From: Bacteroidota bacterium | GTDB taxonomy: Bacteria > Bacteroidota > Bacteroidia > 2-12-FULL-35-15 | Assembly: GCA_947469885.1 (NCBI GenBank) | Contig: CANIQT010000016.1 | Coordinates: 19,213-83,212 of the forward strand | Direction: 5' to 3' | DNA length: 64,000 bases | Shown: positions 1-64,000 of the stretch, piece after piece | Layout of the letters: every line of letters starts with the position of its first letter | Position numbering within the stretch: the stretch's first letter is position 1 | Program-made: the position numbers and the translations under genes | Notes under the pieces: generated by a model | Told to the model about the DNA's origin: nothing | Databases searched by the model: none | The model's input: only the letters and a program-made list of their open reading frames with translations

Positions 1-1
1 G

Positions 2-1432
2 AACCAAATTTATAAAAGCTATAACGATGAGTTGACAATGAAAATTAATGTGGACTCAATACCTAAAAATGTGTTGCCCGTTTTCGATGTCGATTTTTCT
101 AAATTCTTTTTTGTGGACACAACTGTTACCCAGGCAAAATCAACCGATAGTATATTGAAATTACAAATCGAAAATCTTAAACTGGCTCACAAACCATTAA
201 GTGACATAAGATTAAACACACAGTTGCGTTATAACTATTACGATTTGGTAAATAGTATATACAGCCGTAACTTTATGTCAGCAGGTATAGGGGTTTCGGT
301 ACCAATTCCATTGCGAATAAAAGCAAACAAAAATTTGGTGAATGCTCAGGCAAAACTTTTGGAGTTCGACAGAAAAGAAGATTCCAAAAATAAGCAAACA
401 GATTTACTGAATTCATTTTATGAGTTTAGATATAAACTCAAACAATACAGTAATTTTTATGAAAAAAGAAAAAAATATGAAGAGTTAATACGTATTGAAA
501 GGGTGAAAGAAAAATTCGGAGATATGGAATTTAATCCTTTAACAGCCCTTAACCTGCTCGATGAAATGCTTTCAACTGATATTGAAATGCTGGACATTCA
601 ACAACAAATGTATTTACAACTGCTAGATATTCATTCGAAAATACCAAGTGCTGATATTTCAAAAATCATAAAACCATACAAAATGGATACGCTTGCTATG
701 TCACCAGAAAAAATAAACAGAAGTATTTATATATGGTCAGACGCGCAGACAAAATATGAATCATCGTACATTGCAGAATATTTACGATTGAATAAAATTT
801 CTACTGCAATTTTATCATTGAAAAAAGATAATGACAATAAATCGGCAGGCAATGTACTTATCGGCAAATTAAATTCGAAAGGAATAAAAGTAGAATTATT
901 AATTGGTAACAATAATTTACTTACTGCTTCGAATCCTGAACAAATGCTTGAATCGAGCCTTGCTGGGTTGGATACAAAAACATTGACTGCGATCCATCTT
1001 GATGTAGAGCCACAAGCAATGAGTGATTGGAATACTAACAGGGAAGATTATTTGCAGAAATATTTAGCCCTTCTAAAAACAGCAAAACAATTCTGCACGC
1101 AAAATGGTTTACAGTTAAGTGTTTCTATTCCTGTATTCTTCCCAGAGGAAACATTAAAAGAAATTTATGCTCAAGCTGATAAGGTATATATAATGGCATA
1201 CGAGCATAAAGACTCAGATTATATTGTGAGGAAAGTAAAAGAAGAACTGGATGTTGACGCAAGCAAAACCATCATTGCTATTCGGGCAAAAGATTTTAAC
1301 GATAGGAATGAATGCGAAAATTTAATTACAGAATTAAATCAATTATTAACAACACACAGTTTTGCAATGCACGATTTCGAAACATTTGTAAAGTTGGATG
1401 AAATTAGCGTTAATAAAAATAATAAGAAATAA
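2..1432 (+). CDS. 5'-truncated ORF: TolC/outer-membrane-factor-like helical region fused to a TIM-barrel glycoside-hydrolase-like C-terminal domain
   Basis: The frame is open from nt 2, with no stop before the TTG at 32, so the true start lies left of the window. The N-part is heptad-rich and helical (LQIENLKLAH, LLDEMLSTDIEMLDIQQQMYLQLLDIH). The C-part has IHLDVEP ... VYIMAYE, which resembles the GH18-type DxDxE / MxYD pattern. It is the first gene of a tightly packed 4-gene + strand operon. Confidence 0.4.
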   Translation, partial: NQIYKSYNDELTMKINVDSIPKNVLPVFDVDFSKFFFVDTTVTQAKSTDSILKLQIENLKLAHKPLSDIRLNTQLRYNYYDLVNSIYSRNFMSAGIGVSVPIPLRIKANKNLVNAQAKLLEFDRKEDSKNKQTDLLNSFYEFRYKLKQYSNFYEKRKKYEELIRIERVKEKFGDMEFNPLTALNLLDEMLSTDIEMLDIQQQMYLQLLDIHSKIPSADISKIIKPYKMDTLAMSPEKINRSIYIWSDAQTKYESSYIAEYLRLNKISTAILSLKKDNDNKSAGNVLIGKLNSKGIKVELLIGNNNLLTASNPEQMLESSLAGLDTKTLTAIHLDVEPQAMSDWNTNREDYLQKYLALLKTAKQFCTQNGLQLSVSIPVFFPEETLKEIYAQADKVYIMAYEHKDSDYIVRKVKEELDVDASKTIIAIRAKDFNDRNECENLITELNQLLTTHSFAMHDFETFVKLDEISVNKNNKK

Positions 1433-1449
1433 ACCAAAACTAACATATC

Positions 1450-2577
1450 TTGAAAAGTATAGATTTTAAAAGAAAAGGCTCTGCAATAAGAGTTATGAAC
1501 GAAGATACCAAAAAAGTAAAATACAATTGGGACCGCGTAGTTTATATTGTATTTATTATTGGTGCTCTTGTATTTTTAAGTTATTATGCCGTTAACAAAC
1601 TGTTTTATATAAAAGCCGATGGACAGGTTTTATATGAGAACGTTATTATTCGTTTAACTGACGATTGTCGTATCTTGTCGTATCAAAAGAAAGAAGGAGA
1701 TACGGTAAAAGCAGGCGACTCTCTATTTGTTTACACCCTTGACAAAAACGATTTGAATGGAGGAAACGGTGGTGGTGGGATGAACGGCAAAATAAAAGGA
1801 ACAATTAACGATACTACCTATCAAACACAGTCGGATTGGAGAGAAAAAGAAAAATTTGCATTGCAACGAAAAATGGGAGATAATTCAATTGAAGTTACCC
1901 AGTTCAACTCATTAATAAAAAGTTTTGAATCAGAAATTGTAAGATTGCAAAACGAAGTGGTGTTAGATGTTTTGCCTAAGAGTAGATTGGAGTATGTTCA
2001 AAATGAATTGACAAGACTGAAAACAAATATTGAGAAGTTGAAAAGCGAAAATAGTCAATATGCAGGCTTGATTGCTAAACTAACCAAAGAACAAAATGAA
2101 GAGAAAGAAGCTGTAATTAAAAGTACAAGAAATGCAAGTTTAGCTGGTGTTGGAATTGGAGGAAACGGAGGAGATGGCGAAGACCAAGACAGTACAAAAG
2201 TATTCTTTTCACCTATCAGTGGAACAGTTACTAGAATTTATACGCAACAATTTGAAGTGGCTTTGAAATCAGATCAGATATTGGCTATTCACAAAAACAC
2301 TCCAATGTACATTAAAGGCTTTTTTGATCAAGAGGATATGAGTTACTTTAAAGAAGGTGATATGGTTAATATAGAATTCCCTGATGGAACAAAAAGTACA
2401 GGATTGATAAGAAGATTTTATTATGCTACCTATTCATTACCGGATGAATTTCAGAAACGTTATGAACCTACCACCAGAACTATATCAGCGGATATTTACC
2501 CAGTTGATGAATCGGAATATAAACACTGGAAATCTTTTTATAAGTTAGGCGCCAAAATTACGAAATACAAATATTAG
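1450..2577 (+). CDS. HlyD-family periplasmic adaptor / membrane-fusion-like protein
   Basis: It has an N-terminal TM helix (VVYIVFIIGALVFLSYYAV) and a biotinyl-lipoyl-like hairpin (KKEGDTVKAGDSLFVY). It also has a long coiled coil (EIVRLQNE...LTRLKTNIEKLKSEN), a C-terminal beta domain and two Gly-rich linkers. It uses a TTG start 17 nt after the upstream stop. Confidence 0.6.
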   Translation: MKSIDFKRKGSAIRVMNEDTKKVKYNWDRVVYIVFIIGALVFLSYYAVNKLFYIKADGQVLYENVIIRLTDDCRILSYQKKEGDTVKAGDSLFVYTLDKNDLNGGNGGGGMNGKIKGTINDTTYQTQSDWREKEKFALQRKMGDNSIEVTQFNSLIKSFESEIVRLQNEVVLDVLPKSRLEYVQNELTRLKTNIEKLKSENSQYAGLIAKLTKEQNEEKEAVIKSTRNASLAGVGIGGNGGDGEDQDSTKVFFSPISGTVTRIYTQQFEVALKSDQILAIHKNTPMYIKGFFDQEDMSYFKEGDMVNIEFPDGTKSTGLIRRFYYATYSLPDEFQKRYEPTTRTISADIYPVDESEYKHWKSFYKLGAKITKYKY

Positions 2578-2603
2578 AACATAATAACTTAAATACTGTA
2601 ATC

Positions 2604-4037
2604 ATGTCTTTAAAAATCGTTCCTCAAAACGTAGAAATAAGAAACAATAAAATTGAATTTGAAAATCTTTTGTTTTTTATTATTGATAGCAATAGCAATA
2701 CAAAAATTGAACCTTTAATAGGTTATGATGCGATTATTATTGACGCTAAAGATGCTGATTTTGCTCAGCTTGTGCTTCGGAAAATACGAGGTCACTATAA
2801 CCCTGAATTTTATTTAAAGCCTGTTTTTTTAATTAATTATAAAGAATCGAAAGACCCTATTCTACATACCATGAATGATGGTTTTATTCATTCATACGAT
2901 CAGCTAAAAGAAATTGCAGATATAGCAAAACAATTGTTTTTGAAAACTACTCAATTAGATTACCAACCGGTTGCCACTTTCGAAGCACAAATAATTAAAA
3001 AAGTTTTAAATTACATGTATACGCGTGATTTAAAAACGCTAAAACCAATTCCTGATTTAAATTCCGTTATAGGATATACCTACCCCGAAATATCAATAAA
3101 TTTTGATTCTACTGAAGAATCGCAAGTTCTTGAAATACTGGAATGGGGAGAAAAAGAAGGTTTAATTTGGCCTGATTTTTACGAACGTATTTATTTATGT
3201 AATCAATGTTCAGGAGGGTTTTTGAGTTATCGAGAAGTTTGTCCGCATTGCAATTCATCTAATTCGAGTGCTCAAGATTTAGTTCACCATTTTCCTTGTG
3301 CATACATTGGTCCCATATCTGATTTCAGAAATAATGTCGATAATTCACTCACGTGTCCGAAATGTAATAAAGCGCTTCGTCACATTGGTGTAGATTACGA
3401 TAAACCTTCCATAATTCATCACTGCAATAATTGCGATAAAAACTTTCAGGATTTTTTTGTTAGGGCTAAATGTATTTCTTGTACTCAGGATGTGGAGGTA
3501 CAATACTTGATTCCAAAATCAATTAACATTTATAAACTTACAAAACGTGGAAGAACTGCAGCAGCTAATGGATTCCTTTCGAGTGGAAAAGAGGTGGACG
3601 ATATATTTGGCACACTCAGCATGCCTGTTTTCAAAACAATGCTTCACTATGAAATAGAACGAATAAAAGAAAACACAGAACAAAAGTCAAGTATTGCCAT
3701 TATAAATATTGAAAATATCCTAGAGTTATATAAGAAAATTGGAAAAAAAGCAGAAAAAACTGTTCTGGAATCCGTAGTAAATCTTATAAGAGAAAATATC
3801 AAACCGACTGATTTTATGGCGTTTGAAAACTCTACAACTTTGTACATGTGTTTAATTAACAATGATTTTATTCAAACAGAATCGGATTTAACAAAACTAA
3901 AATCATTGATAGAAAAACTCATAAAAAATAATTTCAACGATTTTGAAGTAAAAATTAATTTCAAGGCAAGTTTACTTCAACCATTTAATAAATCAGAGTT
4001 CCAATTAGATGAACTGACAAAAGAGCTATTTGATTAA
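2604..4037 (+). CDS. Cys-rich (zinc-ribbon) regulatory protein with receiver-like N-terminus and degenerate GGDEF-like C-terminus
   Basis: Four CxxC pairs are present (CNQCSGG..CPHCNS; CPKCNK..CNNCDK; CISCTQ) around HHFPCAYIG and LRHIGVDYDKP. The N-part resembles a CheY-like fold (AIIIDAKDADFAQLVLRKIRG...PVFLIN). The C-part follows the GGDEF-domain layout (IAIINIENILELYKKIGKKAEKTVLESVVNLIRENIKPTDFMAFENSTTLYMCL), but FENST sits where GGDEF is expected. Confidence 0.4.
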   Translation: MSLKIVPQNVEIRNNKIEFENLLFFIIDSNSNTKIEPLIGYDAIIIDAKDADFAQLVLRKIRGHYNPEFYLKPVFLINYKESKDPILHTMNDGFIHSYDQLKEIADIAKQLFLKTTQLDYQPVATFEAQIIKKVLNYMYTRDLKTLKPIPDLNSVIGYTYPEISINFDSTEESQVLEILEWGEKEGLIWPDFYERIYLCNQCSGGFLSYREVCPHCNSSNSSAQDLVHHFPCAYIGPISDFRNNVDNSLTCPKCNKALRHIGVDYDKPSIIHHCNNCDKNFQDFFVRAKCISCTQDVEVQYLIPKSINIYKLTKRGRTAAANGFLSSGKEVDDIFGTLSMPVFKTMLHYEIERIKENTEQKSSIAIINIENILELYKKIGKKAEKTVLESVVNLIRENIKPTDFMAFENSTTLYMCLINNDFIQTESDLTKLKSLIEKLIKNNFNDFEVKINFKASLLQPFNKSEFQLDELTKELFD

Positions 4038-5344
4038 TGCGTTTTATTGACGAATTTATTAATTACATGTCTTCGGTGGATGCGGCAAAACTATTCCGAA
4101 TGTTTTGGTTCTTTTTCATATTTGAGTTTTTTCGATTTTTCCTTGTTGAAATTTCAACAATTATTTTCTGGAAGTTTGACAGTATTTTCAGAAAAAAAGG
4201 GATTGCGGACGCCCGACTCTCTCTCATAAAAAACCAACCCCTCGTTTCCATTATTGTTCCCGGCCGAAACGAAGGAAAACATATTTATAAACTTGTTAAT
4301 TCACTCAAAGAGCAAACCTATCAGAATTTCGAATTAATTGTCATTGATGATGGATCTGATGATGATACTGCAGCAATTTGTCGAAATTTAGAACATAGAG
4401 GAATGATTACTGCATTTTACAGGAATGATGTGAGAGGAGGTAAAGCTTCGGCTGCCAATTTAGGTTTACGATTTGCTAGGGGTGAATTTATTGTCCATTT
4501 TGATGCTGATTGCTCCTATGACCGTGATGCTATTGAAAATATACTTGTTCCTTTTTATTATAATCCCAAAATTGGTGCAATTGGTGGAAATATTCAAGTC
4601 CGAAACTATAAAGAAAGTTTATGCGCAACATTGCAGGCACTTGAGTATTACGATACAATTTCAATCGGACGTATTACAACAGGTGAATTGGGGATATATC
4701 GTGTAATATCAGGTGCGTTTGGTGCTTTCAGAAAAGAAGCTCTTGACAGACTAGGTGGTTGGGATATTGGGCCTGGATTGGATGGTGATATAACAGTTAA
4801 AATCCGTAAATTAGGGTATAAAATTCACTTTGAACCAACAGCAGTATGTCAGACAAATGTACCCATAACATTTAATCGCCTCATCAAACAGCGTCTTCGT
4901 TGGGACAAGTCCTTGATACGATTTCGTTTAAGGAAACATAGGGATGTTTTTTTTCCAAACGATTCGTTTAAATTTTCAAATTTTATTTCATTCATGGAAA
5001 ATGTAACATACAATTTAATACTAAATATAAAATGGTATTTCTATTTATTGGATATGGTGTTTAATTTCACTAGCCAATTAATTTTTATTATCCCAATGAA
5101 TATTGTGTTATATACTGTAAATAATTTTATGAAGTTTCTTGTGTTCTCTCCTTTTAGAGACAGGAAGAATGAAGGGATCACCTATTTCCTTATTTATATT
5201 CCCCTTATGGTTTTTTACTTCGGATATTTTTTACGGATTTTAAGAACTGTAGCTTATGTGCAGGAAGTATTCTTCAAAGCATCTTACAAAGATGAGTGGA
5301 ATCCTGCAAAATCATCCCGCCAAGCAAAAGCTTTAAAGTTGTAA
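4037..5344 (+). CDS. Processive family-2 glycosyltransferase (PgaC/NodC/cellulose-synthase-like polysaccharide synthase)
   Basis: Motifs seen are SIIVPGRNEG, VIDDGSDDDT, HFDADC and the QxxRW motif as QRLRWDKS. TM helices flank the catalytic domain on both sides. The start codon overlaps the upstream stop (TAATG). Confidence 0.8.
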   Translation: MRFIDEFINYMSSVDAAKLFRMFWFFFIFEFFRFFLVEISTIIFWKFDSIFRKKGIADARLSLIKNQPLVSIIVPGRNEGKHIYKLVNSLKEQTYQNFELIVIDDGSDDDTAAICRNLEHRGMITAFYRNDVRGGKASAANLGLRFARGEFIVHFDADCSYDRDAIENILVPFYYNPKIGAIGGNIQVRNYKESLCATLQALEYYDTISIGRITTGELGIYRVISGAFGAFRKEALDRLGGWDIGPGLDGDITVKIRKLGYKIHFEPTAVCQTNVPITFNRLIKQRLRWDKSLIRFRLRKHRDVFFPNDSFKFSNFISFMENVTYNLILNIKWYFYLLDMVFNFTSQLIFIIPMNIVLYTVNNFMKFLVFSPFRDRKNEGITYFLIYIPLMVFYFGYFLRILRTVAYVQEVFFKASYKDEWNPAKSSRQAKALKL

Positions 5345-6058
5345 TCATTTACCAATAATAAAAATAGTGGGTCGTTTATTAATATCTGGTAATTGTTTTT
5401 TCCACTCCTGAACGCTTTTCGTTTTTATAAACTCAGTTGGTAATGTTATATCGGATGCGACACAAATCATGCTATTAGTATCACAACTCGAAAGAATGTC
5501 CTCTATCAAATGTAAATTGCGGTAAGGTGTTTCAATAAAAATTTGCGTTTGATTTTTTTGTTTCACTAAACGTTCCAATTCTTTTATTTTAGAAACTCTT
5601 TCCGAACGCTCTTTAGGTAAATAACCATTAAATGTGAAATTTTGCCCATTCATTCCGCTTGCCATTAATGCAAGTAATATTGATGAAGGGCCAACCAAAG
5701 GAATTACCTGAATGTTATTTTTATGAGCTAGTTTAACTATAACTTCTCCTGGGTCAGCAATTGCAGGACAGCCAACTTCTGAAATTAATCCAATATTTTT
5801 TCCAATTGCAATCGAATCTAAATAATGCTTTACTTCATTTGCTAAAGTGTGTTGATTCAAAGGATGCAACACAATTTCGTTTAAAGATTTCTTTATCCCG
5901 ATTTTTTTTAGAAAATGTCTAGCTGATTTTTCATTTTCAACAATATACTCATCAATTAAATTAACCAAACTATTAATTTTAATAGGAATTACATCTGAGG
6001 TTTCCCCAGTATCTCCAAGAGTTGTTGGAATTAAATATAATTTTCCTTTTACACTCAT
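5345..6058 (-). CDS. RsmI-like tetrapyrrole-methylase-fold SAM-dependent methyltransferase
   Basis: LYLIPTTLGD, ISEVGCPAIADPG and VIPLVGPSSILLALMASG match the RsmI/YraL family layout. Confidence 0.7.
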   Translation of the reverse strand: MSVKGKLYLIPTTLGDTGETSDVIPIKINSLVNLIDEYIVENEKSARHFLKKIGIKKSLNEIVLHPLNQHTLANEVKHYLDSIAIGKNIGLISEVGCPAIADPGEVIVKLAHKNNIQVIPLVGPSSILLALMASGMNGQNFTFNGYLPKERSERVSKIKELERLVKQKNQTQIFIETPYRNLHLIEDILSSCDTNSMICVASDITLPTEFIKTKSVQEWKKQLPDINKRPTIFIIGK

Positions 6059-6064
6059 CCTTTT

Positions 6065-6532
6065 TTATTTTTTATTTCGTAATATTTGTGCAATAACTTC
6101 ACAAGCATTATTTAGAATTGTAAATACATCTTCGAAACCATCCTCTCCACCAAAATAAGGATCTGGAACCGAAATAAAAGCATTTGGATAAATGATTTCC
6201 AAAATCAATTGTACCTTTTGCTTTTCATTTTTATTTCTTGCCAGTGAAATCACATCAGAGAAATTTGATGAATCCATTACATAAATAACATCAAAATTAT
6301 CAAAATCATTTTCAGAAAATTGCCGTGCTTTTAATTTCGATAAATCAATATTGTGACCTTTAGCATTTTTAATTGTTCGGTGATCGGGATGTTCATCAAC
6401 ATGATAATTCGAAGTTCCAGCAGAATCAACCAAAATATTTAGATTCATTTTTTCCGCCTTATCTCTTAATATTCCTTCAGCAAGTGGAGAACGGCAAATA
6501 TTACCAAGACACACCATCAAAATTTTCGTCAT
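6065..6532 (-). CDS. Low-molecular-weight protein-tyrosine phosphatase
   Basis: It has the CX5R(S/T) P-loop near the N-terminus (VCLGNICRSPLAEG) and a DPYFGG Asp loop. Size is 155 aa. Confidence 0.85.
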   Translation of the reverse strand: MTKILMVCLGNICRSPLAEGILRDKAEKMNLNILVDSAGTSNYHVDEHPDHRTIKNAKGHNIDLSKLKARQFSENDFDNFDVIYVMDSSNFSDVISLARNKNEKQKVQLILEIIYPNAFISVPDPYFGGEDGFEDVFTILNNACEVIAQILRNKK

Positions 6533-6542
6533 TTTGTTTCAT

Positions 6543-6581
6543 TAAAACAAAAATAGGAATCAGATTTTCTGATTCCTATTT
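6543..6581 (-). terminator. Intrinsic terminator downstream of dnaA
   Basis: A 13-bp perfect stem (aaataggaatcag / ctgattcctattt) with a 5-nt loop is followed on the minus strand by a T-rich run (ttttgtttt). Confidence 0.6.
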
Positions 6582-6605
6582 AAGATTTTTCATTTATGTT
6601 GTTTT

Positions 6606-8039
6606 CTATTGAATAGTAATTTTTTTATTTAACTCATCAATATAATTTTTAAATCGTTTATCTGTATCCATTAAGTTATTTACCGTACGACAGGCGTGTA
6701 GCACTGTTGCATGATCTTTACCTCCACAATGCAAACCAATGGTTGCTAGTGAAGACTTAGTCATGCTTTTTGCAAAATACATTGCAATTTGACGAGCCTG
6801 AACAACTTCACGTTTACGTGTTTTTGATTTCAATAATTCTAATGGTAATTCAAAATAATCACACACCACCTTCTGAATATAATCAATCGACACTTCGCGA
6901 GCTGTATTCTTCACAAACTTATCTATCATTTGCTTTGCCAACTCAATATTTATCGCTTTTTTGTTCATTGAAGACTGAGCAAGCAATGAAATTAAAGCTC
7001 CTTCAAGTTCTCTAACATTTGTAGTAATACTATATGCAAGATATTCAACAACATCTTTTGGTAAATCAATTCCATCTGCATAAACTTTCTTCTCCAAAAT
7101 TGCAATACGGGTTTCCAAACTTGGTGTTTGTAAATCAGCCGCCAAGCCCCATTTGAAACGGGAAAGCAAACGCTGCTCAAAACCTTGCAATTCAACAGGT
7201 GCTTTATCAGCTGTAAGGATTAGTTGTTTTCCTGATTGGTGCAAATGGTTGAAAATATGAAAAAAAACATCCTGAGTCTTTTCTTTTCCAGCAAAATACT
7301 GAACATCATCAATAATTAATACATCAATCATCTGGTAAAAATGAACAAAATCATTTTGATTATTATTTCTTACAGAATCAATGTACTGTTGAGTAAACTT
7401 TTCGGACGAAACATAAAGTACAGTTTTTCCAGCATATTCATTTTTTATCTGAATTCCTATCGCGTGTGATAGATGGGTTTTACCCAAACCAACCCCTCCA
7501 TAAATCAATAAAGGGTTAAAAGAAGTGCCCCCTGGATTCTTTGAAACTGCAAACCCAGCAGAACGCGCTAATCGGTTACAATCTCCCTCCACTAAATTAT
7601 CAAATGTGTAATTCGAATTTAATTGAGATTCAACATTCACTTTTTTCAAACCAGGGATAATAAAAGGATTGCGAATACCATTCTGATTCATTTCTATCGG
7701 CATATTCACCGATGGGTTTTTTAATTCCTTTTTATTAGTAGTAGGTATTTTAACTGTATAAGGTTTGGAAGTATTATTATAGTTATTCTCCATAATAATA
7801 CTGTACTCTAATCTTCCTTCGGTACCCAACTCCTTTTTAATTGTTTTTTTGAGTAGCGTAATATAATGCTCTTCCAACCATTCATAAAAAAACTGACTAG
7901 GAACTTGAATTGTCAACACACTGCTACTTAGTTTTACTGGCTTTATTGGTTCAAACCAGGTTTTATAACTTTGTGTACTTACGTTGTCCTTTATTATGTC
8001 GAGACAATTCTGCCATACTTTTGTAAATGATTTCTCCAT
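6606..8039 (-). CDS. dnaA: Chromosomal replication initiator protein DnaA
   Basis: It has Walker A (GGVGLGKTHL), Walker B (LIIDDVQ), the sensor region and the C-terminal DnaA-box-binding domain (VQARQIAMYFAK...GGKDHATVLHACRTV). Confidence 0.95.
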   Translation of the reverse strand: MEKSFTKVWQNCLDIIKDNVSTQSYKTWFEPIKPVKLSSSVLTIQVPSQFFYEWLEEHYITLLKKTIKKELGTEGRLEYSIIMENNYNNTSKPYTVKIPTTNKKELKNPSVNMPIEMNQNGIRNPFIIPGLKKVNVESQLNSNYTFDNLVEGDCNRLARSAGFAVSKNPGGTSFNPLLIYGGVGLGKTHLSHAIGIQIKNEYAGKTVLYVSSEKFTQQYIDSVRNNNQNDFVHFYQMIDVLIIDDVQYFAGKEKTQDVFFHIFNHLHQSGKQLILTADKAPVELQGFEQRLLSRFKWGLAADLQTPSLETRIAILEKKVYADGIDLPKDVVEYLAYSITTNVRELEGALISLLAQSSMNKKAINIELAKQMIDKFVKNTAREVSIDYIQKVVCDYFELPLELLKSKTRKREVVQARQIAMYFAKSMTKSSLATIGLHCGGKDHATVLHACRTVNNLMDTDKRFKNYIDELNKKITIQ

Positions 8040-8491
8040 TCGGTGGTTAGTGTGTATAATATGTGTATTTTATTAATATCGTGTAAATGCTCTGTTTTAA
8101 GCTATTGCGCTGTAAATATATACAACTTTATTTATTTGGAGTTAATTATCTGAACTTTATTTTTAAAAAAAAATAAAATAAATATTGTCAGTTAAAAAAT
8201 TTGTTTTATGAACTTCAATAATTCAAATTTCAAATTAATAATAAGTGAAGATTAAAATCAAATTACCTGACACTCCTTTAAAAATGCTATTTTTACAAGT
8301 GTTTCGACACTATTAAAGATTTTTTAATAAATCTAAGTAAAAAAAATGTATTTTTATTTACGGGTACAATTATAAGTATTAAAATGAAATTTAAGAGAAT
8401 AAAAATCAAAAAAAATATTTTTATTTATTTGGTTTTAGAAAGAAATAAAATTGTACTTTATCAACATTTTAAAAACTAAAAATCGAAGAAA
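8040..8491. other. Candidate oriC / dnaA upstream spacer
   Basis: A 452-bp very AT-rich non-coding spacer next to dnaA with long A/T tracts. It holds only 8/9 matches to TTATCCACA (tgtgtataa at 8051-8059, ttatcaaca at 8458-8466) and no perfect box. Confidence 0.3.
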
Positions 8492-8896
8492 ATGTATATC
8501 TCGGAAACAACAGTGCGGGTGCGCTACGCAGAAACAGACAAGATGGGTTATGTGTATTATGGTAATTATATGCAGTATTATGAAGTAGGCAGAGTGGAAG
8601 CCCTACGCTCATTGGGAAGTAGCTATAAAGAAATGGAAGAGAATGGTGTGATGCTACCTGTATTTTCATGTAACATTAAATATCTAAAACCTGCTGTGTA
8701 TGATGATTTGCTAGTAATTAAAACAATCATCAAAGAAATGCCTACTGCAAAAATTTTATTCGATTATGAAATTTATAATCAGAAAAACGAATTATTGAAT
8801 ACTGCTAGCACTGCTTTAGTATTTATAAACATGGCTACTAACAAGCCTTGTGCAGCACCTGCATCTTTCATAGAAAAAATAAAAAAGTTTTTTTAG
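8492..8896 (+). CDS. YbgC/4-hydroxybenzoyl-CoA thioesterase-family acyl-CoA thioesterase (hotdog fold)
   Basis: N-terminal VRVRYAETDKMGYVYYGNY with the catalytic Asp context. Size is 134 aa. Confidence 0.8.
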   Translation: MYISETTVRVRYAETDKMGYVYYGNYMQYYEVGRVEALRSLGSSYKEMEENGVMLPVFSCNIKYLKPAVYDDLLVIKTIIKEMPTAKILFDYEIYNQKNELLNTASTALVFINMATNKPCAAPASFIEKIKKFF

Positions 8897-8910
8897 ATTA
8901 TATTCCCTGC

Positions 8911-9561
8911 TTAAACTATCACCCCGTCACGCATCACCAATTTTCTGTCTGCCATGTTGGCTAGCTCTTGGTTGTGGGTTACAATAACAAATGTCTGATT
9001 GTATTTTTCCCTTAAAGTAAAAAATAATTGATGTAAATCCTTCGCACTTGCCGAATCTAAATTACCTGAAGGTTCATCTGCTAATATCACAGAAGGGTTA
9101 TTAATTAAAGCTCTTGCCACTGCAACACGCTGTTGTTCCCCGCCAGATAATTCAGTTGGTTTATGATTAATTCGATCTATCAATCCTAAGTAGTTCAACA
9201 ATTCTTTTGCCTTATTTTCTGCTTCTGACTTTGAAACTCCTGCAATAAAAGCTGGGAAACAAACATTTTCCAAGGCAGTAAATTCAGGAAGTAAGTGATG
9301 GAACTGAAAAACAAATCCAATATTCTTATTTCTGAATACCGATAATTTTCTGTCACTTAAGCCAAAAATCTTAATTGAATTAATTTCTACTGTTCCTCCG
9401 TCAGGTTTATCGAGTGTTCCAATAATATGAAGCAAAGTTGTTTTTCCCGCACCCGATGCGCCAACAATCGAAATAATTTCTCCTTTATTAATGGTAAGCG
9501 AAACTCCCTTCAGCACTTTTAAAGCACCATAAGATTTATATATATTATTTACATTTATCAT
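8911..9561 (-). CDS. lolD: LolD-like ABC transporter ATP-binding protein
   Basis: It has Walker A ([11 protein letters not shown]), [16 protein letters not shown], the signature [15 protein letters not shown] and Walker B ([11 protein letters not shown]). No permease gene is adjacent. Confidence 0.75.
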
Positions 9562-9576
9562 CCTTGATATTCAATT

Positions 9577-12045
9577 TTACTTTTCATTCTTTTTTTTAAC
9601 GAGATAAAGATAATCGAAATAGTACAATACTTTTAAAGAAATAGTATTCAACTGCTTTGATTGTATCGTGTTTCTAAAGTTTTCGGAATAACTATTTATG
9701 ACCTTATCTCCTTCATTGTAAATAGAGTTTTTCCAAACCAGGTTTAATGAACTACCTGGAGCAAACTGCCATTGAAACAACATATCAATATTAAAAGCGT
9801 TGAAATTAAAATCATGGTTCTGGTCATAACTTATATTATCTATCAATTGTCCATCATCGGTTAAATCATAAAAGCTACGGTAATCACCTCTTGCCCAATA
9901 ATGCCTTCCGCGCAAGGTTAATGATAAATTATTCCGGAACAAATATCGAATGGAAACACTGTTGGTAAGATTGGTTAGATAACGTTTCCCAAAAATTATG
10001 GTACCCCATTCATCTGTATTTACATAACCCCTATCACCATTATCTTTGGTAAAGTTACTTGAAAGTTCAAATGATAATTTATCGGTCACTCTCAAACGAG
10101 GAGCGATAAACAATCCGTAATAAGGATTGTAACCAATAGTAGGCGAAACAATATCAGTAATGCCAACATAAACATTAACACTAGTACTCAATTTTTTTCT
10201 TTCATCTGTGTTAATACCTATAAACCCCCTGTAAGTAGGTGGTTGCACAAAAACTCTTCCAGGTGTTCGTGCTTCGTAATAATCCACTCTTTCAACAGGC
10301 TCCAACTCTAAACCCATATAAATATTTTGTCGTGATTTTGTGTTTACTTCGCTAAAAATATTAACGAAAGCACTGGTAACTCTGTGTGTGGTTAAGTTTT
10401 CATTTTCACCAAAAGCTATTTCTGCAAACGCATTTAAAAATTTACCGAACGGTTCCAATTTATGAAATCGAAAACCGGCTCCGTTAGAAGCATAATCTGT
10501 TTCACGGGTTATTCCCATGTCATTATTATTAAATGTTTTGTTTACTACTTCGCGATAGGCATTAAACTGAAACCAGCCTGCTATTTTCCCAAGCCCTACA
10601 TTATACTTATAACCATACAAATCGGTGTATTGGTTTTGTACGGTATCCGTTTTTGAAAACACATTAGTTAATGCACCGTTTCCCCAAACATTGTATTTAC
10701 TTTTTTTGTCATTCAAACTAAATCCAACACCTGTTACGTTAGCATTGTTGTAGTCCTTTTTCCTATTCACATTGGTATTTATTAAATAAACATTTGAACT
10801 GTTTTTTAATTGTTGATCGAGGACAATTATATTATAATTTGAAAAAGGCTCTGTTAACATTTTTTCTTCATTTCCCATACTATCTCTCACAGTTGCATAA
10901 GTATTATCCATCACCGCATTCAATATACCTACCCCAAGTCCGTTAGTGGTACGTCCTGAGAGTTTAGTTGCATTTAATAATTTAGCCTGATCTGGATTTT
11001 TTATCACTACTTTATTTTTACTTGTATCTGCATATATATTATAGTATTCGCTTGGCCGTCTTCCAATTCTCCTTGAATAAAACAAATCTCCTTTCTGAAA
11101 CAAATCAGTACTTTCTTGAAAAAACGGACGTTGCTCATCGTAAATAACTTCAAATGCAGATAAATTTTTGACCACATTATCACTTTGCACTTGCGAAAAA
11201 TCGGGGAGCAAAGTGGCATCTACTGTAAAACTTTCGTTGATTCCATATTTCAAATCCAGCCCTCCTGTAATGTTTGAAGAATAATTTGATTCGCCTTTTA
11301 TATCTGCAGGATAATGCGAAGTGGACAAGGTAATGTATGGAGTAAAAGATAATCTCACTGGCTCTTTTATTCCTGTTAGTCCGTTCAAAAAGCCCCAAAA
11401 CTTAATTGCATTCGATTCGGCTCTTGGAACCAACCCCCACTGCTCAAATTCTCCTTTTCGGGTAATGTATCTGGTAATCTGAAAGCCCCACAATTGTTTA
11501 TCCATATTAGGAAACCGCAATGCTGAGTAAGGAATTTTTATTTCAACTGCCCAACCTTTATCGTTTATTTTTACTGCCGATTCCCACACTGCATTATACA
11601 ATCCGTCCGAAAACCTTGAATCGAGCTGAACTCCCGATGCTGTTACAGTAAAATCAAAAGCGTCCTGCTCTTTATTATAAGTATCAAATACTATTCTAAA
11701 ATTATCTGCATTAACTTGGTCGTCCCTGTTTCCGAGCTGATGGGCTATACTATCGGGAGCTGTGTCGTAAAGAAATGCACCAACATAAATGGCAGTATTA
11801 TCATACACCAACTTCACTTCTGTTTTTTGCGATGGCTGATGGTCGTAATAAGGATAGCATTGTTTTAAATCGCAAATAGTAGTAACGTTTGCCCATGTAT
11901 CATCGTCAAGCACTCCATCTATTTTAGGCGCTTTCACAGCCCTTTCAATAGTGTAACCCTTCCGCACCAATACAGTGTCATCAGTTGCTTGGAGCCAATG
12001 AGAATAAACTAAAAAAATAAACATGAGGAGTATAGCCTTTTTCAT
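9577..12045 (-). CDS. Large outer-membrane protein, CBM9-like N-domain plus DUF5916-type beta-barrel
   Basis: It has a signal peptide and APKIDGVLDDDTWANV, typical of CBM9-like modules. The long C-terminal region has alternating aromatic/beta-strand character. Confidence 0.55.
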   Translation of the reverse strand: MKKAILLMFIFLVYSHWLQATDDTVLVRKGYTIERAVKAPKIDGVLDDDTWANVTTICDLKQCYPYYDHQPSQKTEVKLVYDNTAIYVGAFLYDTAPDSIAHQLGNRDDQVNADNFRIVFDTYNKEQDAFDFTVTASGVQLDSRFSDGLYNAVWESAVKINDKGWAVEIKIPYSALRFPNMDKQLWGFQITRYITRKGEFEQWGLVPRAESNAIKFWGFLNGLTGIKEPVRLSFTPYITLSTSHYPADIKGESNYSSNITGGLDLKYGINESFTVDATLLPDFSQVQSDNVVKNLSAFEVIYDEQRPFFQESTDLFQKGDLFYSRRIGRRPSEYYNIYADTSKNKVVIKNPDQAKLLNATKLSGRTTNGLGVGILNAVMDNTYATVRDSMGNEEKMLTEPFSNYNIIVLDQQLKNSSNVYLINTNVNRKKDYNNANVTGVGFSLNDKKSKYNVWGNGALTNVFSKTDTVQNQYTDLYGYKYNVGLGKIAGWFQFNAYREVVNKTFNNNDMGITRETDYASNGAGFRFHKLEPFGKFLNAFAEIAFGENENLTTHRVTSAFVNIFSEVNTKSRQNIYMGLELEPVERVDYYEARTPGRVFVQPPTYRGFIGINTDERKKLSTSVNVYVGITDIVSPTIGYNPYYGLFIAPRLRVTDKLSFELSSNFTKDNGDRGYVNTDEWGTIIFGKRYLTNLTNSVSIRYLFRNNLSLTLRGRHYWARGDYRSFYDLTDDGQLIDNISYDQNHDFNFNAFNIDMLFQWQFAPGSSLNLVWKNSIYNEGDKVINSYSENFRNTIQSKQLNTISLKVLYYFDYLYLVKKKNEK

Positions 12046-12125
12046 AAGGTGTAAATATATTCTAAATATTAATTGTAGTAGAAATAAATTTAATAAACGG
12101 TAAATGTTAATGATTAGTGGTAAAG

Positions 12126-12190
12126 TTCATTAGTCATTAGTCATTGGTTCATTAGTTTATTAGTTCATTGGTTCAGTATTCATGGGTTAA
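12126..12190. repeat. Heptanucleotide tandem array (TCATTAG/TCATTGG family)
   Basis: Sequence is ttcattagtcattagtcattggttcattagtttattagttcattggttcag, between divergent genes. Confidence 0.8.
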
Positions 12191-12233
12191 GTATGTTAAT
12201 AGAATAGAAAAATAAAATTATTAATTTAGCCAA

Positions 12234-13088
12234 ATGAAATTATTTACGACCATCATACTGTTTTGTTTTGTTTTCGCGCTTTTCAACTCGTGCAAAAGAG
12301 ATGTTCCTTTGTTTGAGATTAACAACTTAAATGGAAATAAAATTTCCTGTTTTGGTAACGCGGGTATGGGTGTTGGGTTTAAATTTCCAATTAATTCGTA
12401 CGAATCGGTGGAGCCTTGTTTGCGAATTGGTGCCGATGGTACAGAGTTGGATGTTCAACTTACTAAAGACAGTGTGTTGGTGGCTTACCACAATTCTGAT
12501 TTGAATGAATCTACAATGTGCAACGGCACTATTAATAATATGTTGTGGAGCGATATATGGGGATGCCATTATGCCAATGCTTTTTCATCTTCCATCCAAA
12601 TCGTTTCTCTCACTGATTTATTTTCTAATTTAAACAATCCCACCAATTATGTTTATACCTTCGATTGCAAATTATATACTGCTGCTGCCGATTATACTGC
12701 TTACCAAAACCAATTTGCAAATGCCATTATCAATTTCAAAAATGCCCATCAGTTAAGATACGACCAAGTATTGATTGAAAGCCCTGATACTACTTTTTTA
12801 AGAATTTTGAAAAATAAAGACGAAAATCTTCAATCGTTTATTTATCCTTCTTCCTTTGAGCAGGCTTTGGATGTTACTAAAACAATGGGGCTTTGGGGCA
12901 TTACGATTGACAACGAAAAGATTACTGCCAATCAGGTAAAATTGGCACATGAAAACGGAATCAGGGTTACCATCTGGAATTTACACAAGGACAAGGAAAA
13001 TACGGATGCTATATATAAAAGTCCTGATTATATACAATCTGATGATATTATTCACCTCTTAAAAGTTTTTGGAAAATATCATCAATAA
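12234..13088 (+). CDS. Glycerophosphodiester-phosphodiesterase-like lipoprotein, catalytic motif divergent
   Basis: It has a signal/lipobox-like N-terminus (LFNSC) and a GADGTELDVQLTKDSVLVAYHN core typical of GDPD. FGNAG sits where HRG is expected and PINS where PENT is expected. Confidence 0.5.
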   Translation: MKLFTTIILFCFVFALFNSCKRDVPLFEINNLNGNKISCFGNAGMGVGFKFPINSYESVEPCLRIGADGTELDVQLTKDSVLVAYHNSDLNESTMCNGTINNMLWSDIWGCHYANAFSSSIQIVSLTDLFSNLNNPTNYVYTFDCKLYTAAADYTAYQNQFANAIINFKNAHQLRYDQVLIESPDTTFLRILKNKDENLQSFIYPSSFEQALDVTKTMGLWGITIDNEKITANQVKLAHENGIRVTIWNLHKDKENTDAIYKSPDYIQSDDIIHLLKVFGKYHQ

Positions 13089-13096
13089 CTCATCTT

Positions 13097-14188
13097 CTAT
13101 TTCTCGAAAATCTCTTTAACGGCAGGTGCTACTGGATGTTCGCAGGTAAAATTTAAACCTAACAAATCAGCAACTGTTTGCGCAAATTGTTTTTGATAGA
13201 TTTGCACTTCTGTTTTCATTTCTCCTTTTGGTGCAATGGTGGGTCCCATAACGGCAAACCATATTTGATGCGAATCTGCAATTTTAGAATTATGACTTGT
13301 CCATTCTGTTTTAATACTATCACCTCTACCGTGGTCAACAGTGATAAACAAAGCTGTTTTGTTTTTGTAAGTAGGCGATGTTTGAATGTAATTCCATAAA
13401 TCGTTTAACCATTTATCTACCCGGTGTGCTGCATCCAGATAATCACTATAGTTACCATAATGTGCCCATTCATCCGTTTCGCCATACGAAATATAGAGAA
13501 CCCGGGGTTGTTGTTTCTGCAAATAATCCATTGCCTGATAATGTGTAAAAACATCTTGGTAAGCTGTTGTATCGTAAGGTGGATGGCTGTTGCGTTTCAT
13601 TTCTCCCATTAGCTTTTGTGCAGCATCATTGTTGTTGAACGATTGGCTACCACAGGTGACAGGGAATCCGCTTCGTTGTTCATTCAATATTCTATCGAAG
13701 GCACTCCATGCAGCAAATGCAGCTACTTTATTATTAAAATCTTTTTGCTTATTCATAAATTCCAGCACATTGGTATTGGGGTTGGCTTTGTAATTATTCG
13801 AATTTACTGATGTATCCACGTATCCACAGAATATTTCGCTGTAGCCAGGATACGAGTACCAGTAGGGATTTGCATTATCCACTTTGTTGCTATACGCACG
13901 GTTGCCGTAAATCTGACCTTGTGTACTTATGGTGTTCCATATAAAAGGCAATAGTTTTTTTCGTCTTTCCAATACAGATGTACTGCCATATTTTTTAAAG
14001 ATTTCCTCTTTTTTGTTTTGATTAAATTTTGGATTTTCTGCAATAATAGAATCCATTCCTTTAAATACTTCCTGCCACCTAAAGCCATCAGTAGTTACAA
14101 TGATAATATTTTCAACCTTAGGGACTGTTTGTGAAAACAACCTTAAAGCAAAAAAGGAAAACAAAATAAAGGTGAGCAGTAGTTTCAT
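13097..14188 (-). CDS. Alkaline-phosphatase-superfamily enzyme (nucleotide pyrophosphatase/phosphodiesterase-like)
   Basis: It has a signal peptide, TTDGFRWQEVF (DGxR metal site context) and ITVDHGRGD. Confidence 0.55.
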   Translation of the reverse strand: MKLLLTFILFSFFALRLFSQTVPKVENIIIVTTDGFRWQEVFKGMDSIIAENPKFNQNKKEEIFKKYGSTSVLERRKKLLPFIWNTISTQGQIYGNRAYSNKVDNANPYWYSYPGYSEIFCGYVDTSVNSNNYKANPNTNVLEFMNKQKDFNNKVAAFAAWSAFDRILNEQRSGFPVTCGSQSFNNNDAAQKLMGEMKRNSHPPYDTTAYQDVFTHYQAMDYLQKQQPRVLYISYGETDEWAHYGNYSDYLDAAHRVDKWLNDLWNYIQTSPTYKNKTALFITVDHGRGDSIKTEWTSHNSKIADSHQIWFAVMGPTIAPKGEMKTEVQIYQKQFAQTVADLLGLNFTCEHPVAPAVKEIFEK

Positions 14189-14340
14189 TTCAGGATGAAA
14201 TTATTTTTCAAAGATAAATAATCTCCTCAAAAACATTCTTAAATAAAAAATATTATTTGCAAAATTTAAATACATCATATATACATTTTAAAATATCACC
14301 AAATTTATTTCTCCCTTATTTAGTAGTATCTTTATTATAT

Positions 14341-14616
14341 ATGAAAACAGAAAAACAATTAGTTATTGAAAAAGCCCGTCCCATTAGTATGGCTAAAGGC
14401 TTAAATATTGCACAATTCAAATTAATTACTTTACTCTTTGAAGGCAATAATACCAAGCAGATTGCAGTAGTATGGGGACCACAATATAATGATGTGATGA
14501 TAAGGGATGAAGTAAGTAAAATTTACAATCAGTTAGAAAAAAGCAGACCCCAAACACACGAGAAAATAAATTCACATATTCGCATTTTAATAGCTATAGG
14601 CTTGATTACTTCCTAA
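14341..14616 (+). CDS. Small putative LuxR-type HTH protein
   Basis: FKLITLLFEGNNTKQIAVVWG....MIRDEVSKIYNQL loosely follows the LuxR/GerE HTH pattern. I moved the start to the internal ATG at 14341 (MKTEKQ). Confidence 0.3.
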   Translation: MKTEKQLVIEKARPISMAKGLNIAQFKLITLLFEGNNTKQIAVVWGPQYNDVMIRDEVSKIYNQLEKSRPQTHEKINSHIRILIAIGLITS

Positions 14617-14740
14617 TATTTCATTTATATTAAAATTCACCGTGTTCACGGCAGATTTCCAAAATATTTTCTATTCTCATTTATTCCGTTTTACTTTGCC
14701 CCATAATTTAAACAATATAAACCTCTAAATCAATTTAACT

Positions 14741-15226
14741 ATGCCGATGCCGGAAAAAATGGGTGTTGTTTTTACAGGAACCCAAAAGCAAGACATCGTT
14801 GACCACCTGACAGGAATCAGAACGATTCTTGCAAGTATAAAAGTGGTTCAACTAACAAAAACAGAACGACAGGGAGCAAGCTCTGTTGACAATGTACGTT
14901 TACCTTACGTTATAAAAGGAGAGCAACTTGCACAAATTAACGCAGCACTTCGTCCTGGATTTATGAGTTTGGTTGATTGTACCAACGATGTTAAAATGAC
15001 TCAGGACATGATGGAACTAAAAAATCAGTTGAATGAAACAACAGATGTATTTGTTGATTTCTCATTAGCATCAGAGCATTTTGCTTATAAATACATGCTC
15101 AAGTTTTATGAAACTGCTCAGGGAGCTTTAGGAACTCCAACACCTGGAGTAGATACTGTTATTGATGCATTGGCTCCTTTGTTTGAAAAACAAGGAAGCA
15201 ATCTTCCTCCAGTTACTCCTCCGTAA
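14741..15226 (+). CDS. Hypothetical protein (helical, orphan)
   Basis: A 161-aa ORF followed by a clean terminator. I recognised no catalytic motif. Confidence 0.45.
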   Translation: MPMPEKMGVVFTGTQKQDIVDHLTGIRTILASIKVVQLTKTERQGASSVDNVRLPYVIKGEQLAQINAALRPGFMSLVDCTNDVKMTQDMMELKNQLNETTDVFVDFSLASEHFAYKYMLKFYETAQGALGTPTPGVDTVIDALAPLFEKQGSNLPPVTPP

Positions 15227-15246
15227 TTGTAATTACATTTACAAAT

Positions 15247-15277
15247 AAAACCGTCTGTTAAAAGACGGTTTTTTTTG
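15247..15277 (+). terminator. Intrinsic terminator
   Basis: Sequence aaaaccgtct-gttaaa-agacggtttttttt, 20 nt after the stop of the 14741-15226 ORF. Confidence 0.7.
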
Positions 15278-15556
15278 TAAAAACACGAAATTAATCTCAA
15301 AACAAAACAGGTAAAAGCATTGCAAAAAAATTATTAAAGCATGCGAATGGAGTTAGGAAGCAGCAGGAAGTAATAACAAACTATCTGAAAGAACTAAAAA
15401 ACAGGGCAAACGGACTTTTGAAGTATTCCAAAAGGCTTTCGAACGGACTTCAAATGGAAGCTAAACAGCTTTTAAATTGATTATAAATGGAAGCCGAACG
15501 GACTTTAATTGCCACCTCAATAATGATAACTTAGTAATACCTTTAAAAAAAAAGAA

Positions 15557-15802
15557 ATGAAAATATTAAGTGAAGAAGAAGCCTCAGAAATAATTCCCCT
15601 AAAACCAGGTAAATATACATGGCTTTATAAAGAAATGCTGAAACTAAAAATCGGTCAAGCCATTGTTATAGCCAACGAAGATTGGAAAACAAAAACACCA
15701 CCTTATAAAACAATAAGAACAGCGGCAAAAACATTAAAAATGACTTTTGATTACGGGCGAATGCCCGATGAAAGCGGATGGATAGTTAAAAGAATAAAAT
15801 GA
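15557..15802 (+). CDS. Hypothetical small protein
   Basis: An 81-aa ORF preceded by a 330-bp spacer that carries AACGGACTT repeats. Confidence 0.35.
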   Translation: MKILSEEEASEIIPLKPGKYTWLYKEMLKLKIGQAIVIANEDWKTKTPPYKTIRTAAKTLKMTFDYGRMPDESGWIVKRIK

Positions 15803-15815
15803 AGCCTTCCCTTTT

Positions 15816-16709
15816 TTATCGGTAAGCCTTCACTAGTTCTTCTATTTTTTTCTGAGTTTCAGGATTTACATTTACCAATGGCAAACGAAGTACCGATTTG
15901 CAAACATTCAACACTTCAAGCGCAGCTTTGATTCCCGCAGGGTTGCCATCGGCAAATAGTTGTTCAATAATATCGGTAAGTTTATACATCACCCGTTTTG
16001 CTTCCACTACATCTTCCGACAAAATCATTCGGGTCATGTGCGAATAATCTTTTGGAAACGCATTGGCAACAACAGAAATTGCACCATTGCCACCAACCGC
16101 ACAGATAGGAATAGTAAGCATATCATCTCCCGAAATAACTAAAAAATCTTTAGGTCGGTTTTTAATAATTTTCATACACTGCTCCAAGTTGCCCGATGCT
16201 TCTTTGATTCCAATAATGTTTTTAAAATCCTTGGCAAGTTTCAAAGTAGTTTCTGCTGATATGTTAGAGCCTGTGCGGGCAGGCACGTTGTACAATATAA
16301 TTGGTTTCGGACTTTTTTGGGCAATGGCTTTGTAATGCTCGTAAATGCCTCGTTGGCTAGGCTTATTGTAATATGGCGAAACAGAAAGAATAGCATCCAC
16401 ATATTTAAAATCGTAAGGGTCTTTTAAAGCATCCAAAATTTCTTGGGTGTTGTTACCTCCCAAACCAAGTACTACAGGCATTTTGCCAAGTACTGTTTGT
16501 ACCACAGTGGCCACCACTTTTTGCCTTTCATCTCGTGTCAATGTCACCGATTCGCCTGTTGTGCCCAGCACCACAAGGTACTCCACTCTGCCTTTCATCA
16601 CATGTGTCACCAATTTAGCAAGTGCTTTGTAGTCTACACTTTTGTCGGCAGCAAATGGTGTTACAAGGGCAACACCGGTTCCAGTTAATTTTTCGTTCAA
16701 TTCGTCCAT
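15816..16709 (-). CDS. dapA: 4-hydroxy-tetrahydrodipicolinate synthase
   Basis: It has GTGVALVTPF, GTTGESVTLTRDER, the Schiff-base lysine context IIGIKEASG and YNVPARTG. Confidence 0.93.
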   Translation of the reverse strand: MDELNEKLTGTGVALVTPFAADKSVDYKALAKLVTHVMKGRVEYLVVLGTTGESVTLTRDERQKVVATVVQTVLGKMPVVLGLGGNNTQEILDALKDPYDFKYVDAILSVSPYYNKPSQRGIYEHYKAIAQKSPKPIILYNVPARTGSNISAETTLKLAKDFKNIIGIKEASGNLEQCMKIIKNRPKDFLVISGDDMLTIPICAVGGNGAISVVANAFPKDYSHMTRMILSEDVVEAKRVMYKLTDIIEQLFADGNPAGIKAALEVLNVCKSVLRLPLVNVNPETQKKIEELVKAYR

Positions 16710-16737
16710 GGTTTATTTTTTTTTGCAAATGTAGTAA

Positions 16738-16772
16738 AATTAGTCATTCGTCATTCGTCAATAGTCATTCGC
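16738..16772. repeat. Heptanucleotide tandem array (GTCATTC/GTCATTA family)
   Basis: Sequence is attagtcattcgtcattcgtcaatagtcattcgc. It overlaps the last codons of the GT4 gene and lies upstream of dapA. Confidence 0.7.
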
Positions 16773-17903
16773 ATCTATTGCTTTATTTATTTCATCAATG
16801 GTTTTTAAAATTATTTTATTCCACAAAAAATTGTTTTTAATTTTATTGATGGAATTGTTTTTTAGCAATTCAAAATCAGAAGAAGGCAGTTGAATAAGCC
16901 TGTTGATAGCTTGTTTCAACTCCTCTTTGTTTCCAGGAGAAATTAATAAACCATTGGTTGCATCCACTTCTTCTTCCACTGCCCCCACTCTACTTGCAAT
17001 AATTGCAAGTCCCGAAGCCATCGCTTCCAAAATTACTGTAGGCATACCTTCGCTGTAACTTGGGCAAACCAGTACATCTGCTTCAGCAAGTATGCTTTTA
17101 ATTTTAGAAACATCAGAAATACTACCATGATAAAATACATTTTTAGAAATTATTCTTTTGTCATCTGCTATATCACCAACAAATTCGAACGTAAAATTGT
17201 TTGAAGGCAAAAGTTGCTTAATAACTTGGGTCAATTCTTCAATTCCTTTTCTGCGCTCATACCTGCCAACAAAAACAAATTTACGTTTCGCATTTGTTTT
17301 TACAGGTAAAGTTCTAATCCATGTTTCATCAATGCCAATAGGTATTTGAATAATTTTATTATTCGCTACTCCTCTACTCCTTATAATATCGGAAAGCTTT
17401 CCTCCAAGCGAAAAAACAATGTCAGCATTTTGCATCGAAGAAGTAACGGGCCGTTTAAAAAGATATTGTTCGAGTTTTGATTTTAAGTTGGCCGTTTGCT
17501 GAAACATTTCTAATCCATGAAAATTAATCCCTACAGGCACAGTAGTTTTATTTTTATTTTCGAGTAGATACATTCCGCATAACCCCTGTACATAAATAAA
17601 ATCAACCAATTTTTGTTTTTCAAACTGTTCGAAAATAGCTTTGGAATACGTATACATTTCTCGTATGTAATGCCCTGGTACTTCTCCAACAGCAGGATAA
17701 TCAACAAACACAGAGGTTATGTATTTTTTTTCATCATCAGAAAAACAGGAGAAATTCCCAATTGCAGAAGAGCTTTTTGCGGTATGATACAAGTCCACTT
17801 CAATTTTATTTAATGCAAAATACTTAGCAAGATAAAACGAATGCTTCTGCATCCCTCCAATTACATAAGGATATATACCATCTGTAAATAATGCAATTCT
17901 CAT
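16758..17903 (-). CDS. GT4-family (GT-B) glycosyltransferase
   Basis: C-terminal EGMPTVILEAMASGLAIIASRVGAVEEEV (E-x7-E region). Confidence 0.8.
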   Translation of the reverse strand: MRIALFTDGIYPYVIGGMQKHSFYLAKYFALNKIEVDLYHTAKSSSAIGNFSCFSDDEKKYITSVFVDYPAVGEVPGHYIREMYTYSKAIFEQFEKQKLVDFIYVQGLCGMYLLENKNKTTVPVGINFHGLEMFQQTANLKSKLEQYLFKRPVTSSMQNADIVFSLGGKLSDIIRSRGVANNKIIQIPIGIDETWIRTLPVKTNAKRKFVFVGRYERRKGIEELTQVIKQLLPSNNFTFEFVGDIADDKRIISKNVFYHGSISDVSKIKSILAEADVLVCPSYSEGMPTVILEAMASGLAIIASRVGAVEEEVDATNGLLISPGNKEELKQAINRLIQLPSSDFELLKNNSINKIKNNFLWNKIILKTIDEINKAIDANDY

Positions 17904-18889
17904 TTTTTGTATTTTATACGTGACGATAATTGTTTGGAAGGTTTCTCTACAAAACGATACACAAGGTATGAAGCACCAATACTAATAAGTAAAGCAGCAA
18001 CAATTAAAATAAATTTTATCAATGGTGAAGTTGCAAAATGCGCACAATAGTTTAATAGTATCATGCCTGTAAGGCTATGAAATAAATAAATGGAGTACGA
18101 AATATTTCCAAGAAAATTGCCGATGGCAGATTTAAGATTACTGAAATAAAGAATAACAAAAAAAGTAAATCCTGAAAAACATAACGAAGGCACATCAATA
18201 TGAAAGCCAATTGAAACAAAGGCAAGAAGACTAACCAAGTACATTTCCATAAGGCTGATTACTTTTGTTTTATACAGACACAATACTATTCCCAACAAAA
18301 AAATAGGCAAATAATAAGGCAAAAAATTATACCTGAACCATATTGGTCCCGAAAGAAACAAGGCGTACATAACAATCCGAAGCCACATTTTATTGCTGAA
18401 AATAAATGTAAACAACAAACCGATAGTAATGTAATATTGAAATTCTATTGCCAACGTCCAGTAAACAGGACGAATCCATTTCTCTCCTTCAAAAAAAGGA
18501 ATCATGTATCCAAAGTGCAAAGCAATTTGTTTTGCCGTGGGTGTAATGTCCAAACCATTATACTGAGGACTTAATGTTCGAATATAAGTGTGAGCAATGC
18601 CAAACAAAAGCGAAATGAGATAAGGCGGTTCGAGCCGAATGAGCCGCTTTGCAGTGAAGGTTAAAAAATTATTTATTTTATAGTTACCATGAAACATAGA
18701 CCAGGGAATAATGAAACCTGAAATAACGAAAAACATTTGCACCCCATAATGACCGTAAGAAAAGATGGAAGTGATGGCAGTATTTGAAATAAAACCAGTA
18801 ACTGTACACACATAATGAAACATACAAACAGACAATGCAGCAATGGCTCGCAGGGAATTTAAAACAGGAACATTTTTATCTTGAATCAT
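17900..18889 (-). CDS. Acyltransferase family 3 (membrane O-acyltransferase)
   Basis: It begins LNSLRAIAALSVCMFH, has about 10 TM helices, and overlaps the next gene by 4 nt. Confidence 0.8.
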   Translation of the reverse strand: MIQDKNVPVLNSLRAIAALSVCMFHYVCTVTGFISNTAITSIFSYGHYGVQMFFVISGFIIPWSMFHGNYKINNFLTFTAKRLIRLEPPYLISLLFGIAHTYIRTLSPQYNGLDITPTAKQIALHFGYMIPFFEGEKWIRPVYWTLAIEFQYYITIGLLFTFIFSNKMWLRIVMYALFLSGPIWFRYNFLPYYLPIFLLGIVLCLYKTKVISLMEMYLVSLLAFVSIGFHIDVPSLCFSGFTFFVILYFSNLKSAIGNFLGNISYSIYLFHSLTGMILLNYCAHFATSPLIKFILIVAALLISIGASYLVYRFVEKPSKQLSSRIKYKK

Positions 18890-18894
18890 AATTC

Positions 18895-20028
18895 TTACTC
18901 AAAGAATGATTTTATTTTGTCTGTAATAAATTCTATATTCTGTTGTTTCAAATAATAATGAAGAGGCAAACGCAATAACCAGGCGGCATACTTATCAGCA
19001 TTTACAAGCGGCTCACCTTTATACTTTGATTTATAAAAAGGACTTAAATGCAGACTTGAGTAATGAAAAGAAGAAGGAATACCAGATTCCGATAAGTACT
19101 TCATCAGTATCTGTCGCTGGAAAGGAGAATCGCATATGATGTAAAACAAATGAGCATTGTGAAAAGAATTTTCAGTGAGTACAGGTAAATCGAAATAATT
19201 TTTATCTTGTAAAGGTTTCAGCAAATGATAATACAAACTCCAAAGCTGTTTTCGTTTTGTTTGAATTTCTTCCAACTCTTCCAACTGAGAAAATAAATAG
19301 GCAGCAGTAATTTCAGACATTGTAAACGAGGAGCCGATGTCCATCCATTCGTATTTATCAACATCTCCTCTTACAAATGCAGCTCTGTTAGTTCCCTTTT
19401 CAAAAATCAGTTCTGCCCTCTTCAATAAACTTTCATCATTTATCACCAGCATCCCTCCTTCTCCACAACTAATATTTTTGGTATCATGAAAAGAAAAAGC
19501 AGATAAGTGTCCGAAACTTCCAAGAGGTTGCTCCTTATAATAGGCATCAATAGAATGAGCAGCATCTTCAATCACTATGATATGATGACGATTTGCAATT
19601 TCCATTATTTTATTCATGTCGCAGGCAACTCCACCATAATGAACCACCACAATTGCTTTTGTCTTTGAAGTAATTAATTTTTCAATTTTATCTGCATCTA
19701 TATTAGGAGAATCAACAGCACTATCTGCAAAAACAACAGTAGCTCCCCGCAGCACAAAAGGATTAGCTGAAGAAACAAATGTATAAGAAGGAATGATGAT
19801 TTCATCACCCTCTTTCGCATCAATAAGAATGGCAGCCATTTCTAAGGCATGAGTACAGGATGAAGTGAGGAAAGTATTTTCGAAAGAATACTTTTCATCA
19901 AAAAATAATTTACACTTTTGAGTGTATTGTCCATTGCTTTCAGAAAGGGCATCTTCAATATAGCTCAATCCTTTAGTTGAAACAAAAGGTTGATTAAAAC
20001 TAATTTTATTTTTTGAAATTGTTTTCAC
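18895..20028 (-). CDS. wecE: dTDP-4-amino-4,6-dideoxyhexose aminotransferase (WecE/RffA-like, DegT family)
   Basis: It is collinear with E. coli WecE as I recall it. Matching stretches are IIIPSYTFVSSANPFVLRGATVVF, HYGGVACDM, FSFHDTKNISCGEGG (PLP Lys) and FEKGTNRAAFVRGDVDKYEWMDIGSS. Confidence 0.85.
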   Translation of the reverse strand: MKTISKNKISFNQPFVSTKGLSYIEDALSESNGQYTQKCKLFFDEKYSFENTFLTSSCTHALEMAAILIDAKEGDEIIIPSYTFVSSANPFVLRGATVVFADSAVDSPNIDADKIEKLITSKTKAIVVVHYGGVACDMNKIMEIANRHHIIVIEDAAHSIDAYYKEQPLGSFGHLSAFSFHDTKNISCGEGGMLVINDESLLKRAELIFEKGTNRAAFVRGDVDKYEWMDIGSSFTMSEITAAYLFSQLEELEEIQTKRKQLWSLYYHLLKPLQDKNYFDLPVLTENSFHNAHLFYIICDSPFQRQILMKYLSESGIPSSFHYSSLHLSPFYKSKYKGEPLVNADKYAAWLLRLPLHYYLKQQNIEFITDKIKSFFE

Positions 20029-20711
20029 TATTTATTCTGCTTAAGTAGTTGTTTTATTTCCCGTGCCGGCATACCACATAATTCTTTCTTGCTCAACCCC
20101 GATTCTATAATGGTAGTAGCTCTTATCAACATATCATCAATATCAATGTTTTCAGAAATTACCTTTGCAGGAACACCACCAATGATTGTATTTTCAGAAT
20201 CAAAAGATTTATTGACCACTGCATTAGCACCAATTGCGGTATTGTTTGGAATGCTAATTTGTCCAAATATTTTTGCACCGGGGGCAATGTATATATTATC
20301 ACCAAGAACAGGCGCCTTGTCAGAAAAACCAGCTTGTGTACCAATATTTACATCAGCATGAATACGGCAATTAGCACCTATTTTTGCACCAGCATTAATA
20401 ATTATGGTTCCGTAATGTGCAATGGATAATCCAGGTCCGAAAACATTAACGGGAATTGTAAATCCAAGTTTATAAGAAATTTTATAATACCGTTTTAGAA
20501 CAAAAAAATAAGTGATTTTTTCAAACATATTTTTGTTCTTATTCTTTAGAAACTCAAGCTTACGTAATGTTTTCTGAAACTTCCATATATAATCGGGAAA
20601 TAAAAATGACTTTACAGATAGAGAAAAAGGCATGGATTCTTTCTTCGGCTTCGACAATGCAATTCTGTCGGCTTCCAGATAATAAAGATAGTCAGTTTTA
20701 CTTTTAATCAT
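20028..20711 (-). CDS. Hexapeptide-repeat (left-handed beta-helix) sugar O/N-acetyltransferase
   Basis: Imperfect hexapeptide repeats are present (IGANCRIHADVNIGTQ, GDNIYIAPGAKIFGQISI, IGANAVV). Confidence 0.75.
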   Translation of the reverse strand: MIKSKTDYLYYLEADRIALSKPKKESMPFSLSVKSFLFPDYIWKFQKTLRKLEFLKNKNKNMFEKITYFFVLKRYYKISYKLGFTIPVNVFGPGLSIAHYGTIIINAGAKIGANCRIHADVNIGTQAGFSDKAPVLGDNIYIAPGAKIFGQISIPNNTAIGANAVVNKSFDSENTIIGGVPAKVISENIDIDDMLIRATTIIESGLSKKELCGMPAREIKQLLKQNK

Positions 20712-21858
20712 CGCTTACTTCTTCTTTTAACACATTGAGAATTGTTTCATAACCACTACTGAAAACATCTTTCGTGAAATACTTTTGTGCTAAATTAAAA
20801 TTTTTCACCTTTTCAGAATACGGCAATTTAGTAAAATTATAATCACTGCTGAAATCGGAAATAATATGTCCACAATTATTCTGTTTTGTAAAACTACTGA
20901 AATCGCCAATGTTTTCAGAAATCAAAACACTTAATCCTGCATTAAGGTATTCAGCAAATTTGGTTGGAGACGCTACTTGATTGGTTATTGAATTCTCCCT
21001 TATCACTATTCCGTAATCAGCAGCAGAAAGGTAATCCCCTACTTCGTGCGCTTTTACCCATTTCTGAATAATACGTTCAGGAAACTGCTTGTATGTTTTT
21101 AAATGCTCCAATTTAGTATTAGCCAACAACATGAATTTTATTGTAGCATTCATTTGCATTTGCATAAAAATAAAATCATCCACAATTACCAATGATTGCC
21201 AGTCGGCCGAAGAGCCTGAATAAACAAAAACAATATCCTTGTCATCAAAACCCAATTCCTTTCGTATTTCAATTATAACTTCTTTTGATGGAAAAAAAAA
21301 TTCAACATCATTATTAAGTGTACATGGAATAACAACATGGGAATCCATTTTATAATCATATTCATTTCTCCAATACTCTACCAATTTTTCTGAAACAGCA
21401 ATTCTGCAGTCAGAATGATGAATGACATTATTTTCTAATTCAGCAATTTCATTTTTACCCTCAACAATTTTGCTTAGGTACTCATTATACTCCGCTTTGT
21501 AAGCACCCCTTCCGTCAAAAACTATTTTTTTCACACCCATCCTTTTTTTTAGATTCAAAGCAAGATTACCTGCAAAAACACCCCTGCACCAAATGCTTTG
21601 TTTACCAATAAAAAGAAATAACAACTTCAGAATTAATTTATTTTTTTTCCAGTTCTTTTGTTTTGGGAACATTGGAAGAACGATTGCACCAGAAAAATGT
21701 TGTTTAATACTTTTTTTATTGGCTGAAAAATTTCGAACCGAAATAAGTGCAACCAGTCGAATATCCGCATTGAATTTTCTATTTACAAAATTACACACAT
21801 CAGTAACCTGACTGAAATAAACACCCGTTGGCTGATCGTTATAGGTAAGGTAAATCAT
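20704..21858 (-). CDS. Putative GT-B-fold glycosyltransferase (family unclear)
   Basis: It has a Rossmann-like two-domain layout and the C-terminal PTKFAEYLNAGLSVLISENIG. It overlaps both neighbours. Confidence 0.4.
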   Translation of the reverse strand: MIYLTYNDQPTGVYFSQVTDVCNFVNRKFNADIRLVALISVRNFSANKKSIKQHFSGAIVLPMFPKQKNWKKNKLILKLLFLFIGKQSIWCRGVFAGNLALNLKKRMGVKKIVFDGRGAYKAEYNEYLSKIVEGKNEIAELENNVIHHSDCRIAVSEKLVEYWRNEYDYKMDSHVVIPCTLNNDVEFFFPSKEVIIEIRKELGFDDKDIVFVYSGSSADWQSLVIVDDFIFMQMQMNATIKFMLLANTKLEHLKTYKQFPERIIQKWVKAHEVGDYLSAADYGIVIRENSITNQVASPTKFAEYLNAGLSVLISENIGDFSSFTKQNNCGHIISDFSSDYNFTKLPYSEKVKNFNLAQKYFTKDVFSSGYETILNVLKEEVSDD

Positions 21859-22958
21859 TCAATCAGTAGTTGATTTAAGACACTTACTATCCGTTCCGTT
21901 GCTTTTCCATCCCATAGTTCAGGGACTGTTCCTTTTTTATAATTATCTGTTTCAATTAAGTTCATCTGAGTTTTAATTGAATCAATATCAAATGGAATCA
22001 ATGTGTTTGTACCTATAGAGCAGGTTACAGGTCGTTCCGTGTTTGGCCTCAATGTTAAACAAGGAACTCCAACAAATGTTGACTCTTCCTGTATTCCTCC
22101 ACTATCTGTTAAAATAAATTTGCTGTTACTAATCAGATTTTGAAACGCAAAATAATCAAGAGGTTCTGTGGAAACAATATTTTTAATGTTTTGAAAACGA
22201 TATAGCAATCCTTCTTTTTCAATATTCTTTAAGGTACGTGGATGAATAGGAAACACCACTTTATACAGTTTCGTTACTTCTTCAATCAACTCTATCAATT
22301 TCGTGAGTCCGACTACATTATCAACTGTTGCTGGGCGGTGCATGGTCATTAGCACATACTTTTTTGATTCAAGTTTCAACTTTTCTAATATAGTTGATGA
22401 TTGAATTTTTAAATCAAAACTAACTAGTGAGTCAATCATGGTATTCCCAACAAAAAAAAGTTTGTTTTTGGCAACACCCTCCTTCAGTAAGTTATTGATT
22501 CCACTTTGCTCTGTTACAAAATAATAATCCGTAATTGCATCAGTCACAATTCTGTTGTTTTCTTCGGGCATTGTTTTATCAAAACTCCTCAATCCGCTTT
22601 CTAGATGGGCTAATTTGATATTTAATTTATTTGCAACAAGTGCAGCAGCAAGAGTTGAATTAACATCACCTACTACAATCACTAAATCAGGCTGATAAGT
22701 AGTATTTAATAGCTCTTCGAGTTTCATCATAATGTAGGCCATCTGTGCTATGGCTGAATCAGGAGAAATATTTAGGAAAAAATCAGGGATAAGATTGAAT
22801 TGTTCGAAAAACACATCTGCCATCTTGGAATCATAGTGTTGCCCTGTATGCACAATTTTAACCTCTAAAGAAGAGAATTTTGCAACCTCCTTTTTAAATT
22901 GGGTAACCTTAATAAAATTAGGTCGTGTGCCAACAACAATTAGTATTTTCTTTTTCAT
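21855..22958 (-). CDS. wecB: UDP-N-acetylglucosamine 2-epimerase (non-hydrolysing)
   Basis: It has KILIVVGTRPNFIKV, HTGQHYD, GDVNSTLAAAL, HLESGLRSFD and DSGGIQEE. Confidence 0.9.
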   Translation of the reverse strand: MKKKILIVVGTRPNFIKVTQFKKEVAKFSSLEVKIVHTGQHYDSKMADVFFEQFNLIPDFFLNISPDSAIAQMAYIMMKLEELLNTTYQPDLVIVVGDVNSTLAAALVANKLNIKLAHLESGLRSFDKTMPEENNRIVTDAITDYYFVTEQSGINNLLKEGVAKNKLFFVGNTMIDSLVSFDLKIQSSTILEKLKLESKKYVLMTMHRPATVDNVVGLTKLIELIEEVTKLYKVVFPIHPRTLKNIEKEGLLYRFQNIKNIVSTEPLDYFAFQNLISNSKFILTDSGGIQEESTFVGVPCLTLRPNTERPVTCSIGTNTLIPFDIDSIKTQMNLIETDNYKKGTVPELWDGKATERIVSVLNQLLIE

Positions 22959-22964
22959 CCTTTC

Positions 22965-23873
22965 CTATCCAAGTATTTTTTGAATCACTTTAAAACCAAG
23001 TAATTTGTAAAAAAACAAATAAAATGCAGATGAGCTGGAAGATGAAACTGGCTCAAATTTATTTTTTACATACTTTATATATAATTCTATTCCCGCCTCT
23101 TTGTTTTCAGAGTATAAAATTCGAATACTATCAAAAACGTTTATTTTTAACACGTTTAGAAGATTGTTTGTTAACTGACCTGATGATTTCAAATACTCCC
23201 AAATATTAATTCTAAGTTCAATGTACCTGATAATATTATCTTTTACATTGGTTTTAGAAATTGAACTTAGAGTACGTTCCATTTTTATCGTGTTAAATTC
23301 TTCATCAAATAAAACAATACTATTCTGCTTTAATATTTTAAACATTAATATAGCCTCTTGACTACTCCTGACATTATCCCAACCACCTACATTTATCAAC
23401 ACACTTTTTTTCCATAAGTTGGAGCTTGTAAATCCTAAACGTCCTTTGATTAATCCTTCCCAGCTGTTTTTTATTTGAATAATATTTTCTGTTTTATTAT
23501 TTTCTGTTCTGCTGTAATTGCCAACAATTAAATCTGAATTAGTTTCAGAAATCAAATTCATTTGTGTTCTTAATTTTTCAGGGAGAAGAATATCATCTGC
23601 ATCCAAAAACTGAATCCACTCCCCTTTAGCAATTTTAAGTCCTGAATTTCTTGCTACAGATGCTCCATGTTGTGATTCAATAAGTACGATAACCTTATCA
23701 GGATATTTTTTTTTGTAATTATTCAAAACCAATAAGGTGTTATCGGAAGAATTATTTTCGATACAAATGATTTCTGTTTCCTTATAAGTTTGTTGAATAA
23801 CCGACTCGATACATTCACTAATAAATTTTTCTGCGTTGTGACAGGGTATAATAACAGAAATTAATGGTGACAT
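22965..23873 (-). CDS. GT2-family glycosyltransferase
   Basis: It has ISVIIPCHNAEKFISECIESVIQQTY and the DxD motif as FLDADD. Confidence 0.85.
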   Translation of the reverse strand: MSPLISVIIPCHNAEKFISECIESVIQQTYKETEIICIENNSSDNTLLVLNNYKKKYPDKVIVLIESQHGASVARNSGLKIAKGEWIQFLDADDILLPEKLRTQMNLISETNSDLIVGNYSRTENNKTENIIQIKNSWEGLIKGRLGFTSSNLWKKSVLINVGGWDNVRSSQEAILMFKILKQNSIVLFDEEFNTIKMERTLSSISKTNVKDNIIRYIELRINIWEYLKSSGQLTNNLLNVLKINVFDSIRILYSENKEAGIELYIKYVKNKFEPVSSSSSSAFYLFFYKLLGFKVIQKILG

Positions 23874-23895
23874 AGCTATAAAATTTCAAAAAAAT

Positions 23896-24957
23896 CTATT
23901 TGAATTTTTGTTTCCATTTCAAAATCCTTTTTTCGTAAAATTCGTACGAAAGAATAGCAACAACAAAAGTGAGGATGATGTTAAGCGGGAAAACAAAAAT
24001 CCATATTGATGGGTCCTCTTTGGGACTATTACCAATAAAAAATCCTTGCCAAATATATAATCCATAAGATATTTTTCCCACATAAGAAATAACTTTAGTA
24101 TCCAAAACTTTTACGAAACCACTCGATTGATTATGAAAAATCCATAGCAGTAATAATGAAGCCCCGATAGAATGAAAAATGCGAACAGAATCGAACAAGC
24201 CGTCAGGTATATAAAAGGGAACGAATAACACACCTAAACTAACTAATAACCAAACACCATTATTTTTAAATTGTTTTTTTACAACATCAATATTTGTATG
24301 ATTATACAATGCGATGATGGAACCAATTAAAATAGGAGTTATAGCAGGTATTATCCATCGGTCAACAAAAAATAAATTTTTCAGCTGACGTTCATGAATA
24401 TAAAGTTCAGGAAGAATTTGAAGTGCCGCAAAACTCACTATTATTACTACTACTACTAAAATGTAAATGCTAGATTTTTTCAAATAACTCAAAATGAAAG
24501 GCCATGTGAAATAAAATTGCTCTTCTACACCCAACGACCAAGTATGCGATAATTCAGCAGAAAACACACGGTTATCTTTAGGAATAAAATTATAGAGATA
24601 TGCCATAGAAACAAAAAGTCCCAAATAAGCCGGTTCAATTAAACCAAAAAACATAAAGATAGCAATACAAATATAGAATGGTATGATTGGCGGGAGCAGT
24701 CTTAAAAATCTCCTTATAAAAAATTTCTTGATATTTATTTTTCCTTTCTCGTTCTTTTCGTGCAACAATAATGAAGTAATTAAAAATCCGCTTATGGCAA
24801 AAAACATATTTACACCAGCCCCACCAGATATAAAATAAAATACATTCTGTCGCAAATAGGGAATATTGGGCAACAGGCTTGCCACTCCTAAATGCGAACA
24901 AAACACAAACATGATTGAAAAAAAACGTAACCCGTCAAAACCTTTTATTCTCTCCAT
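23896..24957 (-). CDS. Acyltransferase family 3
   Basis: It begins GFDGLRFFSIMFVFCSH and is polytopic. Confidence 0.8.
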   Translation of the reverse strand: MERIKGFDGLRFFSIMFVFCSHLGVASLLPNIPYLRQNVFYFISGGAGVNMFFAISGFLITSLLLHEKNEKGKINIKKFFIRRFLRLLPPIIPFYICIAIFMFFGLIEPAYLGLFVSMAYLYNFIPKDNRVFSAELSHTWSLGVEEQFYFTWPFILSYLKKSSIYILVVVVIIVSFAALQILPELYIHERQLKNLFFVDRWIIPAITPILIGSIIALYNHTNIDVVKKQFKNNGVWLLVSLGVLFVPFYIPDGLFDSVRIFHSIGASLLLLWIFHNQSSGFVKVLDTKVISYVGKISYGLYIWQGFFIGNSPKEDPSIWIFVFPLNIILTFVVAILSYEFYEKRILKWKQKFK

Positions 24958-25013
24958 TTTAGTACTCTTAACAGTAAATAGCTTTCATTTAAAATATCAA
25001 AATTCAATATTAC

Positions 25014-25982
25014 TTAATTATTATCATTAAAATTAATTTTTTCATCTTTCAAAATATTAAGCTTCTTAAAATCTTGCAATAATATTTTATTAAACAAATC
25101 CACACCAAACTGATTCAAGTGATGAGAATCGTAAAAATGCGTTTGAGAATTAAAATTACTATTAAATGAATAATCCAAATATTTTACATTATATTTATCG
25201 GATAAACCAATAAATACCTTTTTGAAAATATCGTGTTGCTCTTTCAGTTTTTCTTTCGGAAAAGGAGCAGTTACCATTACCACAGGAATTTTGTTATCCT
25301 TAAAATATTGTAATATTTTCTCGAGATAATTAATCTGCATTTCGCTCGGAAAACCTCTGCTTTCATATTCTTCAAAAGGAAGAGAATATTTTAGAGTATC
25401 TCTTTTTTCACTAAACCCATTGCCAACATAAAACGAATCGAGGTAAATTGGGGGAACAGATTTATTCACAAACCTCAGAGCAAGCATATTTATTATCTGT
25501 GGGTTTTGATATGATGAAGCCATTTCTATAGCAGCCTTATCGGATGAAAGATTTTGAATTAAATCTGATGCTGACTCGAAACCATTGAAAAGAAAGGAAC
25601 CATCGTACACATCCAAAATTACCAGTTTGCAATTTTGAGGAGTCACATAATTTTTTACAATAACATAAGAATTAAGCGGAGATTGTGCACTCGTGCCAAG
25701 GTTAAAAACATTTATTCCTTCTTTTTTAAAATTTCTAGGGTCGTAACCCCTATAAGCATGCGAAGAACCAATAATTATTATATCATATTTTTCACTTTTG
25801 TTAAATTGATTAAATTTCTGATAACTATTTCCACCTTTCAGCATATAAATATCAGATGTACGATATATCAAAGGTTTGCTTTTAAATTTTACTTTACAAA
25901 CAAACACCAATGAAGGAATATAAATGAGGGCAAACACCAAAAGAAAAACAAGTCCGGTTGATATTAATTTTTTGATTTCCAT
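25014..25982 (-). CDS. Putative extracytoplasmic partner of the MBOAT (DltD/AlgJ/AlgX-like)
   Basis: It has a single N-terminal TM anchor and IIIGSSHAYRGYD. Its stop abuts the start codon of the MBOAT gene (25982/25983). Confidence 0.4.
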   Translation of the reverse strand: MEIKKLISTGLVFLLVFALIYIPSLVFVCKVKFKSKPLIYRTSDIYMLKGGNSYQKFNQFNKSEKYDIIIIGSSHAYRGYDPRNFKKEGINVFNLGTSAQSPLNSYVIVKNYVTPQNCKLVILDVYDGSFLFNGFESASDLIQNLSSDKAAIEMASSYQNPQIINMLALRFVNKSVPPIYLDSFYVGNGFSEKRDTLKYSLPFEEYESRGFPSEMQINYLEKILQYFKDNKIPVVMVTAPFPKEKLKEQHDIFKKVFIGLSDKYNVKYLDYSFNSNFNSQTHFYDSHHLNQFGVDLFNKILLQDFKKLNILKDEKINFNDNN

Positions 25983-27440
25983 TTAAAACTGAAAGTAAAT
26001 AAAGTTAGTATCGGAGAATCGTCCAAAAATTAAAATAAATGCAAGAATACTCGCAAATAAAATCAGGTTAAGTGCTTTGCTCTTTATCACTCTTTGTTGC
26101 TTCTGCAATTTATCCATAAACGAATCGGCTGAAAGAAACAAGGCTAACAATCCAAACATCACAAATATACCCGTTATGTCGTTTATTCTGAACAAAGAAA
26201 TATTTTTTAAGTTAATGAAATCTTCCATTGTAAATATTTTTACAATAATGGAAAAAGCATCGTCCAGCGTTTGGGCCCTAAAAAATATCCATGCAAATGC
26301 AACGAGGTTAAACGTAATAAATGTTTGGGCAACTGATAAAGCAAATGATTTATAATTTCTTTCCTCTTCAATGTCGTACAAAACTCCACCAAAAAACCGT
26401 TTTAAGAAATTTTCGATGAGTAAATAAAATCCATGCAATGCACCCCAGATTATAAATGTCCAGTTGGCTCCATGCCAAAAACCGCTGACTAAAAACACCA
26501 CCATAGTATTGAAAAACAATCGCCCTCTCTCCACTTTTTTTCCACCTAATGGTATATAAACATAATCTCGGAACCAAGTGGAAAGCGACATGTGCCATCG
26601 TTGCCAAAATTCTCTTATTGATTTTGAAAAATAAGGGGTGCGAAAGTTTTCTCTCAAATTAATTCCAAGCACTTTTGCGGAGCCAATGGCAATATCGGAA
26701 TAACCAGAGAAATCGCAGTAAATCTGGATAGCAAAAAAGTAAGTATAAAGTAATAATGAAAAACCATCGTGGTTGTCAATATTTCCATACCCTTGTTTTA
26801 CCAATGCCGATAGTCTGTCGGCAATTACAATTTTTTTGAAAAATCCCCAGAGCATCTGCTTTAATCCTGCTACTATTCGTTCGTAATCTATATCGTAATG
26901 AAAATTGAACTGAGGCAATACATTTTGAGGACGCTCGATAGGGCCCGCTACCAATTGAGGAAAGAACATTACATAAAGTGCATACTTAACAAAATTCCGT
27001 TCAGCGGTTTGGTTTCCCCTATAAACTTCAATGGTATAACTCATTGCTTGAAATGTATGGAAAGACAAACCTATGGGGAGAATAATACCAAGATAAGGCA
27101 AAGAAGAATCGAACCCAAGAAAGGTAATTACTTCGTTAAAATTATCAATGAAAAAATTATAATATTTAAAAACTGCCAATACTCCAATATTGGCAATAAG
27201 GCTCATAATTAGGAATTGTTTTCTACGATTGCCTTCCGTTGCATTTTCAATTAATATTCCAGCAAAATAATCTATTACAATAGTACCACCTAAAATAAGA
27301 ATGTAATAAGGAATAAACGCCATGTAAAAATAACAACTGGCGGTTAACAGTATCAGCCAACGAAATCTATAAGGCGATAAAAAATAGATTAGGGTTACTA
27401 AAGGAAAAAAAACTAAAAAACTAAAAGAGTTAAATAACAT
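25983..27440 (-). CDS. MBOAT-family membrane O-acyltransferase (AlgI/DltB-like)
   Basis: It has the conserved FWQRWHMSLSTWFRDYVYIPLGG and FLVSGFWHGANW (catalytic His). Confidence 0.85.
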   Translation of the reverse strand: MLFNSFSFLVFFPLVTLIYFLSPYRFRWLILLTASCYFYMAFIPYYILILGGTIVIDYFAGILIENATEGNRRKQFLIMSLIANIGVLAVFKYYNFFIDNFNEVITFLGFDSSLPYLGIILPIGLSFHTFQAMSYTIEVYRGNQTAERNFVKYALYVMFFPQLVAGPIERPQNVLPQFNFHYDIDYERIVAGLKQMLWGFFKKIVIADRLSALVKQGYGNIDNHDGFSLLLYTYFFAIQIYCDFSGYSDIAIGSAKVLGINLRENFRTPYFSKSIREFWQRWHMSLSTWFRDYVYIPLGGKKVERGRLFFNTMVVFLVSGFWHGANWTFIIWGALHGFYLLIENFLKRFFGGVLYDIEEERNYKSFALSVAQTFITFNLVAFAWIFFRAQTLDDAFSIIVKIFTMEDFINLKNISLFRINDITGIFVMFGLLALFLSADSFMDKLQKQQRVIKSKALNLILFASILAFILIFGRFSDTNFIYFQF

Positions 27441-27448
27441 AGTTGGTT

Positions 27449-28666
27449 TTATATATTAATTAAGTCTTCATAAAATTTCGAATAAATATGCTCCGCTTCA
27501 AAATGACTTTGCCAGAAACTTCTTACTCCTTTTCTAAATTCACTTGTATTCTTATTACTCATCTTAAAATCTGAAATCAATTTTGCAGTTTTGGTTATGT
27601 CCACATTTTTATCTATCAAATAACCGGTTTGCTCATTTACTATTTCTGCCATACCACCTACATTGGTTGCTATTACAGGTATTCCAAAACTAATGGCTTC
27701 TTGAACAGAAACCGGTAAACTTTCAGTTTCGCTAGTAGTTATAAATAAATTCACTGAATGGTTTTTATAAAATTCAATCACTTCCTTATTGGGTATACGT
27801 CCTTTAAATACAAAAGTAATATTTGTTGGCAAAAGTAACGCCTTTTCTTTCATTTCCTCCATACTAATGCCATCACCAAAATGAATCCAGTTCAAATCAA
27901 AATTAATGTTCTTCAGCATTTCAATAATTAAATGAACCCTTTTAAGTGGAATTAAATTGGAGCACGAAACGATTGTAAATTTTCCGCTTTCATCAAAGGC
28001 ATTAAATCCACTATTACTAGTACCCCAATACTGAATTTTTATTTTTTCGGGGAAACAGTTTTTGCTTTTAATGTAATTCACCCCATCCATCGAATTGGGA
28101 TAAACTGCACTAGCGTTTTTATAAACGAAATACCTGAAAGGTAAAAAGCCACCCTTATGCCGCTCATCATATATATCAAACCCTGCGCAACGGAAAACGA
28201 AATTATTAATCACCTTTTTACGTTTTAATATTGCCAAAGCCAACGCCCAATCATTCATCCAATACGAATAATAAATAACTTCATCAGGACTATGTTTAAT
28301 TGATTGCTTGATTTTTTCAGAATCATAAATTCCTCTTATCAAAATAGAATTGAATTGACGGATATTTTTAAGAAAATAAAACGGACGAGGAACACGCACA
28401 AATTCAGATAGTAATACAGAGCAAATAAAAAAAAAGTGGGATAAGTATATTTTTCTTGGAATCAAATCATTCCTTTCGTTTATTGCCTCTTGAACAATGC
28501 AATTAGCAGGAATAGTTCTTTTTTCTTCCCCTTTGTTAGCGTGTGGAAAAATAAAAATGGAATTAAATTTTTGTACCAGAACTGGAATTTCATTTTCAAG
28601 AAAACTCTCCGCCCTGCCATACGGATACGCTGCGGTAAATAAATAAACTACCTGCTTCATAAACAC
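27449..28666 (-). CDS. GT4-family glycosyltransferase
   Basis: It has ETESLPVSVQEAISFGIPVIATNVGGMAEIV. Its start is flush with the stop of the fibre gene, sharing 1 nt. Confidence 0.75.
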   Translation of the reverse strand: MFMKQVVYLFTAAYPYGRAESFLENEIPVLVQKFNSIFIFPHANKGEEKRTIPANCIVQEAINERNDLIPRKIYLSHFFFICSVLLSEFVRVPRPFYFLKNIRQFNSILIRGIYDSEKIKQSIKHSPDEVIYYSYWMNDWALALAILKRKKVINNFVFRCAGFDIYDERHKGGFLPFRYFVYKNASAVYPNSMDGVNYIKSKNCFPEKIKIQYWGTSNSGFNAFDESGKFTIVSCSNLIPLKRVHLIIEMLKNINFDLNWIHFGDGISMEEMKEKALLLPTNITFVFKGRIPNKEVIEFYKNHSVNLFITTSETESLPVSVQEAISFGIPVIATNVGGMAEIVNEQTGYLIDKNVDITKTAKLISDFKMSNKNTSEFRKGVRSFWQSHFEAEHIYSKFYEDLINI

Positions 28667-30699
28667 TACTTCTTAACTGCCACTATTTCTTGTTCTTGCG
28701 GAGTGTTTGTTTTTGAAGTGGTGGTTACATCCAATTTTCTTTCAATGTTAATAATTCTTTTTTCCAGTTGCTTTTTTTGAATTGATAATTCTTCTACCTG
28801 TTTTTTTAATTTTTCAATTTCATTTGTTTTGTCGCTCAGTTCTTTTGTTTTTTGTGCCAATGCCTGAATAGCCAATAAACTGATACCATCAACATCAATA
28901 GTAGTAATAGTAGTATCACTTTCTCCCATTTTAAATGCAGCATATAAATCCTGAGCCATCGGACCGATGTGTCTTATTTTAGCAGCTTGCGATTTGTAAT
29001 TCCATGAGGTTATTTCAATGTTAGAAAGTTTAGCCAACACTTCATCTTTGTCTTCTTTCAAAAAGTTTTCTTTTTTATTTCTATCTGATGTTCCTGACCA
29101 AGCTCCTCCTCCTGGAGGCAACCATTCAGAAGCCAGAGTACTCATTGCTGCACTTGAGTAAAATCTTGTACCACCAGAAGCTCTAACCATAAATTGGTTG
29201 TCTGCTGTTGCTCTTGTAGGGGTATTTGTAGAATCAGAATAAACAAAACAGCCTGTATGAAAGTTGGAGGTTGCTTTGTATCCCATTACAACAGAATAGG
29301 CATATGCTGTATCGTAAGTTCCAAAGGCAAATCCATATTTTCCATAAGTGGTGCTATGATAACCTAAACAAACAGAACCTGTATCTAATGCATTGGCACC
29401 TCTTCCCATTGCAATAGAGTATGGACCGAAAGCATGCGCCACACTTCCTAATGCAACAGCGCTTATACCAGATGCCCAACTTTGAAATCCTCCTGCAAAA
29501 GAATACAAGCCGCTTGCGGTACTTTCCTGACCAAGGCTGGTGGAATAATTTCCTGAAGCCACTGTATTATAATTGGCAGCAAATGAATAATGCCCAACCC
29601 TTGTAGAGTCCCATTGATTTACCAATCCGGTACCTCCTATTCCTCCTGCTCTGAACGCAGCCTTTTTAGGAAACCAAACCATACGTACTCCTGCACCTGC
29701 CGGAGGATTAGCACCAACACCAAAATTACCTTCTGCCAATACTCCATCATTACCAACAATGTGCAAAGATGCTAATGGAGTAGTTGTGCCTATACCTGTT
29801 CTTCCGCCTGCCGTTATTCTCATCCGCTCCGCATTATTTGTTTTTATTACAAAGTCTGCATTGTCGGTTGTACCAATAAAATTAGTAGTTGCATTGGTTC
29901 CTGAATTTCCGGTCAAATTCCAACCGGCAACCGAACTACCACAATTTAAAGCATAAACAGCGGTATCGCAGTAATTGGAATTCTGTGAATTGATAGAAGT
30001 AAGCGAACTATCAGAAAATGCTGATGAATCGGAGTAGTACGAAAAATAAACGGTATCTACTGTTGACAATACATTGGTGGCATACGTAGCAGAATCGGAA
30101 GTGATGGAATGATTGGAACTATATGCAAACAAAGCGGTATCCGAATTATTATCTGGTGCAGGAACCCATAACGAGCCATTCCATTTTAATAAATATCCTG
30201 AGGTAGCTCCAACTGTATCCACATCAATCAAATCATTTAAACGCATAGATTGATTTACTGAATTAGCCGTTTGCGCATTGAGCGCGTAAGGCACCGACCA
30301 AAACTGCATGGTATCAATATCCACATAATTACTGCCTCCGGTAGAATCCATTGCTATTTTTATAATATGAGGGGCTGCCCCCCAGTTGATATTTGAGAAA
30401 GAAGGTTGTGTGCCTCCTCCTGTAGTGGTGCCTTGTCCGATAATAAAATAAAATAATCCCAAAGGGTTGGTAGTAATGTTATGTGTTTCTTCCCACTGCA
30501 AAACACCGTTTGCAGAGTTAGCGTATATCCCCAATTTTACACTTATCGGTAAATTTGAAATAACTGCACCTGACGAATAACGGGCTAATCCCTGGTAGGT
30601 AATGCCCTGTGGTACAGACTGAGCTGTGCTTATTACACTTCCCGCTATAAGCAACAGAAAGAGTAAAAAGTGTTTTGTAATTGTTTTTTTCATTTTCAA
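28666..30699 (-). CDS. Secreted fibre protein with YadA/Hep_Hag-like repeats and C-terminal tail-spike-type intramolecular chaperone (peptidase S74-like) domain plus coiled coil
   Basis: It has a signal peptide (..VISTAQS) and an N-module PQGITYQG...VPYAL. A G/S/A/T-rich repeat follows (GNYSTSLGQESTASGLYSFAGG...). The C-terminus reads GTSDRNKKENF..ITSWNYK..RHIGPMAQD..IDVDGISLLAIQAL, then LKKQVEELSIQKKQLEKRI. Confidence 0.7.
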   Translation of the reverse strand: MKMKKTITKHFLLFLLLIAGSVISTAQSVPQGITYQGLARYSSGAVISNLPISVKLGIYANSANGVLQWEETHNITTNPLGLFYFIIGQGTTTGGGTQPSFSNINWGAAPHIIKIAMDSTGGSNYVDIDTMQFWSVPYALNAQTANSVNQSMRLNDLIDVDTVGATSGYLLKWNGSLWVPAPDNNSDTALFAYSSNHSITSDSATYATNVLSTVDTVYFSYYSDSSAFSDSSLTSINSQNSNYCDTAVYALNCGSSVAGWNLTGNSGTNATTNFIGTTDNADFVIKTNNAERMRITAGGRTGIGTTTPLASLHIVGNDGVLAEGNFGVGANPPAGAGVRMVWFPKKAAFRAGGIGGTGLVNQWDSTRVGHYSFAANYNTVASGNYSTSLGQESTASGLYSFAGGFQSWASGISAVALGSVAHAFGPYSIAMGRGANALDTGSVCLGYHSTTYGKYGFAFGTYDTAYAYSVVMGYKATSNFHTGCFVYSDSTNTPTRATADNQFMVRASGGTRFYSSAAMSTLASEWLPPGGGAWSGTSDRNKKENFLKEDKDEVLAKLSNIEITSWNYKSQAAKIRHIGPMAQDLYAAFKMGESDTTITTIDVDGISLLAIQALAQKTKELSDKTNEIEKLKKQVEELSIQKKQLEKRIINIERKLDVTTTSKTNTPQEQEIVAVKK

Positions 30700-30722
30700 T
30701 TATTATTAAAATATTTTTATCA

Positions 30723-32696
30723 TTATTTTTTGAGCATTGAATTTTCAATGATATCAAGTCGCTTGTTCAAATCATCAAAGTTGTTTATTTCGTCCACTTT
30801 GTTTTTTATTTCATCTAACTCATTAATTGTTTTCAGGTTATTCAATCTTGTGTTTACTCCTTTTATTCCCGCAATGATAATTCCATCTATATCAGTAGTA
30901 GAAATAAACAGTTTGTTTTCGCCCATTCTAAAAGCAGAGTAAAAATCCTGAGCCATCGGACCTATATGGCGAATGCTTCTGTCCTGCGATTTATAATTCC
31001 AACTTGTGATATTTAATTTTGCAATTTTCTTTAAAATTTTCTCACAATCAATTGCTTCAAAATTTTCTTTTTTATTTCTGTCGGATGTTCCTGCCCAAGC
31101 ACCACCACCTGGCGGAAGCCATACCATAGGTCCTGCACCCATTAATGCACTGGAATAAAAAATCACTCCTCCATCTGCTCTAACCTGAAATGATTTTGCA
31201 AGGATATTCGTTAAGGGTAGAGTGGTTGAATTATCAGCAAACGTAAACGAACCATACGCATTGGAAGCTGACACAGCACGGTTACCCATTGCAGTAGAAT
31301 AATGAGCATTAGTTGTACAATTGTTTCCAATACATAATGATACCACACCAACACATTTATTGTTGGTACCCAATGCCACATCTGTGGAAGCATTGGTAAC
31401 ATTGCCTCTGCCAATACTCACCGAGCGAACAGCGGCAGCTACACAACTATCGCCCAAGGCAACACCAGTTACCGCACTGCCCAACACCCCAATGCCACCA
31501 GTAGCAGTTGCCATTGATTTGCGCCCAATGGCAATGGTCCAGTCGCCAGTTACACATTCTCTGCCAGATGAAAAGGAATATCGTCCAGCCTTGTTGTTAT
31601 ATCCCGTGGCAAACGAATAATAACCAATATTTGCAGTATCCCATTGGTTGCCACTTACGCCACCTGCCCTGAAAGCAGCTTTTGCAGGATACCACAACAT
31701 TCGTGTTCCTGCACCCGAAACAGTTGGTACAGGTGATATTAATGTTCCTGTAGCAAGTATTCCATCATTGCCTGCTAGAGCAAGCTCCGCAATGTTTGCA
31801 GAATTGCCCACTGTTACATCTCCGTTGTTTTTTATTTTCCACCGTTCGGTGTTATTTGTTTTCATTATCAAATCAGGTGCATCGTTTGTTCCCAAATATT
31901 TTAATTGTGTGCCAATGCTATTGCCTGTGAGTGTCCATCCCGAAGGAGGAACATTGAAGGCATATAAAGCTATGTTCGCATTATTAGAATGATTTGTATT
32001 ATTTGAAAAACCAGAGTTGTTTGAAAATAACGAACTATCGGTAAAATAAGTAAACAACACGGTGTCGGGGGCGGTGGTGGTAAACACATTATAAGCAGTG
32101 TCGGTTAAGTGAGAGTAGGACGAATTGTAAGCAAAACTAACCGTGTCGTGATGATTGTCGATGCCCGGCACCCAATACGTTCCGTTGTATTTCAATACTT
32201 TGTTTATTGCTATTCCGGTAATATCAACATCGTGCATTTGCCACAAATACATACTGTCAACCGAATTGGTAGTGTTCGCAAAAAAAGCGTAAGGAACAGA
32301 AAACAATTGACTGTTGCCCATGTCCGTAAAGTTAGTGCCCCCTGTTGCATCCAATGATACTTTTAAATAATACATTCCGCCCGACCAGTTTATTTGCGCA
32401 AACGAAGCTGCTGCTCCTGCCCCGGTAGTGCTGCCTGTGCCGATAACAATTTTTATTTTTCCATATCCATCTGTAATAAGTTGATGGTCTTCCTGCCATT
32501 GAAGTATGCCATTAGCAGAGCCTGAATAAAATGAAAAACGAAGTTGAACGGATTGATTGGGAAGTAATACTCCCGCAGCATTTCGTATGATGGTTTGATA
32601 ATTGAAACCCTGCGGTGCGCTCTGTGAATAGGTTTTAAAGGAAATAAAAAAAAGTAAACAAACCGAAACAAAAAAATATTTAAAACTTAATTTCAT
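30723..32696 (-). CDS. Paralogous secreted fibre protein with S74-like C-terminal chaperone domain
   Basis: It has the same architecture as 28666-30699. Motifs are PQGFNYQT...VPYAF, GTSDRNKKENF..ITSWNYK..RHIGPMAQD..TDIDGIIIAGIKG, then a coiled coil. Confidence 0.7.
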   Translation of the reverse strand: MKLSFKYFFVSVCLLFFISFKTYSQSAPQGFNYQTIIRNAAGVLLPNQSVQLRFSFYSGSANGILQWQEDHQLITDGYGKIKIVIGTGSTTGAGAAASFAQINWSGGMYYLKVSLDATGGTNFTDMGNSQLFSVPYAFFANTTNSVDSMYLWQMHDVDITGIAINKVLKYNGTYWVPGIDNHHDTVSFAYNSSYSHLTDTAYNVFTTTAPDTVLFTYFTDSSLFSNNSGFSNNTNHSNNANIALYAFNVPPSGWTLTGNSIGTQLKYLGTNDAPDLIMKTNNTERWKIKNNGDVTVGNSANIAELALAGNDGILATGTLISPVPTVSGAGTRMLWYPAKAAFRAGGVSGNQWDTANIGYYSFATGYNNKAGRYSFSSGRECVTGDWTIAIGRKSMATATGGIGVLGSAVTGVALGDSCVAAAVRSVSIGRGNVTNASTDVALGTNNKCVGVVSLCIGNNCTTNAHYSTAMGNRAVSASNAYGSFTFADNSTTLPLTNILAKSFQVRADGGVIFYSSALMGAGPMVWLPPGGGAWAGTSDRNKKENFEAIDCEKILKKIAKLNITSWNYKSQDRSIRHIGPMAQDFYSAFRMGENKLFISTTDIDGIIIAGIKGVNTRLNNLKTINELDEIKNKVDEINNFDDLNKRLDIIENSMLKK

Positions 32697-32703
32697 TTTC
32701 GGG

Positions 32704-33210
32704 TTACGATTTACTTACTTTAAAGGTTCGGTTGAATTGATTTTTTGCAGAAATAATTCTCACAAAATAAATTCCTGAACTTAGTTTTTCGAAGTTCAGT
32801 TCTCCTGTATATTTCCCCTTATTATTATTTGAAATCATTTCAGTTAATTGTTTTTTGCCTAATACATCAAACACTTCACTGGTTACATCTGAATAATCTT
32901 GCAATTCGAGCAGTACAAACAAATTGCCAGAAACAGGATTGGGATACAAAACACAATTGCCCGAATTTATAACAGTGCCTACAGAAACTGAAAGCGATGG
33001 TTCAGGCTGTACAAATCCGTTGGTCATCATGTTTTGCGCGCCTGTGTAGCTATCACTCATTAGCTCACCAATATTGTATTGAAGCTGCAATGTTCCTGAG
33101 TTTTTATAATTGCCTGTTGAACTAAAATAAGAACTTCGCTCTATGTTTTGTGAAAAAACAAAGACTGAAACATGAAGTAAAACGATAGTGATTATGCTTT
33201 TAAAAGCCAT
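32704..33210 (-). CDS. Small secreted protein with T9SS type-A C-terminal sorting domain
   Basis: It has a signal peptide and a CTD pattern (LYPNPVSGNLFV...DVLGKKQ...LSSGIYFVRI....TFKVSK). Confidence 0.7.
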   Translation of the reverse strand: MAFKSIITIVLLHVSVFVFSQNIERSSYFSSTGNYKNSGTLQLQYNIGELMSDSYTGAQNMMTNGFVQPEPSLSVSVGTVINSGNCVLYPNPVSGNLFVLLELQDYSDVTSEVFDVLGKKQLTEMISNNNKGKYTGELNFEKLSSGIYFVRIISAKNQFNRTFKVSKS

Positions 33211-33258
33211 TATTGGTGTTTATTTATCAGCACAAAAATAAGAAAAGAAATCTAATAT

Positions 33259-33300
33259 TGTTAGTTGTCGGTTGTTAGTTATTAGCTATTAGTTATTAGG
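33259..33300. repeat. Heptanucleotide tandem array (GTTAGTT/ATTAGCT family)
   Basis: Sequence is tgttagttgtcggttgttagttattagctattagttattagg. Confidence 0.7.
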
Positions 33301-33308
33301 ATAGAAAT

Positions 33309-33433
33309 AATTGCCACGACCTTTAGGTCGTGGTTGAATATATTACTTTACTGGCTTTAGCCACAACAAACCTATTTGGCTAAAGCCCAATTTTATAGTT
33401 TTATTTATCCACGACCTAAAGGTCGTGGCAATT
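33309..33433. repeat. REPIN-like inverted doublet of REP units
   Basis: aattgCCACGACCtttaGGTCGTGG ..ggctttagcc.. is followed by its inverted copy ..ggctaaagcc.. CCACGACCtaaaGGTCGTGGcaatt. The units are the same as those flanking rayT at 51265-51823. Confidence 0.8.
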
Positions 33434-33443
33434 AATAGACTTT

Positions 33444-34598
33444 CTACTTTATACTTCTACTCCTCCACTTCTTCCCGAAGGAAATAGATTTTTGTTCAAT
33501 AAAAATATACATGGAATACGAAATAAGAAAAATGATGATGAAGGAAATAGAAACTTTTGCAAGTATATTTATATCGTTCAAGATGCCGCTGTGGGCGGAG
33601 TAATGCGTGATGCTAAAGAATGCAAACATTTCGTGCAAAAAAGTCATGTGTATTAAATAAATACTGTAACTGCACAAACCTATTGCTATCATTGCTTTTG
33701 CAAGCATGCCTGTTACTTTTATTTTTTCGGAAACAATGAACCATTCAAAAAAAGCAAACCACATAAGAGTGGCTATGTGTGCCTGAAAATAACCGGTAAA
33801 CGAAAAATATTTTGATGCAGTTAAAACAAACAGAAAGAGAACACTCACCATTAATCCTTTTTTACCAAAAATGGTTTTGCCGTTGTGATAAGTTTCGGCA
33901 AGCAATGCACCTGCAGCCCATACAAACCAAAGTTTGAAAAGCGACCAGTCGTAACTGTAAGTGGTTCCGAAGTTGTTTGTAATTATTCCTATAATTTGAA
34001 GCACGAGCGACAACACTAAAATCACGAGAAAAGTATTTTTCATGGTCATTTTTTTTCTGAAATAAAGCAGCAACGGATAAATAACATACAACTGCGCTTC
34101 TAACGCTAAACTCCAAAAAGGGCTATCAATAGTAACAATGGTGGCATCCGAAAAATTGTGAAGCAGAAACACGTGAGAGAAAAAATCTATCAACCCTACT
34201 TTTGAAAAGAAATAATACACCAATCCGCGTTTGAAAATGCAGAGAAAAATAAGCACCACAAAATAAGGAGGATAAATGCGCCAAAACCGTTTGCTGTAAA
34301 AGGTGCGGATGTTCATTTTTTCCTTATTATTCAGGTAACTGAGATGAATTAAAAAGCCGGAAATGAGCAAAAACAAATGCACCCCCGACCAGCCAAATGC
34401 AAAGGGATTGAAATTGAGAAAAATGTTTTTTGCACCCTCTATAGCCAGCGTGTGACCATCAGTGTAGGTGGTTGCCGAATAATTGGGAAATAAACAATTG
34501 ATGGAATGAAACAGAAAAACAGCAATAATGGCAACTGCCCTTAGCATATCTACTTTGCTGATATGCGCTATTGCAGTAAGTTCTGTATTTTTATTCAT
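33444..34598 (-). CDS. Acyltransferase family 3
   Basis: It begins KVDMLRAVAIIAVFLFH and is polytopic. Confidence 0.8.
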   Translation of the reverse strand: MNKNTELTAIAHISKVDMLRAVAIIAVFLFHSINCLFPNYSATTYTDGHTLAIEGAKNIFLNFNPFAFGWSGVHLFLLISGFLIHLSYLNNKEKMNIRTFYSKRFWRIYPPYFVVLIFLCIFKRGLVYYFFSKVGLIDFFSHVFLLHNFSDATIVTIDSPFWSLALEAQLYVIYPLLLYFRKKMTMKNTFLVILVLSLVLQIIGIITNNFGTTYSYDWSLFKLWFVWAAGALLAETYHNGKTIFGKKGLMVSVLFLFVLTASKYFSFTGYFQAHIATLMWFAFFEWFIVSEKIKVTGMLAKAMIAIGLCSYSIYLIHMTFLHEMFAFFSITHYSAHSGILNDINILAKVSISFIIIFLISYSMYIFIEQKSISFGKKWRSRSIK

Positions 34599-34685
34599 AT
34601 TTTACGCTTTATTTTGTTTGCAAATCTAAAGGAATATTGTTAGAAATTAATTTTTAATGAAAGAAAATAAAAAAATCTCGTCAAA

Positions 34686-34736
34686 GACCTCACCCCCTAA
34701 CCCTCTCTTTGAAAAAAGGAGAGGGGTGACGGGGTC
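34686..34736. repeat. G/C-rich palindromic intergenic repeat (CCCCTCTCC family), copy 1
   Basis: Sequence is gacctcaccccctaaCCCTCTCtttgaaaaaaGGAGAGGGgtgacggggtc. Related copies lie at 42751-42799 (inverted) and 55738-55786. Confidence 0.8.
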
Positions 34737-34749
34737 TGAAAAAATTTGC

Positions 34750-34786
34750 AAAAAAAATCCCGCCTCAATTTCTCTCAGCAGGATTT
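34750..34786 (-). terminator. Intrinsic terminator after the 34809-35774 gene
   Basis: On the minus strand the sequence reads aatcctgc-tgagagaaattgag-gcgggatt followed by tttttttt. Confidence 0.6.
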
Positions 34787-34808
34787 TTTATCAATTATAA
34801 TTTTGATT

Positions 34809-35774
34809 TTATTCTAAATATTTAGCCACATAGGTAGCATCGTTCACCCTGCTTCTGTTGCGGACAACAAGGATAGGATTTGACAAATCACCATAAGCGG
34901 TTGCAGGTTTTTTTACACTTTTCTCAGGTTTAACGATTACAGTTACTGTTGGCTCATCGCCAATGTTCTCCACCAAATATGCTTCAATATCGGCATTGGT
35001 ACAAGTGTTTTCAATGGTGATGTCTTCGTCTGCACCAAACAGTTTATTTCCTGCCTCCACTTTACTGCTAACTACAATGGTTCCGCTCCTGGTAATATGT
35101 TTTCTGCGAGGAGTAGTGGTTAGCAATGCAAAATCAACAAAAGTAGAGCAGGTATCCACATCGCCCGGAAAAAGACTTGCAATAATATTAATACCATAAC
35201 AAAGGTCCAGTTCAAGGTTTGTGCGGGTATCGTTCCTCTCCTCACGACTAATAGCAACTGTTCCCTTTTTTAGTTCCTGAGCTGTTTTGGAGTTAGACCA
35301 TTGTGTTTTAAAACCCTGAAGCAACGTAGCAAGCGTGGTGCCAAGCGCAGTGGCATTGGCTGTAGCGGCAGTATTTACTTTTGTGGTAAGTGTAATCATA
35401 TCAGCTTGAGTAGCACGGCTGTATTCCGAAATTTTATGATTATAAAACTGCTCGTATGCCGGTGTGGCTCTGCCACCCAAAGCACTGGCAATAAATGGTT
35501 CCTGAGCACTCATCGTGGTTTTAAACAATCTTACAACACCTTCCACTGTCATGGTGGTGCCTCTCTGAAGGGATAAAGCTATTGCTACATCCGATACATC
35601 GCCCGTAAATGCAGGGTAAGAGATAGCCAGTTTGTCCAAAATGGGTTGAAAACGGTCGCCAGTGTTTCCGGCAGTTAGTTTACCAATCATATCGCCTGTA
35701 AAGGTTTCGAGACGGTTGTTGATGATTTTTTCATCATCAAAATGGTTTTTGAAAAAATGTTCTTCTGAAATCAT
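34809..35774 (-). CDS. Hypothetical protein (orphan, Ala/Thr-rich helical N-part, beta-rich C-part)
   Basis: A 321-aa ORF with its own terminator and a 560-bp upstream region. No motif was recognised. Confidence 0.5.
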   Translation of the reverse strand: MISEEHFFKNHFDDEKIINNRLETFTGDMIGKLTAGNTGDRFQPILDKLAISYPAFTGDVSDVAIALSLQRGTTMTVEGVVRLFKTTMSAQEPFIASALGGRATPAYEQFYNHKISEYSRATQADMITLTTKVNTAATANATALGTTLATLLQGFKTQWSNSKTAQELKKGTVAISREERNDTRTNLELDLCYGINIIASLFPGDVDTCSTFVDFALLTTTPRRKHITRSGTIVVSSKVEAGNKLFGADEDITIENTCTNADIEAYLVENIGDEPTVTVIVKPEKSVKKPATAYGDLSNPILVVRNRSRVNDATYVAKYLE

Positions 35775-35820
35775 GATTTTGATTGTTAATGGTTAATTTA
35801 TTAATAGTTAATATTCAATT

Positions 35821-36072
35821 TTTGTATTTATCCTACCGGAAATTTTTCCGATAGGTGTTGTACATGTATTTACCCTACCGGATATTTTTGCGATAGGTGT
35901 TGTACTTTTATTTGCCTTATCGGAAATTTTTGCGATAGGTGTTGTACGTGTATTTGCTTTACCGGAAACTTTTCCGATAGGAGTTGTACATCTATTTACC
36001 CTACCGGAAATTTTTCCGATAGGAGTTGTACGAGTATTTGCTTTACCGGAAACTTTTCTGATAGTTGCCATA
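35821..36072. repeat. Tandem array, 6 x 42 bp
   Basis: Each unit resembles catgtatttaccctaccggaaatttttccgataggtgttgta and contains a small palindrome (cggaaa..tttccg). The array starts 47 nt upstream of the 34809-35774 start codon. An 87-aa minus ORF with a 14-aa period (TTPIGKISGRVN..) can be read through it. Confidence 0.85.
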
Positions 36073-36334
36073 CACTTTTTTCATCCCTCCCCTCTTCCCC
36101 TAAGGGCTAAAACCTAATAATGAGGCTCATAGAGCAAAGTTTAACATTACAATTTTTATAAAGAACAGAGTTGCTGTTATTATTTAAGGCTGCAAATGTG
36201 TTAGATTTTTAGGTAAAATGAAATAGGGCATAAGCTTACATTGTTGATTTCGTAATAGTGTTAGTACGAAACAGGCAATTTGAAATCTAAAAGCCTATTT
36301 AAAAGTATAGCTTTAGAAAAAAATAAATAGAGCT

Positions 36335-36646
36335 ATGGCTAAATTATATGCATCAAATTCGCAATTAGTAAAACTATTAATAGTACTTAAAACGCTGCAA
36401 GATGAATATGTGAGCAAATCGTGTGAAAAAATTATTCTAATTCTTTCGTTCTATAAAAGTACTCCCGATGAATTGGAGTTTCATTCAATGTTTACAAAAA
36501 ACACTGTACATAAATCAATAAAATTTCTGATTTTAATGGACTATATTACTACTCCAGACAAAGGAAAAATAAAAATATATAACCTAACCGAAAAAGGAGT
36601 AAATAAAGCTAATAATCTGATGGAAATAATAAAAGCAAACACTTGA
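36335..36646 (+). CDS. Small putative winged-helix DNA-binding protein
   Basis: A 103-aa ORF. NTVHKSIKFLILMDYITTPDKGKIKIYNLTEKG looks like a recognition helix plus wing. Confidence 0.3.
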   Translation: MAKLYASNSQLVKLLIVLKTLQDEYVSKSCEKIILILSFYKSTPDELEFHSMFTKNTVHKSIKFLILMDYITTPDKGKIKIYNLTEKGVNKANNLMEIIKANT

Positions 36647-36704
36647 GCAAAAAGCAAATTTTACCGTTGTTGGTGTTCATTTAAAGTTAGCAGAAAACAA
36701 GCCT

Positions 36705-36785
36705 TTGTTGGTGTTTTCACCAACAAATGTATGAAAGTAAAAACAGAAATTTTATTTATCGGTTTGTTGGTGAAAACACCAACAA
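36705..36785. promoter_or_regulatory. Pair of perfect 9-4-9 palindromes TTGTTGGTG-N4-CACCAACAA
   Basis: The palindromes are at 36705-36726 (spacer tttt) and 36764-36785 (spacer aaaa). An extra half-site ttgttggtg sits at 36667-36675. They lie between convergent genes and their function is unknown. Confidence 0.4.
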
Positions 36786-36800
36786 AAGCAAAAAACAGAC

Positions 36801-36836
36801 AAAAAAAATCCCCCGAACATTCGGGGGATTTTTTAT
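36801..36836. terminator. Bidirectional intrinsic terminator
   Basis: Sequence aaaaaaaatcccccgaa-ca-ttcgggggatttttt, flanked by an A-run and a T-run. It lies 18 nt beyond the stop of 36854-37339. Confidence 0.7.
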
Positions 36837-36853
36837 AATAAGAAAGCTGTCTT

Positions 36854-37339
36854 TTAATCTTCCGGGTCGGTATAACCTACCAGCATCACAATACAACCTT
36901 TGTGAACTTTACCATCTTTCGATTTTGGTATTTCGTATTCTATAAAATAATTGCCCGATTTAGCAGGTTCAAACGACCAAAAATCGCTGTCAATTCCAGC
37001 AGAATTATCAAATAATTTATGACGATTGTTTTTTATTTTATTGCTTTTGTCAAAAATGTTCATGGTTATTGCTTCATCAAACCCAGACGAACAAAACACC
37101 ACTTTATATTTCTGCCCCTGAAAAGCGGTAAACTGCACTTCCACTTCGTGCTGCTTGGCATCAAACGTAAATTCGTTAACAGCATAACTGTCGTACCTAA
37201 AAGGCTTTTTAATATTAGCTTTACAGCCCGAAGCTATTTGTTTTGCTTTGCAAGGTGCTTGCGCGAATGCAGAAGCAGTTATAAACAAGGAAAGGCTAAA
37301 AGTTACAGCCAGTGTAAGGATTTGTTTTGTGTTTTTCAT
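36854..37339 (-). CDS. Secreted hypothetical protein, paralogue A
   Basis: It has a signal peptide (..ASAFAQA). Its layout is shared with 37349-37837 (C..K..F(R/K)YDS..., EVEV, QKYK/EKYR(V/M)VF, GC(I/V)V(M/F)(L/M)VGY). Confidence 0.5.
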   Translation of the reverse strand: MKNTKQILTLAVTFSLSLFITASAFAQAPCKAKQIASGCKANIKKPFRYDSYAVNEFTFDAKQHEVEVQFTAFQGQKYKVVFCSSGFDEAITMNIFDKSNKIKNNRHKLFDNSAGIDSDFWSFEPAKSGNYFIEYEIPKSKDGKVHKGCIVMLVGYTDPED

Positions 37340-37348
37340 ATTTCTTTT

Positions 37349-37837
37349 TTATTTATAACCTACCATAAATACTACACAACCAGATAGTTTAGGATTTGAC
37401 CCGTCAATCGGCACATCATAATCAATAAACATATTGCGGATATGTGGTGCATCAAAAACAAATTCTTTTGTTCCTTCGGGAGCATCTTTGGTGGTAAATA
37501 TTGGCTCTCTTTTTTTAGCTTCTTTGCTTTTTGTATAAACATTTATTACCACATTTTTTGGCAAATACGAAGTGTTAAAAACCATACGGTATTTTTCTCC
37601 TAAAAACACAGGCACTTCCACTTCCAATTTCTGGTCGCGCTCCTGAAAATTTATTTTCGAAAACTTTTGGCTGTCGTATTTAAATTCATCCAGTTTCTTT
37701 TTGCAACTGGCAGTTAGATTTTTTTTATCACAACTGTCCATTGTTTGAGTGGTGGTAAATCCGTAAGTAATAACCAAACCAGCTATCAAACTTATAAAAA
37801 CTATTTTTTTCATACCTATAAATTTTAATTCTGTCAA
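37349..37837 (-). CDS. Secreted hypothetical protein, paralogue B
   Basis: See paralogue A. It is a tandem duplicate with a 9-nt spacer. Confidence 0.5.
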   Translation of the reverse strand: MTELKFIGMKKIVFISLIAGLVITYGFTTTQTMDSCDKKNLTASCKKKLDEFKYDSQKFSKINFQERDQKLEVEVPVFLGEKYRMVFNTSYLPKNVVINVYTKSKEAKKREPIFTTKDAPEGTKEFVFDAPHIRNMFIDYDVPIDGSNPKLSGCVVFMVGYK

Positions 37838-37846
37838 TTCTATATT

Positions 37847-38722
37847 CTATCCGTTTACAAATTTAGCACGCAATTCTTCAATTTTTTTAGTCAATTGCGA
37901 TAATTCTTCTTCCGTAAAACTCATCGGTTTGTCAGAGTCAGGATTATTATTTTTTACCGATGGCATTGCTTCATAAATATCTTTTATCGAATTCATGTCA
38001 GCAATCAAACCTGTAATGGCAGGGTCTTTTTTCTCCACTGCTTTCAGGGCATTTACAATGCTTCCCAAAATATTCATTTGCTCAGCAAGTTTGGTGTTCA
38101 ATCCTTTTTCTTTTCCTTTTTCATATACTTTCGAACCAACATACATACTCTCTGTCCAAGCTCCTGCAAACACAATAGAGGTAGTTTGTTGTTGGTCGTT
38201 TTCGTCCAAATACATGTCGGTTACCATTTGTAATTCAGCAATAATGTAGGCCAACGAATCTTCGTTTCCAAGATTTTTTTCGAAACGTTTAGTCAGATTC
38301 GATTCGTCAAACACTGAACCCATACCAAGGTTATCAGCCAATGCACGGCAAAGTTTCATATAACGCATTGCTTCTTGGCTTTGTTTGTTCAACACACAGT
38401 ACGACAAATCGGCACTGTAAACACCAAGGTTAAGCGATTTGTTAAGGTTGGTGGTATATTTAGATGGGTCTTTCACCTGGCTTGTCAAATCCGCTTTATA
38501 CTTCATCCCCGATTTTTTGAAGATGGAAGCGATTTGCAAAGGAGAAGGTAATGAATACGATGTTTCAGACACTTCTTCTGTTGCTGCCGAATCTGTTTTT
38601 ACCACTTCGGTGGTTGCAGCCTCTTCTTTGGGTGCTTCACCATTGCCACAAGCTACAAATAACATTGCCGATGCAACGAATAATGTACTTTTTATTACTA
38701 GTAAATTTTTAGTTGAAAACAT
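37847..38722 (-). CDS. Hypothetical lipoprotein
   Basis: It has the lipobox LFVACGN followed by an acidic low-complexity linker and a helical body. Confidence 0.5.
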   Translation of the reverse strand: MFSTKNLLVIKSTLFVASAMLFVACGNGEAPKEEAATTEVVKTDSAATEEVSETSYSLPSPLQIASIFKKSGMKYKADLTSQVKDPSKYTTNLNKSLNLGVYSADLSYCVLNKQSQEAMRYMKLCRALADNLGMGSVFDESNLTKRFEKNLGNEDSLAYIIAELQMVTDMYLDENDQQQTTSIVFAGAWTESMYVGSKVYEKGKEKGLNTKLAEQMNILGSIVNALKAVEKKDPAITGLIADMNSIKDIYEAMPSVKNNNPDSDKPMSFTEEELSQLTKKIEELRAKFVNG

Positions 38723-38830
38723 ATTTTTTTTGTTTAATTAATTATTTATAACAATTGTTTAAAAATTTTCAAGGGCTAAACTACAAAAAATAATTAATCC
38801 ACAACACTTTCGTTTGATTATTTTATTTTC

Positions 38831-40099
38831 CTACTTATTAAAATGGGTTTGTTTGTTATTAATAATTCCAACCACCTTTCCTGTAAATTTTGTGCCAATG
38901 AAAGGTGTATTTATTGATTTGGAAAAAATATGCTTTCTCTCAAACGTCCATTCAACAAAAGGATTAAACAGGGTCATGTTTGCCTCCTCCCCTTCTTCAA
39001 TTTTTAGTGGCTGAAGCTTTAAAATACTTCTTGGATGAGATGAAATGGCATCAATTATAGCCTCCAATTTTATTTTTCCTTTATTCGAATTTATTAGCCC
39101 AAAACAAGTTTCTAACCCAATCATTCCATTTGAGGCATTATCAAACTCCAAATTTTTTGATTCCATATCTTGTGGTCGATGGTCGGAAGTGATGCAATCT
39201 ATGGTTCCATCAGCAATTCCTTTTCGTATTGCTTCTATATCTGTTTTGGTCCGCAGTGGTGGATTTAATTTATAATTACTATCAAACTCCATTAAGGCTG
39301 AATCATCTATTGATATATTATATGCATTAGCCGATGATGTTACCCTCATTCCTTTTGCTTTTGCTTGTCTTATTAGTTCTACAGATTTTTGTGTAGAAAC
39401 ATTAGCAATGTGAATTGGTGCGTTGGTATATTCTGCAAGAAATATATTTCTGTTCACCATTACTTCTTCTGCCAAAGCAGGTATTCCCATTAACCCAAGC
39501 TTTGTGGAAGTTTCACCTTCATTTATTTTACCATCCTGAGATATTGATTTTTCATCACAATGAGTGATTATTAATCCACCAAAGTTTTGTGCATACAATA
39601 AAGCACGCATTAACAAACCTGCATTGCCAACCGATTTTTTATCATCCGAAAAAGCTATTGCACCTGCTTGTTGCATATCGTACATTTCAGAAATATCGAC
39701 TCCTTCCTGACGATAAGATAATGTACCAATAGGATAAACATCAACTATTGAATTAGCAGTTTTGTTCTTTATATATTGTACTTCCGATTTTGAATGAATA
39801 GGTGGGTTGGTAGATGAAACGATTGCTACTCCAGTAAATCCACCTGCTGTGGCGGCTTTAATTCCCGTTTCCAAATCTTCCTTATGTTCAAACCCCGGGT
39901 CACAAAAGTTTACCTGCATATCCATCCAGCCGGTGGATAAATGAAGATTCTCAGCTTCAATAACCTTAACGTTTTTATCTGTATTAATTTTTGATTTGAT
40001 GGAAGTGATAATTCCATTTTCAATTAATACATCCATTGTTTTTCCATTATGCGAGGAATTGGAATCAATGATGATTGCGGATTTGATTAGAATGTTCAT
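38831..40099 (-). CDS. Dihydroorotase-like amidohydrolase lacking the N-terminal HxH metal motif
   Basis: It is collinear with class-I DHOase (AATAGGFTGV, IITHCDE, ITSDHRPQ). DMQVNFCDPG stands where DxHVHxRxPG is expected. Confidence 0.65.
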   Translation of the reverse strand: MNILIKSAIIIDSNSSHNGKTMDVLIENGIITSIKSKINTDKNVKVIEAENLHLSTGWMDMQVNFCDPGFEHKEDLETGIKAATAGGFTGVAIVSSTNPPIHSKSEVQYIKNKTANSIVDVYPIGTLSYRQEGVDISEMYDMQQAGAIAFSDDKKSVGNAGLLMRALLYAQNFGGLIITHCDEKSISQDGKINEGETSTKLGLMGIPALAEEVMVNRNIFLAEYTNAPIHIANVSTQKSVELIRQAKAKGMRVTSSANAYNISIDDSALMEFDSNYKLNPPLRTKTDIEAIRKGIADGTIDCITSDHRPQDMESKNLEFDNASNGMIGLETCFGLINSNKGKIKLEAIIDAISSHPRSILKLQPLKIEEGEEANMTLFNPFVEWTFERKHIFSKSINTPFIGTKFTGKVVGIINNKQTHFNK

Positions 40100-40124
40100 T
40101 GGTTCATTCGTTTATTAGTTCAAC

Positions 40125-40282
40125 GGTTACCAATAAACGAATCAAAACGAATTTACTAATACAGATGTATTTGCTTAATTGCATATTTTCGAATGTCAAG
40201 GTTAATTAGTAATTAATTATATTCATTAGTCATTAAGTTTTAAAATATTGGCAAATTAGTTTTGATTCGTTTATTGGTAACC
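40125..40282. repeat. 24-bp perfect inverted repeat flanking a 110-bp AT-rich segment
   Basis: ggttaccaataaacgaatcaaaac (40125-40148) is the exact reverse complement of gttttgattcgtttattggtaacc (40259-40282). Confidence 0.85.
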
Positions 40283-40286
40283 TACC

Positions 40287-42350
40287 TCAGCCTTTCATAA
40301 ATCTCAGTAACACCACTTCCACTCCTAAAAATAACAGCGCTAAAATAATACAAAGTTTCCAGAGTTTTTTACCTTGTTCTGCTTCGGTTAATGATTGCGT
40401 TAAACTTTGAGCGTTTGCTTCTATCACATTTATATTAGTAAGATTTTTTGTTTCCAATTGTTTTTTCAAATCATCTGCTGTTAAGCAATTCAAATCCGAT
40501 TCTTTTCTGTCAAAGTTAAACGAAAGCCCTGACACTAAATATTTATCAGCATATAAATTATAATTACCCGCATCTGTTATTTGATTGTGGGTAGAAATTT
40601 CCGTCTTCGAATCCATCACTTTATGCTCTGGTATAATATCAAACTTATTATCTGTTCCTTTAATATGAAATACATTTTCACCTGTCAATACATTCGAGGT
40701 TTCAATTGTTTGATCATTACCTACTGTATAAAATAAAGGTGAGGTGCTCTGACTATACATTCCTATCTTATATAATGTAGGAACAAATATAGCATGTTTT
40801 GCAAAGTTGGAAAAGTCAGAATTCAGGGATACTCCTGAAGTATAAAGTTTCCCTTTTCCTACATCATACTTGCTCAAAAAATTATCTCCGTTTTGTAGTT
40901 TCAATAAATACTCTTCATTACTTTGCGTTGTTTTGGAAATAATATAATGTGCGCTTACCTTTGGCAAATCAAGATTGGTAGCTGTAAATGTTTTTTTATC
41001 AAACACATCTTTATAAATTTGATTATCAATATTTATTTTATCAATCTTAGTGTTAACAGTGTCCAATCGTTCATAAAAATTTGATTTTGCAAAAGCAAAA
41101 AACTCTTTATAAGAATTCAAATCAATGTCTTTAGAGGGAAATACCAGCACGCTTCCTCCCGCATTCATAAAGCGATTCAGCTCCTGTGACAAACCGGATG
41201 AAATCGTTTTCAACTCATTCAGAATAATTAATTTGTTTTGTGAAAGTGTAGAATAATCCATTTTATTCTCCGCACTGTTTTTCAGAATGAATAAAGAATC
41301 ATTTCCAAATAGTTTGCTCAAATAAGGGCTTTCTGCATTTGTTCCCGAACCATTAATACAAAGCACCGGAATATTTTTTGCCACTTCAAAACTGAAATAA
41401 AACTTATCATCAAACGTTACCGGGTAGTCATTTATTTCCACCCGACATTGTTGTATTCCCGATTCTTTGGAAGCAAACGAAAGGATTACTTCCGTTTCTG
41501 CATCTTTATCTACCGTGAAACTTGCTGGCGTTTTCTGAACATTATTAACGAATAGCTTTATGGAATTATTCTCTACCGCTTTATCCGAAACATTTTTAAT
41601 TCTTACATGAAGTTTTTCCACCTGGTTAAACTGTCGAACAGGCGTTTCGAACCAGCATGTATCGATATATACATTGTTCTTTTCTGCGGCTGTTAAAGGA
41701 ATAAGGTTAAAGTTAACGCTTGTATCATTCTTTATATTATCAAGGTTTACAATGCTTTTCTGGAAATCAGAAATAATGTAGGAAGATTTTATTTTGTTAG
41801 TTGATTGTTGCAACACATCCATTTGCCGTGACATAATTTCAGAAAGACTGCGAGTTGCGGGACTTATTTTCACCTCATCCAGCAATTCTGCAAATTCCTC
41901 CTTATTAACCAACCGCTGATGCTTGCCTTCAAAGTCATTGGTAAGCAATTGAATTCTGTCGGTCGGCTTATATGCAGCCACAATTTCAAGTGCTCGTTTT
42001 TTAGCATCACCTAACAATGTTCCATTTTTATTCACAGCATCCATACTAAAGGAGTTATCAATAAATATACTTATGGTTTTATCACCAACAGATACTTTTT
42101 TGTTTTCTGAAGGAATGAAGGGTTGCGCAAAAGCCAACACAAGAAAAATAAGGGCAAGAATACGGGCCAAGAGAACCAGCAGGTTTTTGAGTTTCGATTT
42201 CGCCTGGGTTTCCTCTTTCACTTCTTTCAAAAAGCGAACATTACTGAAGTAAACCGTTTTGAATCTTCGGAAATTAAATAAATGAATAATGATTGGGATG
42301 GCTATTGCCGAAAGTGCAAAAAGAAATGCGGGATAGGTAAAGTTCATCAA
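40287..42350 (-). CDS. BatA-domain (N-terminal double-TM) protein
   Basis: N-terminal FLFALSAIAIPIIIHLFNFRRFKTVYFSNVRFL is followed by a second TM, a large extracytoplasmic body and a C-terminal TM. Confidence 0.65.
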   Translation of the reverse strand: MMNFTYPAFLFALSAIAIPIIIHLFNFRRFKTVYFSNVRFLKEVKEETQAKSKLKNLLVLLARILALIFLVLAFAQPFIPSENKKVSVGDKTISIFIDNSFSMDAVNKNGTLLGDAKKRALEIVAAYKPTDRIQLLTNDFEGKHQRLVNKEEFAELLDEVKISPATRSLSEIMSRQMDVLQQSTNKIKSSYIISDFQKSIVNLDNIKNDTSVNFNLIPLTAAEKNNVYIDTCWFETPVRQFNQVEKLHVRIKNVSDKAVENNSIKLFVNNVQKTPASFTVDKDAETEVILSFASKESGIQQCRVEINDYPVTFDDKFYFSFEVAKNIPVLCINGSGTNAESPYLSKLFGNDSLFILKNSAENKMDYSTLSQNKLIILNELKTISSGLSQELNRFMNAGGSVLVFPSKDIDLNSYKEFFAFAKSNFYERLDTVNTKIDKINIDNQIYKDVFDKKTFTATNLDLPKVSAHYIISKTTQSNEEYLLKLQNGDNFLSKYDVGKGKLYTSGVSLNSDFSNFAKHAIFVPTLYKIGMYSQSTSPLFYTVGNDQTIETSNVLTGENVFHIKGTDNKFDIIPEHKVMDSKTEISTHNQITDAGNYNLYADKYLVSGLSFNFDRKESDLNCLTADDLKKQLETKNLTNINVIEANAQSLTQSLTEAEQGKKLWKLCIILALLFLGVEVVLLRFMKG

Positions 42351-42424
42351 AGCCCAAAGATACTACTTTTTTCTATTGTCGTTAAATTTGATTTCCCTGA
42401 GGAAACAAAATTAAAGTATTTTAA

Positions 42425-42742
42425 CTAAAACTTATAGCATAAGTTATTTCGGTTTTTATGTTTCTTCGTTTTAATATGATTATTCTTTATTCCTTTCTTG
42501 CGAATAAAAAACAATTCGATTAAAGATTTAGAATGATGTTTATTTTTACTCTTATATATAGTGTGTTTTTCTTTTAACAAATCTCTATATTCTTCTTCCG
42601 CCAACTTCTGATATTTATGACAAGGACAATTAGGGTTCCTAGGGTCGTTCAAAGCATATTGTTGTTTGGTGGTATCTGTATTAATAATAGTTCCAAAAGA
42701 TATTTTTGAAATAAAAAGAAGTAGCAAAAAAATAAGGAGCAT
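42425..42742 (-). CDS. Small basic membrane-anchored hypothetical protein
   Basis: I trimmed it to the internal Met (MLLIFLLLLFISKI). It has a CPC motif and a Lys-rich tail. Confidence 0.3.
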   Translation of the reverse strand: MLLIFLLLLFISKISFGTIINTDTTKQQYALNDPRNPNCPCHKYQKLAEEEYRDLLKEKHTIYKSKNKHHSKSLIELFFIRKKGIKNNHIKTKKHKNRNNLCYKF

Positions 42743-42750
42743 ACTTCCTA

Positions 42751-42799
42751 CTCCGTCACCCCTCTCCTCATTTTCAAGGAGAGGGGCTGGGGGTGAGGT
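42751..42799. repeat. G/C-rich palindromic intergenic repeat, copy 2 (inverted)
   Basis: Sequence is ctccgtcaCCCCTCTCCtcattttcaaGGAGAGGGGctgggggtgaggt, 16 nt downstream of the alpha-2-macroglobulin stop. Confidence 0.8.
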
Positions 42800-42815
42800 T
42801 TTGGTGTTAATCATT

Positions 42816-45800
42816 TTAAATTTTAGCTTTCGAAATTTTAATTCTATCCATTCCGCTCCATGTTTTATACTCATTTGTATAATATAAGTATGCTGATGAA
42901 GCAGGTGCATCATATTCCCCCGGCATTTCTGCTTTCAAATCCAGGTTGATTTCTTTCACCGCATTTGGAGCCATGCAACGATAATATATTGCGATGTTGT
43001 TTCCTGCCACTTCATAATAATCAAACACTTTTTTCTCCTGCATTTCTTTTAACTGCCATGGCTGAACAGTAAATCCTGCCGGAATTCCAATGATTGCCAT
43101 CGTACTTGGAATACCTTTGTTTTCTCTATTGGTAAGTGTTGCACTCAAACGAACCGTTTCTCCGACATTCGCAGTTTTGCTCGACATTGTAGTTGTAAAA
43201 TTCACCGCACATTCTTTTGCACTTGAAGGCAAAGTAGTATTCCAGCTCACAGCAACGGAATAAGGCAACGGAGTTTTCACACCTATATATTTTACTTTCA
43301 AATTGTGTTGTCCGTCTCCGCTGATGTATTGCTCAATATTGTCAATCACAATGGCTTCCTTCTCCCCTGCTTTGTAAGATTTATCAACTACTTTTTTACC
43401 ATCCACATAAATGGCAATTGTTCCGTCTTCATTTGTTTTCTTGCTTGCTTTCGCATATTCTGTCAATGCTTTCAGGGCAAGAATAGTTCCTTGTGTATTT
43501 CCAAACTCACCATAACCACTGCGTGAGCCAACAATAAACTTCACTGCATTTGACATTGAATTTGCATTCCTGTTTCCTGATTTAATAATTGCCATCACAG
43601 CCAATGAAGTGGTTTCAATTGTCAAAGACTGTCCGGTAGAATAGGTAATAGAATGTTCAGCACCTGTCCAGCTTCCGTTCTTTTCCTGTTTGGTTAAAAG
43701 CAAATCTAATGCTTCATCTGCTTTTGCATTTTCTTTTAAATTATATGCCGAACAAGCCACTAATCCTAATACATAAGGGTCTTTGCTTTTCATTGCATAA
43801 TTATACGAAGATGTAAATTCTTTTTTAACATCAGTAAAACCTGCTTCCGACAGAGCATACACAATATAAGCATCTGTAATTTCTTTCCTTGCTCTTCCGA
43901 AATTATCCAATGCTTGAGCATTTCTTTTAAATCCACCATCCCCGTCTCTTCTGCTGAATAACCAATTGGCAGTACGTTCCATCATTTTTTTATCTACTTT
44001 TTCTCCTGCTCTCTCCATGTCATTAAACTGCATTAATCCATAGGCAGTCAATGCTTCATGTCCGGGATTAGAGCCAAACCACTCGTAACCCCTGTCTTTT
44101 GTTTCGAAAGTGATTAAGCGTTTGTATCCTTTATCCAGCAAATCTCCGGCACGGGAAAGTGTTTTATCATCTTTACTATCTGTGGATTTTAAATAATCGA
44201 GCACCATTGCATTTGGGTACGAACTCATGGAAGTCTGCTCAAAACAGCCATACGGCTCGCGAAGAATTCCTTCCACACCTTTCATCAAATCAGAAACAAC
44301 ATTTGGATAGGCTGTGAAACTTGCTTTCAACGAACCATTCACCACATTACTCATATCAAATGAATATTCTTTTTCTACTTCCTGACCTGAAAACGAAGCA
44401 TTAACAGGGAATCCTTTGGGTGCAATTTTTATTTTTTGAGTAAACGCATCTCCCAGTCCGCATGATTTAAAGCTAATGGTGAAATCACCATACCCTATTT
44501 TGTCAAGCACTTTATAATCTAGGTAAATTGTTTTTGCTTTGCCAGGCATAATGGTTTGTACTGATGGAACTTCAACCAGTGATTTTAATCCATTAGGAGA
44601 AGTAATGGTTATCACACCTCCCAAAGGCTTATCTGTATTATTTTTTAAGGTAAGTGGAATGGATACATTATCTTCAGTAGCTACTTCCACAGGTATTTTA
44701 GTCGACATTGCAAAAGGGAGTTGTGTAAAAATAGTTGCCTCTGCTCTGCCCACTGAACCATCACTTGCAACACCTTCCACAGTAGTGCGGAAAGAAGTAA
44801 TATCATCACTTGCATAAAATTCAACTGTTTTCATACCAGTTCTGTCCACTTCCACATTTGGATTCCAGTAAATGGTATTTCTGAAATCGGTTCGTGTTTC
44901 AACTGTTTCTTGTTTATCATAGACAGGAGCTGCAAATTGTCGTGCCCTGTAATACACAGGTGCAACAATAACTGCTTGTTGTTTTGCAAATTCATTTAAG
45001 TTCTTTTGATCGTCATCAGCAATTTCGAAATCTGCATCTCTGGCAAAACGTGCATTTCGGTTATCATTCACTTTTAAAAGTGGTTTCTTTTCATTTTTTT
45101 CAACTGCTTTTGTTTCGCTTTGCACCTGCATCGGATTAGCCATTACAACGTTTTGATTTGCTGCCACTGCTTCTTCTCCTTTTGCTTTTTTATCCTTTTT
45201 TCCTTCATGTCTTTGCATTACTCTTCGCGGCTCGTCAATTTTATCTACTGCCATTTTTCCCTCCTCCCGGGCAGCAATTTCAACGTTTTCAACCCTTGCA
45301 GCAGCCATCGGAATATTTGCCATTTCATCCATCTGCACTCTCCCTTCTGCTTTCCCCATGCCACCTGCTCCTCCACCATAGTAGCCATAGTAATTATAAT
45401 TGGCAGGATATAAATAATACACCTGGTTTTCTCCATAATTATTCACCGCCTGAACCGCTGATGTATAGGCATTTTTAGACATCGTAAGATTTAAAGGATT
45501 GCTTAAATCTAATTTATTAAAAATAAATTTTCCGTTTTCATCTGTTTCGTATTCTGCTCCTGCATTGATTTTTATTTTAGCACTTGGCAATGGTTTTCCG
45601 GTGGCAGCATCCATTATTATACCTGAAACAATAGCTCTTTCGGGTTGATAAGCAACAACGGGTAAGTTATCCCCTTGTAGTTTTTCCCAGGTAAATCTTC
45701 TCCAACCACTAGTCATTAATAAATAATCTAAGGCTAAATCAGCTTTTACTTCTTTCTTATCAAAATAAAAAGCAGGTTCTTCCACTTTGTCATTCAAGTC

Positions 45801-47327
45801 TTGTTGTAATAGTAGTTGAGACAAAATATTTCCCGATTTATCATCTGCAAATGAAAGTAACTGGTCGTTTACTACGGACATTGAAAGATTGGCAGGCATA
45901 GGCATTCCGCGCTCATCTTTTACTGTCAAAGTCATTTTTACTTTTTCTCTTGGCAGGTATTTTTCTTTATCTGTGGCAACAGATATACTTAATTGTTTGT
46001 CTTTATTAACAAAAGCCAATCGCTCGGCACGGGCAATTCCTTTTGAATCGAACAAGGTAATTTGAGAAACTCCTATCGGGAAATAAGAAGTCGGAAACAC
46101 AATTTTATTCCCACCTTTTTTTACATTCACGGCAGTGGAATAATAAATCTTTCCTCTTACCTGTGCTACTAATGATAATTCTTCCGTTTCTGTAGTATTA
46201 ATATTTACCGCTACTTCCGAAGGTTTGGAATTATCCACATTCAATAAATATCCTCTTGCAAATGTTTCTGGTAATGGAAATGTTTCTTTAATTCCTTCGG
46301 GTTTCAAAATCTTTGCAACATACTTTTGATTTGCATTTGGCACAAAACTAAATGCTCCCATTCCCTGGTGATAACTGCTGAATGTTGCAACTTGTAAGCC
46401 CATTTCGCTTACTACTACTCCTTCAACATCAGCAGGTTTATCAAATTCATTCATTGCACGGAAAGCTACTTTGCTTTCCAAACCATTAACCAAATCGCCA
46501 CCTTCGGGGAACATGTCGAATTTTATTTTATTCAGAATAATGGGAATGGAACGGGAAACACTTTCGGTGCTTCCGTTATAATCAATCATTACATTTAATA
46601 AACCATCGTTTATTTTTAGTTCTTTGGGTAAATTAAAATGAATGTATTTAATTCCGGCTTCGTCTGTAATATCTGCTTTGGTTAATAATTGTTTTCCATC
46701 CAAATTTGCAACAAAATTTATTTTATAATTGGCAAGTGGTTTATTTTCATTAGTGTTCAATTCTAATTTTGCTACTACTTCATCGCCTGCACCAAATGCT
46801 TTGCGTTTGAAATCCAGTTTCATTTTTAAATTGGGTAAGACTACATCCTGCACTTGGAGTTCTTTTTCGAATGCTGCATTGACATCTTCGTTTTTCATCC
46901 AGTTGGTGTATGCTCTTACTTTATACATTCCACCAGGTGCTTCTTTGTCCAAAGTAAAGTCACCGGAAGCAATTCCATTTTTTGCAATGATGTAAATTGT
47001 TTTTTCGATGGTGCCTTTTGGATTTAGAAATTCCACATGGACAATGTCACTTTTGGAAGAAGTTTTCATTGTTGCTGCATCACGAACATAAGCCCCGAAC
47101 CAGATATTGTCTCCCGGTTCGTAAAAGGGTTTGTCGAATTGAACATAGAGCCGGTCTTCTGGCATTTGTTCATTAAAACCGGTGAGTTTCTTTTTCAAGG
47201 CACGAATAAAATCATTATCCTGAGCCAACTCATAATAATTTCCCGGATTAATCCAGGCTACTAACGCCAATAATGCAATGCTTAGCAATGCAATTGGCAA
47301 CATTTTTTTGAAATTTAATTTTTTCAT
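42816..47327 (-). CDS. Alpha-2-macroglobulin-family protein with thioester motif
   Basis: It has an N-terminal signal anchor, MG-like beta domains and a CarboxypepD_reg-like segment (SGIIMDAATGKPLPSAKIKI). The thioester motif GCFEQ is at nt 44235-44249, followed by a terpenoid-cyclase-like helical domain. A charged low-complexity insert lies at about 45050-45410. Confidence 0.75.
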   Translation of the reverse strand: MKKLNFKKMLPIALLSIALLALVAWINPGNYYELAQDNDFIRALKKKLTGFNEQMPEDRLYVQFDKPFYEPGDNIWFGAYVRDAATMKTSSKSDIVHVEFLNPKGTIEKTIYIIAKNGIASGDFTLDKEAPGGMYKVRAYTNWMKNEDVNAAFEKELQVQDVVLPNLKMKLDFKRKAFGAGDEVVAKLELNTNENKPLANYKINFVANLDGKQLLTKADITDEAGIKYIHFNLPKELKINDGLLNVMIDYNGSTESVSRSIPIILNKIKFDMFPEGGDLVNGLESKVAFRAMNEFDKPADVEGVVVSEMGLQVATFSSYHQGMGAFSFVPNANQKYVAKILKPEGIKETFPLPETFARGYLLNVDNSKPSEVAVNINTTETEELSLVAQVRGKIYYSTAVNVKKGGNKIVFPTSYFPIGVSQITLFDSKGIARAERLAFVNKDKQLSISVATDKEKYLPREKVKMTLTVKDERGMPMPANLSMSVVNDQLLSFADDKSGNILSQLLLQQDLNDKVEEPAFYFDKKEVKADLALDYLLMTSGWRRFTWEKLQGDNLPVVAYQPERAIVSGIIMDAATGKPLPSAKIKINAGAEYETDENGKFIFNKLDLSNPLNLTMSKNAYTSAVQAVNNYGENQVYYLYPANYNYYGYYGGGAGGMGKAEGRVQMDEMANIPMAAARVENVEIAAREEGKMAVDKIDEPRRVMQRHEGKKDKKAKGEEAVAANQNVVMANPMQVQSETKAVEKNEKKPLLKVNDNRNARFARDADFEIADDDQKNLNEFAKQQAVIVAPVYYRARQFAAPVYDKQETVETRTDFRNTIYWNPNVEVDRTGMKTVEFYASDDITSFRTTVEGVASDGSVGRAEATIFTQLPFAMSTKIPVEVATEDNVSIPLTLKNNTDKPLGGVITITSPNGLKSLVEVPSVQTIMPGKAKTIYLDYKVLDKIGYGDFTISFKSCGLGDAFTQKIKIAPKGFPVNASFSGQEVEKEYSFDMSNVVNGSLKASFTAYPNVVSDLMKGVEGILREPYGCFEQTSMSSYPNAMVLDYLKSTDSKDDKTLSRAGDLLDKGYKRLITFETKDRGYEWFGSNPGHEALTAYGLMQFNDMERAGEKVDKKMMERTANWLFSRRDGDGGFKRNAQALDNFGRARKEITDAYIVYALSEAGFTDVKKEFTSSYNYAMKSKDPYVLGLVACSAYNLKENAKADEALDLLLTKQEKNGSWTGAEHSITYSTGQSLTIETTSLAVMAIIKSGNRNANSMSNAVKFIVGSRSGYGEFGNTQGTILALKALTEYAKASKKTNEDGTIAIYVDGKKVVDKSYKAGEKEAIVIDNIEQYISGDGQHNLKVKYIGVKTPLPYSVAVSWNTTLPSSAKECAVNFTTTMSSKTANVGETVRLSATLTNRENKGIPSTMAIIGIPAGFTVQPWQLKEMQEKKVFDYYEVAGNNIAIYYRCMAPNAVKEINLDLKAEMPGEYDAPASSAYLYYTNEYKTWSGMDRIKISKAKI

Positions 47328-47485
47328 TTTAATTAATTTTAAGGTTAAACATTAAACTGTCTATATATAAGATGCAGGTTTTGGTGAAATTCCATAAAGG
47401 GGGTGAAAATAAATTTTAGAATTGTTGAATTTCAGCCAAGTAGTTTTTATTTTCACTCAACTATTTTTTATATAATAGTTATTGT

Positions 47486-47493
47486 TAAATTTG
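47486..47493 (+). promoter_or_regulatory. Candidate Bacteroidota -7 box (TAAATTTG) for etfB
   Basis: It matches TAnnTTTG 35 nt upstream of the etfB ATG. No clear -33 TTTG was seen. Confidence 0.3.
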
Positions 47494-47527
47494 CGCTTCG
47501 TTAAAAAAAAATAATAAAAAATAGTGT

Positions 47528-48268
47528 ATGAAAATATTAGTTTGTATTAGCAATGTGCCCGACACGACTACAAAAATTAGTTTTACGAACGATAATACCA
47601 CCTTTAATTCGGCTGGTGTTCAGTTTGTGATTAATCCTTTTGATGAGTGGTATGCGTTGGTTCGTGCTTTGGAATTGAAGGAGGCGCAAGGTGGAAATGT
47701 TACTATTCTTCATGTTGGAGATGCTTCGAGTGAAGCTACCATAAGAAAAGGGTTGGCAATTGGGGCTGATGATGCTGTTAGGATTGATGGGGAGCCGAAT
47801 GATGCTTTTGCTGTGGCTGAACAAATAGCTGCTTACGCAAAGGATAAAGGGTTTGATTTGATATTGGCAGGTAAGGAAACTATTAATTATAATGGTTCGA
47901 TGGTGGGTGCTATGGTGGCGGAATTGATGGGTTTACCATTTGTTTCGCTGGCTACTAAACTTGATATAGCGAATGGAGTAGCAACTGTGGAGCATGATAT
48001 TGATGGTGGTACTGAAGTTTTAGAATGTGCTTTACCACTGGTTCTTTCGGCAAATAAAGGAATGGCGGAAGCGAGGATTCCTAATATGCGTGGCATTATG
48101 GCTGCACGGACGAAACCATTGATTCAGTTGGCTGCTACAGGTGCTGATAAACTGACTTCAATAACTTCGTATGAATTGGCAAAAGGAAGAACCGAGTGTA
48201 AGTATGTTGATGCTTCATCTCCAGAAAAACTAATTGAGCTTTTGCATACAGAAGCGAAAGCAATATAG
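47528..48268 (+). CDS. etfB: Electron transfer flavoprotein beta subunit
   Basis: It begins MKILVCISNVPDTTTKI, has the typical size, and is followed by etfA. Confidence 0.9.
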   Translation: MKILVCISNVPDTTTKISFTNDNTTFNSAGVQFVINPFDEWYALVRALELKEAQGGNVTILHVGDASSEATIRKGLAIGADDAVRIDGEPNDAFAVAEQIAAYAKDKGFDLILAGKETINYNGSMVGAMVAELMGLPFVSLATKLDIANGVATVEHDIDGGTEVLECALPLVLSANKGMAEARIPNMRGIMAARTKPLIQLAATGADKLTSITSYELAKGRTECKYVDASSPEKLIELLHTEAKAI

Positions 48269-48298
48269 TTCATTAGTCATTGGTCATTAGTCATTGGG
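48269..48298. repeat. Heptanucleotide tandem array (TCATTAG/TCATTGG)
   Basis: Sequence is ttcattagtcattggtcattagtcattggg, directly after the etfB stop. Confidence 0.8.
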
Positions 48299-48350
48299 TA
48301 TGACTTGAAATAACAATTTAACAATACAACAATTTAACAATTTAAAATTT

Positions 48351-49319
48351 ATGTCAGTTTTAATATATACAGAAATTTCGAAAGGAAAAGTAAAGAAGTC
48401 TTCGCTTGAGGCGGTGAATTACGGAAGCAGAATGGCTGCCCAATTAAATACAACTGCTACGGCAGTCGTTGTTGGGGATGCGGATGTAAGTGATTTGGGA
48501 AAAGCAGGTGCTAAAAAAGTACTGAGACTGAAGAATGATAAACTTGTAAATCTTGATGGACAATATTTGACATCGGCTATAGAGCAGGCTGCAAAAGCAG
48601 AGGGTGCAAGCATTATTATTTTTTCTCATGATTTTACAGGAAAAGAAGTTGCGCCAAGGTTAGCTGCAAAGTTAAAAGCAGGAATAGTGGCGGGTGCTGT
48701 TGGGAATCCAGTTATTTCGGGAAATTCATTTACAGTAAAGAAAAATGTGTTTTCCGGAAAAGCGATTGCAACCTATTCTATTCATTCGGATAAAAAAATA
48801 ATTTCTTTGTTGCCTAATTCATTTCCTGTGGAACTTGGTGATGGAACTGCCGAAGTGGTTGATTTTGCAGTTAACCTGGATGGAGTAAATTCTTCTATAA
48901 AAATAAAAGAAGTAAAAAAAGACACTTCGGAATTAAATCTGACAGATGCAGAATTGGTTGTATCAGCAGGACGAGGAATGAAAGGACCGGAAAACTGGGG
49001 AATGATTGAAGAGCTTGCAAAGGAGCTTGGTGCGGCAACAGCCTGCTCTCGCCCGGTAGCAGATATGGATTGGAGACCACACCATGAACATGTGGGACAA
49101 ACAGGAATTGCAATTCGCCCTAACTTATATATTGCTATTGGTATCTCGGGCGCAATACAACATTTGGCGGGAGTAAACGGAAGTAAAACGATTGTGGTAA
49201 TTAATTCGGATAAAGAAGCACCGTTTTTTAAATCGGCTGATTATGGAATTGTTGGAGATGCGTTTGAAATTGTACCGAAATTGATAGAAGCAGTGAAGAA
49301 GTTTAAAGCGAATCAATAA
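48351..49319 (+). CDS. etfA: Electron transfer flavoprotein alpha subunit
   Basis: The C-terminal FAD-binding region reads ELVVSAGRG...YIAIGISGAIQHLAGV...IVVINSDKEAPFF. Confidence 0.9.
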   Translation: MSVLIYTEISKGKVKKSSLEAVNYGSRMAAQLNTTATAVVVGDADVSDLGKAGAKKVLRLKNDKLVNLDGQYLTSAIEQAAKAEGASIIIFSHDFTGKEVAPRLAAKLKAGIVAGAVGNPVISGNSFTVKKNVFSGKAIATYSIHSDKKIISLLPNSFPVELGDGTAEVVDFAVNLDGVNSSIKIKEVKKDTSELNLTDAELVVSAGRGMKGPENWGMIEELAKELGAATACSRPVADMDWRPHHEHVGQTGIAIRPNLYIAIGISGAIQHLAGVNGSKTIVVINSDKEAPFFKSADYGIVGDAFEIVPKLIEAVKKFKANQ

Positions 49320-49365
49320 AACAATTGTTGAATTTTAGATTTTTAGAATTTTAGAATTAATTGGG

Positions 49366-49959
49366 GTGAAAAAAATAAAACTTGAAATAGTAAATTTGAC
49401 TTACAGTCAGGCTCAGACTGGGGCTTATGTGCTAGTGCTTGGAGAAACGAAGGGTGCTAAACGAAGATTGCCTATTGTGATTGGTGGATTTGAAGCACAA
49501 GCTATTGCTATTGAGTTGGAAAAAATGACTCCAAGCCGACCGCTGACACATGATTTGTTTAAAAGTTTTGCTGATGGATTTAATATTATGGTGAGTGAAG
49601 TAATTATTTACAATTTGGTAGAGGGAATATTTTATGCAAAAGTTGTTTGCAATAGTGATGGAAAAGAAATGGAACTAGATGCACGTACTTCAGATGCCAT
49701 TGCTTTGGCTGTTCGCTTTGGCTGCCCTGTTAATACTTACGAATCTATTTTAGCAAAAGCTGGAATTCTGCTGGACGATGAATCTGTTCCTGGAACTGAT
49801 GTTGCAAAAATGGAAGATTTGATGGAAGTAGAGGAAAATGATTTCTTAAGAAAATCAACTGAAGAATTGACCATGTTGCTTGAAAAAGCATTGAATGATG
49901 AAGACTATGAACGTGCTTCAAAAATCAGGGACGAATTAAATAATCGAAAAAAATCATAA
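49366..49959 (+). CDS. Bifunctional nuclease (DUF151) with C-terminal UVR motif
   Basis: It has RRLPIVIGGFEAQAIAIELE...RPLTHDL and EDYERASKIRDEL. Confidence 0.75.
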   Translation: MKKIKLEIVNLTYSQAQTGAYVLVLGETKGAKRRLPIVIGGFEAQAIAIELEKMTPSRPLTHDLFKSFADGFNIMVSEVIIYNLVEGIFYAKVVCNSDGKEMELDARTSDAIALAVRFGCPVNTYESILAKAGILLDDESVPGTDVAKMEDLMEVEENDFLRKSTEELTMLLEKALNDEDYERASKIRDELNNRKKS

Positions 49960-49999
49960 ACCTCACCTCATAGCACTCTACACACCTTATAAAAACTAA

Positions 50000-51256
50000 A
50001 TGAACATTAAGATTCGCCTCATACTAATGAGTTTCCTGCAGTTTTTTGTTTGGGGTGCATGGCTAATTACTGTTGGAAATTATTGGTTTGCTACTAAACA
50101 ATGGAGCGGGGCTGAGTTTGGTGCCATCTTCTCCACACTTGGACTTTCTTCCCTCATTATGCCAGCGTTAACTGGGATAATAGCCGACAAATGGATTAAT
50201 GCCGAGAAACTTTACAGAATACTGCATATACTGGGAGGTTTGTGTCTTTTTTATATTCCCCATGTTGATAATCCTTCTTCATTTTTTTGGGTAATATTTG
50301 CGGCAATGCTTTGTTATATGCCCACTATTTCTTTGTCTAATTCCATTGCTTATTCTATTTTAAAAAACAATAATTTTGATGTGATAAAAGTATTTCCACC
50401 TATTCGTGTTTGGGGAACTATTGGATTCATTGCTGCCATGTGGCTAACCAATCTTTCGGGAAATAAAGCTTCTGCAAATATGTTTTACATTTCGGCAGTT
50501 TCGGCAATTTTTTTAGGAATATACTCTTTTACATTACCTAAATCTCCACCACAAAAACTCATCTCAGAAAATTCAACGTTGATTCAAAAAATGGGGTTGG
50601 ATGCGTTTAAACTTTTTGGTACTTCTAAAATTGCGTTGTTTTTTATTTTCTCGATGTTTTTGGGCGCTGCGTTGCAATTAACCAACATGTATGGTGATAC
50701 TTTTCTTTCCGACTTTGCGAAAATTCCCGAATACGAAAGTTCGTTTGTAGTGAAATATTCTACCATAATAATGTCCATCTCTCAAATTTCTGAAACACTT
50801 TTTATTTTGGCAATTCCTTTTTTTCTGAAAATATTTGGAATAAAACAAGTGATGTTATTCTCGATGCTTGCGTGGGTGCTTCGTTTTGGATTATTTGCTT
50901 TTGGCGACCCTTCCGCAGGTTTGTGGATGATAATTATGTCGTGTGTTGTTTACGGAATGGCATTCGATTTCTTTAATATTTCGGGCTCTTTATTTATTGA
51001 AACTTCTACTGATTCGAAAATTCGTTCGAGTGCACAGGGTTTATTTATGATGATGACAAATGGCTTGGGTGCAATTTTGGGAAGTGCTGTTAGTGGCTTC
51101 GCAATTGATAAATATTTCACCATTAACGGGGCAAAGGACTGGCAAATGATTTGGATTTCGTTTGCAATTTATGCTTTGATTCTTGCTATTGCATTTGCAA
51201 TTTTATTCAAACATAAACATGAGCCGGAAAGAATAACTTCAATTAAGCATTCGTAA
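50000..51256 (+). CDS. NupG/XapB-type MFS nucleoside permease
   Basis: It begins RLILMSFLQFFVWGAWLITVGNYW and has 12 predicted TM segments. Confidence 0.75.
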   Translation: MNIKIRLILMSFLQFFVWGAWLITVGNYWFATKQWSGAEFGAIFSTLGLSSLIMPALTGIIADKWINAEKLYRILHILGGLCLFYIPHVDNPSSFFWVIFAAMLCYMPTISLSNSIAYSILKNNNFDVIKVFPPIRVWGTIGFIAAMWLTNLSGNKASANMFYISAVSAIFLGIYSFTLPKSPPQKLISENSTLIQKMGLDAFKLFGTSKIALFFIFSMFLGAALQLTNMYGDTFLSDFAKIPEYESSFVVKYSTIIMSISQISETLFILAIPFFLKIFGIKQVMLFSMLAWVLRFGLFAFGDPSAGLWMIIMSCVVYGMAFDFFNISGSLFIETSTDSKIRSSAQGLFMMMTNGLGAILGSAVSGFAIDKYFTINGAKDWQMIWISFAIYALILAIAFAILFKHKHEPERITSIKHS

Positions 51257-51264
51257 TTGTTCAC

Positions 51265-51823
51265 AATTGCCACGACCTTTAGGTCGTGGTTGAATCATAA
51301 ATAAATAATCGGCTTTAGCCAAACAAATAATCTCCATGCCATTTGTCAAAGTAATGATTCATTATATTTGGGCTACTAAAAATAGAACTCCAATTATTAA
51401 TCATGAATTAAAATACTTACTTTTAAACCACATTAAAGAAAACAGTTTATCAAAAGAGATATTTATTGATACATTAAATTGTGTTGAAGACCATATTCAT
51501 CTTTTGGTTTCTTTAGGAAAAGAACAAAGTATTTCAAAAGTTGCAATGTTGATAAAAGGAGAATCTTCTTTTTGGGTAAATAAACAAAAAATAATTTCCG
51601 GAAAGTTTGAATGGCAAGATGAATATATTGCATTGTCTGTAAGTGAATCGGGAATTGAGAAAGTAAGGCAGTATATTTTGAATCAGGAAGAGCATCATAA
51701 AAAGAAAACATTTGCTCAGGAATACGATGAGTTTTTGAAGATTCATGGGTTTAATAAAGGATAGGGTTTGGCTAAAGCCAAATTTTAAATGAATTTAATT
51801 CCACGACCTGAAGGTCGTGGCAA
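51265..51823 (+). mobile_element. REPtron: rayT flanked by inverted REP units
   Basis: The left flank is aattgCCACGACCtttaGGTCGTGG-N-ggctttagccaaac. The right flank is gtttggctaaagcc-N-CCACGACCtgaaGGTCGTGGcaa, its inverted copy. Confidence 0.85.
51336..51764 (+). CDS. rayT: REP-associated tyrosine transposase (RAYT, IS200/IS605 Y1 HUH family)
   Basis: It has the HUH motif in DHIHLLV and the catalytic-Tyr helix VRQYILNQEEHHKK. Size is 142 aa. Confidence 0.85.
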   Translation: MPFVKVMIHYIWATKNRTPIINHELKYLLLNHIKENSLSKEIFIDTLNCVEDHIHLLVSLGKEQSISKVAMLIKGESSFWVNKQKIISGKFEWQDEYIALSVSESGIEKVRQYILNQEEHHKKKTFAQEYDEFLKIHGFNKG

Positions 51824-51850
51824 ATGAAATGGAATAAATATTTTATTATA

Positions 51851-52645
51851 ATGAAACAATACCACGATTTAATGCGCCATGTTTTGGATAAAGGCGCAAC
51901 CAAAACAGACCGGACCGGAACGGGAACCAAAAGTGTGTTCGGTTATCAAATGCGATTTGATTTGCAGGAGGGTTTCCCGATGTTGACAACAAAAAAACTT
52001 CACCTAAAATCTATTCTTCACGAATTGCTGTGGTTTTTGAAAGGAGATACCAATATTCAGTATTTAAAAGAAAACGGAGTAAGAATATGGGATGAATGGG
52101 CCGATGAAAACGGAAATCTTGGACCAGTGTATGGTTCGCAATGGCGGAGCTGGCAAGGTGCTGATGGAAGAACTTTTGACCAGATAACTCAAGTTGTAAA
52201 TCAAATTAAAACTACGCCCGACAGCAGGCGAATGATAGTGAGTGCATGGAACGTAGGCGAAATTGATAAAATGAAATTACCTCCTTGTCATGCGTTCTTT
52301 CAGTTTTATGTTGCAGATGGAAAGTTGAGTTGCCAGTTGTATCAGCGCAGTGCAGATATATTTTTGGGAGTTCCTTTTAACATTGCTTCTTACGCTATTC
52401 TTACTTTAATGATTGCACAGGTTTGCAATCTAAAGCCCGGAGAATTTATTCATACGCTTGGTGATGCACATCTTTATTCCAATCACATAGAACAAGCCAA
52501 CCTTCAACTATCACGCGAGTTTCGAAAACTGCCAACTTTGAAAATAAATCCCGAGGTAAAAGATATTTTTGGGTTTAAGTTTGAAGATTTTATGTTGGAA
52601 GGTTATGACCCACATCCTCATATTAAGGCAGATGTTGCTGTTTAA
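51851..52645 (+). CDS. thyA: Thymidylate synthase
   Basis: It has [19 protein letters not shown] and [11 protein letters not shown] (catalytic Cys). I moved the start to 51851 by N-terminal collinearity with E. coli ThyA. Confidence 0.95.
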
Positions 52646-52655
52646 TTTTTAAAAT

Positions 52656-53159
52656 ATGATTTCAATTATTGTTGCTGTTGCCGAAAATGGCGTTATCGGA
52701 AAAGATAATTCCTTAATTTGGCATTTGCCGGTAGATATGAAATTTTTTAAGGATACCACTTTGGGGCATTGTGTGATTATGGGACGGAAAAATTATGAAT
52801 CTATTCCCGAAAAATTTCGCCCGTTTTCTAACCGGACCAATATTGTGGTTACTCGTCAAAAAGAGTTTCATGCTCCCGGTACGATTGTGGTTGACTCAAT
52901 AGAAAAAGCAATTGAAGCTGCCAAACAAACCAACGATTCCGAAATTTTTATCATTGGCGGAGCCGAAATATATAAACAAACATTACCTCTTACCGGTAGA
53001 ATTTATCTTACCCGAATCCATCATTCTTTTGATGGTGATACTTTTTTTCCGGAAATTAATTTGAATGAATGGAAGGAAATTGACAGAAAAAAAGGGATTG
53101 TTGATGAAAAAAACATTTACCCGCACGATTTTATTGTTTATGATAAAATATACTCTTAA
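52656..53159 (+). CDS. folA: Dihydrofolate reductase
   Basis: It has ISIIVAVAENGVIGKDNSLIWHLPVDMKFFK, GRKNYESIP and IIGGAEIY. Confidence 0.92.
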   Translation: MISIIVAVAENGVIGKDNSLIWHLPVDMKFFKDTTLGHCVIMGRKNYESIPEKFRPFSNRTNIVVTRQKEFHAPGTIVVDSIEKAIEAAKQTNDSEIFIIGGAEIYKQTLPLTGRIYLTRIHHSFDGDTFFPEINLNEWKEIDRKKGIVDEKNIYPHDFIVYDKIYS

Positions 53160-53180
53160 CAAGGATTAGGGAAGAATAGT

Positions 53181-53404
53181 CCTGCTCGAACTGGATAGCA
53201 AGTTGGACTCTCACATGAGCATCCAGCTCTTACTGGGACGTCATGTGTTCTTTCGTATGACCATCCAGTTCCTACAGGAACGCCATCTGTTCCTTCGTAT
53301 GACCATCCTGCTCGTGCAGGAACGTCATGTGCTACTTAGTATGACCATCCTGCTCGTGCAGGATGGTCATGTGCCCGGTCAATGTGGCATCCAGTTCGAA
53401 CAGG
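53181..53404. repeat. G+C-rich array: four 42-bp tandem units plus partial inverted/direct end units
   Basis: The units are at 53215, 53257, 53299 and 53341 (atgaccatcctgctcgtgcaggaacgtcatgtgctacttagt). One is a perfect 13-bp-stem palindrome (atgaccatcctgc-tcgt-gcaggatggtcat). The flanks cctgctcgaactggat and atccagttcgaacagg are inverted copies. Confidence 0.85.
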
Positions 53405-53460
53405 AGCTCTGATTTTCTAAATTTACTTCTCCACTAACCCAAATTCTCTTCCCCTTTTCC

Positions 53461-53496
53461 AACTAATCACCTATTTACCAATGACTAATGAACTAT
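53461..53496. repeat. Heptanucleotide array (CTAATGA/CCAATGA orientation)
   Basis: Sequence is aactaatcacctatttaccaatgactaatgaactat. It overlaps the stop codon of the TonB-dependent receptor. Confidence 0.6.
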
Positions 53497-55721
53497 AGTG
53501 AACACCTCAGCGTAAAATAAACGCCCCTGCCCCTGGTGGTATATCCTTTAATTTCCGAATATTTTTCATCAAACACATTTTCAACTCTTAGCATTGCACT
53601 CAAACCTTTGAAAATATCGAAGTGAGCGGATAAGTCAAGCAATGTGTAAGGCTCCACTCCTACTGTGCCAAGTGCGCCATAAGGAGGAAGAGAAGAATCA
53701 TAAAACACATCGCTTCTTGCTCCAGCATGACGCATATCTGCCCGAAGCGAAAGTTTTTTAATGGGTTTGTAAGTCAGCGAAAGATTGGCTGTGTTTGGTC
53801 TTCGAGTCAAGCCTGTTATTTCAACTTCTTTATTAATAAATGCTCCGTTATTGAAAAGCTGAACATGATTTCCGCGTGTTTGAGTGGTATCAATGTCATC
53901 GGGGTGGTAATACAACTTTCCTGTAACCAAACTTAAATTACCTGAAACACTGCATTTTTCTCCAAGTTTAGAACTAAAGCCAAGTTCGATGCCTTCTGTT
54001 TTCATCGTTCCAAGATTAAGGTATGTCTCGCCCCTGTAATCATCTCTGGCTCCTTGCCCAAGGGTATCTATGCCGATATTTTTATCCCATAAATACACAT
54101 ATTCAATTACATTTTTTACTTCTGTCTGAAAATAAGTAGCCGACAAAGTAATGTTATTAAAATGCTGTTTGAAGCCAACTTCAATGGTTTTCGACTCTTC
54201 GGGTTTTAGTTTTTTATTACCAAGAGTAAGTCCTGTGGTCGAATTATTATCCCATGTATAATATCTTGAAGCATCATACAATTGATACAAAGATGGAGCA
54301 TTGTAGCCAGTAGCATAGGTTGCGTAGAGCAAACCACCATCCATTATTTTTACCGAAGGATTAATTTCATACGTAACGTTTGTTCCAAACACATTATGAT
54401 TGGTCATTCTCAGCCCTCCCGAAAGGGTAAATGCTTTTATTTTTTCTGAAATAAGTTCTCCTCCAATATCTGTATGTAAAAAAATATTGGCTGTGGAAGA
54501 ATGAGGATTAACAGAGTCGGATGAGGTTTCAATTGAATTGTATTGAGGCGGAAAAAAATTGTAGGAATCCAAATAATAAAGTAACGTGTTTGCCGTCATA
54601 CTTTCGCTGTTAGCACCTCCACCCAAAACCACGTTCAATCCTTTCGTTGCATAGTTTGCCTGCAATTCGTTGCTTATTAATTTGCCTGAATAAATACTTC
54701 TGTCATACATTTTATTATAATTATTATTGTTGTCAACCAAAGATGAGTCGTTGATTGAAATCCGCTTCATCACTGAGTATCCGCCCGTGTAATTCAAATT
54801 AAATTTATCAGATATTTTAAATTTCGCTCCGTATGTAAACAAATCACGATGAAAATTTACGGTGTAATTATCATCATCGGTATAAGCTGATTTATCAATA
54901 TCAGCCTGCTGTTGCGTATATTTATAAGAAGCATAAACATCCAATTTTTTGTTGATAAAACCAGCTTTTACATTCGCATCCCATTTATTAAAACCATCGC
55001 TCAAATCTTTATGCTGATAGGTGGAAGCCCTGGTTACAGTATCCACGGTGGCATTCAAACCTTTCGTTTTTTCGTTTGCGCCTTCGGCAGAAAAATAGAT
55101 ACCGTTTTTCAAGGCATAACCAGCATATATGTTACTATTGCTGAATTGAGTTCCTTTTCCAAAACTGCCTTCTGTGTCGTATATATCAAGGGTTAATCCG
55201 GGCTTGGTTACTTTTTTAGTAATAATATTCACCACTCCCCCAATTGCCGATGAGCCATACATGGTACTGTGCGAGCCTCGCACAATTTCAATCCTGTCAA
55301 TATTAACCAAAGCCAATTCAGCCACATCAATAGAATTATTGATTGCCGAAGGGTCGGTAATTCTCATTCCATCCACCATAATCACAGTTTGATTACTATT
55401 GGCACCTCTGGTAAAAATACTGGAAGTCATTCCCGGATTTTGCCCTGCACCCACCATGTAAATTCCTTCTTGCTGAGAAAGCACCTCTGCAATCGAATTA
55501 GCACCCGACTTTTTTATGTCGTCAGAAGTAATAATGGAGATACTTCTACCTACTTCATTTACATTTCTCTCGCTTCGCGAAGCAGAAATAACTACTTCAT
55601 TCAATTGCTTGTTTACGATTGAATCCGTTTTTGATTTTGTTTTTAATGAATCTTGTGCAGATACATTCATGGTCAGCATAGCCAGTATGCCTGTTGTAAG
55701 AAATAATTTTTCCTTTTTCAT
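53493..55721 (-). CDS. btuB: TonB-dependent receptor, probable cobalamin/corrinoid transporter
   Basis: It has a signal peptide (..NVSAQ), a plug domain (VVISASRSE...GANSIAEVL) and a C-terminal beta-barrel. It lies downstream of a cobalamin riboswitch. I set the start at MKKEKLF. Confidence 0.7.
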   Translation of the reverse strand: MKKEKLFLTTGILAMLTMNVSAQDSLKTKSKTDSIVNKQLNEVVISASRSERNVNEVGRSISIITSDDIKKSGANSIAEVLSQQEGIYMVGAGQNPGMTSSIFTRGANSNQTVIMVDGMRITDPSAINNSIDVAELALVNIDRIEIVRGSHSTMYGSSAIGGVVNIITKKVTKPGLTLDIYDTEGSFGKGTQFSNSNIYAGYALKNGIYFSAEGANEKTKGLNATVDTVTRASTYQHKDLSDGFNKWDANVKAGFINKKLDVYASYKYTQQQADIDKSAYTDDDNYTVNFHRDLFTYGAKFKISDKFNLNYTGGYSVMKRISINDSSLVDNNNNYNKMYDRSIYSGKLISNELQANYATKGLNVVLGGGANSESMTANTLLYYLDSYNFFPPQYNSIETSSDSVNPHSSTANIFLHTDIGGELISEKIKAFTLSGGLRMTNHNVFGTNVTYEINPSVKIMDGGLLYATYATGYNAPSLYQLYDASRYYTWDNNSTTGLTLGNKKLKPEESKTIEVGFKQHFNNITLSATYFQTEVKNVIEYVYLWDKNIGIDTLGQGARDDYRGETYLNLGTMKTEGIELGFSSKLGEKCSVSGNLSLVTGKLYYHPDDIDTTQTRGNHVQLFNNGAFINKEVEITGLTRRPNTANLSLTYKPIKKLSLRADMRHAGARSDVFYDSSLPPYGALGTVGVEPYTLLDLSAHFDIFKGLSAMLRVENVFDEKYSEIKGYTTRGRGVYFTLRCSL

Positions 55722-55737
55722 TTTTAAATGATTTTTA

Positions 55738-55786
55738 GACCTCACCCCTGTCCCCTCCCCTTGAAAAAAGGGGAGGGGTGAAATGG
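55738..55786. repeat. G/C-rich palindromic intergenic repeat, copy 3
   Basis: Sequence is gacctcacccctgtCCCCTCCCCttgaaaaaaGGGGAGGGGtgaaatgg, in the leader between the riboswitch and the receptor ATG. Confidence 0.8.
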
Positions 55787-55864
55787 AATGAAATAATTTA
55801 ATAATAAAAGGAATAAAAAGGGAACGGATAAGATGATTGAAGACTTGTCCATTCTAAGCTTTTT

Positions 55865-56078
55865 ACCCGAAAGCATTGAATTGTTCAGTATGGCAGGTCT
55901 TCTGACTTGTTCCGGTTTTTAACGCCTTCCCGTATTTTGAATTTCAAATTTAAAATTTCAAATTAGATACAGTGGCAAGAATGATAAAAACTAAAAAAGA
56001 ACTTACAGCATCGGGAAATGTCCAGGTTTTTCACCTGATTCCCTTTTAATTCTTCGATAAAGAAGAAACCAAATTGCG
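55865..56078 (-). promoter_or_regulatory. Cobalamin (B12) riboswitch
   Basis: The minus strand reads AAAAGGGAAtcaGGTGaAAaaCCtgGaCatttCCCGatgCTGTAAg ... tGCCACTGtat..acGGGAAGGCg ... AAGTCAGAAGACCTGCC. The last element is the B12 box at 55892-55908. Confidence 0.85.
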
Positions 56079-56081
56079 AGG

Positions 56082-56089
56082 CAAAAGTA
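56082..56089 (-). promoter_or_regulatory. Candidate -7 box (TACTTTTG) driving the riboswitch-receptor transcript
   Basis: It matches TAnnTTTG on the minus strand immediately 5' of the riboswitch. Confidence 0.35.
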
Positions 56090-56154
56090 GCATAAAATTA
56101 ATTGCTAAATTGTTTTATTGTTAAACTGTTTATTGCTTTGTGTTCTTTGTGTGA

Positions 56155-56162
56155 TACCTTTG
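56155..56162 (+). promoter_or_regulatory. Candidate -7 box (TACCTTTG) for the pseudouridine synthase gene
   Basis: It matches TAnnTTTG 49 nt upstream of the ATG at 56211. Confidence 0.3.
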
Positions 56163-56183
56163 TGCACTTTGTGGTTAATTCTT

Positions 56184-56216
56184 AACCATTGAACTAATGA
56201 GTAATGACCAATGACA
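56184..56216. repeat. Heptanucleotide array (TAATGAG/TAATGAC/CAATGAC)
   Basis: Sequence is aaccattgaactaatgagtaatgaccaatgac. The last unit supplies the ATG at 56211. Confidence 0.7.
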
Positions 56217-56729
56217 ATAATAGCCTACAACAAACCAAACGGAATAATATGCACTACCGAAAAGGTAGAAGACAATATTATAGATGCCGTTAAACACCCC
56301 GAAAAACTAATCCCAATAGGAAGATTAGATAAAAATTCGGAAGGATTAATTTTACTGACGGATACCGGAAGCATCATCAACAAAATAATTCATCCCGATT
56401 TTGAACACGAAAAAGAATACATAGTAACTCTTAATTATCCGTTAAGAAACCAGTTTTTGAAACAAATGGCAGAAGGCATTGACCTTGGTGATGCTATTAC
56501 AAAACCCTGCATCATTACCCGTGAACCAAATACAAAACGGGTTTTTCGCATAATATTAAAACAAGGCTTACACCGCCAAATCCGTAGAATGTGTAATAAA
56601 ATGGATTATCAAGTGATCAAAATTCAGCGGGTGAGAATTATGAATATTAAACTTGGAAAGTTAAAAATTGGAGAATGGAGGGAGTTAACTCAAGAAGAAA
56701 TGACAGAGTTGTTGCTTCAGTTAGGCTAA
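56211..56729 (+). CDS. RsuA/RluF-family pseudouridine synthase catalytic domain without S4 domain
   Basis: It has AYNKPNGIICT and the catalytic-Asp motif GRLDKNSEGLILLTDTG, plus REY-like downstream motifs. No N-terminal S4 module is present in any frame upstream. Confidence 0.7.
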   Translation: MTIIAYNKPNGIICTTEKVEDNIIDAVKHPEKLIPIGRLDKNSEGLILLTDTGSIINKIIHPDFEHEKEYIVTLNYPLRNQFLKQMAEGIDLGDAITKPCIITREPNTKRVFRIILKQGLHRQIRRMCNKMDYQVIKIQRVRIMNIKLGKLKIGEWRELTQEEMTELLLQLG

Positions 56730-56731
56730 AT

Positions 56732-56768
56732 AAAAAACCTCCTCCGAACTAACGGAGGAGGTTTTTTA
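56732..56768. terminator. Bidirectional intrinsic terminator
   Basis: Sequence aaaaaacctcctccg-aactaa-cggaggaggtttttt, between convergent genes. Confidence 0.8.
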
Positions 56769-56787
56769 TTTCTTAACTAATTAATTC

Positions 56788-57714
56788 CTAGAAGTGGAAA
56801 GTAACTCTTAAAGAAGTAGTTCCTGTGTTTGAACCGTGGAAACCAAAAATAGTGTTTTGGTTCAAATCAGTATCAATACCAAATTTAGAAGAACCACTAG
56901 TTATAGTTTCGATTGTTCCAACTTCAGCACCGTTAGCACCTGTTCCAAGAGATTCAGTAGAAGATTTTCCTTTTCCAGAACTTTGGAAACCAAGTCCCCA
57001 ACCGTATTCAGCACCAACCGCAATTTTAGGGAAGATGAAATACTCAGCACCGATGAAACCACGAACTCCAAAACCAAAAGTCATACCTGATTTAGATGTA
57101 GTTGTACGAGCAGCATTTCCATAAGAATCGGTAGAAAGATTACTTCCGAAATCGTTTGTGTTACCAGAAACACCAATTTGGTGACCAGCTGTTGCAGAAA
57201 GAGCATTACCATAAGTGTATTTAGTAGCACTACTTGATAACCAAATCATCAAATCAGCACCATAATACCCTTGCAAACGAGTTTTGCCTCTTCTCCATTC
57301 TTTACCAACACCAATTCCGATGTTAGTGTTTTTCATCGCCATTTTGTCTTCCACCATTGCAGGAGCAGCAGGATAAACCGCAGCAGTTACATCAGCTTGA
57401 GCAACCATTGCTTTAGAAGACTGACTAGTGAAACCAATACGAACCAACGCTCTGTAAGCAGTTTTTTCGTCAATAAATTTTTTGCCGATGATGGTGTGTT
57501 CACCATTCATCCAGTTAACTGCAGGTGCAGAATTTGTTGTTGTTGCACCACTAAATGCGTTTCCTACGAATTGAAAAATAGGATCTGCATTCATACTGAT
57601 TGCCCAATCATTTGCCTCTGGCAACATTGGCTCACCTTTTTTAGAGGTTAAATCTTGCGCAAAAGCACCGGTTACTCCAAGTGCTAAAGCAATTACTAGA
57701 ACTGTTTTTTTCAT
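56788..57714 (-). CDS. Outer-membrane beta-barrel protein (porin-like)
   Basis: It has a signal peptide (..GAFAQ), alternating beta-strand pattern, Gly/Ser/Thr-rich loops and a C-terminal aromatic (..LRVTFHF). Confidence 0.6.
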   Translation of the reverse strand: MKKTVLVIALALGVTGAFAQDLTSKKGEPMLPEANDWAISMNADPIFQFVGNAFSGATTTNSAPAVNWMNGEHTIIGKKFIDEKTAYRALVRIGFTSQSSKAMVAQADVTAAVYPAAPAMVEDKMAMKNTNIGIGVGKEWRRGKTRLQGYYGADLMIWLSSSATKYTYGNALSATAGHQIGVSGNTNDFGSNLSTDSYGNAARTTTSKSGMTFGFGVRGFIGAEYFIFPKIAVGAEYGWGLGFQSSGKGKSSTESLGTGANGAEVGTIETITSGSSKFGIDTDLNQNTIFGFHGSNTGTTSLRVTFHF

Positions 57715-57773
57715 TTTTTTGTTGTTTAGTTTAATTGTTTTTGTTTATTAATATGTTTCTAAAATTAACGGCA

Positions 57774-57781
57774 CAAAGGTA
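57774..57781 (-). promoter_or_regulatory. Candidate -7 box (TACCTTTG) for the porin gene
   Basis: It matches TAnnTTTG on the minus strand about 60 nt upstream of the ATG at 57714. Confidence 0.3.
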
Positions 57782-57861
57782 TATATTATTTCAAAACAGA
57801 CAACTGATAGATATCATACTTATTGTTAACACGGCTATGTTAACAACTATTAACACTTGTC

Positions 57862-60741
57862 TTATTTTATAGTTATTTCATCTATAAAAATAAAAGCATC
57901 GCCCCCTGCTCCTTGATGCCAGGCGGGTAGTTTACCAAAGTTGGTGGCTTTTACTTTTATGTACCTTGCAGTAATTTTTTTGCTCTCTTTTGATGCAAAT
58001 TCTTTTACCTGATTTTGATTATCATTGGGTTCAACGGTGTTTAAAACAGTAGCTGCTAACGCAAAATTTAAATTATCCAAAGAGGTATAGAATTCTACTT
58101 TTGTTGGCATCAGTATCCACGAACGGGAATCTTGCAAGAAACCAGCACTGAAACTACTTACCGACTGAGGTTTGCCCATATCCACCACCGCTTCAAAGTC
58201 CTGACCCTGATAGCCCTGCCATTCTCCTTTTCGCCAATCTACCTCTCCTCTTATTCCATCAATTATTCCATCATCGCCACCGGCTGTGTATTGGGGATTG
58301 CATTTGGAGGTAATACTTATTTTCCAGTTATGAGGCATTTTATAAAAGGTGCCTGATGTTACAAAGCTTTGTTCTCCTTTTTGATTTACCACTATGGTTT
58401 TAATGATGGTAGTTTTATCTATACTAATAGGTGTGAAGTATTTGGTTGATTTGTCAGTAGGTGTAGCTCCATCTATACTATAATATAAAGTAGCTTCTGG
58501 ATAAATTGATTTGAGTTCTATCTGCAATTTATCTTTAAAAACTCTTGAAGCTGCTTGAATGGTTGGAACTACAATCAAATCATTGGCTCCTGATGGCATT
58601 GGCAAATGATTGTCCTCATCTGCTTTAGGAGTTGATGCCATGGTAAAAACTAAGACGCAACCATTCATTATATCTTCATAATTAATGGAATTCGATTTAT
58701 ATTCCTTTCCATCCAAAGTAGAAGATTGAATATAGAAATTGTCTTTTGAAACCTCTTTGGCAGAAAGGCTAAACGTTTTTCCATTTTCGAGGTGAATTTT
58801 TGCTTCCTTATATAAAGGTGTGCCGAACATATAACTTGCCGAACCGGGAGCTACTTCGTAAATACCCAAGGTACTCAACACATACCATGCACTCATTTGC
58901 CCGCAATCTTCGTTTCCAATCAATCCATCGGGCAATGGTTTATAAAAATCTGTGACTATCTGATGTACCCTTTGCTGGGTTTTCGAAGATTTACCTACAT
59001 AATCATAAAGATAAGCCATGTGGTGACTTGGCTCATTGCCATGTGCATATTGCCCAATCAATCCTGAAATATCAGGCTGTTCTCTGCCTGTAGTTTTGTT
59101 AGAGGTAGTAAATAATTCATCCAGCTTTTTTTCAAATTTATCCCAGCCTCCCATCATTATTGCTAATCCATAAACATTATGGGGAACAAAAAAGGTGTAT
59201 TGCCATGAGTTGCCTTCGGTAAAGTTGTTGTTTACTTCTCTTGGTTCGAAAGGAGTAAGCCATCCACCGTTTTTGCGGGGACGCATAAAGCCTGTTTCTT
59301 TGTCAAACACATTTTTCCAGTATTGTGAACGTTTGCTGTAGGTAGCTTCGTCTTCCTTTTTATTCAAGAGTTTTGCCATTTGGGCAATGCACCAATCGTC
59401 ATAAGCATATTCCAAGGTTTTGGAAACAGATTCCGATTCATCTTCCAACGCCAAATAACCATGGTCTTGATAAGCTGGCAAACCTAAGTGGTTCCAAGTG
59501 GCTGATTTTTTCATTGCTTCAAAAGCCAAATTCATGTCAAAGTCTGTTATTCCTTTGGAGGCTGCATCGGCAATAACAGATACGGAATGATAACCAATCA
59601 TGCAATCGGTTTCGTTGCTTGCCAGTTCCCACACCGGCAACCTACCGCCTTGCTGGTATTGAGCCAGAAATGTTTTAATAAAATCGGTTGTTCTTTTTCT
59701 GTCAATGATGGTGTAAAGCGGGTGTGCTGCACGGAAAGTATCCCAAAGGGAAAACACGGAATAATAAGTAAATCCTTCTGCTTTGTGAATTTTGTTATCC
59801 CGCCCGCGGTACATTCCATCCACATCCTGTGCTACATTGGGCTGAATCATGGTGTGATAAAGGGCGGTGTAAAAGGTGCGGAGCTGGTCTTTGTCCAAAG
59901 TAGTGATTTCTATTTTGCCCAATTCTTTGTTCCAAAGGGCTTCGGCTTCATTCTTTGTTTTGTCGAAATCCCAGCCAAGAAGTTCGGCACTCATGTTTTT
60001 TTGAGCACCCTCGTAACTTACGGTGGAAATAGCAACTTTTACAAATAAATTTCCTGTAATTTTTGTATCGAAAGTAAAAATGGCTTTATCTCCTTCCTTG
60101 TTTTTAGTGGCTTTCATGGGTTCCGAAAATTCTATTCGGGCATAAATATATTGGTTGTTTGCCCACGCATGGCTCCGTCTGAGGGCAACTATTGTTTTTG
60201 CATCCACTATTTTTATTTCTCCTTCCAGTAATTTATCTCTGTGGGTTAAATCTAACACCACCGAAGCAGTGCCGGGTTTATTAAAGGTATATTTATGAAA
60301 ACCCACACGGGTGGTGGCGGTTAGTTCCACATCAATGTCGTCATCCTCTAGCTTCACTTTGTAATATCCCGGACTAGCTACTTCGTTTTTGTGAGAAAAA
60401 CGGGACGAATAGATTTTGTTGTCAAAACTTCCTTCGCCCAGCATGGGCATCAGCATAATATCTCCATAATCTGAACAACCTGTGCCACTTAGGTGAGTGT
60501 GCGAAAAGCCATAAATAATGGAATCGGAATGGTGATAGCCGCTGCATCCATCCCAACTGCCATCAATGCGCGTGTCGGGGCTCAGTTGCACCATGCCAAA
60601 GGGCACTGTTGCCCCAGGAAAGGTGTGCCCATGCCCTCCTGTGCCTATCATCGGGTCCACGTAAGAGGTTAAAGGCGTAGTTCCTGAATAAAAATAATAG
60701 CCAAATAGTATAAATATGGGGAGGAAGATGAGTCGTTTCAT
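57862..60741 (-). CDS. GH92-family alpha-mannosidase with C-terminal CHB_HEX_C-like and discoidin (F5/8 type C)-like modules
   Basis: It has VDPMIGTGGHGHTFPGATVPFGMVQLSPDT, FSHTHLSGTG and GNEPSHHMAYLY. The extra ~230 aa include LYYSIDGATPT and ARYIKVKATNFG. Confidence 0.85.
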   Translation of the reverse strand: MKRLIFLPIFILFGYYFYSGTTPLTSYVDPMIGTGGHGHTFPGATVPFGMVQLSPDTRIDGSWDGCSGYHHSDSIIYGFSHTHLSGTGCSDYGDIMLMPMLGEGSFDNKIYSSRFSHKNEVASPGYYKVKLEDDDIDVELTATTRVGFHKYTFNKPGTASVVLDLTHRDKLLEGEIKIVDAKTIVALRRSHAWANNQYIYARIEFSEPMKATKNKEGDKAIFTFDTKITGNLFVKVAISTVSYEGAQKNMSAELLGWDFDKTKNEAEALWNKELGKIEITTLDKDQLRTFYTALYHTMIQPNVAQDVDGMYRGRDNKIHKAEGFTYYSVFSLWDTFRAAHPLYTIIDRKRTTDFIKTFLAQYQQGGRLPVWELASNETDCMIGYHSVSVIADAASKGITDFDMNLAFEAMKKSATWNHLGLPAYQDHGYLALEDESESVSKTLEYAYDDWCIAQMAKLLNKKEDEATYSKRSQYWKNVFDKETGFMRPRKNGGWLTPFEPREVNNNFTEGNSWQYTFFVPHNVYGLAIMMGGWDKFEKKLDELFTTSNKTTGREQPDISGLIGQYAHGNEPSHHMAYLYDYVGKSSKTQQRVHQIVTDFYKPLPDGLIGNEDCGQMSAWYVLSTLGIYEVAPGSASYMFGTPLYKEAKIHLENGKTFSLSAKEVSKDNFYIQSSTLDGKEYKSNSINYEDIMNGCVLVFTMASTPKADEDNHLPMPSGANDLIVVPTIQAASRVFKDKLQIELKSIYPEATLYYSIDGATPTDKSTKYFTPISIDKTTIIKTIVVNQKGEQSFVTSGTFYKMPHNWKISITSKCNPQYTAGGDDGIIDGIRGEVDWRKGEWQGYQGQDFEAVVDMGKPQSVSSFSAGFLQDSRSWILMPTKVEFYTSLDNLNFALAATVLNTVEPNDNQNQVKEFASKESKKITARYIKVKATNFGKLPAWHQGAGGDAFIFIDEITIK

Positions 60742-60776
60742 TGGTTAGATATTAGTCATTGGTCATTGGTCATTGG
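60742..60776. repeat. Heptanucleotide tandem array (TCATTGG x3)
   Basis: Sequence is tggttagatattagtcattggtcattggtcattgg. It abuts the GH92 start codon, and in gene sense reads caatgac x3. Confidence 0.8.
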
Positions 60777-60837
60777 GTGATAACCTCCAAATTCGGAAAG
60801 AACCGAATTGGGAGGAAGGACAAATGTAATAAAATAA

Positions 60838-61405
60838 GTTTCAGATTCCAGATTTAAAATTTGAAATTTGAAATTTAAAATTTTTTGGGCAGACACCTTG
60901 TTTCTTCGTCTAACCAGCCTTCCCGCTTTCCGCTACAAGTCCGGCCACCCACTTTTGCCAACACACTGCGGGCTTTTCGCTACAATCGGGTGCAGTTTGA
61001 CAGTGTAGTGCCATGAATAACCTTTAAGTATGTTCGTAAAAAAATGTTAGCGAAAACACCAACAATACCCAAAAAACTAGGGTTTCTATCCATAAACTGC
61101 TATTTAAGACTTTCTACTTACGAGTTAAGAATCTCTTCTTAAAGGTTAAGACTCTCCACTTACAATTTAAGGAATTTTCTTCCATTGTGTTTGTATTTAC
61201 AAACAACTAACAACAAATAAAAGGTTCGATGAAAAACACGGCTGTCAACCTAAACCCGATTGTAGCGAAAAGCCCGAAGTGTGTTGGGTGGAGGGTGGTC
61301 GGACTTGTAGCGTAAAGCGGGAAGGCAGGTTGGAAGAGACAGAAGGGTTCTTTCCAAAAAAATTTCAAATTCCAAATTTGAAATTTGAAATCTGAGATTT
61401 ATTTT
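60838..61405. repeat. Giant imperfect palindrome: ~160-bp inverted arms around a ~250-bp centre (MITE-like or structured element)
   Basis: The left arm (60838-61003) and right arm (61252-61405) are reverse complements with scattered mismatches (..ccttcccgctttccgctacaagtccggccaccc..caacacactgcgggcttttcgctacaatcgggt..). The outer ends carry AAATTTG heptamer tracts. No ORF of at least 60 aa lies inside. Confidence 0.8.
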
Positions 61406-61411
61406 TGAGGC

Positions 61412-61449
61412 AAAAAAAACCCCGCTTCTAAACTTAGAAGCAGGGCTTT
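61412..61449 (-). terminator. Intrinsic terminator after the 61469-61951 gene
   Basis: The minus strand reads ccctgcttcta-agtt-tagaagcgggg followed by tttttttt. Confidence 0.7.
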
Positions 61450-61468
61450 AATCAATCAATCATCAATT

Positions 61469-61951
61469 TTATTTCATGTGTTTGAGGTTGACACCGTAAA
61501 GAATTACAAAAAGGATTGAGAAAATTAATCCAACTGTAGCCATGATGCCACCAACTAAGCCTAATCCCATAACTAATGGTAGGATTGGTTGGATAATTTC
61601 GAATACTGAATACACCCAGAATCCGGTTTTCTTTTGTTTCCACATAATTAATACACCTATTAATATAGGGATGTTTAATAATGCTTGAATCATGGCAACC
61701 ATTGCCATTTTTCCGTAATCCATGCCCAATGCTCCTGCCATTGCATTCATTGCGTTGTTCATGTCTTCGCCTGCTTCAGTTTTAAGTCCCCCAAACATGT
61801 CGCCAGTTGATGCTAATGCTGAGTAGGTAAAGTAGTTCATAATTCCTCCGATTAGTGCAAATGCAACTCCGATGAAAGAAAGGATGCAAAGTACTGTTAA
61901 GAAGGTTGGTCTTTTTGCTGGTGTACCAGCGTCTGTGTTTGTTTGTTCCAT
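61469..61951 (-). CDS. Small polytopic membrane protein (hypothetical)
   Basis: It has four predicted TM helices and a Gly/Met-rich loop. Confidence 0.5.
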   Translation of the reverse strand: MEQTNTDAGTPAKRPTFLTVLCILSFIGVAFALIGGIMNYFTYSALASTGDMFGGLKTEAGEDMNNAMNAMAGALGMDYGKMAMVAMIQALLNIPILIGVLIMWKQKKTGFWVYSVFEIIQPILPLVMGLGLVGGIMATVGLIFSILFVILYGVNLKHMK

Positions 61952-62077
61952 GTTTTTTAAGAGTTTTAGTTAATTATTTGGTTGTGATTTCGGGTGCTAA
62001 ATAAGTTAAAAAAAGTGGGCTAAAATTATATTTTGATTAAAACTTATTAACAATTTTTGGGAATATTTTTTATGGAA

Positions 62078-62156
62078 GTCCAAAGTCCAAAGTTAGAAAG
62101 TGCAAAGTTACTAAGTACAGAGCTAACTTTAGACTTTCTAACTTTGGACTTTGGAC
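62078..62156. repeat. Long hairpin built from TCCAAAG heptamers (24-bp perfect arms)
   Basis: gtccaaagtccaaagttagaaagt (62078-62101) is the exact reverse complement of actttctaactttggactttggac (62133-62156). The right arm encodes the last residues of the M61 peptidase. Confidence 0.85.
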
Positions 62157-63895
62157 CATAGCTTATAGTTGTTTTTTTGCAGTTGGGTGATGGTTTTCTG
62201 TAGCTGAATGGTTGCTGTTTTGTAAAATTGTTCGGGTTTTGGTTTTAGTTTTACCTGTCGGGCCACACTGTTGGTGGCTATAGTGATGGTTTGGGTGGTG
62301 TTGCCAAAGTAGGTGCTCCATTCGCTAAAGTTGGTGCCCGTTCCATCTGGTTTTATTTGTATGTGGTTGATGGTAAGCAGGTCGTCATTGGGGGCTATGC
62401 AAGCATTGTCGGCCACTGAGCCGGGAAACACCGCCAGTACTTTGGCTATGCCTCCTATTTCGTGAGTTTTGAGCCCCAGTGCATGTTCCGCAAAGCGGGA
62501 AGAAGGTTGGAGGATGAGTTGGCAGCCAATATAATCGAGGGCTTGGGTCATCAAATCGGTGTAATCCGATGCTTTATTTATATACTTATTATATATGTCA
62601 TCAAAGGAGGCATTGGCATAATGCTCCACAATTCCTTTATAATCCCTTTCTGAATAGCCTTTTTGTTTCAATGCAAACTCATTATATAAGTGTCGCATCA
62701 CATCATCCAACGAATATTTATTTTCTGAATTTTTGCGGATGAAAATATCAGTACAAAAAGCCAAGAGGTTTCCTTCGTCATAAATGGAAGTTTTACGGTT
62801 CGGAATTCCGGGCACATATCCGTCCAGCCAAGTGTCGAAAGAGGAATCTGCAACAGAAAGATTAAACCTGCCAAAATTATCAATGTGTTTTTGCATTCGT
62901 TCTGTCAATGTTTGGAAATATTGTTCTTCGTTAAAAACACCTGAGCGCAACAATAAATAATCGCCATAATAAGTAGTGATGCCTTCGCACACATAACCAA
63001 GTTTAGAATAGTTTTCTTTGGTATAATCGTAAGGCTGCATTTCGATGGGGCGGATGGTTTTGATGTTCCAGGCATGAAAGAGTTCGTGACAACTGACACC
63101 TAATAAATCGTCATACAAATCGCCTTTCATCACATTGTAACCCGGACCGAGGGCAATAACTGTGCTATCGGTATGCTCCACTCCATGATACATCCTTGTG
63201 GGAAGAATTTGGAAAAGAAAATGATAATTGAGGAAGGGTGTTTTGCCAAACATGGTAACTTGTTCGTTACAAAATTTCATAAAATCAGTAGTAAGTTTTT
63301 CCCAATCGGGTTTGCACTCGCCTTGAAACCAGAGGTGGAATTTATTATTTCCCAATCGGAATTCGGAATGTTGTAATGTTGGACTGGCAATAAAAGGAGA
63401 ATCGGCAAGTTGGTGGAAATTGGTTGCAACAAAAGACCTCACTATTTCCCCGTCCTCAAAATTAAGAGCAGGCAGCCCGCAAGCTACTTGGTAATTATTG
63501 GGCAATTGAAGGTGAAGTTCACATTTTTCATTTATTCGTTCGGGGATATACACACAGCAGTTGACAGGATTCATATACAATTGAGTGTTGTCGAGATATG
63601 TGGAGCCCGCATTTAAATCGAACGCATAGTAATTATATTTTATATGCAATCGCGAAATGCCTTTGGTTTGCACTATCCAGCAATCTTTGGTTATTTTTTG
63701 AAATGATAATGCATTTCCTTTATCATCAAAAGCCGCCCATTGCTGAACATTTTTTGCAAAGTTGCCTAACTCATATCTTCCCGGTCGCCATGCAGGAAGT
63801 TGAACAGTTGTTTCATCTTCATTTATTTTATCAGCAATGAATTCGATGGTTACAAAATGGGTGTGAGGATTTAGTGTGGAGATGATATATTTCAT
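62138..63895 (-). CDS. M61-family metallopeptidase (glycyl-aminopeptidase-like) with C-terminal PDZ-like domain
   Basis: It has the HExxH motif in SCHELFHAWN, a downstream EG(I/F)T motif (CEGITTYY), and a C-terminal GIAKVLAVFPGSVADNACIAPNDDLLTINH segment that looks PDZ-like. Confidence 0.8.
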   Translation of the reverse strand: MKYIISTLNPHTHFVTIEFIADKINEDETTVQLPAWRPGRYELGNFAKNVQQWAAFDDKGNALSFQKITKDCWIVQTKGISRLHIKYNYYAFDLNAGSTYLDNTQLYMNPVNCCVYIPERINEKCELHLQLPNNYQVACGLPALNFEDGEIVRSFVATNFHQLADSPFIASPTLQHSEFRLGNNKFHLWFQGECKPDWEKLTTDFMKFCNEQVTMFGKTPFLNYHFLFQILPTRMYHGVEHTDSTVIALGPGYNVMKGDLYDDLLGVSCHELFHAWNIKTIRPIEMQPYDYTKENYSKLGYVCEGITTYYGDYLLLRSGVFNEEQYFQTLTERMQKHIDNFGRFNLSVADSSFDTWLDGYVPGIPNRKTSIYDEGNLLAFCTDIFIRKNSENKYSLDDVMRHLYNEFALKQKGYSERDYKGIVEHYANASFDDIYNKYINKASDYTDLMTQALDYIGCQLILQPSSRFAEHALGLKTHEIGGIAKVLAVFPGSVADNACIAPNDDLLTINHIQIKPDGTGTNFSEWSTYFGNTTQTITIATNSVARQVKLKPKPEQFYKTATIQLQKTITQLQKNNYKLWSKVQS

Positions 63896-64000
63896 TATAA
63901 TTATGAGTTATGAATTGAAAATGTGTGCGAAATTACAAATTCAAATTACATAATGATGTTGATTCATAATTTGGAACAAAATAAATTACTACTTTCGCAA

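Follow-up and report, generated by a model that had tools for sequence, protein, structure and literature searches.

Organization of the four-gene locus

The analysed window is a 64,000-nucleotide stretch of a genome from a Bacteroidota bacterium (contig CANIQT010000016.1, positions 19,213 to 83,212), and its first 5,344 nucleotides contain four tightly packed open reading frames on the + strand (Table 1). ORF1 and ORF2 are separated by 17 nt and ORF2 and ORF3 by 26 nt, while ORF3 and ORF4 overlap by a single base within the sequence TAATG. The frame of ORF1 is open from the edge of the window to its stop codon and is truncated by that edge; the identical full-length protein (P0001, 100% identity) is 705 aa, placing 229 residues upstream. 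ORF2 begins with TTG, although other gene callers start it at an ATG at nt 1495. The observation made in an earlier note, which described these four ORFs, their spacing and their general protein classes from the sequence alone, is confirmed.

Table 1. Coordinates of the four ORFs and their domains and motifs, numbered from the first nucleotide of the window.
Feature	Position (nt)	Strand	Residues	Description
ORF1 (portion in window)	2-1432	+		Truncated by window edge
ORF1, OMF/TolC-like part	2-703	+	C-terminal ~234 aa of a ~460-aa domain	N-terminal 229 aa, including the signal peptide, lie upstream
ORF1, TIM barrel	704-1432	+	C-terminal 240 aa	(β/α)8, glycoside-hydrolase-like
HLDVEP motif	995-1012	+		Within the barrel
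MAYE motif	1193-1204	+		Within YIMAYE, in the barrel
ORF2	1450-2577	+	TM anchor, aa 30-48	HlyD-type periplasmic adaptor (membrane fusion protein)
ORF3	2604-4037	+		Soluble cytoplasmic regulatory subunit (inferred)
ORF3, N-domain	2649-2939	+	~16-112	Unknown domain
ORF3, TackOD1	2988-3539	+	129-312	Zinc-ribbon domain
ORF3, degenerate GGDEF fold	3606-4034	+	~335-477	Predicted fold
ORF4	4037-5344	+	Hydrophobic segments, aa 19-43, 340-358 and 381-402	PgaC/IcaA-like processive family-2 glycosyltransferase

Domain architecture of the encoded proteins

ORF1 is assigned as a divergent TolC/OMF protein fused to a glycosidase-like barrel. The assignment of the first part rests on its relatives: the ORF1 of the window has no Pfam hit of its own, but of 35 diverse relatives 20 hit Pfam OEP (PF02321) with a best E value of 1e-13, and the relatives P0030, P0088 and P0113 score above the gathering cut-off over aa ~260-430. 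No NCBIfam TolC model matches the family, however, and an hhalign comparison with Escherichia coli TolC is not significant. A hydrophobic, signal-like segment spans aa 7-25 of the full-length protein.

The C-terminal part of ORF1 is predicted by AF2, with high confidence (pLDDT 95, pTM 0.92), to fold as a barrel of eight β/α units. The top Foldseek hits in the PDB are GH18 chitinases (E 1e-7, TM 0.57-0.65), with the spore-cortex lytic enzyme SleL at rank 3, followed by GH84, GH191 and generic TIM barrels. The earlier note called this domain GH18-like, but this holds only at the level of fold and of a DxE / xYE motif pair. No GH family threshold is passed, and the weak Pfam signals for GH18 (3/33 members) and Spherulin4/GH135 (1/33) are accompanied by an equally weak ‘GH97-like’ signal; there is no match to known lytic transglycosylase or muramidase families and no profile similarity to PgaB. 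The two motifs that the note singled out are present and conserved (Table 1). The invariant residues of the barrel (W11, N70, H98-L-D100-x-E102-P, S141, P143, M164, Y166, F198, and H223), together with the nearly invariant E167 and D224, all sit at or just after the C-terminal ends of β-strands, clustering on the catalytic face, so that the barrel looks functional. Some relatives (P0320, P0332) insert a SPOR peptidoglycan-binding domain just before the barrel.

ORF2 is a HlyD-type adaptor with a single N-terminal membrane anchor. It scores 25.6 bits against HlyD_3 (cut-off 22.2) and E 7.5e-7 against RND_mfp, and six of 10 homologues score at or above the HlyD_3 cut-off. A tblastn search of a plasmid collection with ORF2 returned no match at all, so that no detectably similar plasmid-borne adaptor was found.

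ORF3 had been described in the note as a Cys-rich regulator, and the assignment can now be made more specific: an unknown N-domain is followed by TackOD1 (E 1e-51) and then by a degenerate GGDEF fold. The protein has five CxxC motifs plus one HxxC, matching the published definition of TackOD1 (PMC5847659), and no TM segment. In the AF2 model (pLDDT 84), the C-terminal ~150 aa superpose on GGDEF domains (TMt 0.65-0.78, rmsd 2.3-3.5 Å), although the GGDEF motif is replaced by NSTTL and the RxxD position reads KPTD. Only the Asp of RxxD is invariant in the ORF3 family, and in the absence of a canonical I-site the binding of c-di-GMP is doubtful. The N-domain matches a free-standing 109-aa protein at another locus, L091 (hhalign 98%).

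ORF4 hits Glycos_transf_2 with an E value of 1.7e-29. Its best family, and only full-length match, is TIGR03937 (PgaC_IcaA) at 186 bits, below the equivalog cut-off of 422, and weaker matches include NodC (69.5 bits) and the Chitin_synth_2 and cellulose synthase models. It aligns collinearly with E. coli PgaC, including the membrane regions, with 29% identity over 388 aa (E 1e-42). The motifs of a processive synthase, with DxD, the catalytic Asp, and QxxRW, are present, including DDGS104, DAD156, LDGD248-250 (aligned to TEDID of PgaC), and QRLRW285.

Conservation of the cassette

Relatives occur in 207 species genomes, from Bacteroidota and relatives, in varied genomic contexts. Among 43 species loci with full flanks, the four families are found in the same order and on the same strand in 41-42 (42, 42, 42, and 41 loci, the last being the count for the GT2), and no other gene family is shared by more than 9. 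The arrangement is not chance. No ABC, RND, or MFS gene belongs to the conserved cassette, and no deacetylase, PgaA, or PgaD equivalent is conserved. The set of modules also survives rearrangement: in Balneolaceae the OMF, the TIM barrel, the MFP (carrying a C-terminal SPOR domain), the N-domain, a protein with a true receiver domain, TackOD1, and the degenerate GGDEF domain, and the GT2 are encoded by separate adjacent genes, and at loci L088 and L089 a stand-alone TIM gene directly precedes an ORF2-like MFP.

The interpretation given in the earlier note, an exopolysaccharide operon built with the parts of a tripartite efflux pump, is supported. Three findings that would have counted against it had been named in advance, and each came out in its favor: the completed ORF1 belongs to a family with OEP/TolC homology, the GT2 carries the motifs of a processive synthase, and the four genes are strictly co-conserved.

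A model for synthase-dependent export

We favor, with moderate confidence, a model in which the four genes encode a self-contained, synthase-dependent exopolysaccharide machine that spans the cell envelope like a tripartite efflux pump. In this view, ORF4 in the inner membrane would polymerize a nucleotide sugar into a β-linked polymer and thread it across the membrane as it grows, and ORF2, anchored by one helix, would bridge the periplasm to ORF1, a dedicated TolC-type channel in the outer membrane. The polymer is most likely based on N-acetylhexosamine, PNAG-like or chitin-like, although its identity is a guess given the low score of ORF4 against the PgaC model and the missing Pga partners. 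Because the conserved cassette contains no other transporter, the only inner-membrane partner available for the adaptor and channel is the synthase. The predicted topology fits this assignment, with a signal peptide on ORF1, one TM segment on ORF2, none on ORF3, and flanking TM segments on ORF4.

The note placed polymer trimming at the exit duct. However, the C-terminus of TolC lies at the periplasmic equatorial domain, and the barrel, one copy per protomer, therefore most likely sits in the periplasm beside the tunnel, where it may bind or cleave the polymer in the role played by BcsZ, the PgaB C-domain, PelA, or XcsC in other systems. If the adaptor and channel form a sealed duct, a barrel attached outside the tunnel could not reach the polymer, a difficulty that the model does not explain. 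ORF3, translationally coupled to the synthase, would be a regulatory subunit whose TackOD1 zinc ribbon and catalytically dead GGDEF domain switch the synthase on in response to a signal, which in Balneolaceae would be phosphorylation of the fused receiver domain and in Bacteroidota an unidentified input through the N-domain or a nucleotide ligand. Our analysis establishes the domain identities, the motifs, the fold models, and the strict co-conservation, whereas co-transcription (no RNA run contained the region), the physical complex, the export route through the OMF, the chemistry of the polymer, the location and activity of the barrel, the ligand and mechanism of ORF3, and the function of the operon as a whole are inferred. 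Within these limits, the cassette gives a clean genetic case for export of a sugar polymer through a TolC-type duct.

Alternative readings are less likely. The barrel may not act on the exported polymer but could instead be a peptidoglycan-binding or -remodelling module that anchors the machine in the wall or opens a path for it, with the rest of the model unchanged. The SleL hit, the SPOR domains in some ORF1 relatives and in the Balneolaceae MFP, and the inference that a barrel outside a sealed tunnel could reach the wall but not the polymer are in keeping with this possibility. On the other hand, every known synthase-dependent system has a polymer-specific hydrolase or lyase, for which this barrel is the only candidate in the cassette, no known lytic transglycosylase or muramidase family is matched, and the barrel stays linked to the MFP and GT2 even when it is unfused from the OMF.

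Equally tentative is the possibility that ORF4 makes short oligosaccharides, as NodC does, or a non-HexNAc β-glycan, exported as a signal or as a periplasmic/osmoprotective glycan with the barrel setting the chain length. The modest identity to PgaC, the matches to NodC, chitin synthase, and cellulose synthase models, and the absence from the cassette of the deacetylase and porin typical of PNAG systems leave room for this reading. Against it, the only full-length match is to PgaC/IcaA, the QxxRW motif and C-terminal TM helices are those of translocating synthases, and a wide OMF tunnel and an endo-acting-looking barrel would better fit a polymer.

Least likely, ORF1 and ORF2 could be the outer parts of a type I secretion or efflux system whose pump is encoded elsewhere, with the GT2 and ORF3 merely co-regulated neighbors that, for example, glycosylate a secreted product; although OMF and MFP proteins normally work with ABC, RND, or MFS pumps, and a direct role for TolC is still not proven in the Xcs and Bgs systems (PMC13438883, PMC12430437), no pump gene is conserved within 8 kb in 43 loci while the GT2 is present in 41 of them, the cassette moves between contexts as a unit of exactly these four genes, and ORF3 and ORF4 are translationally coupled.

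Comparison with related systems

The cyanobacterial precedent given in the earlier note, cellulose secretion by a synthase with a HlyD-like protein and TolC, is real. In the XcsA-XcsB-TolC system (Maeda et al. 2018, as reviewed in PMC12430437), a GT2 synthase is likewise paired with a HlyD-like adaptor and a proposed TolC-type exit, a glycoside hydrolase (the endoglucanase XcsC) belongs to the system, and the synthase and adaptor genes are adjacent in several species. The Xcs synthase, however, is BcsA-like with a PilZ domain, whereas ORF4 is PgaC-like and has none; TolC is a shared housekeeping gene encoded elsewhere, whereas here a dedicated OMF is the first gene of the operon; and the hydrolase is a free endoglucanase rather than an unclassified TIM barrel fused to the OMF. 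The regulator with TackOD1 and a degenerate GGDEF domain and the phylum also differ.

A second precedent is the rhizobial mixed-linkage β-glucan system BgsA-BgsB (PMC13438883; PMC5567048), in which a two-gene core of synthase and MFP needs a TolC-type protein for production, a tripartite model has been proposed, and the synthase is activated post-translationally by a signalling input. BgsA is cellulose-synthase-like and binds c-di-GMP in its own C-terminus, tolC is unlinked and pleiotropic, which leaves a direct role open, and the Bgs operon has no hydrolase and no separate regulatory subunit.

ORF4 is closest to the synthases of the PgaABCD / IcaADBC poly-β-1,6-GlcNAc systems, and PgaB also carries a periplasmic (β/α)8 hydrolase domain. 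The cassette nevertheless contains no PgaD/IcaD, no CE4 deacetylase, and no PgaA β-barrel/TPR porin, and the exit is TolC-type.

ORF3 is most like BcsE and PelD, degenerate-GGDEF co-factors of the cellulose and Pel synthases (PMC8461298), in being a synthase-linked protein whose C-terminal domain has a GGDEF fold without the catalytic motif; like BcsE, it is soluble and multi-domain. BcsE and PelD bind c-di-GMP through a conserved RxxD I-site and have no TackOD1 domain, and PelD is membrane-anchored with a GAF domain. TackOD1 itself is shared, with the same signature of five CxxC and one HxxC, with archaeal response regulators in which it is likewise used as the output end of a signalling protein (PMC5847659). 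The archaeal proteins, which have no known function, are REC-TackOD1 or REC-wHTH-TackOD1 and lie near type IV pilus loci, whereas here the domain is followed by a degenerate GGDEF domain and is strictly linked to a glycan synthase.

Organization of the cassette

The four genes occupy the first 5.3 kb of the window in tandem on the + strand. The gaps between ORF1, ORF2 and ORF3 are 17 nt and 26 nt, and the ORF3 stop and the ORF4 start share one base in TAATG. The region is about 31–36% G+C, like its surroundings. An identical full-length ORF1 protein of 705 aa (P0001) was found in public assemblies, and thus 229 residues lie upstream of the window. Although an exact look-up of ORF2 returned no contig, the same look-up with full-length ORF1 identified a matching 89-kb lake-metagenome contig (L001), in which the operon starts with ORF1 after a 126-nt gap following an unrelated GT2 gene. 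The DNA occurs only in freshwater and lake metagenomes, and a search for RNA evidence of co-transcription found no run that holds the region. A sigma-70 promoter and terminator scan, which is uninformative for Bacteroidota, found fewer sites than in shuffled sequences; a TAnnTTTG-type motif about 45 nt upstream of the ORF1 start was seen by eye only.

Coordinates of the cassette, of its domains and neighbors, and of related loci
Sequence	Position	Strand	Feature
Window	2-1432	+	ORF1, frame open from nt 2; runs off the window
Window	704-1429	+	ORF1 C-terminal domain (residues ~465-705), predicted TIM barrel
Window	1450-2577	+	ORF2; start ambiguous, TTG at 1450 or ATG at 1495 as used by other gene callers
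Window	ORF2 aa ~100-112 and ~233-247	+	Two glycine-rich low-complexity inserts, NGGNGGGGMNG and GVGIGGNGGDGED
Window	2604-4037	+	ORF3
Window	4037-5344	+	ORF4
Window	5345-6058	-	rsmI-like TP_methylase gene, its end abutting the ORF4 stop with no gap
Window	6065-6532	-	LMW phosphotyrosine phosphatase gene
Window	6606-8039	-	dnaA
Window	8040-8491		AT-rich stretch (~27% G+C), possible oriC
Window	8051, 8458		One-mismatch DnaA boxes
Window	55875-56088	-	Cobalamin riboswitch (RF00174)
L001 (lake-metagenome contig)	1-4185		Two GDSL-type esterase genes followed by an MBOAT gene, 6-10 kb upstream of ORF1
L001	8924-9874		316-aa GT2 immediately upstream of ORF1
L090 (Balneolaceae locus)	6845-15100		Split form of the system
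L091 (Balneolaceae locus)	480-9628		Split form of the system
L039 (MAG labelled Candidatus Nomurabacteria)	7905-8693		Orphan 262-aa barrel protein
L083 (related locus)	11222-12328		ORF1-ORF3 present, no ORF of 120 aa or more where ORF4 should be

A TolC-like protein fused to a predicted glycosidase-like barrel

The ORF1 protein itself matches no Pfam or NCBIfam model, and NCBIfam, TolC models included, gave no family for its relatives. Its family, however, is related to the outer membrane factors (OMFs): of 35 diverse members, 20 match the outer-membrane efflux protein profile OEP (PF02321), with a best E of 1e-13. These matches lie mostly over the second of the two repeats that are normal for the profile (aa ∼260–430). 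The relatives P0030, P0088 and P0113 score above the gathering cut-off, P0088 and P0243 match in two stretches, and one NCBI record names a relative a TolC family protein. The full protein has a signal-like N-terminus and about 460 residues before the second domain, which fits the ∼450-aa mature size of an OMF. An hhalign comparison of the ORF1 family with E. coli TolC gave only a local, non-significant match at the second β-hairpin. The assignment as an OMF, a class typified by a trimeric 12-strand β-barrel and a long α-helical tunnel, thus rests on family-level sequence evidence and is accepted with moderate-to-good confidence.

The C-terminal domain was modelled from 33 diverse sequences at pLDDT 95 and pTM 0.92, and the predicted structure contains eight β/α units arranged as a TIM barrel. 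The invariant residues Trp11, Asn70, His98-Leu-Asp100-x-Glu102-Pro103, Ser141, Pro143, Met164, Tyr166, Phe198 and His223 (domain numbering), together with the nearly invariant Glu167 and Asp224, are situated at or just after the C-terminal ends of strands β1 and β3–β8, which is the catalytic face of TIM-barrel enzymes. A Foldseek search of the PDB places GH18 chitinases first (E 1e-7, TM 0.57–0.65), followed by GH84, GH191 (at rank 31) and many generic barrels.

Sequence signals are weak. GH18 was hit in 3 of 33 members with a best score of 21 bits against a cut-off of 29.6; in this match residues 76–167 map to profile positions 88–182, a span that covers both the DxE and the YE motif. Of the DxxDxDxE motif expected on β4 in GH18, the domain retains H-L-D-V-E, that is only DxE. 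Spherulin4/GH135 was hit in 1 of 33 members at 20.2 bits against a cut-off of 30.2. Sequence searches of ORF1, ORF2 and ORF3 against PDB chains gave nothing useful apart from a weak match of the barrel profile to 10yv_A (E 0.004), a 275-aa solved structure deposited as ‘Putative GH97 from Cellulomonas fimi’. This entry shares LDVEP and about 90 aligned residues with the barrel profile and may be the nearest solved relative, but it is far too short for a true GH97, and no paper describing it was found. A comparison of the barrel with PgaB by hhalign gave a probability of 0.3%. In a search of a library of representative sequences, the best 150 hits, beyond which lie about 1000 more distant ones that might bridge to a known GH family, contained only the same family.

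A DxE motif on β4 with an aromatic-acid pair on β6 recalls the substrate-assisted catalysis of GH18 enzymes on β-linked N-acetylhexosamines, although an Asp on β4 and a Glu on β6 also fit enzymes of the GH114/135/166 type. The domain may work like a GH-type barrel, but it is not a member of GH18, did not reach the GH135 cut-off, and is therefore best described as an unclassified glycosidase-like barrel.

Adaptor, proposed regulatory subunit and synthase

ORF2 is a membrane fusion protein. It scores 25.6 bits against the HlyD_3 cut-off of 22.2, six of ten homologues also pass, and weaker matches were obtained to RND_mfp, EmrA and the biotin-lipoyl domain. A single N-terminal transmembrane segment is located at aa 30–48, whereas the coiled-coil hairpin is only suggested by weak coiled-coil matches. 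The two glycine-rich inserts that interrupt the protein are unusual for the HlyD family. A tblastn search of ORF2 against plasmids, aimed at BgsB on pSymB, gave no match.

ORF3 has no hydrophobic segment. Residues 129–312 match TackOD1 (PF18551) at E 1e-51 (175.6 bits, cut-off 32) and carry the five CxxC and one HxxC that define the domain, the Cys/His pairs being at 199/202, 213/216, 229/232, 251/254, 274/277 and 290/293. In a model at pLDDT 84, the last ∼150 residues superpose on GGDEF domains (TMt 0.65–0.78, rmsd 2.3–3.5 Å), and a few relatives hit PF00990 directly. The GGDEF motif is replaced (NSTTL in the window), and thus the protein cannot make c-di-GMP. The RxxD I-site position reads K-P-T-D, and across 35 sequences only the Asp is invariant while the first position varies; a c-di-GMP receptor role is therefore no more than a possibility. 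The N-terminal ∼110 residues form a separate module that occurs in Balneolaceae as a free 109-aa protein (hhalign 98%). The idea that this module is a degenerate receiver was rejected at the sequence level, as hhalign against two REC domains gave a probability below 10%.

ORF4 is a family-2 glycosyltransferase whose best and only full-length curated match is PgaC/IcaA (TIGR03937). It aligns collinearly with E. coli PgaC, including the membrane regions (29% identity over 388 aa, E 1e-42). The features of the processive membrane synthases of the BcsA/HAS/NodC/PgaC type are present: DDGS104, DAD156, LDGD248–250 with an Asp aligned to the catalytic base in TEDID of PgaC, QRLRW285, and hydrophobic segments before and after the catalytic domain. 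However, the score of 186 bits is well below the equivalog cut-off of 422, and no further conserved genes sit around the cassette that could supply the Pga partners PgaD, PgaB (CE4+GH153) and PgaA. We therefore class ORF4 as PgaC-like and not as PgaC. Because GT2 enzymes invert, the product would be β-linked; HexNAc is a reasonable guess from the PgaC and chitin-synthase affinities.

Conservation and variants of the cassette

A scan of one genome per species identified relatives of the barrel in 207 genomes. The 80 best are all Bacteroidota (Crocinitomicaceae, Salibacteraceae, Vicingaceae, Bacteroidales and many unclassified Bacteroidia) and include the cultured Brumimicrobium oceani, B. glaciale and Salibacter halophilus. 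In these loci the OMF part, barrel, ORF2, ORF3 and ORF4 follow each other in the same order with short gaps, and misses are nearly all at contig ends. Clustering of all ORFs in the 43 loci with full 8-kb flanks recovered the four families in 42, 42, 42 and 41 loci, always on the same strand, while the next most common family is in only 9. The unit is therefore exactly these four genes, and it sits in many different neighborhoods. ORF4 is the most conserved (53–95%), and ORF1 and ORF2 the least. L039 carries a barrel protein with none of the other three genes nearby, and the missing ORF4 of L083 may reflect gene decay or an assembly problem.

Among 140 library representatives carrying the barrel, 118 are OMF-barrel fusions, two have tandem barrels (P0241 and P0288), and about 19 are barrel-only, some with signal peptides or lipoboxes. 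Some carry an N-terminal BNR/PSII_BNR propeller-like extension (P0243 and P0305), or a SPOR domain with ∼500 extra residues between the OMF and the barrel (P0320 and P0332). In two further loci, L088 and L089, a stand-alone barrel gene is followed by an ORF2-like adaptor. In Balneolaceae (Fodinibius, Balneola and Gracilimonas) the system is split, in the order orphan receiver, OMF (486 aa), barrel lipoprotein (271 aa), adaptor with a C-terminal SPOR domain, the 109-aa protein equivalent to the ORF3 N-domain, REC-TackOD1-GGDEF* (degenerate GGDEF), GT2 (50% identical to ORF4), and an extra 432-aa lipoprotein. The same modules thus persist through fusion and fission, which argues that they work together and that TackOD1-GGDEF* is the output end of a signalling protein that acts on the synthase.

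Proposed mechanism and relation to known systems

These data suggest a model in which ORF4 polymerizes and translocates a β-linked polymer, probably of HexNAc, and ORF2 links it across the periplasm to the ORF1 channel. The barrel would bind or trim the polymer in the periplasm, and ORF3, made in step with ORF4, would gate synthase activity. The main argument is that the conserved cassette contains an adaptor and an OMF but no ABC, RND or MFS pump, which leaves the synthase as the only inner-membrane partner available. What the analysis establishes is the adjacency and co-conservation of synthase, adaptor and OMF; dependence of export on the OMF, co-transcription, the identity of the polymer, the activity and position of the barrel, and the input sensed by ORF3 remain matters of inference. 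In TolC the C-terminus lies at the periplasmic equatorial domain, and the barrel is therefore most likely periplasmic, beside the tunnel. How a barrel outside a sealed tunnel would reach the polymer is not explained by this model, which favors either a path that is not sealed or an alternative role for the barrel in wall remodelling.

The gene arrangement described in the earlier note, an operon combining OMF-like, HlyD-like and processive GT2 components, is confirmed by our analysis. Its interpretation as an exopolysaccharide operon with the parts of a tripartite efflux pump is supported, with three corrections: the protein it called a Cys-rich regulator is a TackOD1 protein with a degenerate GGDEF fold, the barrel it called GH18-like passes no GH family threshold, and the barrel most likely does not sit at the exit duct, where the note had placed polymer trimming.

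A synthase, HlyD-like adaptor and TolC have been proposed to act together in cyanobacterial cellulose secretion (XcsAB-TolC, with endoglucanase XcsC) and in rhizobial production of mixed-linkage glucan (BgsAB, with tolC shown to be required in 2026). In both cases tolC is unlinked and pleiotropic, and the authors state that a direct role is unproven and an indirect one cannot be excluded (PMC13438883, PMC12430437); whether TolC-type channels carry polysaccharide directly is still open. The degenerate-GGDEF synthase co-factors PelD and BcsE are also established, whereas TackOD1 has no known function. The present cassette differs in its PgaC-like synthase, its dedicated, operon-encoded OMF, the glycosidase-like barrel fused to that OMF, the TackOD1-based regulator, and the phylum. 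Literature searches found no description of this cassette or of a Bacteroidota equivalent, and most database names for its proteins are ‘hypothetical protein’.

Here the channel gene is dedicated, is the first gene of the operon, and is co-inherited with the synthase and adaptor, with relatives of its barrel in over 200 species. Clean genetics and reconstitution thereby become possible, and cultured carriers exist in B. glaciale, B. oceani, S. halophilus, Crocinitomix catalasitica, and Fodinibius and Balneola species. The operon also gives a functional context to the TackOD1 domain and to an unclassified glycosidase-like barrel found in more than 1500 sequence clusters, and it points to an unstudied matrix polymer in abundant freshwater and marine Bacteroidota. 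A bolder reading, which we regard as possible but tentative, is that the cassette represents a distinct, previously undescribed class of synthase-dependent polysaccharide secretion system of the Bacteroidota/Balneolota, in which a dedicated TolC-type channel with a built-in glycosidase is the true exit for a synthase-made HexNAc polymer. In this view a TackOD1/pseudo-GGDEF subunit would be the on-switch, which would be the first function assigned to the TackOD1 domain.

Flanking genes and other features of the window

Neighboring genes were considered as part of the system and rejected, as the upstream GT2, the MBOAT/GDSL genes and the downstream LMW phosphotyrosine phosphatase gene are not conserved with the cassette. 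The GDSL-MBOAT arrangement resembles polysaccharide O-acetylation modules of the AlgI/AlgJ type, but it is not conserved next to the cassette in other species. The upstream GT2 is 79–91% identical in the closer relatives and absent from that position in distant ones; it is more conserved than the proteins of the cassette and is thus probably a housekeeping transferase. Downstream, the rsmI-like and phosphatase genes are convergent with the cassette and are followed by dnaA. The AT-rich stretch beyond dnaA could be oriC, although a DnaA-box scan found only two one-mismatch boxes there and no clear cluster. The only Rfam match in the window is the cobalamin riboswitch, which is full length and scores 101.5 bits.

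What the first reader, a model, noticed from the sequence alone, without database searches (positions are those of the whole stretch)
28666..33210. Cell-encoded pair of self-chaperoned (S74-type) trimeric fibre proteins fused onto the glycan operon
Two adjacent paralogues (677 and 657 aa) each carry a signal peptide and a shared N-terminal module (PQG(I/F)(T/N)YQ ... VPYA). Each also has a G/S/A/T-rich block resembling YadA/Hep_Hag head repeats.

The C-terminus reads GTSDRNKKENF ... ITSWNYK ... RHIGPMAQD ... ID(V/I)DGI (nt 29065-29088 and 31062-31085 encode SDRNKKEN). This matches the intramolecular chaperone/auto-cleavage domain of phage tail spikes and endosialidases, and a coiled coil follows it.

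No capsid, terminase, integrase or baseplate gene occurs anywhere in the window. The genes are instead co-directional with the glycosyltransferase/acyltransferase cluster and share a nucleotide with its first gene (28666). A mini T9SS-CTD protein precedes them.

This looks like a host-domesticated fibre or adhesin module whose assembly, glycosylation or anchoring is coupled to the neighbouring glycan genes. To my knowledge the function of such fibres in Bacteroidota is unassigned.
Basis: partly seen in the sequence, partly recalled or inferred. Interest (0 to 1): 0.75.

Follow-up and report, generated by a model that had tools for sequence, protein, structure and literature searches.

The report
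Self-cleaving surface fibres with T9SS partner
Two neighbouring chromosomal genes of an uncultured Bacteroidota bacterium encode phage-tail-fibre-like, probably self-trimerising and self-cleaving fibres related to the adhesive fibres of the predator Bdellovibrio, and in every related genome examined they come with one small secretion-tagged partner gene inside a surface-sugar gene cluster, which suggests how such fibres may reach the cell surface.

Summary
FibA (28666..30699) and FibB (30723..32696) are 42% identical paralogues. Each has a signal peptide, a shared N-terminal domain, a Gly/Ser/Ala-rich head, a Peptidase_S74 chaperone domain with an invariant Ser538/Lys543 pair, and a terminal coiled coil. 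A 168-aa T9SS-CTD protein gene precedes them. The window is chromosomal (it contains dnaA) and has no phage structural genes.

This kind of protein is already known. The N-domain, the β-helix capping region and the S74 domain match the Bdellovibrio MAT (mosaic adhesive trimer) fibres. The N-domain superfamily has about 26,700 clusters with varied C-terminal parts.

Two things appear new.
- The mini-CTD, FibB and FibA triad is conserved in all 15 other related genomes examined, down to about 39% identity. It always lies inside a surface-polysaccharide locus, but no particular enzyme gene is always next to it.
- In T9SS-bearing phyla, S74 fibre genes of several architectures sit beside CTD-protein genes (28 of 34 loci, against 0 of 42 loci elsewhere). 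Rare proteins fuse S74 and a CTD.

My best reading is that these are native surface fibres whose display depends on T9SS through the partner protein. That step is inferred, not shown. I rate it a new variant of a known kind, interest about 0.55.

The parts
32704..33210 (-). Mini T9SS-CTD protein (168 aa). It has a signal peptide, a conserved N-part of about 60 aa (Q21..R..FS..G...NIGELM...TNGFVQPE) that is predicted disordered on its own, and a type-A C-terminal sorting domain (aa 88-160).
   Evidence: Pfam Por_Secre_tail E = 6.5e-13 and TIGR04183. An orthologue ends within about 10 nt of the FibB start in 14 loci and precedes the pair in the DNA-less P0086 locus. In the AF2 model aa 22-82 have pLDDT below 50 and the CTD is a confident beta-sandwich.
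30723..32696 (-). FibB (657 aa), a MAT-like S74 fibre paralogue. It has a signal peptide ending ..YS|Q25, an N-domain at about aa 25-139, a shaft, a Gly-rich head, S74 from S538 (31085..31083) and a coiled coil.
   Evidence: Pfam Peptidase_S74 E = 4.1e-13 at aa 538-589. NF053851 Bdello_MAT_N E = 2e-8. 42% identical to FibA. A FibB-type orthologue is present in every triad.
28666..30699 (-). FibA (677 aa from TTG; more likely 675 aa from the ATG at 30693), a MAT-like S74 fibre with a YadA-like head.
   Evidence: Pfam Peptidase_S74 E = 8.3e-11 and YadA_head E = 8.5e-12. NF053851 E = 4e-11. More than 1,145 full-length homologues. AF2 model and Foldseek matches.
30280..30621 (-). FibA N-terminal beta-sandwich 'base' domain (aa 27-140), related to the Bdellovibrio MAT N-domain.
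   Evidence: All 25 family members tested hit NF053851. Confident beta-rich fold at aa 31-132. A profile of this domain finds 26,684 representative clusters, nearly always directly after a signal peptide.
29926..30153 (-). FibA shaft (aa 183-258) made of repeats of about 14 residues that each start with D-T/S-A/V. It carries conserved D-[ST]-[AILMTV] sites at 187, 202, 215 and 245; a further conserved site at 161 lies just N-terminal of this segment.
   Evidence: Family mean 7.3 sites against 2.4 expected. Position 187 is conserved in 96 of 96 members. Low model confidence as a monomer.
29155..29925 (-). FibA beta-helix/capping-loop segment (aa 259-345, ..GIGTTTPLASLH..) and YadA-like left-handed beta-roll head (aa 346-515).
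   Evidence: The family profile hits Bdellovibrio MAT structures 8ojn/8onb/8onc (3.7e-9) and 8ond (5e-8) at profile positions 274-374, and TAA heads 7o23 (4e-30) and 1p9h at positions 350-480. Foldseek matches 7o23, 9gh5 and 3s6l.
28720..29088 (-). FibA intramolecular chaperone / self-cleavage domain. The predicted cut is before S538 (codon 29088..29086), K543 is the predicted general base, and a long C-terminal helix spans aa 600-660.
   Evidence: S538 and K543 are invariant in 96 sequences. The Pfam match starts at model position 1 at S538. Foldseek matches the MyRF ICA domain 7dc3 with probability 1.0 and TM 0.53-0.56.
33211..33443 (-). Upstream intergenic region: a REP-like hairpin doublet (33308-33434), then an AT-rich stretch with a TAnnTTTG-like -7 box about 25 nt before the mini-CTD start. 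This is the probable start of the transcription unit.
   Evidence: Sequence read; repeats. The promoter assignment is inferred from the known Bacteroidota -7 consensus and was not tested.
16758..28666 (-). Co-directional polysaccharide genes following FibA with gaps of 56 nt or less: GT4, MBOAT (DltB-like) with a 322-aa partner, Acyl_transf_3, GT2, WecB epimerase, a GT-like 384-aa gene, a hexapeptide acetyltransferase, a WecE-type aminotransferase, Acyl_transf_3 and GT4.
   Evidence: Pfam and NCBIfam. Gene spacing.

Best explanation
The region is a native three-gene cassette of environmental Bacteroidota. It encodes two paralogous MAT-like trimeric surface fibres and a small dedicated T9SS-CTD partner, and it sits inside a surface-polysaccharide locus.

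The proposed sequence of events for each fibre is as follows.
1. The fibre is exported by Sec.
2. It folds in the periplasm into a trimer. This is nucleated by its C-terminal S74 chaperone domain.
3. The chaperone cuts itself off before Ser538, using a Ser538/Lys543 dyad.
4. This leaves a chain of about 510 residues. Its N-terminal beta-sandwich 'base' domain sits near the cell, and its YadA-like head forms the distal, ligand-binding tip.
5. The fibres carry no sorting domain of their own. I infer that the co-translated mini-CTD protein binds them through its disordered N-part. It would then either escort them through the T9SS or, once it is attached to LPS by the T9SS sortase, dock them on the surface.

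The polysaccharide locus probably supplies the glycan environment in which the fibres are displayed: an anchor, a coat or a modification.

What is shown by sequence or model: the domain identities, the conserved dyad, the conserved gene triad, and the gene-neighbourhood statistics. What is inferred: trimerisation, cleavage, surface location, the role of the mini-CTD and the role of the glycan.
For: **Identity of the fibres**
- S74 and YadA_head pass Pfam's cut-offs.
- S538 and K543 are invariant in 96 homologues.
- The model matches the MyRF ICA fold and TAA heads.
- The MAT N-domain model hits 25 of 25 members.
- The family profile hits the Bd3182 and Bd2133 structures.
- Bd3182 shows the experimentally proven SDxxxK self-cleavage (PMC10769870).

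**Native, not phage**
- dnaA is in the window.
- GC3 equals that of the neighbouring genes.
- One trivial hit in the phage collection.
- No phage genes around 15 orthologous loci.

**The triad**
- The order mini-CTD, FibB, FibA, with gaps of about 10 nt or less or overlaps, holds in the window plus 15 genomes down to about 39% identity.

**Link to T9SS**
- In FCB-group loci, 29 of 71 genes flanking S74 genes encode CTD proteins, against 6 of 392 non-flanking genes (p = 7e-21).
- At locus level this is 28 of 34 loci, against 0 of 42 loci in other phyla.
- The partners were confirmed by Pfam.
- Single proteins that fuse S74 and a CTD exist.
- The Gammaproteobacteria relative has no mini-CTD.
- The mini-CTD N-part is conserved but predicted disordered on its own.

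**Link to glycan loci**
- Every triad lies among GT, acyltransferase, Wzm/Wzt or Wzz genes, in at least six different arrangements.
Against: - There is no experimental or structural evidence that the mini-CTD touches the fibres. Adjacency statistics are inflated by shared ancestry.
- N-domain proteins with other tips (the collagen type, P0136/L092) have no mini-CTD neighbour. A five-gene N-domain array (L026) has none either. So the N-domain does not generally need such a partner.
- The cis fusions place the CTD behind the chaperone domain. S74 fibres are therefore not barred from carrying their own CTD. In those proteins the CTD would stay with the released chaperone unless export comes before separation.
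- Bdellovibrio displays MAT fibres without any T9SS.
- No particular glycan gene co-occurs with the triad. The glycan link could simply reflect clustering of surface-structure genes.
- The tip is not hypervariable, which is unlike typical receptor-binding fibres.
Confidence: 0.55

Rival explanations
1. The fibres are glycoproteins. They are the protein substrate of the surrounding glycosyl- and acyl-transferases, or of the general Bacteroidota O-glycosylation system, and together with the glycan they form a glycosylated fibrillar coat. This is compatible with the main explanation but puts the emphasis on modification and not on T9SS.
For: - FibA has 11 D-[ST]-[AILMTV] sites against 2.5 expected.
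- The family mean is 7.3 against 2.4, with sites at 161, 187 (96 of 96 members), 202, 215 and 245 conserved.
- The Gammaproteobacteria relative lacks this shaft.
- The fibre genes probably share an operon with GT, MBOAT and acyltransferase genes.
- The motif is the known Bacteroidota O-glycosylation sequon (my own knowledge: Fletcher 2009, Coyne 2013).
Against: - The D-T/S-A triplets start each repeat of about 14 residues and each predicted short helix. They may be structural helix caps.
- FibB's enrichment is weak (5 against 2.3, p = 0.07).
- The flanking enzymes differ between genomes, and the loci look like O-antigen or EPS loci with Wzm/Wzt and Wzz, not protein-glycosylation loci.
Confidence: 0.3
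2. The fibres bind or process the cell's own polysaccharide, as phage tailspikes do. For example they could organise, cross-link, trim or release the O-antigen or EPS made by the locus. On this view the glycan, not another cell or surface, is the ligand of the head.
For: - Phage S74 proteins are typically polysaccharide-binding or polysaccharide-degrading.
- The Bd3182 cleft is proposed to bind O-antigen (PMC10769870).
- The triad always lies in polysaccharide loci, often next to Wzz or Wzt.
Against: - The head is a YadA-like beta-roll, a fold known from adhesins and not from depolymerases. No enzyme family was hit.
- The head is evenly conserved while the glycan gene content varies. That is hard to reconcile with specific recognition of a variable glycan.
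Confidence: 0.12
3. The pair is a domesticated prophage or tailocin remnant. The tail-fibre genes would be left over from an integrated phage and carry no cellular function.
For: - PHROG tail-fibre families are hit weakly (E = 4e-9).
- Viral S74/YadA-head proteins are the best BFVD structural matches.
- A REP-like element lies just upstream.
Against: - No phage structural, lysis or integration genes occur in 64 kb or around 15 orthologous loci.
- The three-gene order is conserved down to about 39% identity, with intact ORFs and an invariant catalytic dyad.
- Codon composition is native.
- FibA has only a 40-residue match in the phage collection.
- The fibres have Sec signal peptides, which phage fibres do not have (my own knowledge).
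Confidence: 0.02
4. The two fibres are classical trimeric autotransporter adhesins (type Vc secretion).
For: YadA_head repeats are present, with weak NCBIfam hits to YadA, Ata and BimA. Some sources name homologues 'trimeric autotransporter adhesin'.
Against: No YadA-type membrane anchor was hit in either protein. The C-terminus is instead an S74 chaperone domain followed by a soluble coiled coil.
Confidence: 0.01

Closest known systems
Bdellovibrio bacteriovorus MAT (mosaic adhesive trimer) fibres, S74 subgroup, e.g. Bd3182 (Caulton et al. 2024, PMC10769870)
   Same: - Both are chromosomally encoded.
- Both have a Sec signal peptide followed directly by a conserved beta-rich N-domain. NF053851 hits 25 of 25 family members.
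- Both have a trimeric beta-helix with G-x-G-x-x-x-P-x-x-x-L capping loops. The family profile hits 8ojn/8onb and 8ond.
- Both end in an S74 domain with an SDxxxK motif.
- Both belong to an N-domain superfamily with mosaic C-termini: S74, collagen, C1q and Fib_succ_major.
   Different: - The N-domain match is below NCBIfam's family cut-off (42.9 and 34.2 bits against 60).
- The proteins are about 650 aa, not about 1,000 aa.
- The tip is a YadA-like beta-roll.
- They occur as a fixed, vertically conserved pair with an evenly conserved tip, not as a diversified repertoire of 21 genes.
- They are always accompanied by a mini T9SS-CTD gene and embedded in polysaccharide loci. The MAT paper mentions neither secretion nor glycosylation, and Bdellovibrio has no T9SS (my own knowledge).
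- The hosts are not known predators.
Phage tailspike / tail-fibre intramolecular chaperone domains (Peptidase_S74: endosialidase K1F, T5 pb1) and eukaryotic MyRF ICA domain
   Same: Pfam PF13884 is matched above its cut-off, the Ser-x4-Lys dyad is conserved, and a helical C-terminal part follows. The model matches the MyRF ICA structure 7dc3. Viral S74/YadA-head proteins are the best viral structural matches.
   Different: The proteins have a signal peptide and lie in a cellular, non-phage context. No solved S74 chain is reached by sequence search, and FibA has almost no sequence relative in GenBank phages.
Trimeric autotransporter adhesin heads (YadA, BpaC, BoaA, CbpF)
   Same: The head is a left-handed beta-roll of SxAxG-type repeats. 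The family profile hits 7o23 at E = 4e-30 and 1p9h at E = 5e-13, with supporting Foldseek matches.
   Different: There is no C-terminal beta-barrel anchor. Trimerisation is presumably driven by the S74 chaperone, and the head lies at the C-terminal, not the N-terminal, end of the mature chain.
T9SS type-A cargo and small CTD proteins such as P. gingivalis PorA
   Same: The mini protein is little more than a signal peptide, a short N-part and a Por_Secre_tail CTD. T9SS cargo are known to be exported folded and to become amide-linked to an LPS sugar (PMC7468200, PMC9251779).
   Different: The mini protein's N-part has no known family, and it is genetically tied to S74 fibres. Export or anchoring of a CTD-less partner by a CTD protein has not been described in the literature I could search.

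Membership tests
Peptidase_S74 / C-terminal intramolecular chaperone domain | Profile match to PF13884 above the curated cut-off | tested here: met
   FibA 42.5 bits and FibB 49.9 bits against a cut-off of 22, at aa 538-589.
Peptidase_S74 / C-terminal intramolecular chaperone domain | Catalytic Ser-Lys dyad in an S-D-x-x-x-K motif at the start of the domain | tested here: met
   SDRNKK in both proteins. S538 and K543 are invariant in 25 and in 96 homologues.
Peptidase_S74 / C-terminal intramolecular chaperone domain | Chaperone fold with a C-terminal helical bundle | tested here: met
   The AF2 model is confident over aa 540-660. Foldseek matches the MyRF ICA domain 7dc3 with probability 1.0 and TM 0.53-0.56. 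This was a monomer model only.
Peptidase_S74 / C-terminal intramolecular chaperone domain | Trimerisation-dependent autoproteolytic release of the domain | not testable with these tools
   This needs expression of the wild type against S538A, as was done for Bd3182 (PMC10769870).
MAT (mosaic adhesive trimer) fibres | Signal peptide followed at once by the conserved beta-rich N-domain of about 130 aa | tested here: inconclusive
   NF053851 matches at E = 4e-11 and 2e-8, and 25 of 25 family members match at E <= 1e-3. FibA and FibB score 42.9 and 34.2 bits, below the 60-bit cut-off of this Bdellovibrio-specific model. The result indicates homology at superfamily level.
MAT (mosaic adhesive trimer) fibres | Trimeric beta-helix shaft with capping-loop motif V-G-G/N-pi-x-x-P-x-x-x-L | tested here: met
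   FibA has G-I-G-T-T-T-P-L-A-S-L. The family profile hits Bd3182 (8ojn, 3.7e-9) and Bd2133 (8ond, 5e-8) across this region. The trimeric state was not modelled.
MAT (mosaic adhesive trimer) fibres | Interchangeable ('mosaic') C-terminal tips on a constant N-domain | tested here: met
   This holds for the superfamily: among 67 long N-domain proteins the tips include S74 (10), collagen (8), Fib_succ_major (8) and C1q (3). It does not hold for this pair, whose tip is evenly conserved.
MAT (mosaic adhesive trimer) fibres | Cell-surface location and a role in contacting other cells | not testable with these tools
   No expression or localisation data are available.
Trimeric autotransporter adhesin (type Vc) | C-terminal YadA-type beta-barrel membrane anchor | tested here: not met
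   No anchor family was hit in either protein at E <= 0.1. The C-terminus is S74 plus a coiled coil.
Trimeric autotransporter adhesin (type Vc) | YadA-like head repeats | tested here: met
   FibA matches PF05658 at E = 8.5e-12 and the family profile hits TAA heads. FibB does not reach the threshold on its own.
Prophage / tailocin tail-fibre module | Adjacent phage structural, assembly or integration genes | tested here: not met
   None in the 64-kb window or in the flanks (6-10 kb on each side) of 15 orthologous loci.
T9SS type-A cargo | C-terminal Por_Secre_tail sorting domain | tested here: met
   Met for the mini protein (E = 6.5e-13). Not met for FibA or FibB, which have no CTD hit. Rare relatives carry it in cis.

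The most novel reading that the evidence does not exclude
S74 fibres shed their own C-terminus, which is where a T9SS sorting domain must sit. In T9SS-bearing bacteria they may therefore be exported 'in trans'. Under this reading, a dedicated small CTD protein grips the folded trimer with its disordered N-part. It carries the trimer through the T9SS translocon. The T9SS sortase then joins the CTD protein to an LPS glycan, and this tethers the fibre to the cell surface. That would be the first adaptor-mediated (piggyback) T9SS export route. It would also identify the kind of surface element that the MAT N-domain binds.
Probability: 0.22. Interest if true: 0.8.

Novelty: new variant of a known kind. 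Interest (0 to 1): 0.55.

Why it matters
Cell-encoded, phage-like self-chaperoned fibres have so far been characterised only in the predator Bdellovibrio. In that work the cell-surface element that holds the fibres was left unidentified, and no export route is discussed.

This locus shows that a related fibre family is widespread in environmental Bacteroidota: more than 1,100 protein clusters for this pair's family and about 26,700 for the N-domain. It also provides two concrete leads that genetics can test. One is an obligate small T9SS-tagged partner gene. The other is a fixed residence in surface-polysaccharide loci.

If the partner proves to be an export adaptor or an anchor, that would extend the rules for T9SS substrates beyond 'the cargo carries its own CTD'. 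It would also give annotators a reason to stop calling these genes phage tail fibres.

If not, the result is still useful. It assigns a large 'tail fiber domain-containing protein' family to the MAT-like surface fibres and shows that its members are not prophage debris.

Tried and rejected
1. **Recent horizontal acquisition.** The fibre genes have higher G+C (0.39-0.40 against about 0.32). This comes from codon position 2, and their GC3 is like the neighbours'. Rejected.
2. **Close phage relatives.** A tblastn search of 50,697 phage records gave one 40-residue hit.
3. **Sequence search of the S74 region against the PDB.** It reached no S74 chain. The dyad assignment therefore rests on Pfam, invariance and the Foldseek match.
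4. **Hypervariable tip.** This is expected for receptor-binding fibres. Per-domain identities are even across 14 orthologue sets. Rejected.
5. **GT4 as a dedicated fibre glycosyltransferase.** The orthologue is near the triad in only 8 of 14 loci and is rarely adjacent. Not supported.
6. **The mini-CTD as a general partner of the MAT-like N-domain.** A collagen-type N-domain protein is a solo gene among housekeeping genes, another lacks it, and a five-gene N-domain array lacks it. Rejected in that general form.
7. **The flanking glycan as the Wbp/Vim-type sugar that links T9SS cargo to LPS.** The window's aminotransferase is WecE-type (496 bits) and its epimerase is WecB. Not supported.
8. **'S74 fibres cannot carry a CTD in cis'.** Contradicted by L047 and by P0280, P0284 and P0285. 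The argument was softened accordingly.
9. **Sigma-70 promoter and terminator scans.** They were no better than shuffled sequence and were not used.
10. **Literature searches for Bacteroidota S74 fibres or T9SS piggyback export.** They found nothing relevant. The searchable library is incomplete, so this is weak evidence of novelty.

Full report
**1. What is there**

On the minus strand lie three tightly spaced ORFs:
- a 168-aa protein at 32704..33210;
- FibB at 30723..32696 (657 aa);
- FibA at 28666..30699, which is 677 aa from a TTG start. The ATG two codons later gives 675 aa, the length held in the protein database (P0001).

The gaps between them are 7 nt and about 23-29 nt. FibA and FibB are 42% identical over their whole length, E = 1e-155. 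The SDRNKKEN coordinates (29065-29088 and 31062-31085) are exact.

Pfam gives the following:
- Peptidase_S74 at aa 538-589 in both proteins (E = 8e-11 and 4e-13, above the cut-off);
- YadA_head in FibA only (E = 8.5e-12);
- Por_Secre_tail in the small protein (E = 6.5e-13).

The rest of the window is ordinary chromosome. It includes dnaA, ETF, thymidylate synthase/DHFR, an alpha-2-macroglobulin, a TonB receptor behind a cobalamin riboswitch, and GH92. It has no phage structural, lysis or integration genes, and the unknown ORFs near the fibres have no meaningful PHROG hits. The only mobile-element gene is an IS200-type transposase at 51.3 kb.

**2. Anatomy of the fibres**

An alignment of 96 full-length homologues and an AlphaFold2 monomer model divide FibA into these parts:
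- A signal peptide. A Gln that is at least 90% conserved follows the predicted cleavage site. This fits the Bacteroidota 'Q-rule' for signal peptidase I substrates (my own knowledge).
- A confidently modelled beta-sandwich N-domain (aa 27-140).
- A poorly modelled shaft of repeats of about 14 residues, each beginning D-T/S-A/V (aa 183-258).
- A beta-helix segment with a GIGTTTPLASLH capping-loop motif (aa 259-345).
- A left-handed beta-roll head (aa 346-515).
- The S74 domain, starting at an invariant Ser538 with an invariant Lys543 five residues later, and ending in a 60-residue helix.

Foldseek matches the model to trimeric-autotransporter heads (7o23, 3s6l, CbpF) and to the MyRF intramolecular-chaperone domain (7dc3, probability 1.0). 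Among viral models it matches S74/YadA-head fibres of phages and giant viruses. Plain sequence search does not reach any solved S74 chain. The dyad assignment therefore rests on three things: the Pfam alignment, which starts at model position 1 on Ser538; the invariance of the two residues; and the fold match.

**3. The closest known relatives are Bdellovibrio MAT fibres**

NCBIfam's Bdello_MAT_N model hits the N-domain of both proteins (E = 4e-11 and 2e-8). It also hits all 25 family members tested. FibA and FibB score 42.9 and 34.2 bits, below the model's 60-bit cut-off.

The family profile hits the solved MAT structures of Bd3182 and Bd2133 in the capping-loop and beta-helix region.

The MAT paper (PMC10769870) describes this architecture:
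- a signal peptide;
- a conserved beta-rich N-domain of about 130 aa;
- a trimeric fibre with capping loops;
- in 13 of 21 members, an S74 domain with an SDxxxK motif. Bd3182 cleaves itself at S782, and the S782A mutant does not.

The paper states that the N-domain presumably binds an unidentified surface element.

A profile of the window family's N-domain finds 26,684 representative clusters among 1.84 billion proteins. The domain almost always lies directly behind a signal peptide. Among 67 long members the C-terminal parts include S74, collagen, Fib_succ_major, YadA_head and C1q. The superfamily is therefore mosaic in the MAT sense. Cell-encoded S74 fibres are thus a known kind, and FibA and FibB are distant, shorter members of it.

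**4. They are native genes, not phage debris**

- GC3 of the fibre genes (0.28 and 0.33) equals that of their neighbours. The higher overall G+C is a codon-position-2 effect of their Gly/Ala/Ser/Thr-rich composition.
- FibA has more than 1,145 full-length homologues of about 600-680 aa, many on contigs of up to 4 Mb. Where they have a name it is 'tail fiber domain-containing protein' or 'hypothetical'.
- A translated search of 50,697 GenBank phage records gave a single 40-residue hit.

**5. The conserved unit is a triad inside polysaccharide loci**

In the closest genome (74% identity) the order mini-CTD, FibB, FibA, GT4, MBOAT, 322-aa gene is kept. The upstream genes there are different and are not phage genes.

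The same three genes, in the same order and nearly abutting, recur in all 15 other genomes examined, down to about 39% identity. These comprise several unnamed Bacteroidota MAGs and Crocinitomix/Crocinitomicaceae.

Each time the triad lies in a surface-polysaccharide locus, but the locus differs. The arrangements seen are:
- Wzm/Wzt(Wzt_C) upstream and GT4 downstream;
- Wzz/BY-kinase directly upstream, with a convergent sugar-modification and ABC-transporter block downstream;
- acyltransferase upstream, with GT2 and an asparagine-synthase-like gene downstream;
- further variants.

The GT4 that follows FibA in the window has an orthologue within 10 kb in only 8 of 14 loci. So the link is to the type of locus, not to one enzyme.

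Conservation along the fibres is even. There is no hypervariable tip.

A Gammaproteobacteria relative with the same N-domain and S74 is a solo gene. It has a different shaft, no mini-CTD and no glycan neighbours.

**6. A wider link between S74 fibres and T9SS**

I built HMMs from the mini-CTD tails, the S74 domains and the N-domains, and scanned all fetched loci. In Bacteroidota, Ignavibacteria/Melioribacter and Rhodothermales loci, S74 genes of several architectures sit directly beside a CTD-protein gene:
- the triad;
- a mini-CTD with a single fibre of about 1,000 aa carrying the N-domain and S74;
- the Dyadobacter arrangement S74(391 aa), CTD(478 aa), S74(395 aa);
- a CTD protein of 324-343 aa followed by a short S74 protein;
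- other arrangements.

Pfam confirmed Por_Secre_tail in 9 of 9 partners tested.

The counts are as follows:

| Loci | Flanking genes encoding a CTD protein | Non-flanking genes encoding a CTD protein | Loci with at least one flanking CTD gene |
|---|---|---|---|
| FCB group | 29 of 71 | 6 of 392 | 28 of 34 |
| Longimicrobium, Acidobacteriota, Proteobacteria and other phyla | 0 of 62 | 0 of 232 | 0 of 42 |

For the FCB group, Fisher's p = 7e-21. These loci share ancestry, so the p-value overstates independence. Even so, the association recurs across at least six architectures.

One Parafilimonas protein (L047) combines a signal peptide, a head, S74, a coiled coil and a classical CTD in a single chain. 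At least three database relatives carry PF13884 and PF18962 together. This is gene-fusion evidence for a functional link.

The mini protein's N-part of about 60 residues is conserved but is modelled as disordered on its own. That would fit a segment that folds on a partner, although the alignment behind the model was shallow.

**7. Most likely mechanism**

Shown by sequence or model: the domain identities, the conserved dyad, the triad and the neighbourhood statistics.

Inferred by analogy with Bd3182 and phage S74 proteins: the fibres trimerise in the periplasm on their C-terminal chaperone domain. The chaperone then cleaves before Ser538. This leaves a chain of about 510 residues with the N-domain at the base and the YadA-like head at the tip.

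Inferred from gene context: the fibres have no CTD, yet they are always encoded with a CTD protein in T9SS-bearing lineages. The mini-CTD therefore probably mediates their display. It could do this in either of two ways:
- by escorting the folded trimer through the T9SS, which exports folded proteins (PMC9251779);
- by serving as a surface dock after its C-terminus is linked to LPS, as happens for T9SS cargo (PMC7468200).

The polysaccharide locus would provide the glycan to which this is tied, or which coats or modifies the fibres.

**8. Points against the mechanism and the rivals**

Points against the T9SS-partner model:
- Other N-domain proteins have no such partner.
- Cis fusions show that a CTD can sit behind the chaperone domain.
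- Bdellovibrio displays MAT fibres without T9SS.
- Nothing shows physical contact between the mini protein and the fibres.

The rivals:
- *Glycoprotein reading.* It is supported by an excess of D-[ST]-[AILMTV] sites (family mean 7.3 against 2.4 expected; five conserved positions, one of them in 96 of 96 members). However, these triplets also begin each shaft repeat and each predicted short helix, so they may be structural.
- *Tailspike-like role on the cell's own glycan.* This is possible but sits poorly with an adhesin-type head and a conserved tip facing variable glycan genes.
- *Prophage remnant and trimeric autotransporter.* Both readings are refuted. There are no phage neighbours, and there is no membrane anchor domain.
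- *Wbp/Vim idea.* My idea that the flanking genes make the Wbp/Vim linking sugar failed. The aminotransferase is WecE-type and the epimerase is WecB.

**9. Verdict**

It needs two corrections. The class is already known from Bdellovibrio MAT proteins. The specific coupling to the first glycosyltransferase is incidental.

Two things appear new:
- the fixed mini-CTD, FibB, FibA cassette resident in polysaccharide loci;
- the broader pairing of S74 fibres with T9SS-tagged partners.

I found no description of either in the searchable literature, which is incomplete. I rate it a new variant of a known kind, of moderate to good interest. It offers a testable hypothesis about how these fibres are exported and anchored.

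Noticed in passing
window 33308-33434 and 51270-51820: The 20-nt palindrome CCACGACCTWWAGGTCGTGG occurs four times where none is expected. One inverted doublet lies just upstream of the fibre triad. The other pair flanks the IS200-type Y1 transposase ORF 51336..51764. This looks like a REP-associated tyrosine transposase (RAYT) with a REPIN-like derivative.
   Followed up: partly
window 35823-36064: A 42-nt tandem repeat of 5.8 copies (85% matches). Each unit has an internal CGGAAAnTTTTCCG palindrome. It overlaps an 87-aa repeat ORF (35808..36071, minus strand). I have no explanation for it.
   Followed up: no
window 34809-35774 (-): A 321-aa ORF with no significant Pfam, NCBIfam or PHROG hit (best PHROG E = 0.003) and higher G+C (0.42) than its neighbours. 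It lies between the upstream acyltransferase gene and the tandem repeat.
   Followed up: no
window 1450-5344 (+): A run of an HlyD-like protein, a 477-aa protein with a TackOD1 ('Thaumarchaeal output domain 1') domain plus zinc ribbon, and a chitin-synthase-like GT2. This may be a synthase-type exopolysaccharide system with an unusual regulatory domain.
   Followed up: no
L013 7271-8446 (Dyadobacter fermentans) and equivalents in L014, L021, L029, L050: A short S74 protein (391 aa: head, S74 and coiled coil) ends in a hydrophobic transmembrane-like segment after the chaperone domain. The chaperone part may therefore stay membrane-tethered while the fibre is released, reminiscent of MyRF.
   Followed up: no
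L026 3010-16140 (Bacteroidota single-cell genome AM-311-A02): Five large genes in tandem all begin with the MAT-like N-domain. Two of them have S74 and three do not. No CTD gene is nearby. This resembles a Bdellovibrio-style diversified fibre repertoire.
   Followed up: no
L085, L086, L088 (Crocinitomicaceae), 0.1-5 kb: Upstream of the polysaccharide genes and the triad there is a conserved set: an Exosortase_EpsH gene, a small PID_CTERM protein gene (L086 and L088) and a DUF8202 protein gene of about 1,030 aa. This is a second protein-sorting system next to the fibre locus.
   Followed up: no
P0131 (916 aa): The top hit of the N-domain profile contains six tandem copies of the N-domain in one protein, with a FlgD_ig-like C-terminus. 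The 'base' domain can therefore also be used as a repeat.
   Followed up: no
window 36854-37837 (-): Two adjacent paralogous small secreted proteins (161 and 162 aa) with no family assignment, followed by a 291-aa putative lipoprotein.
   Followed up: no
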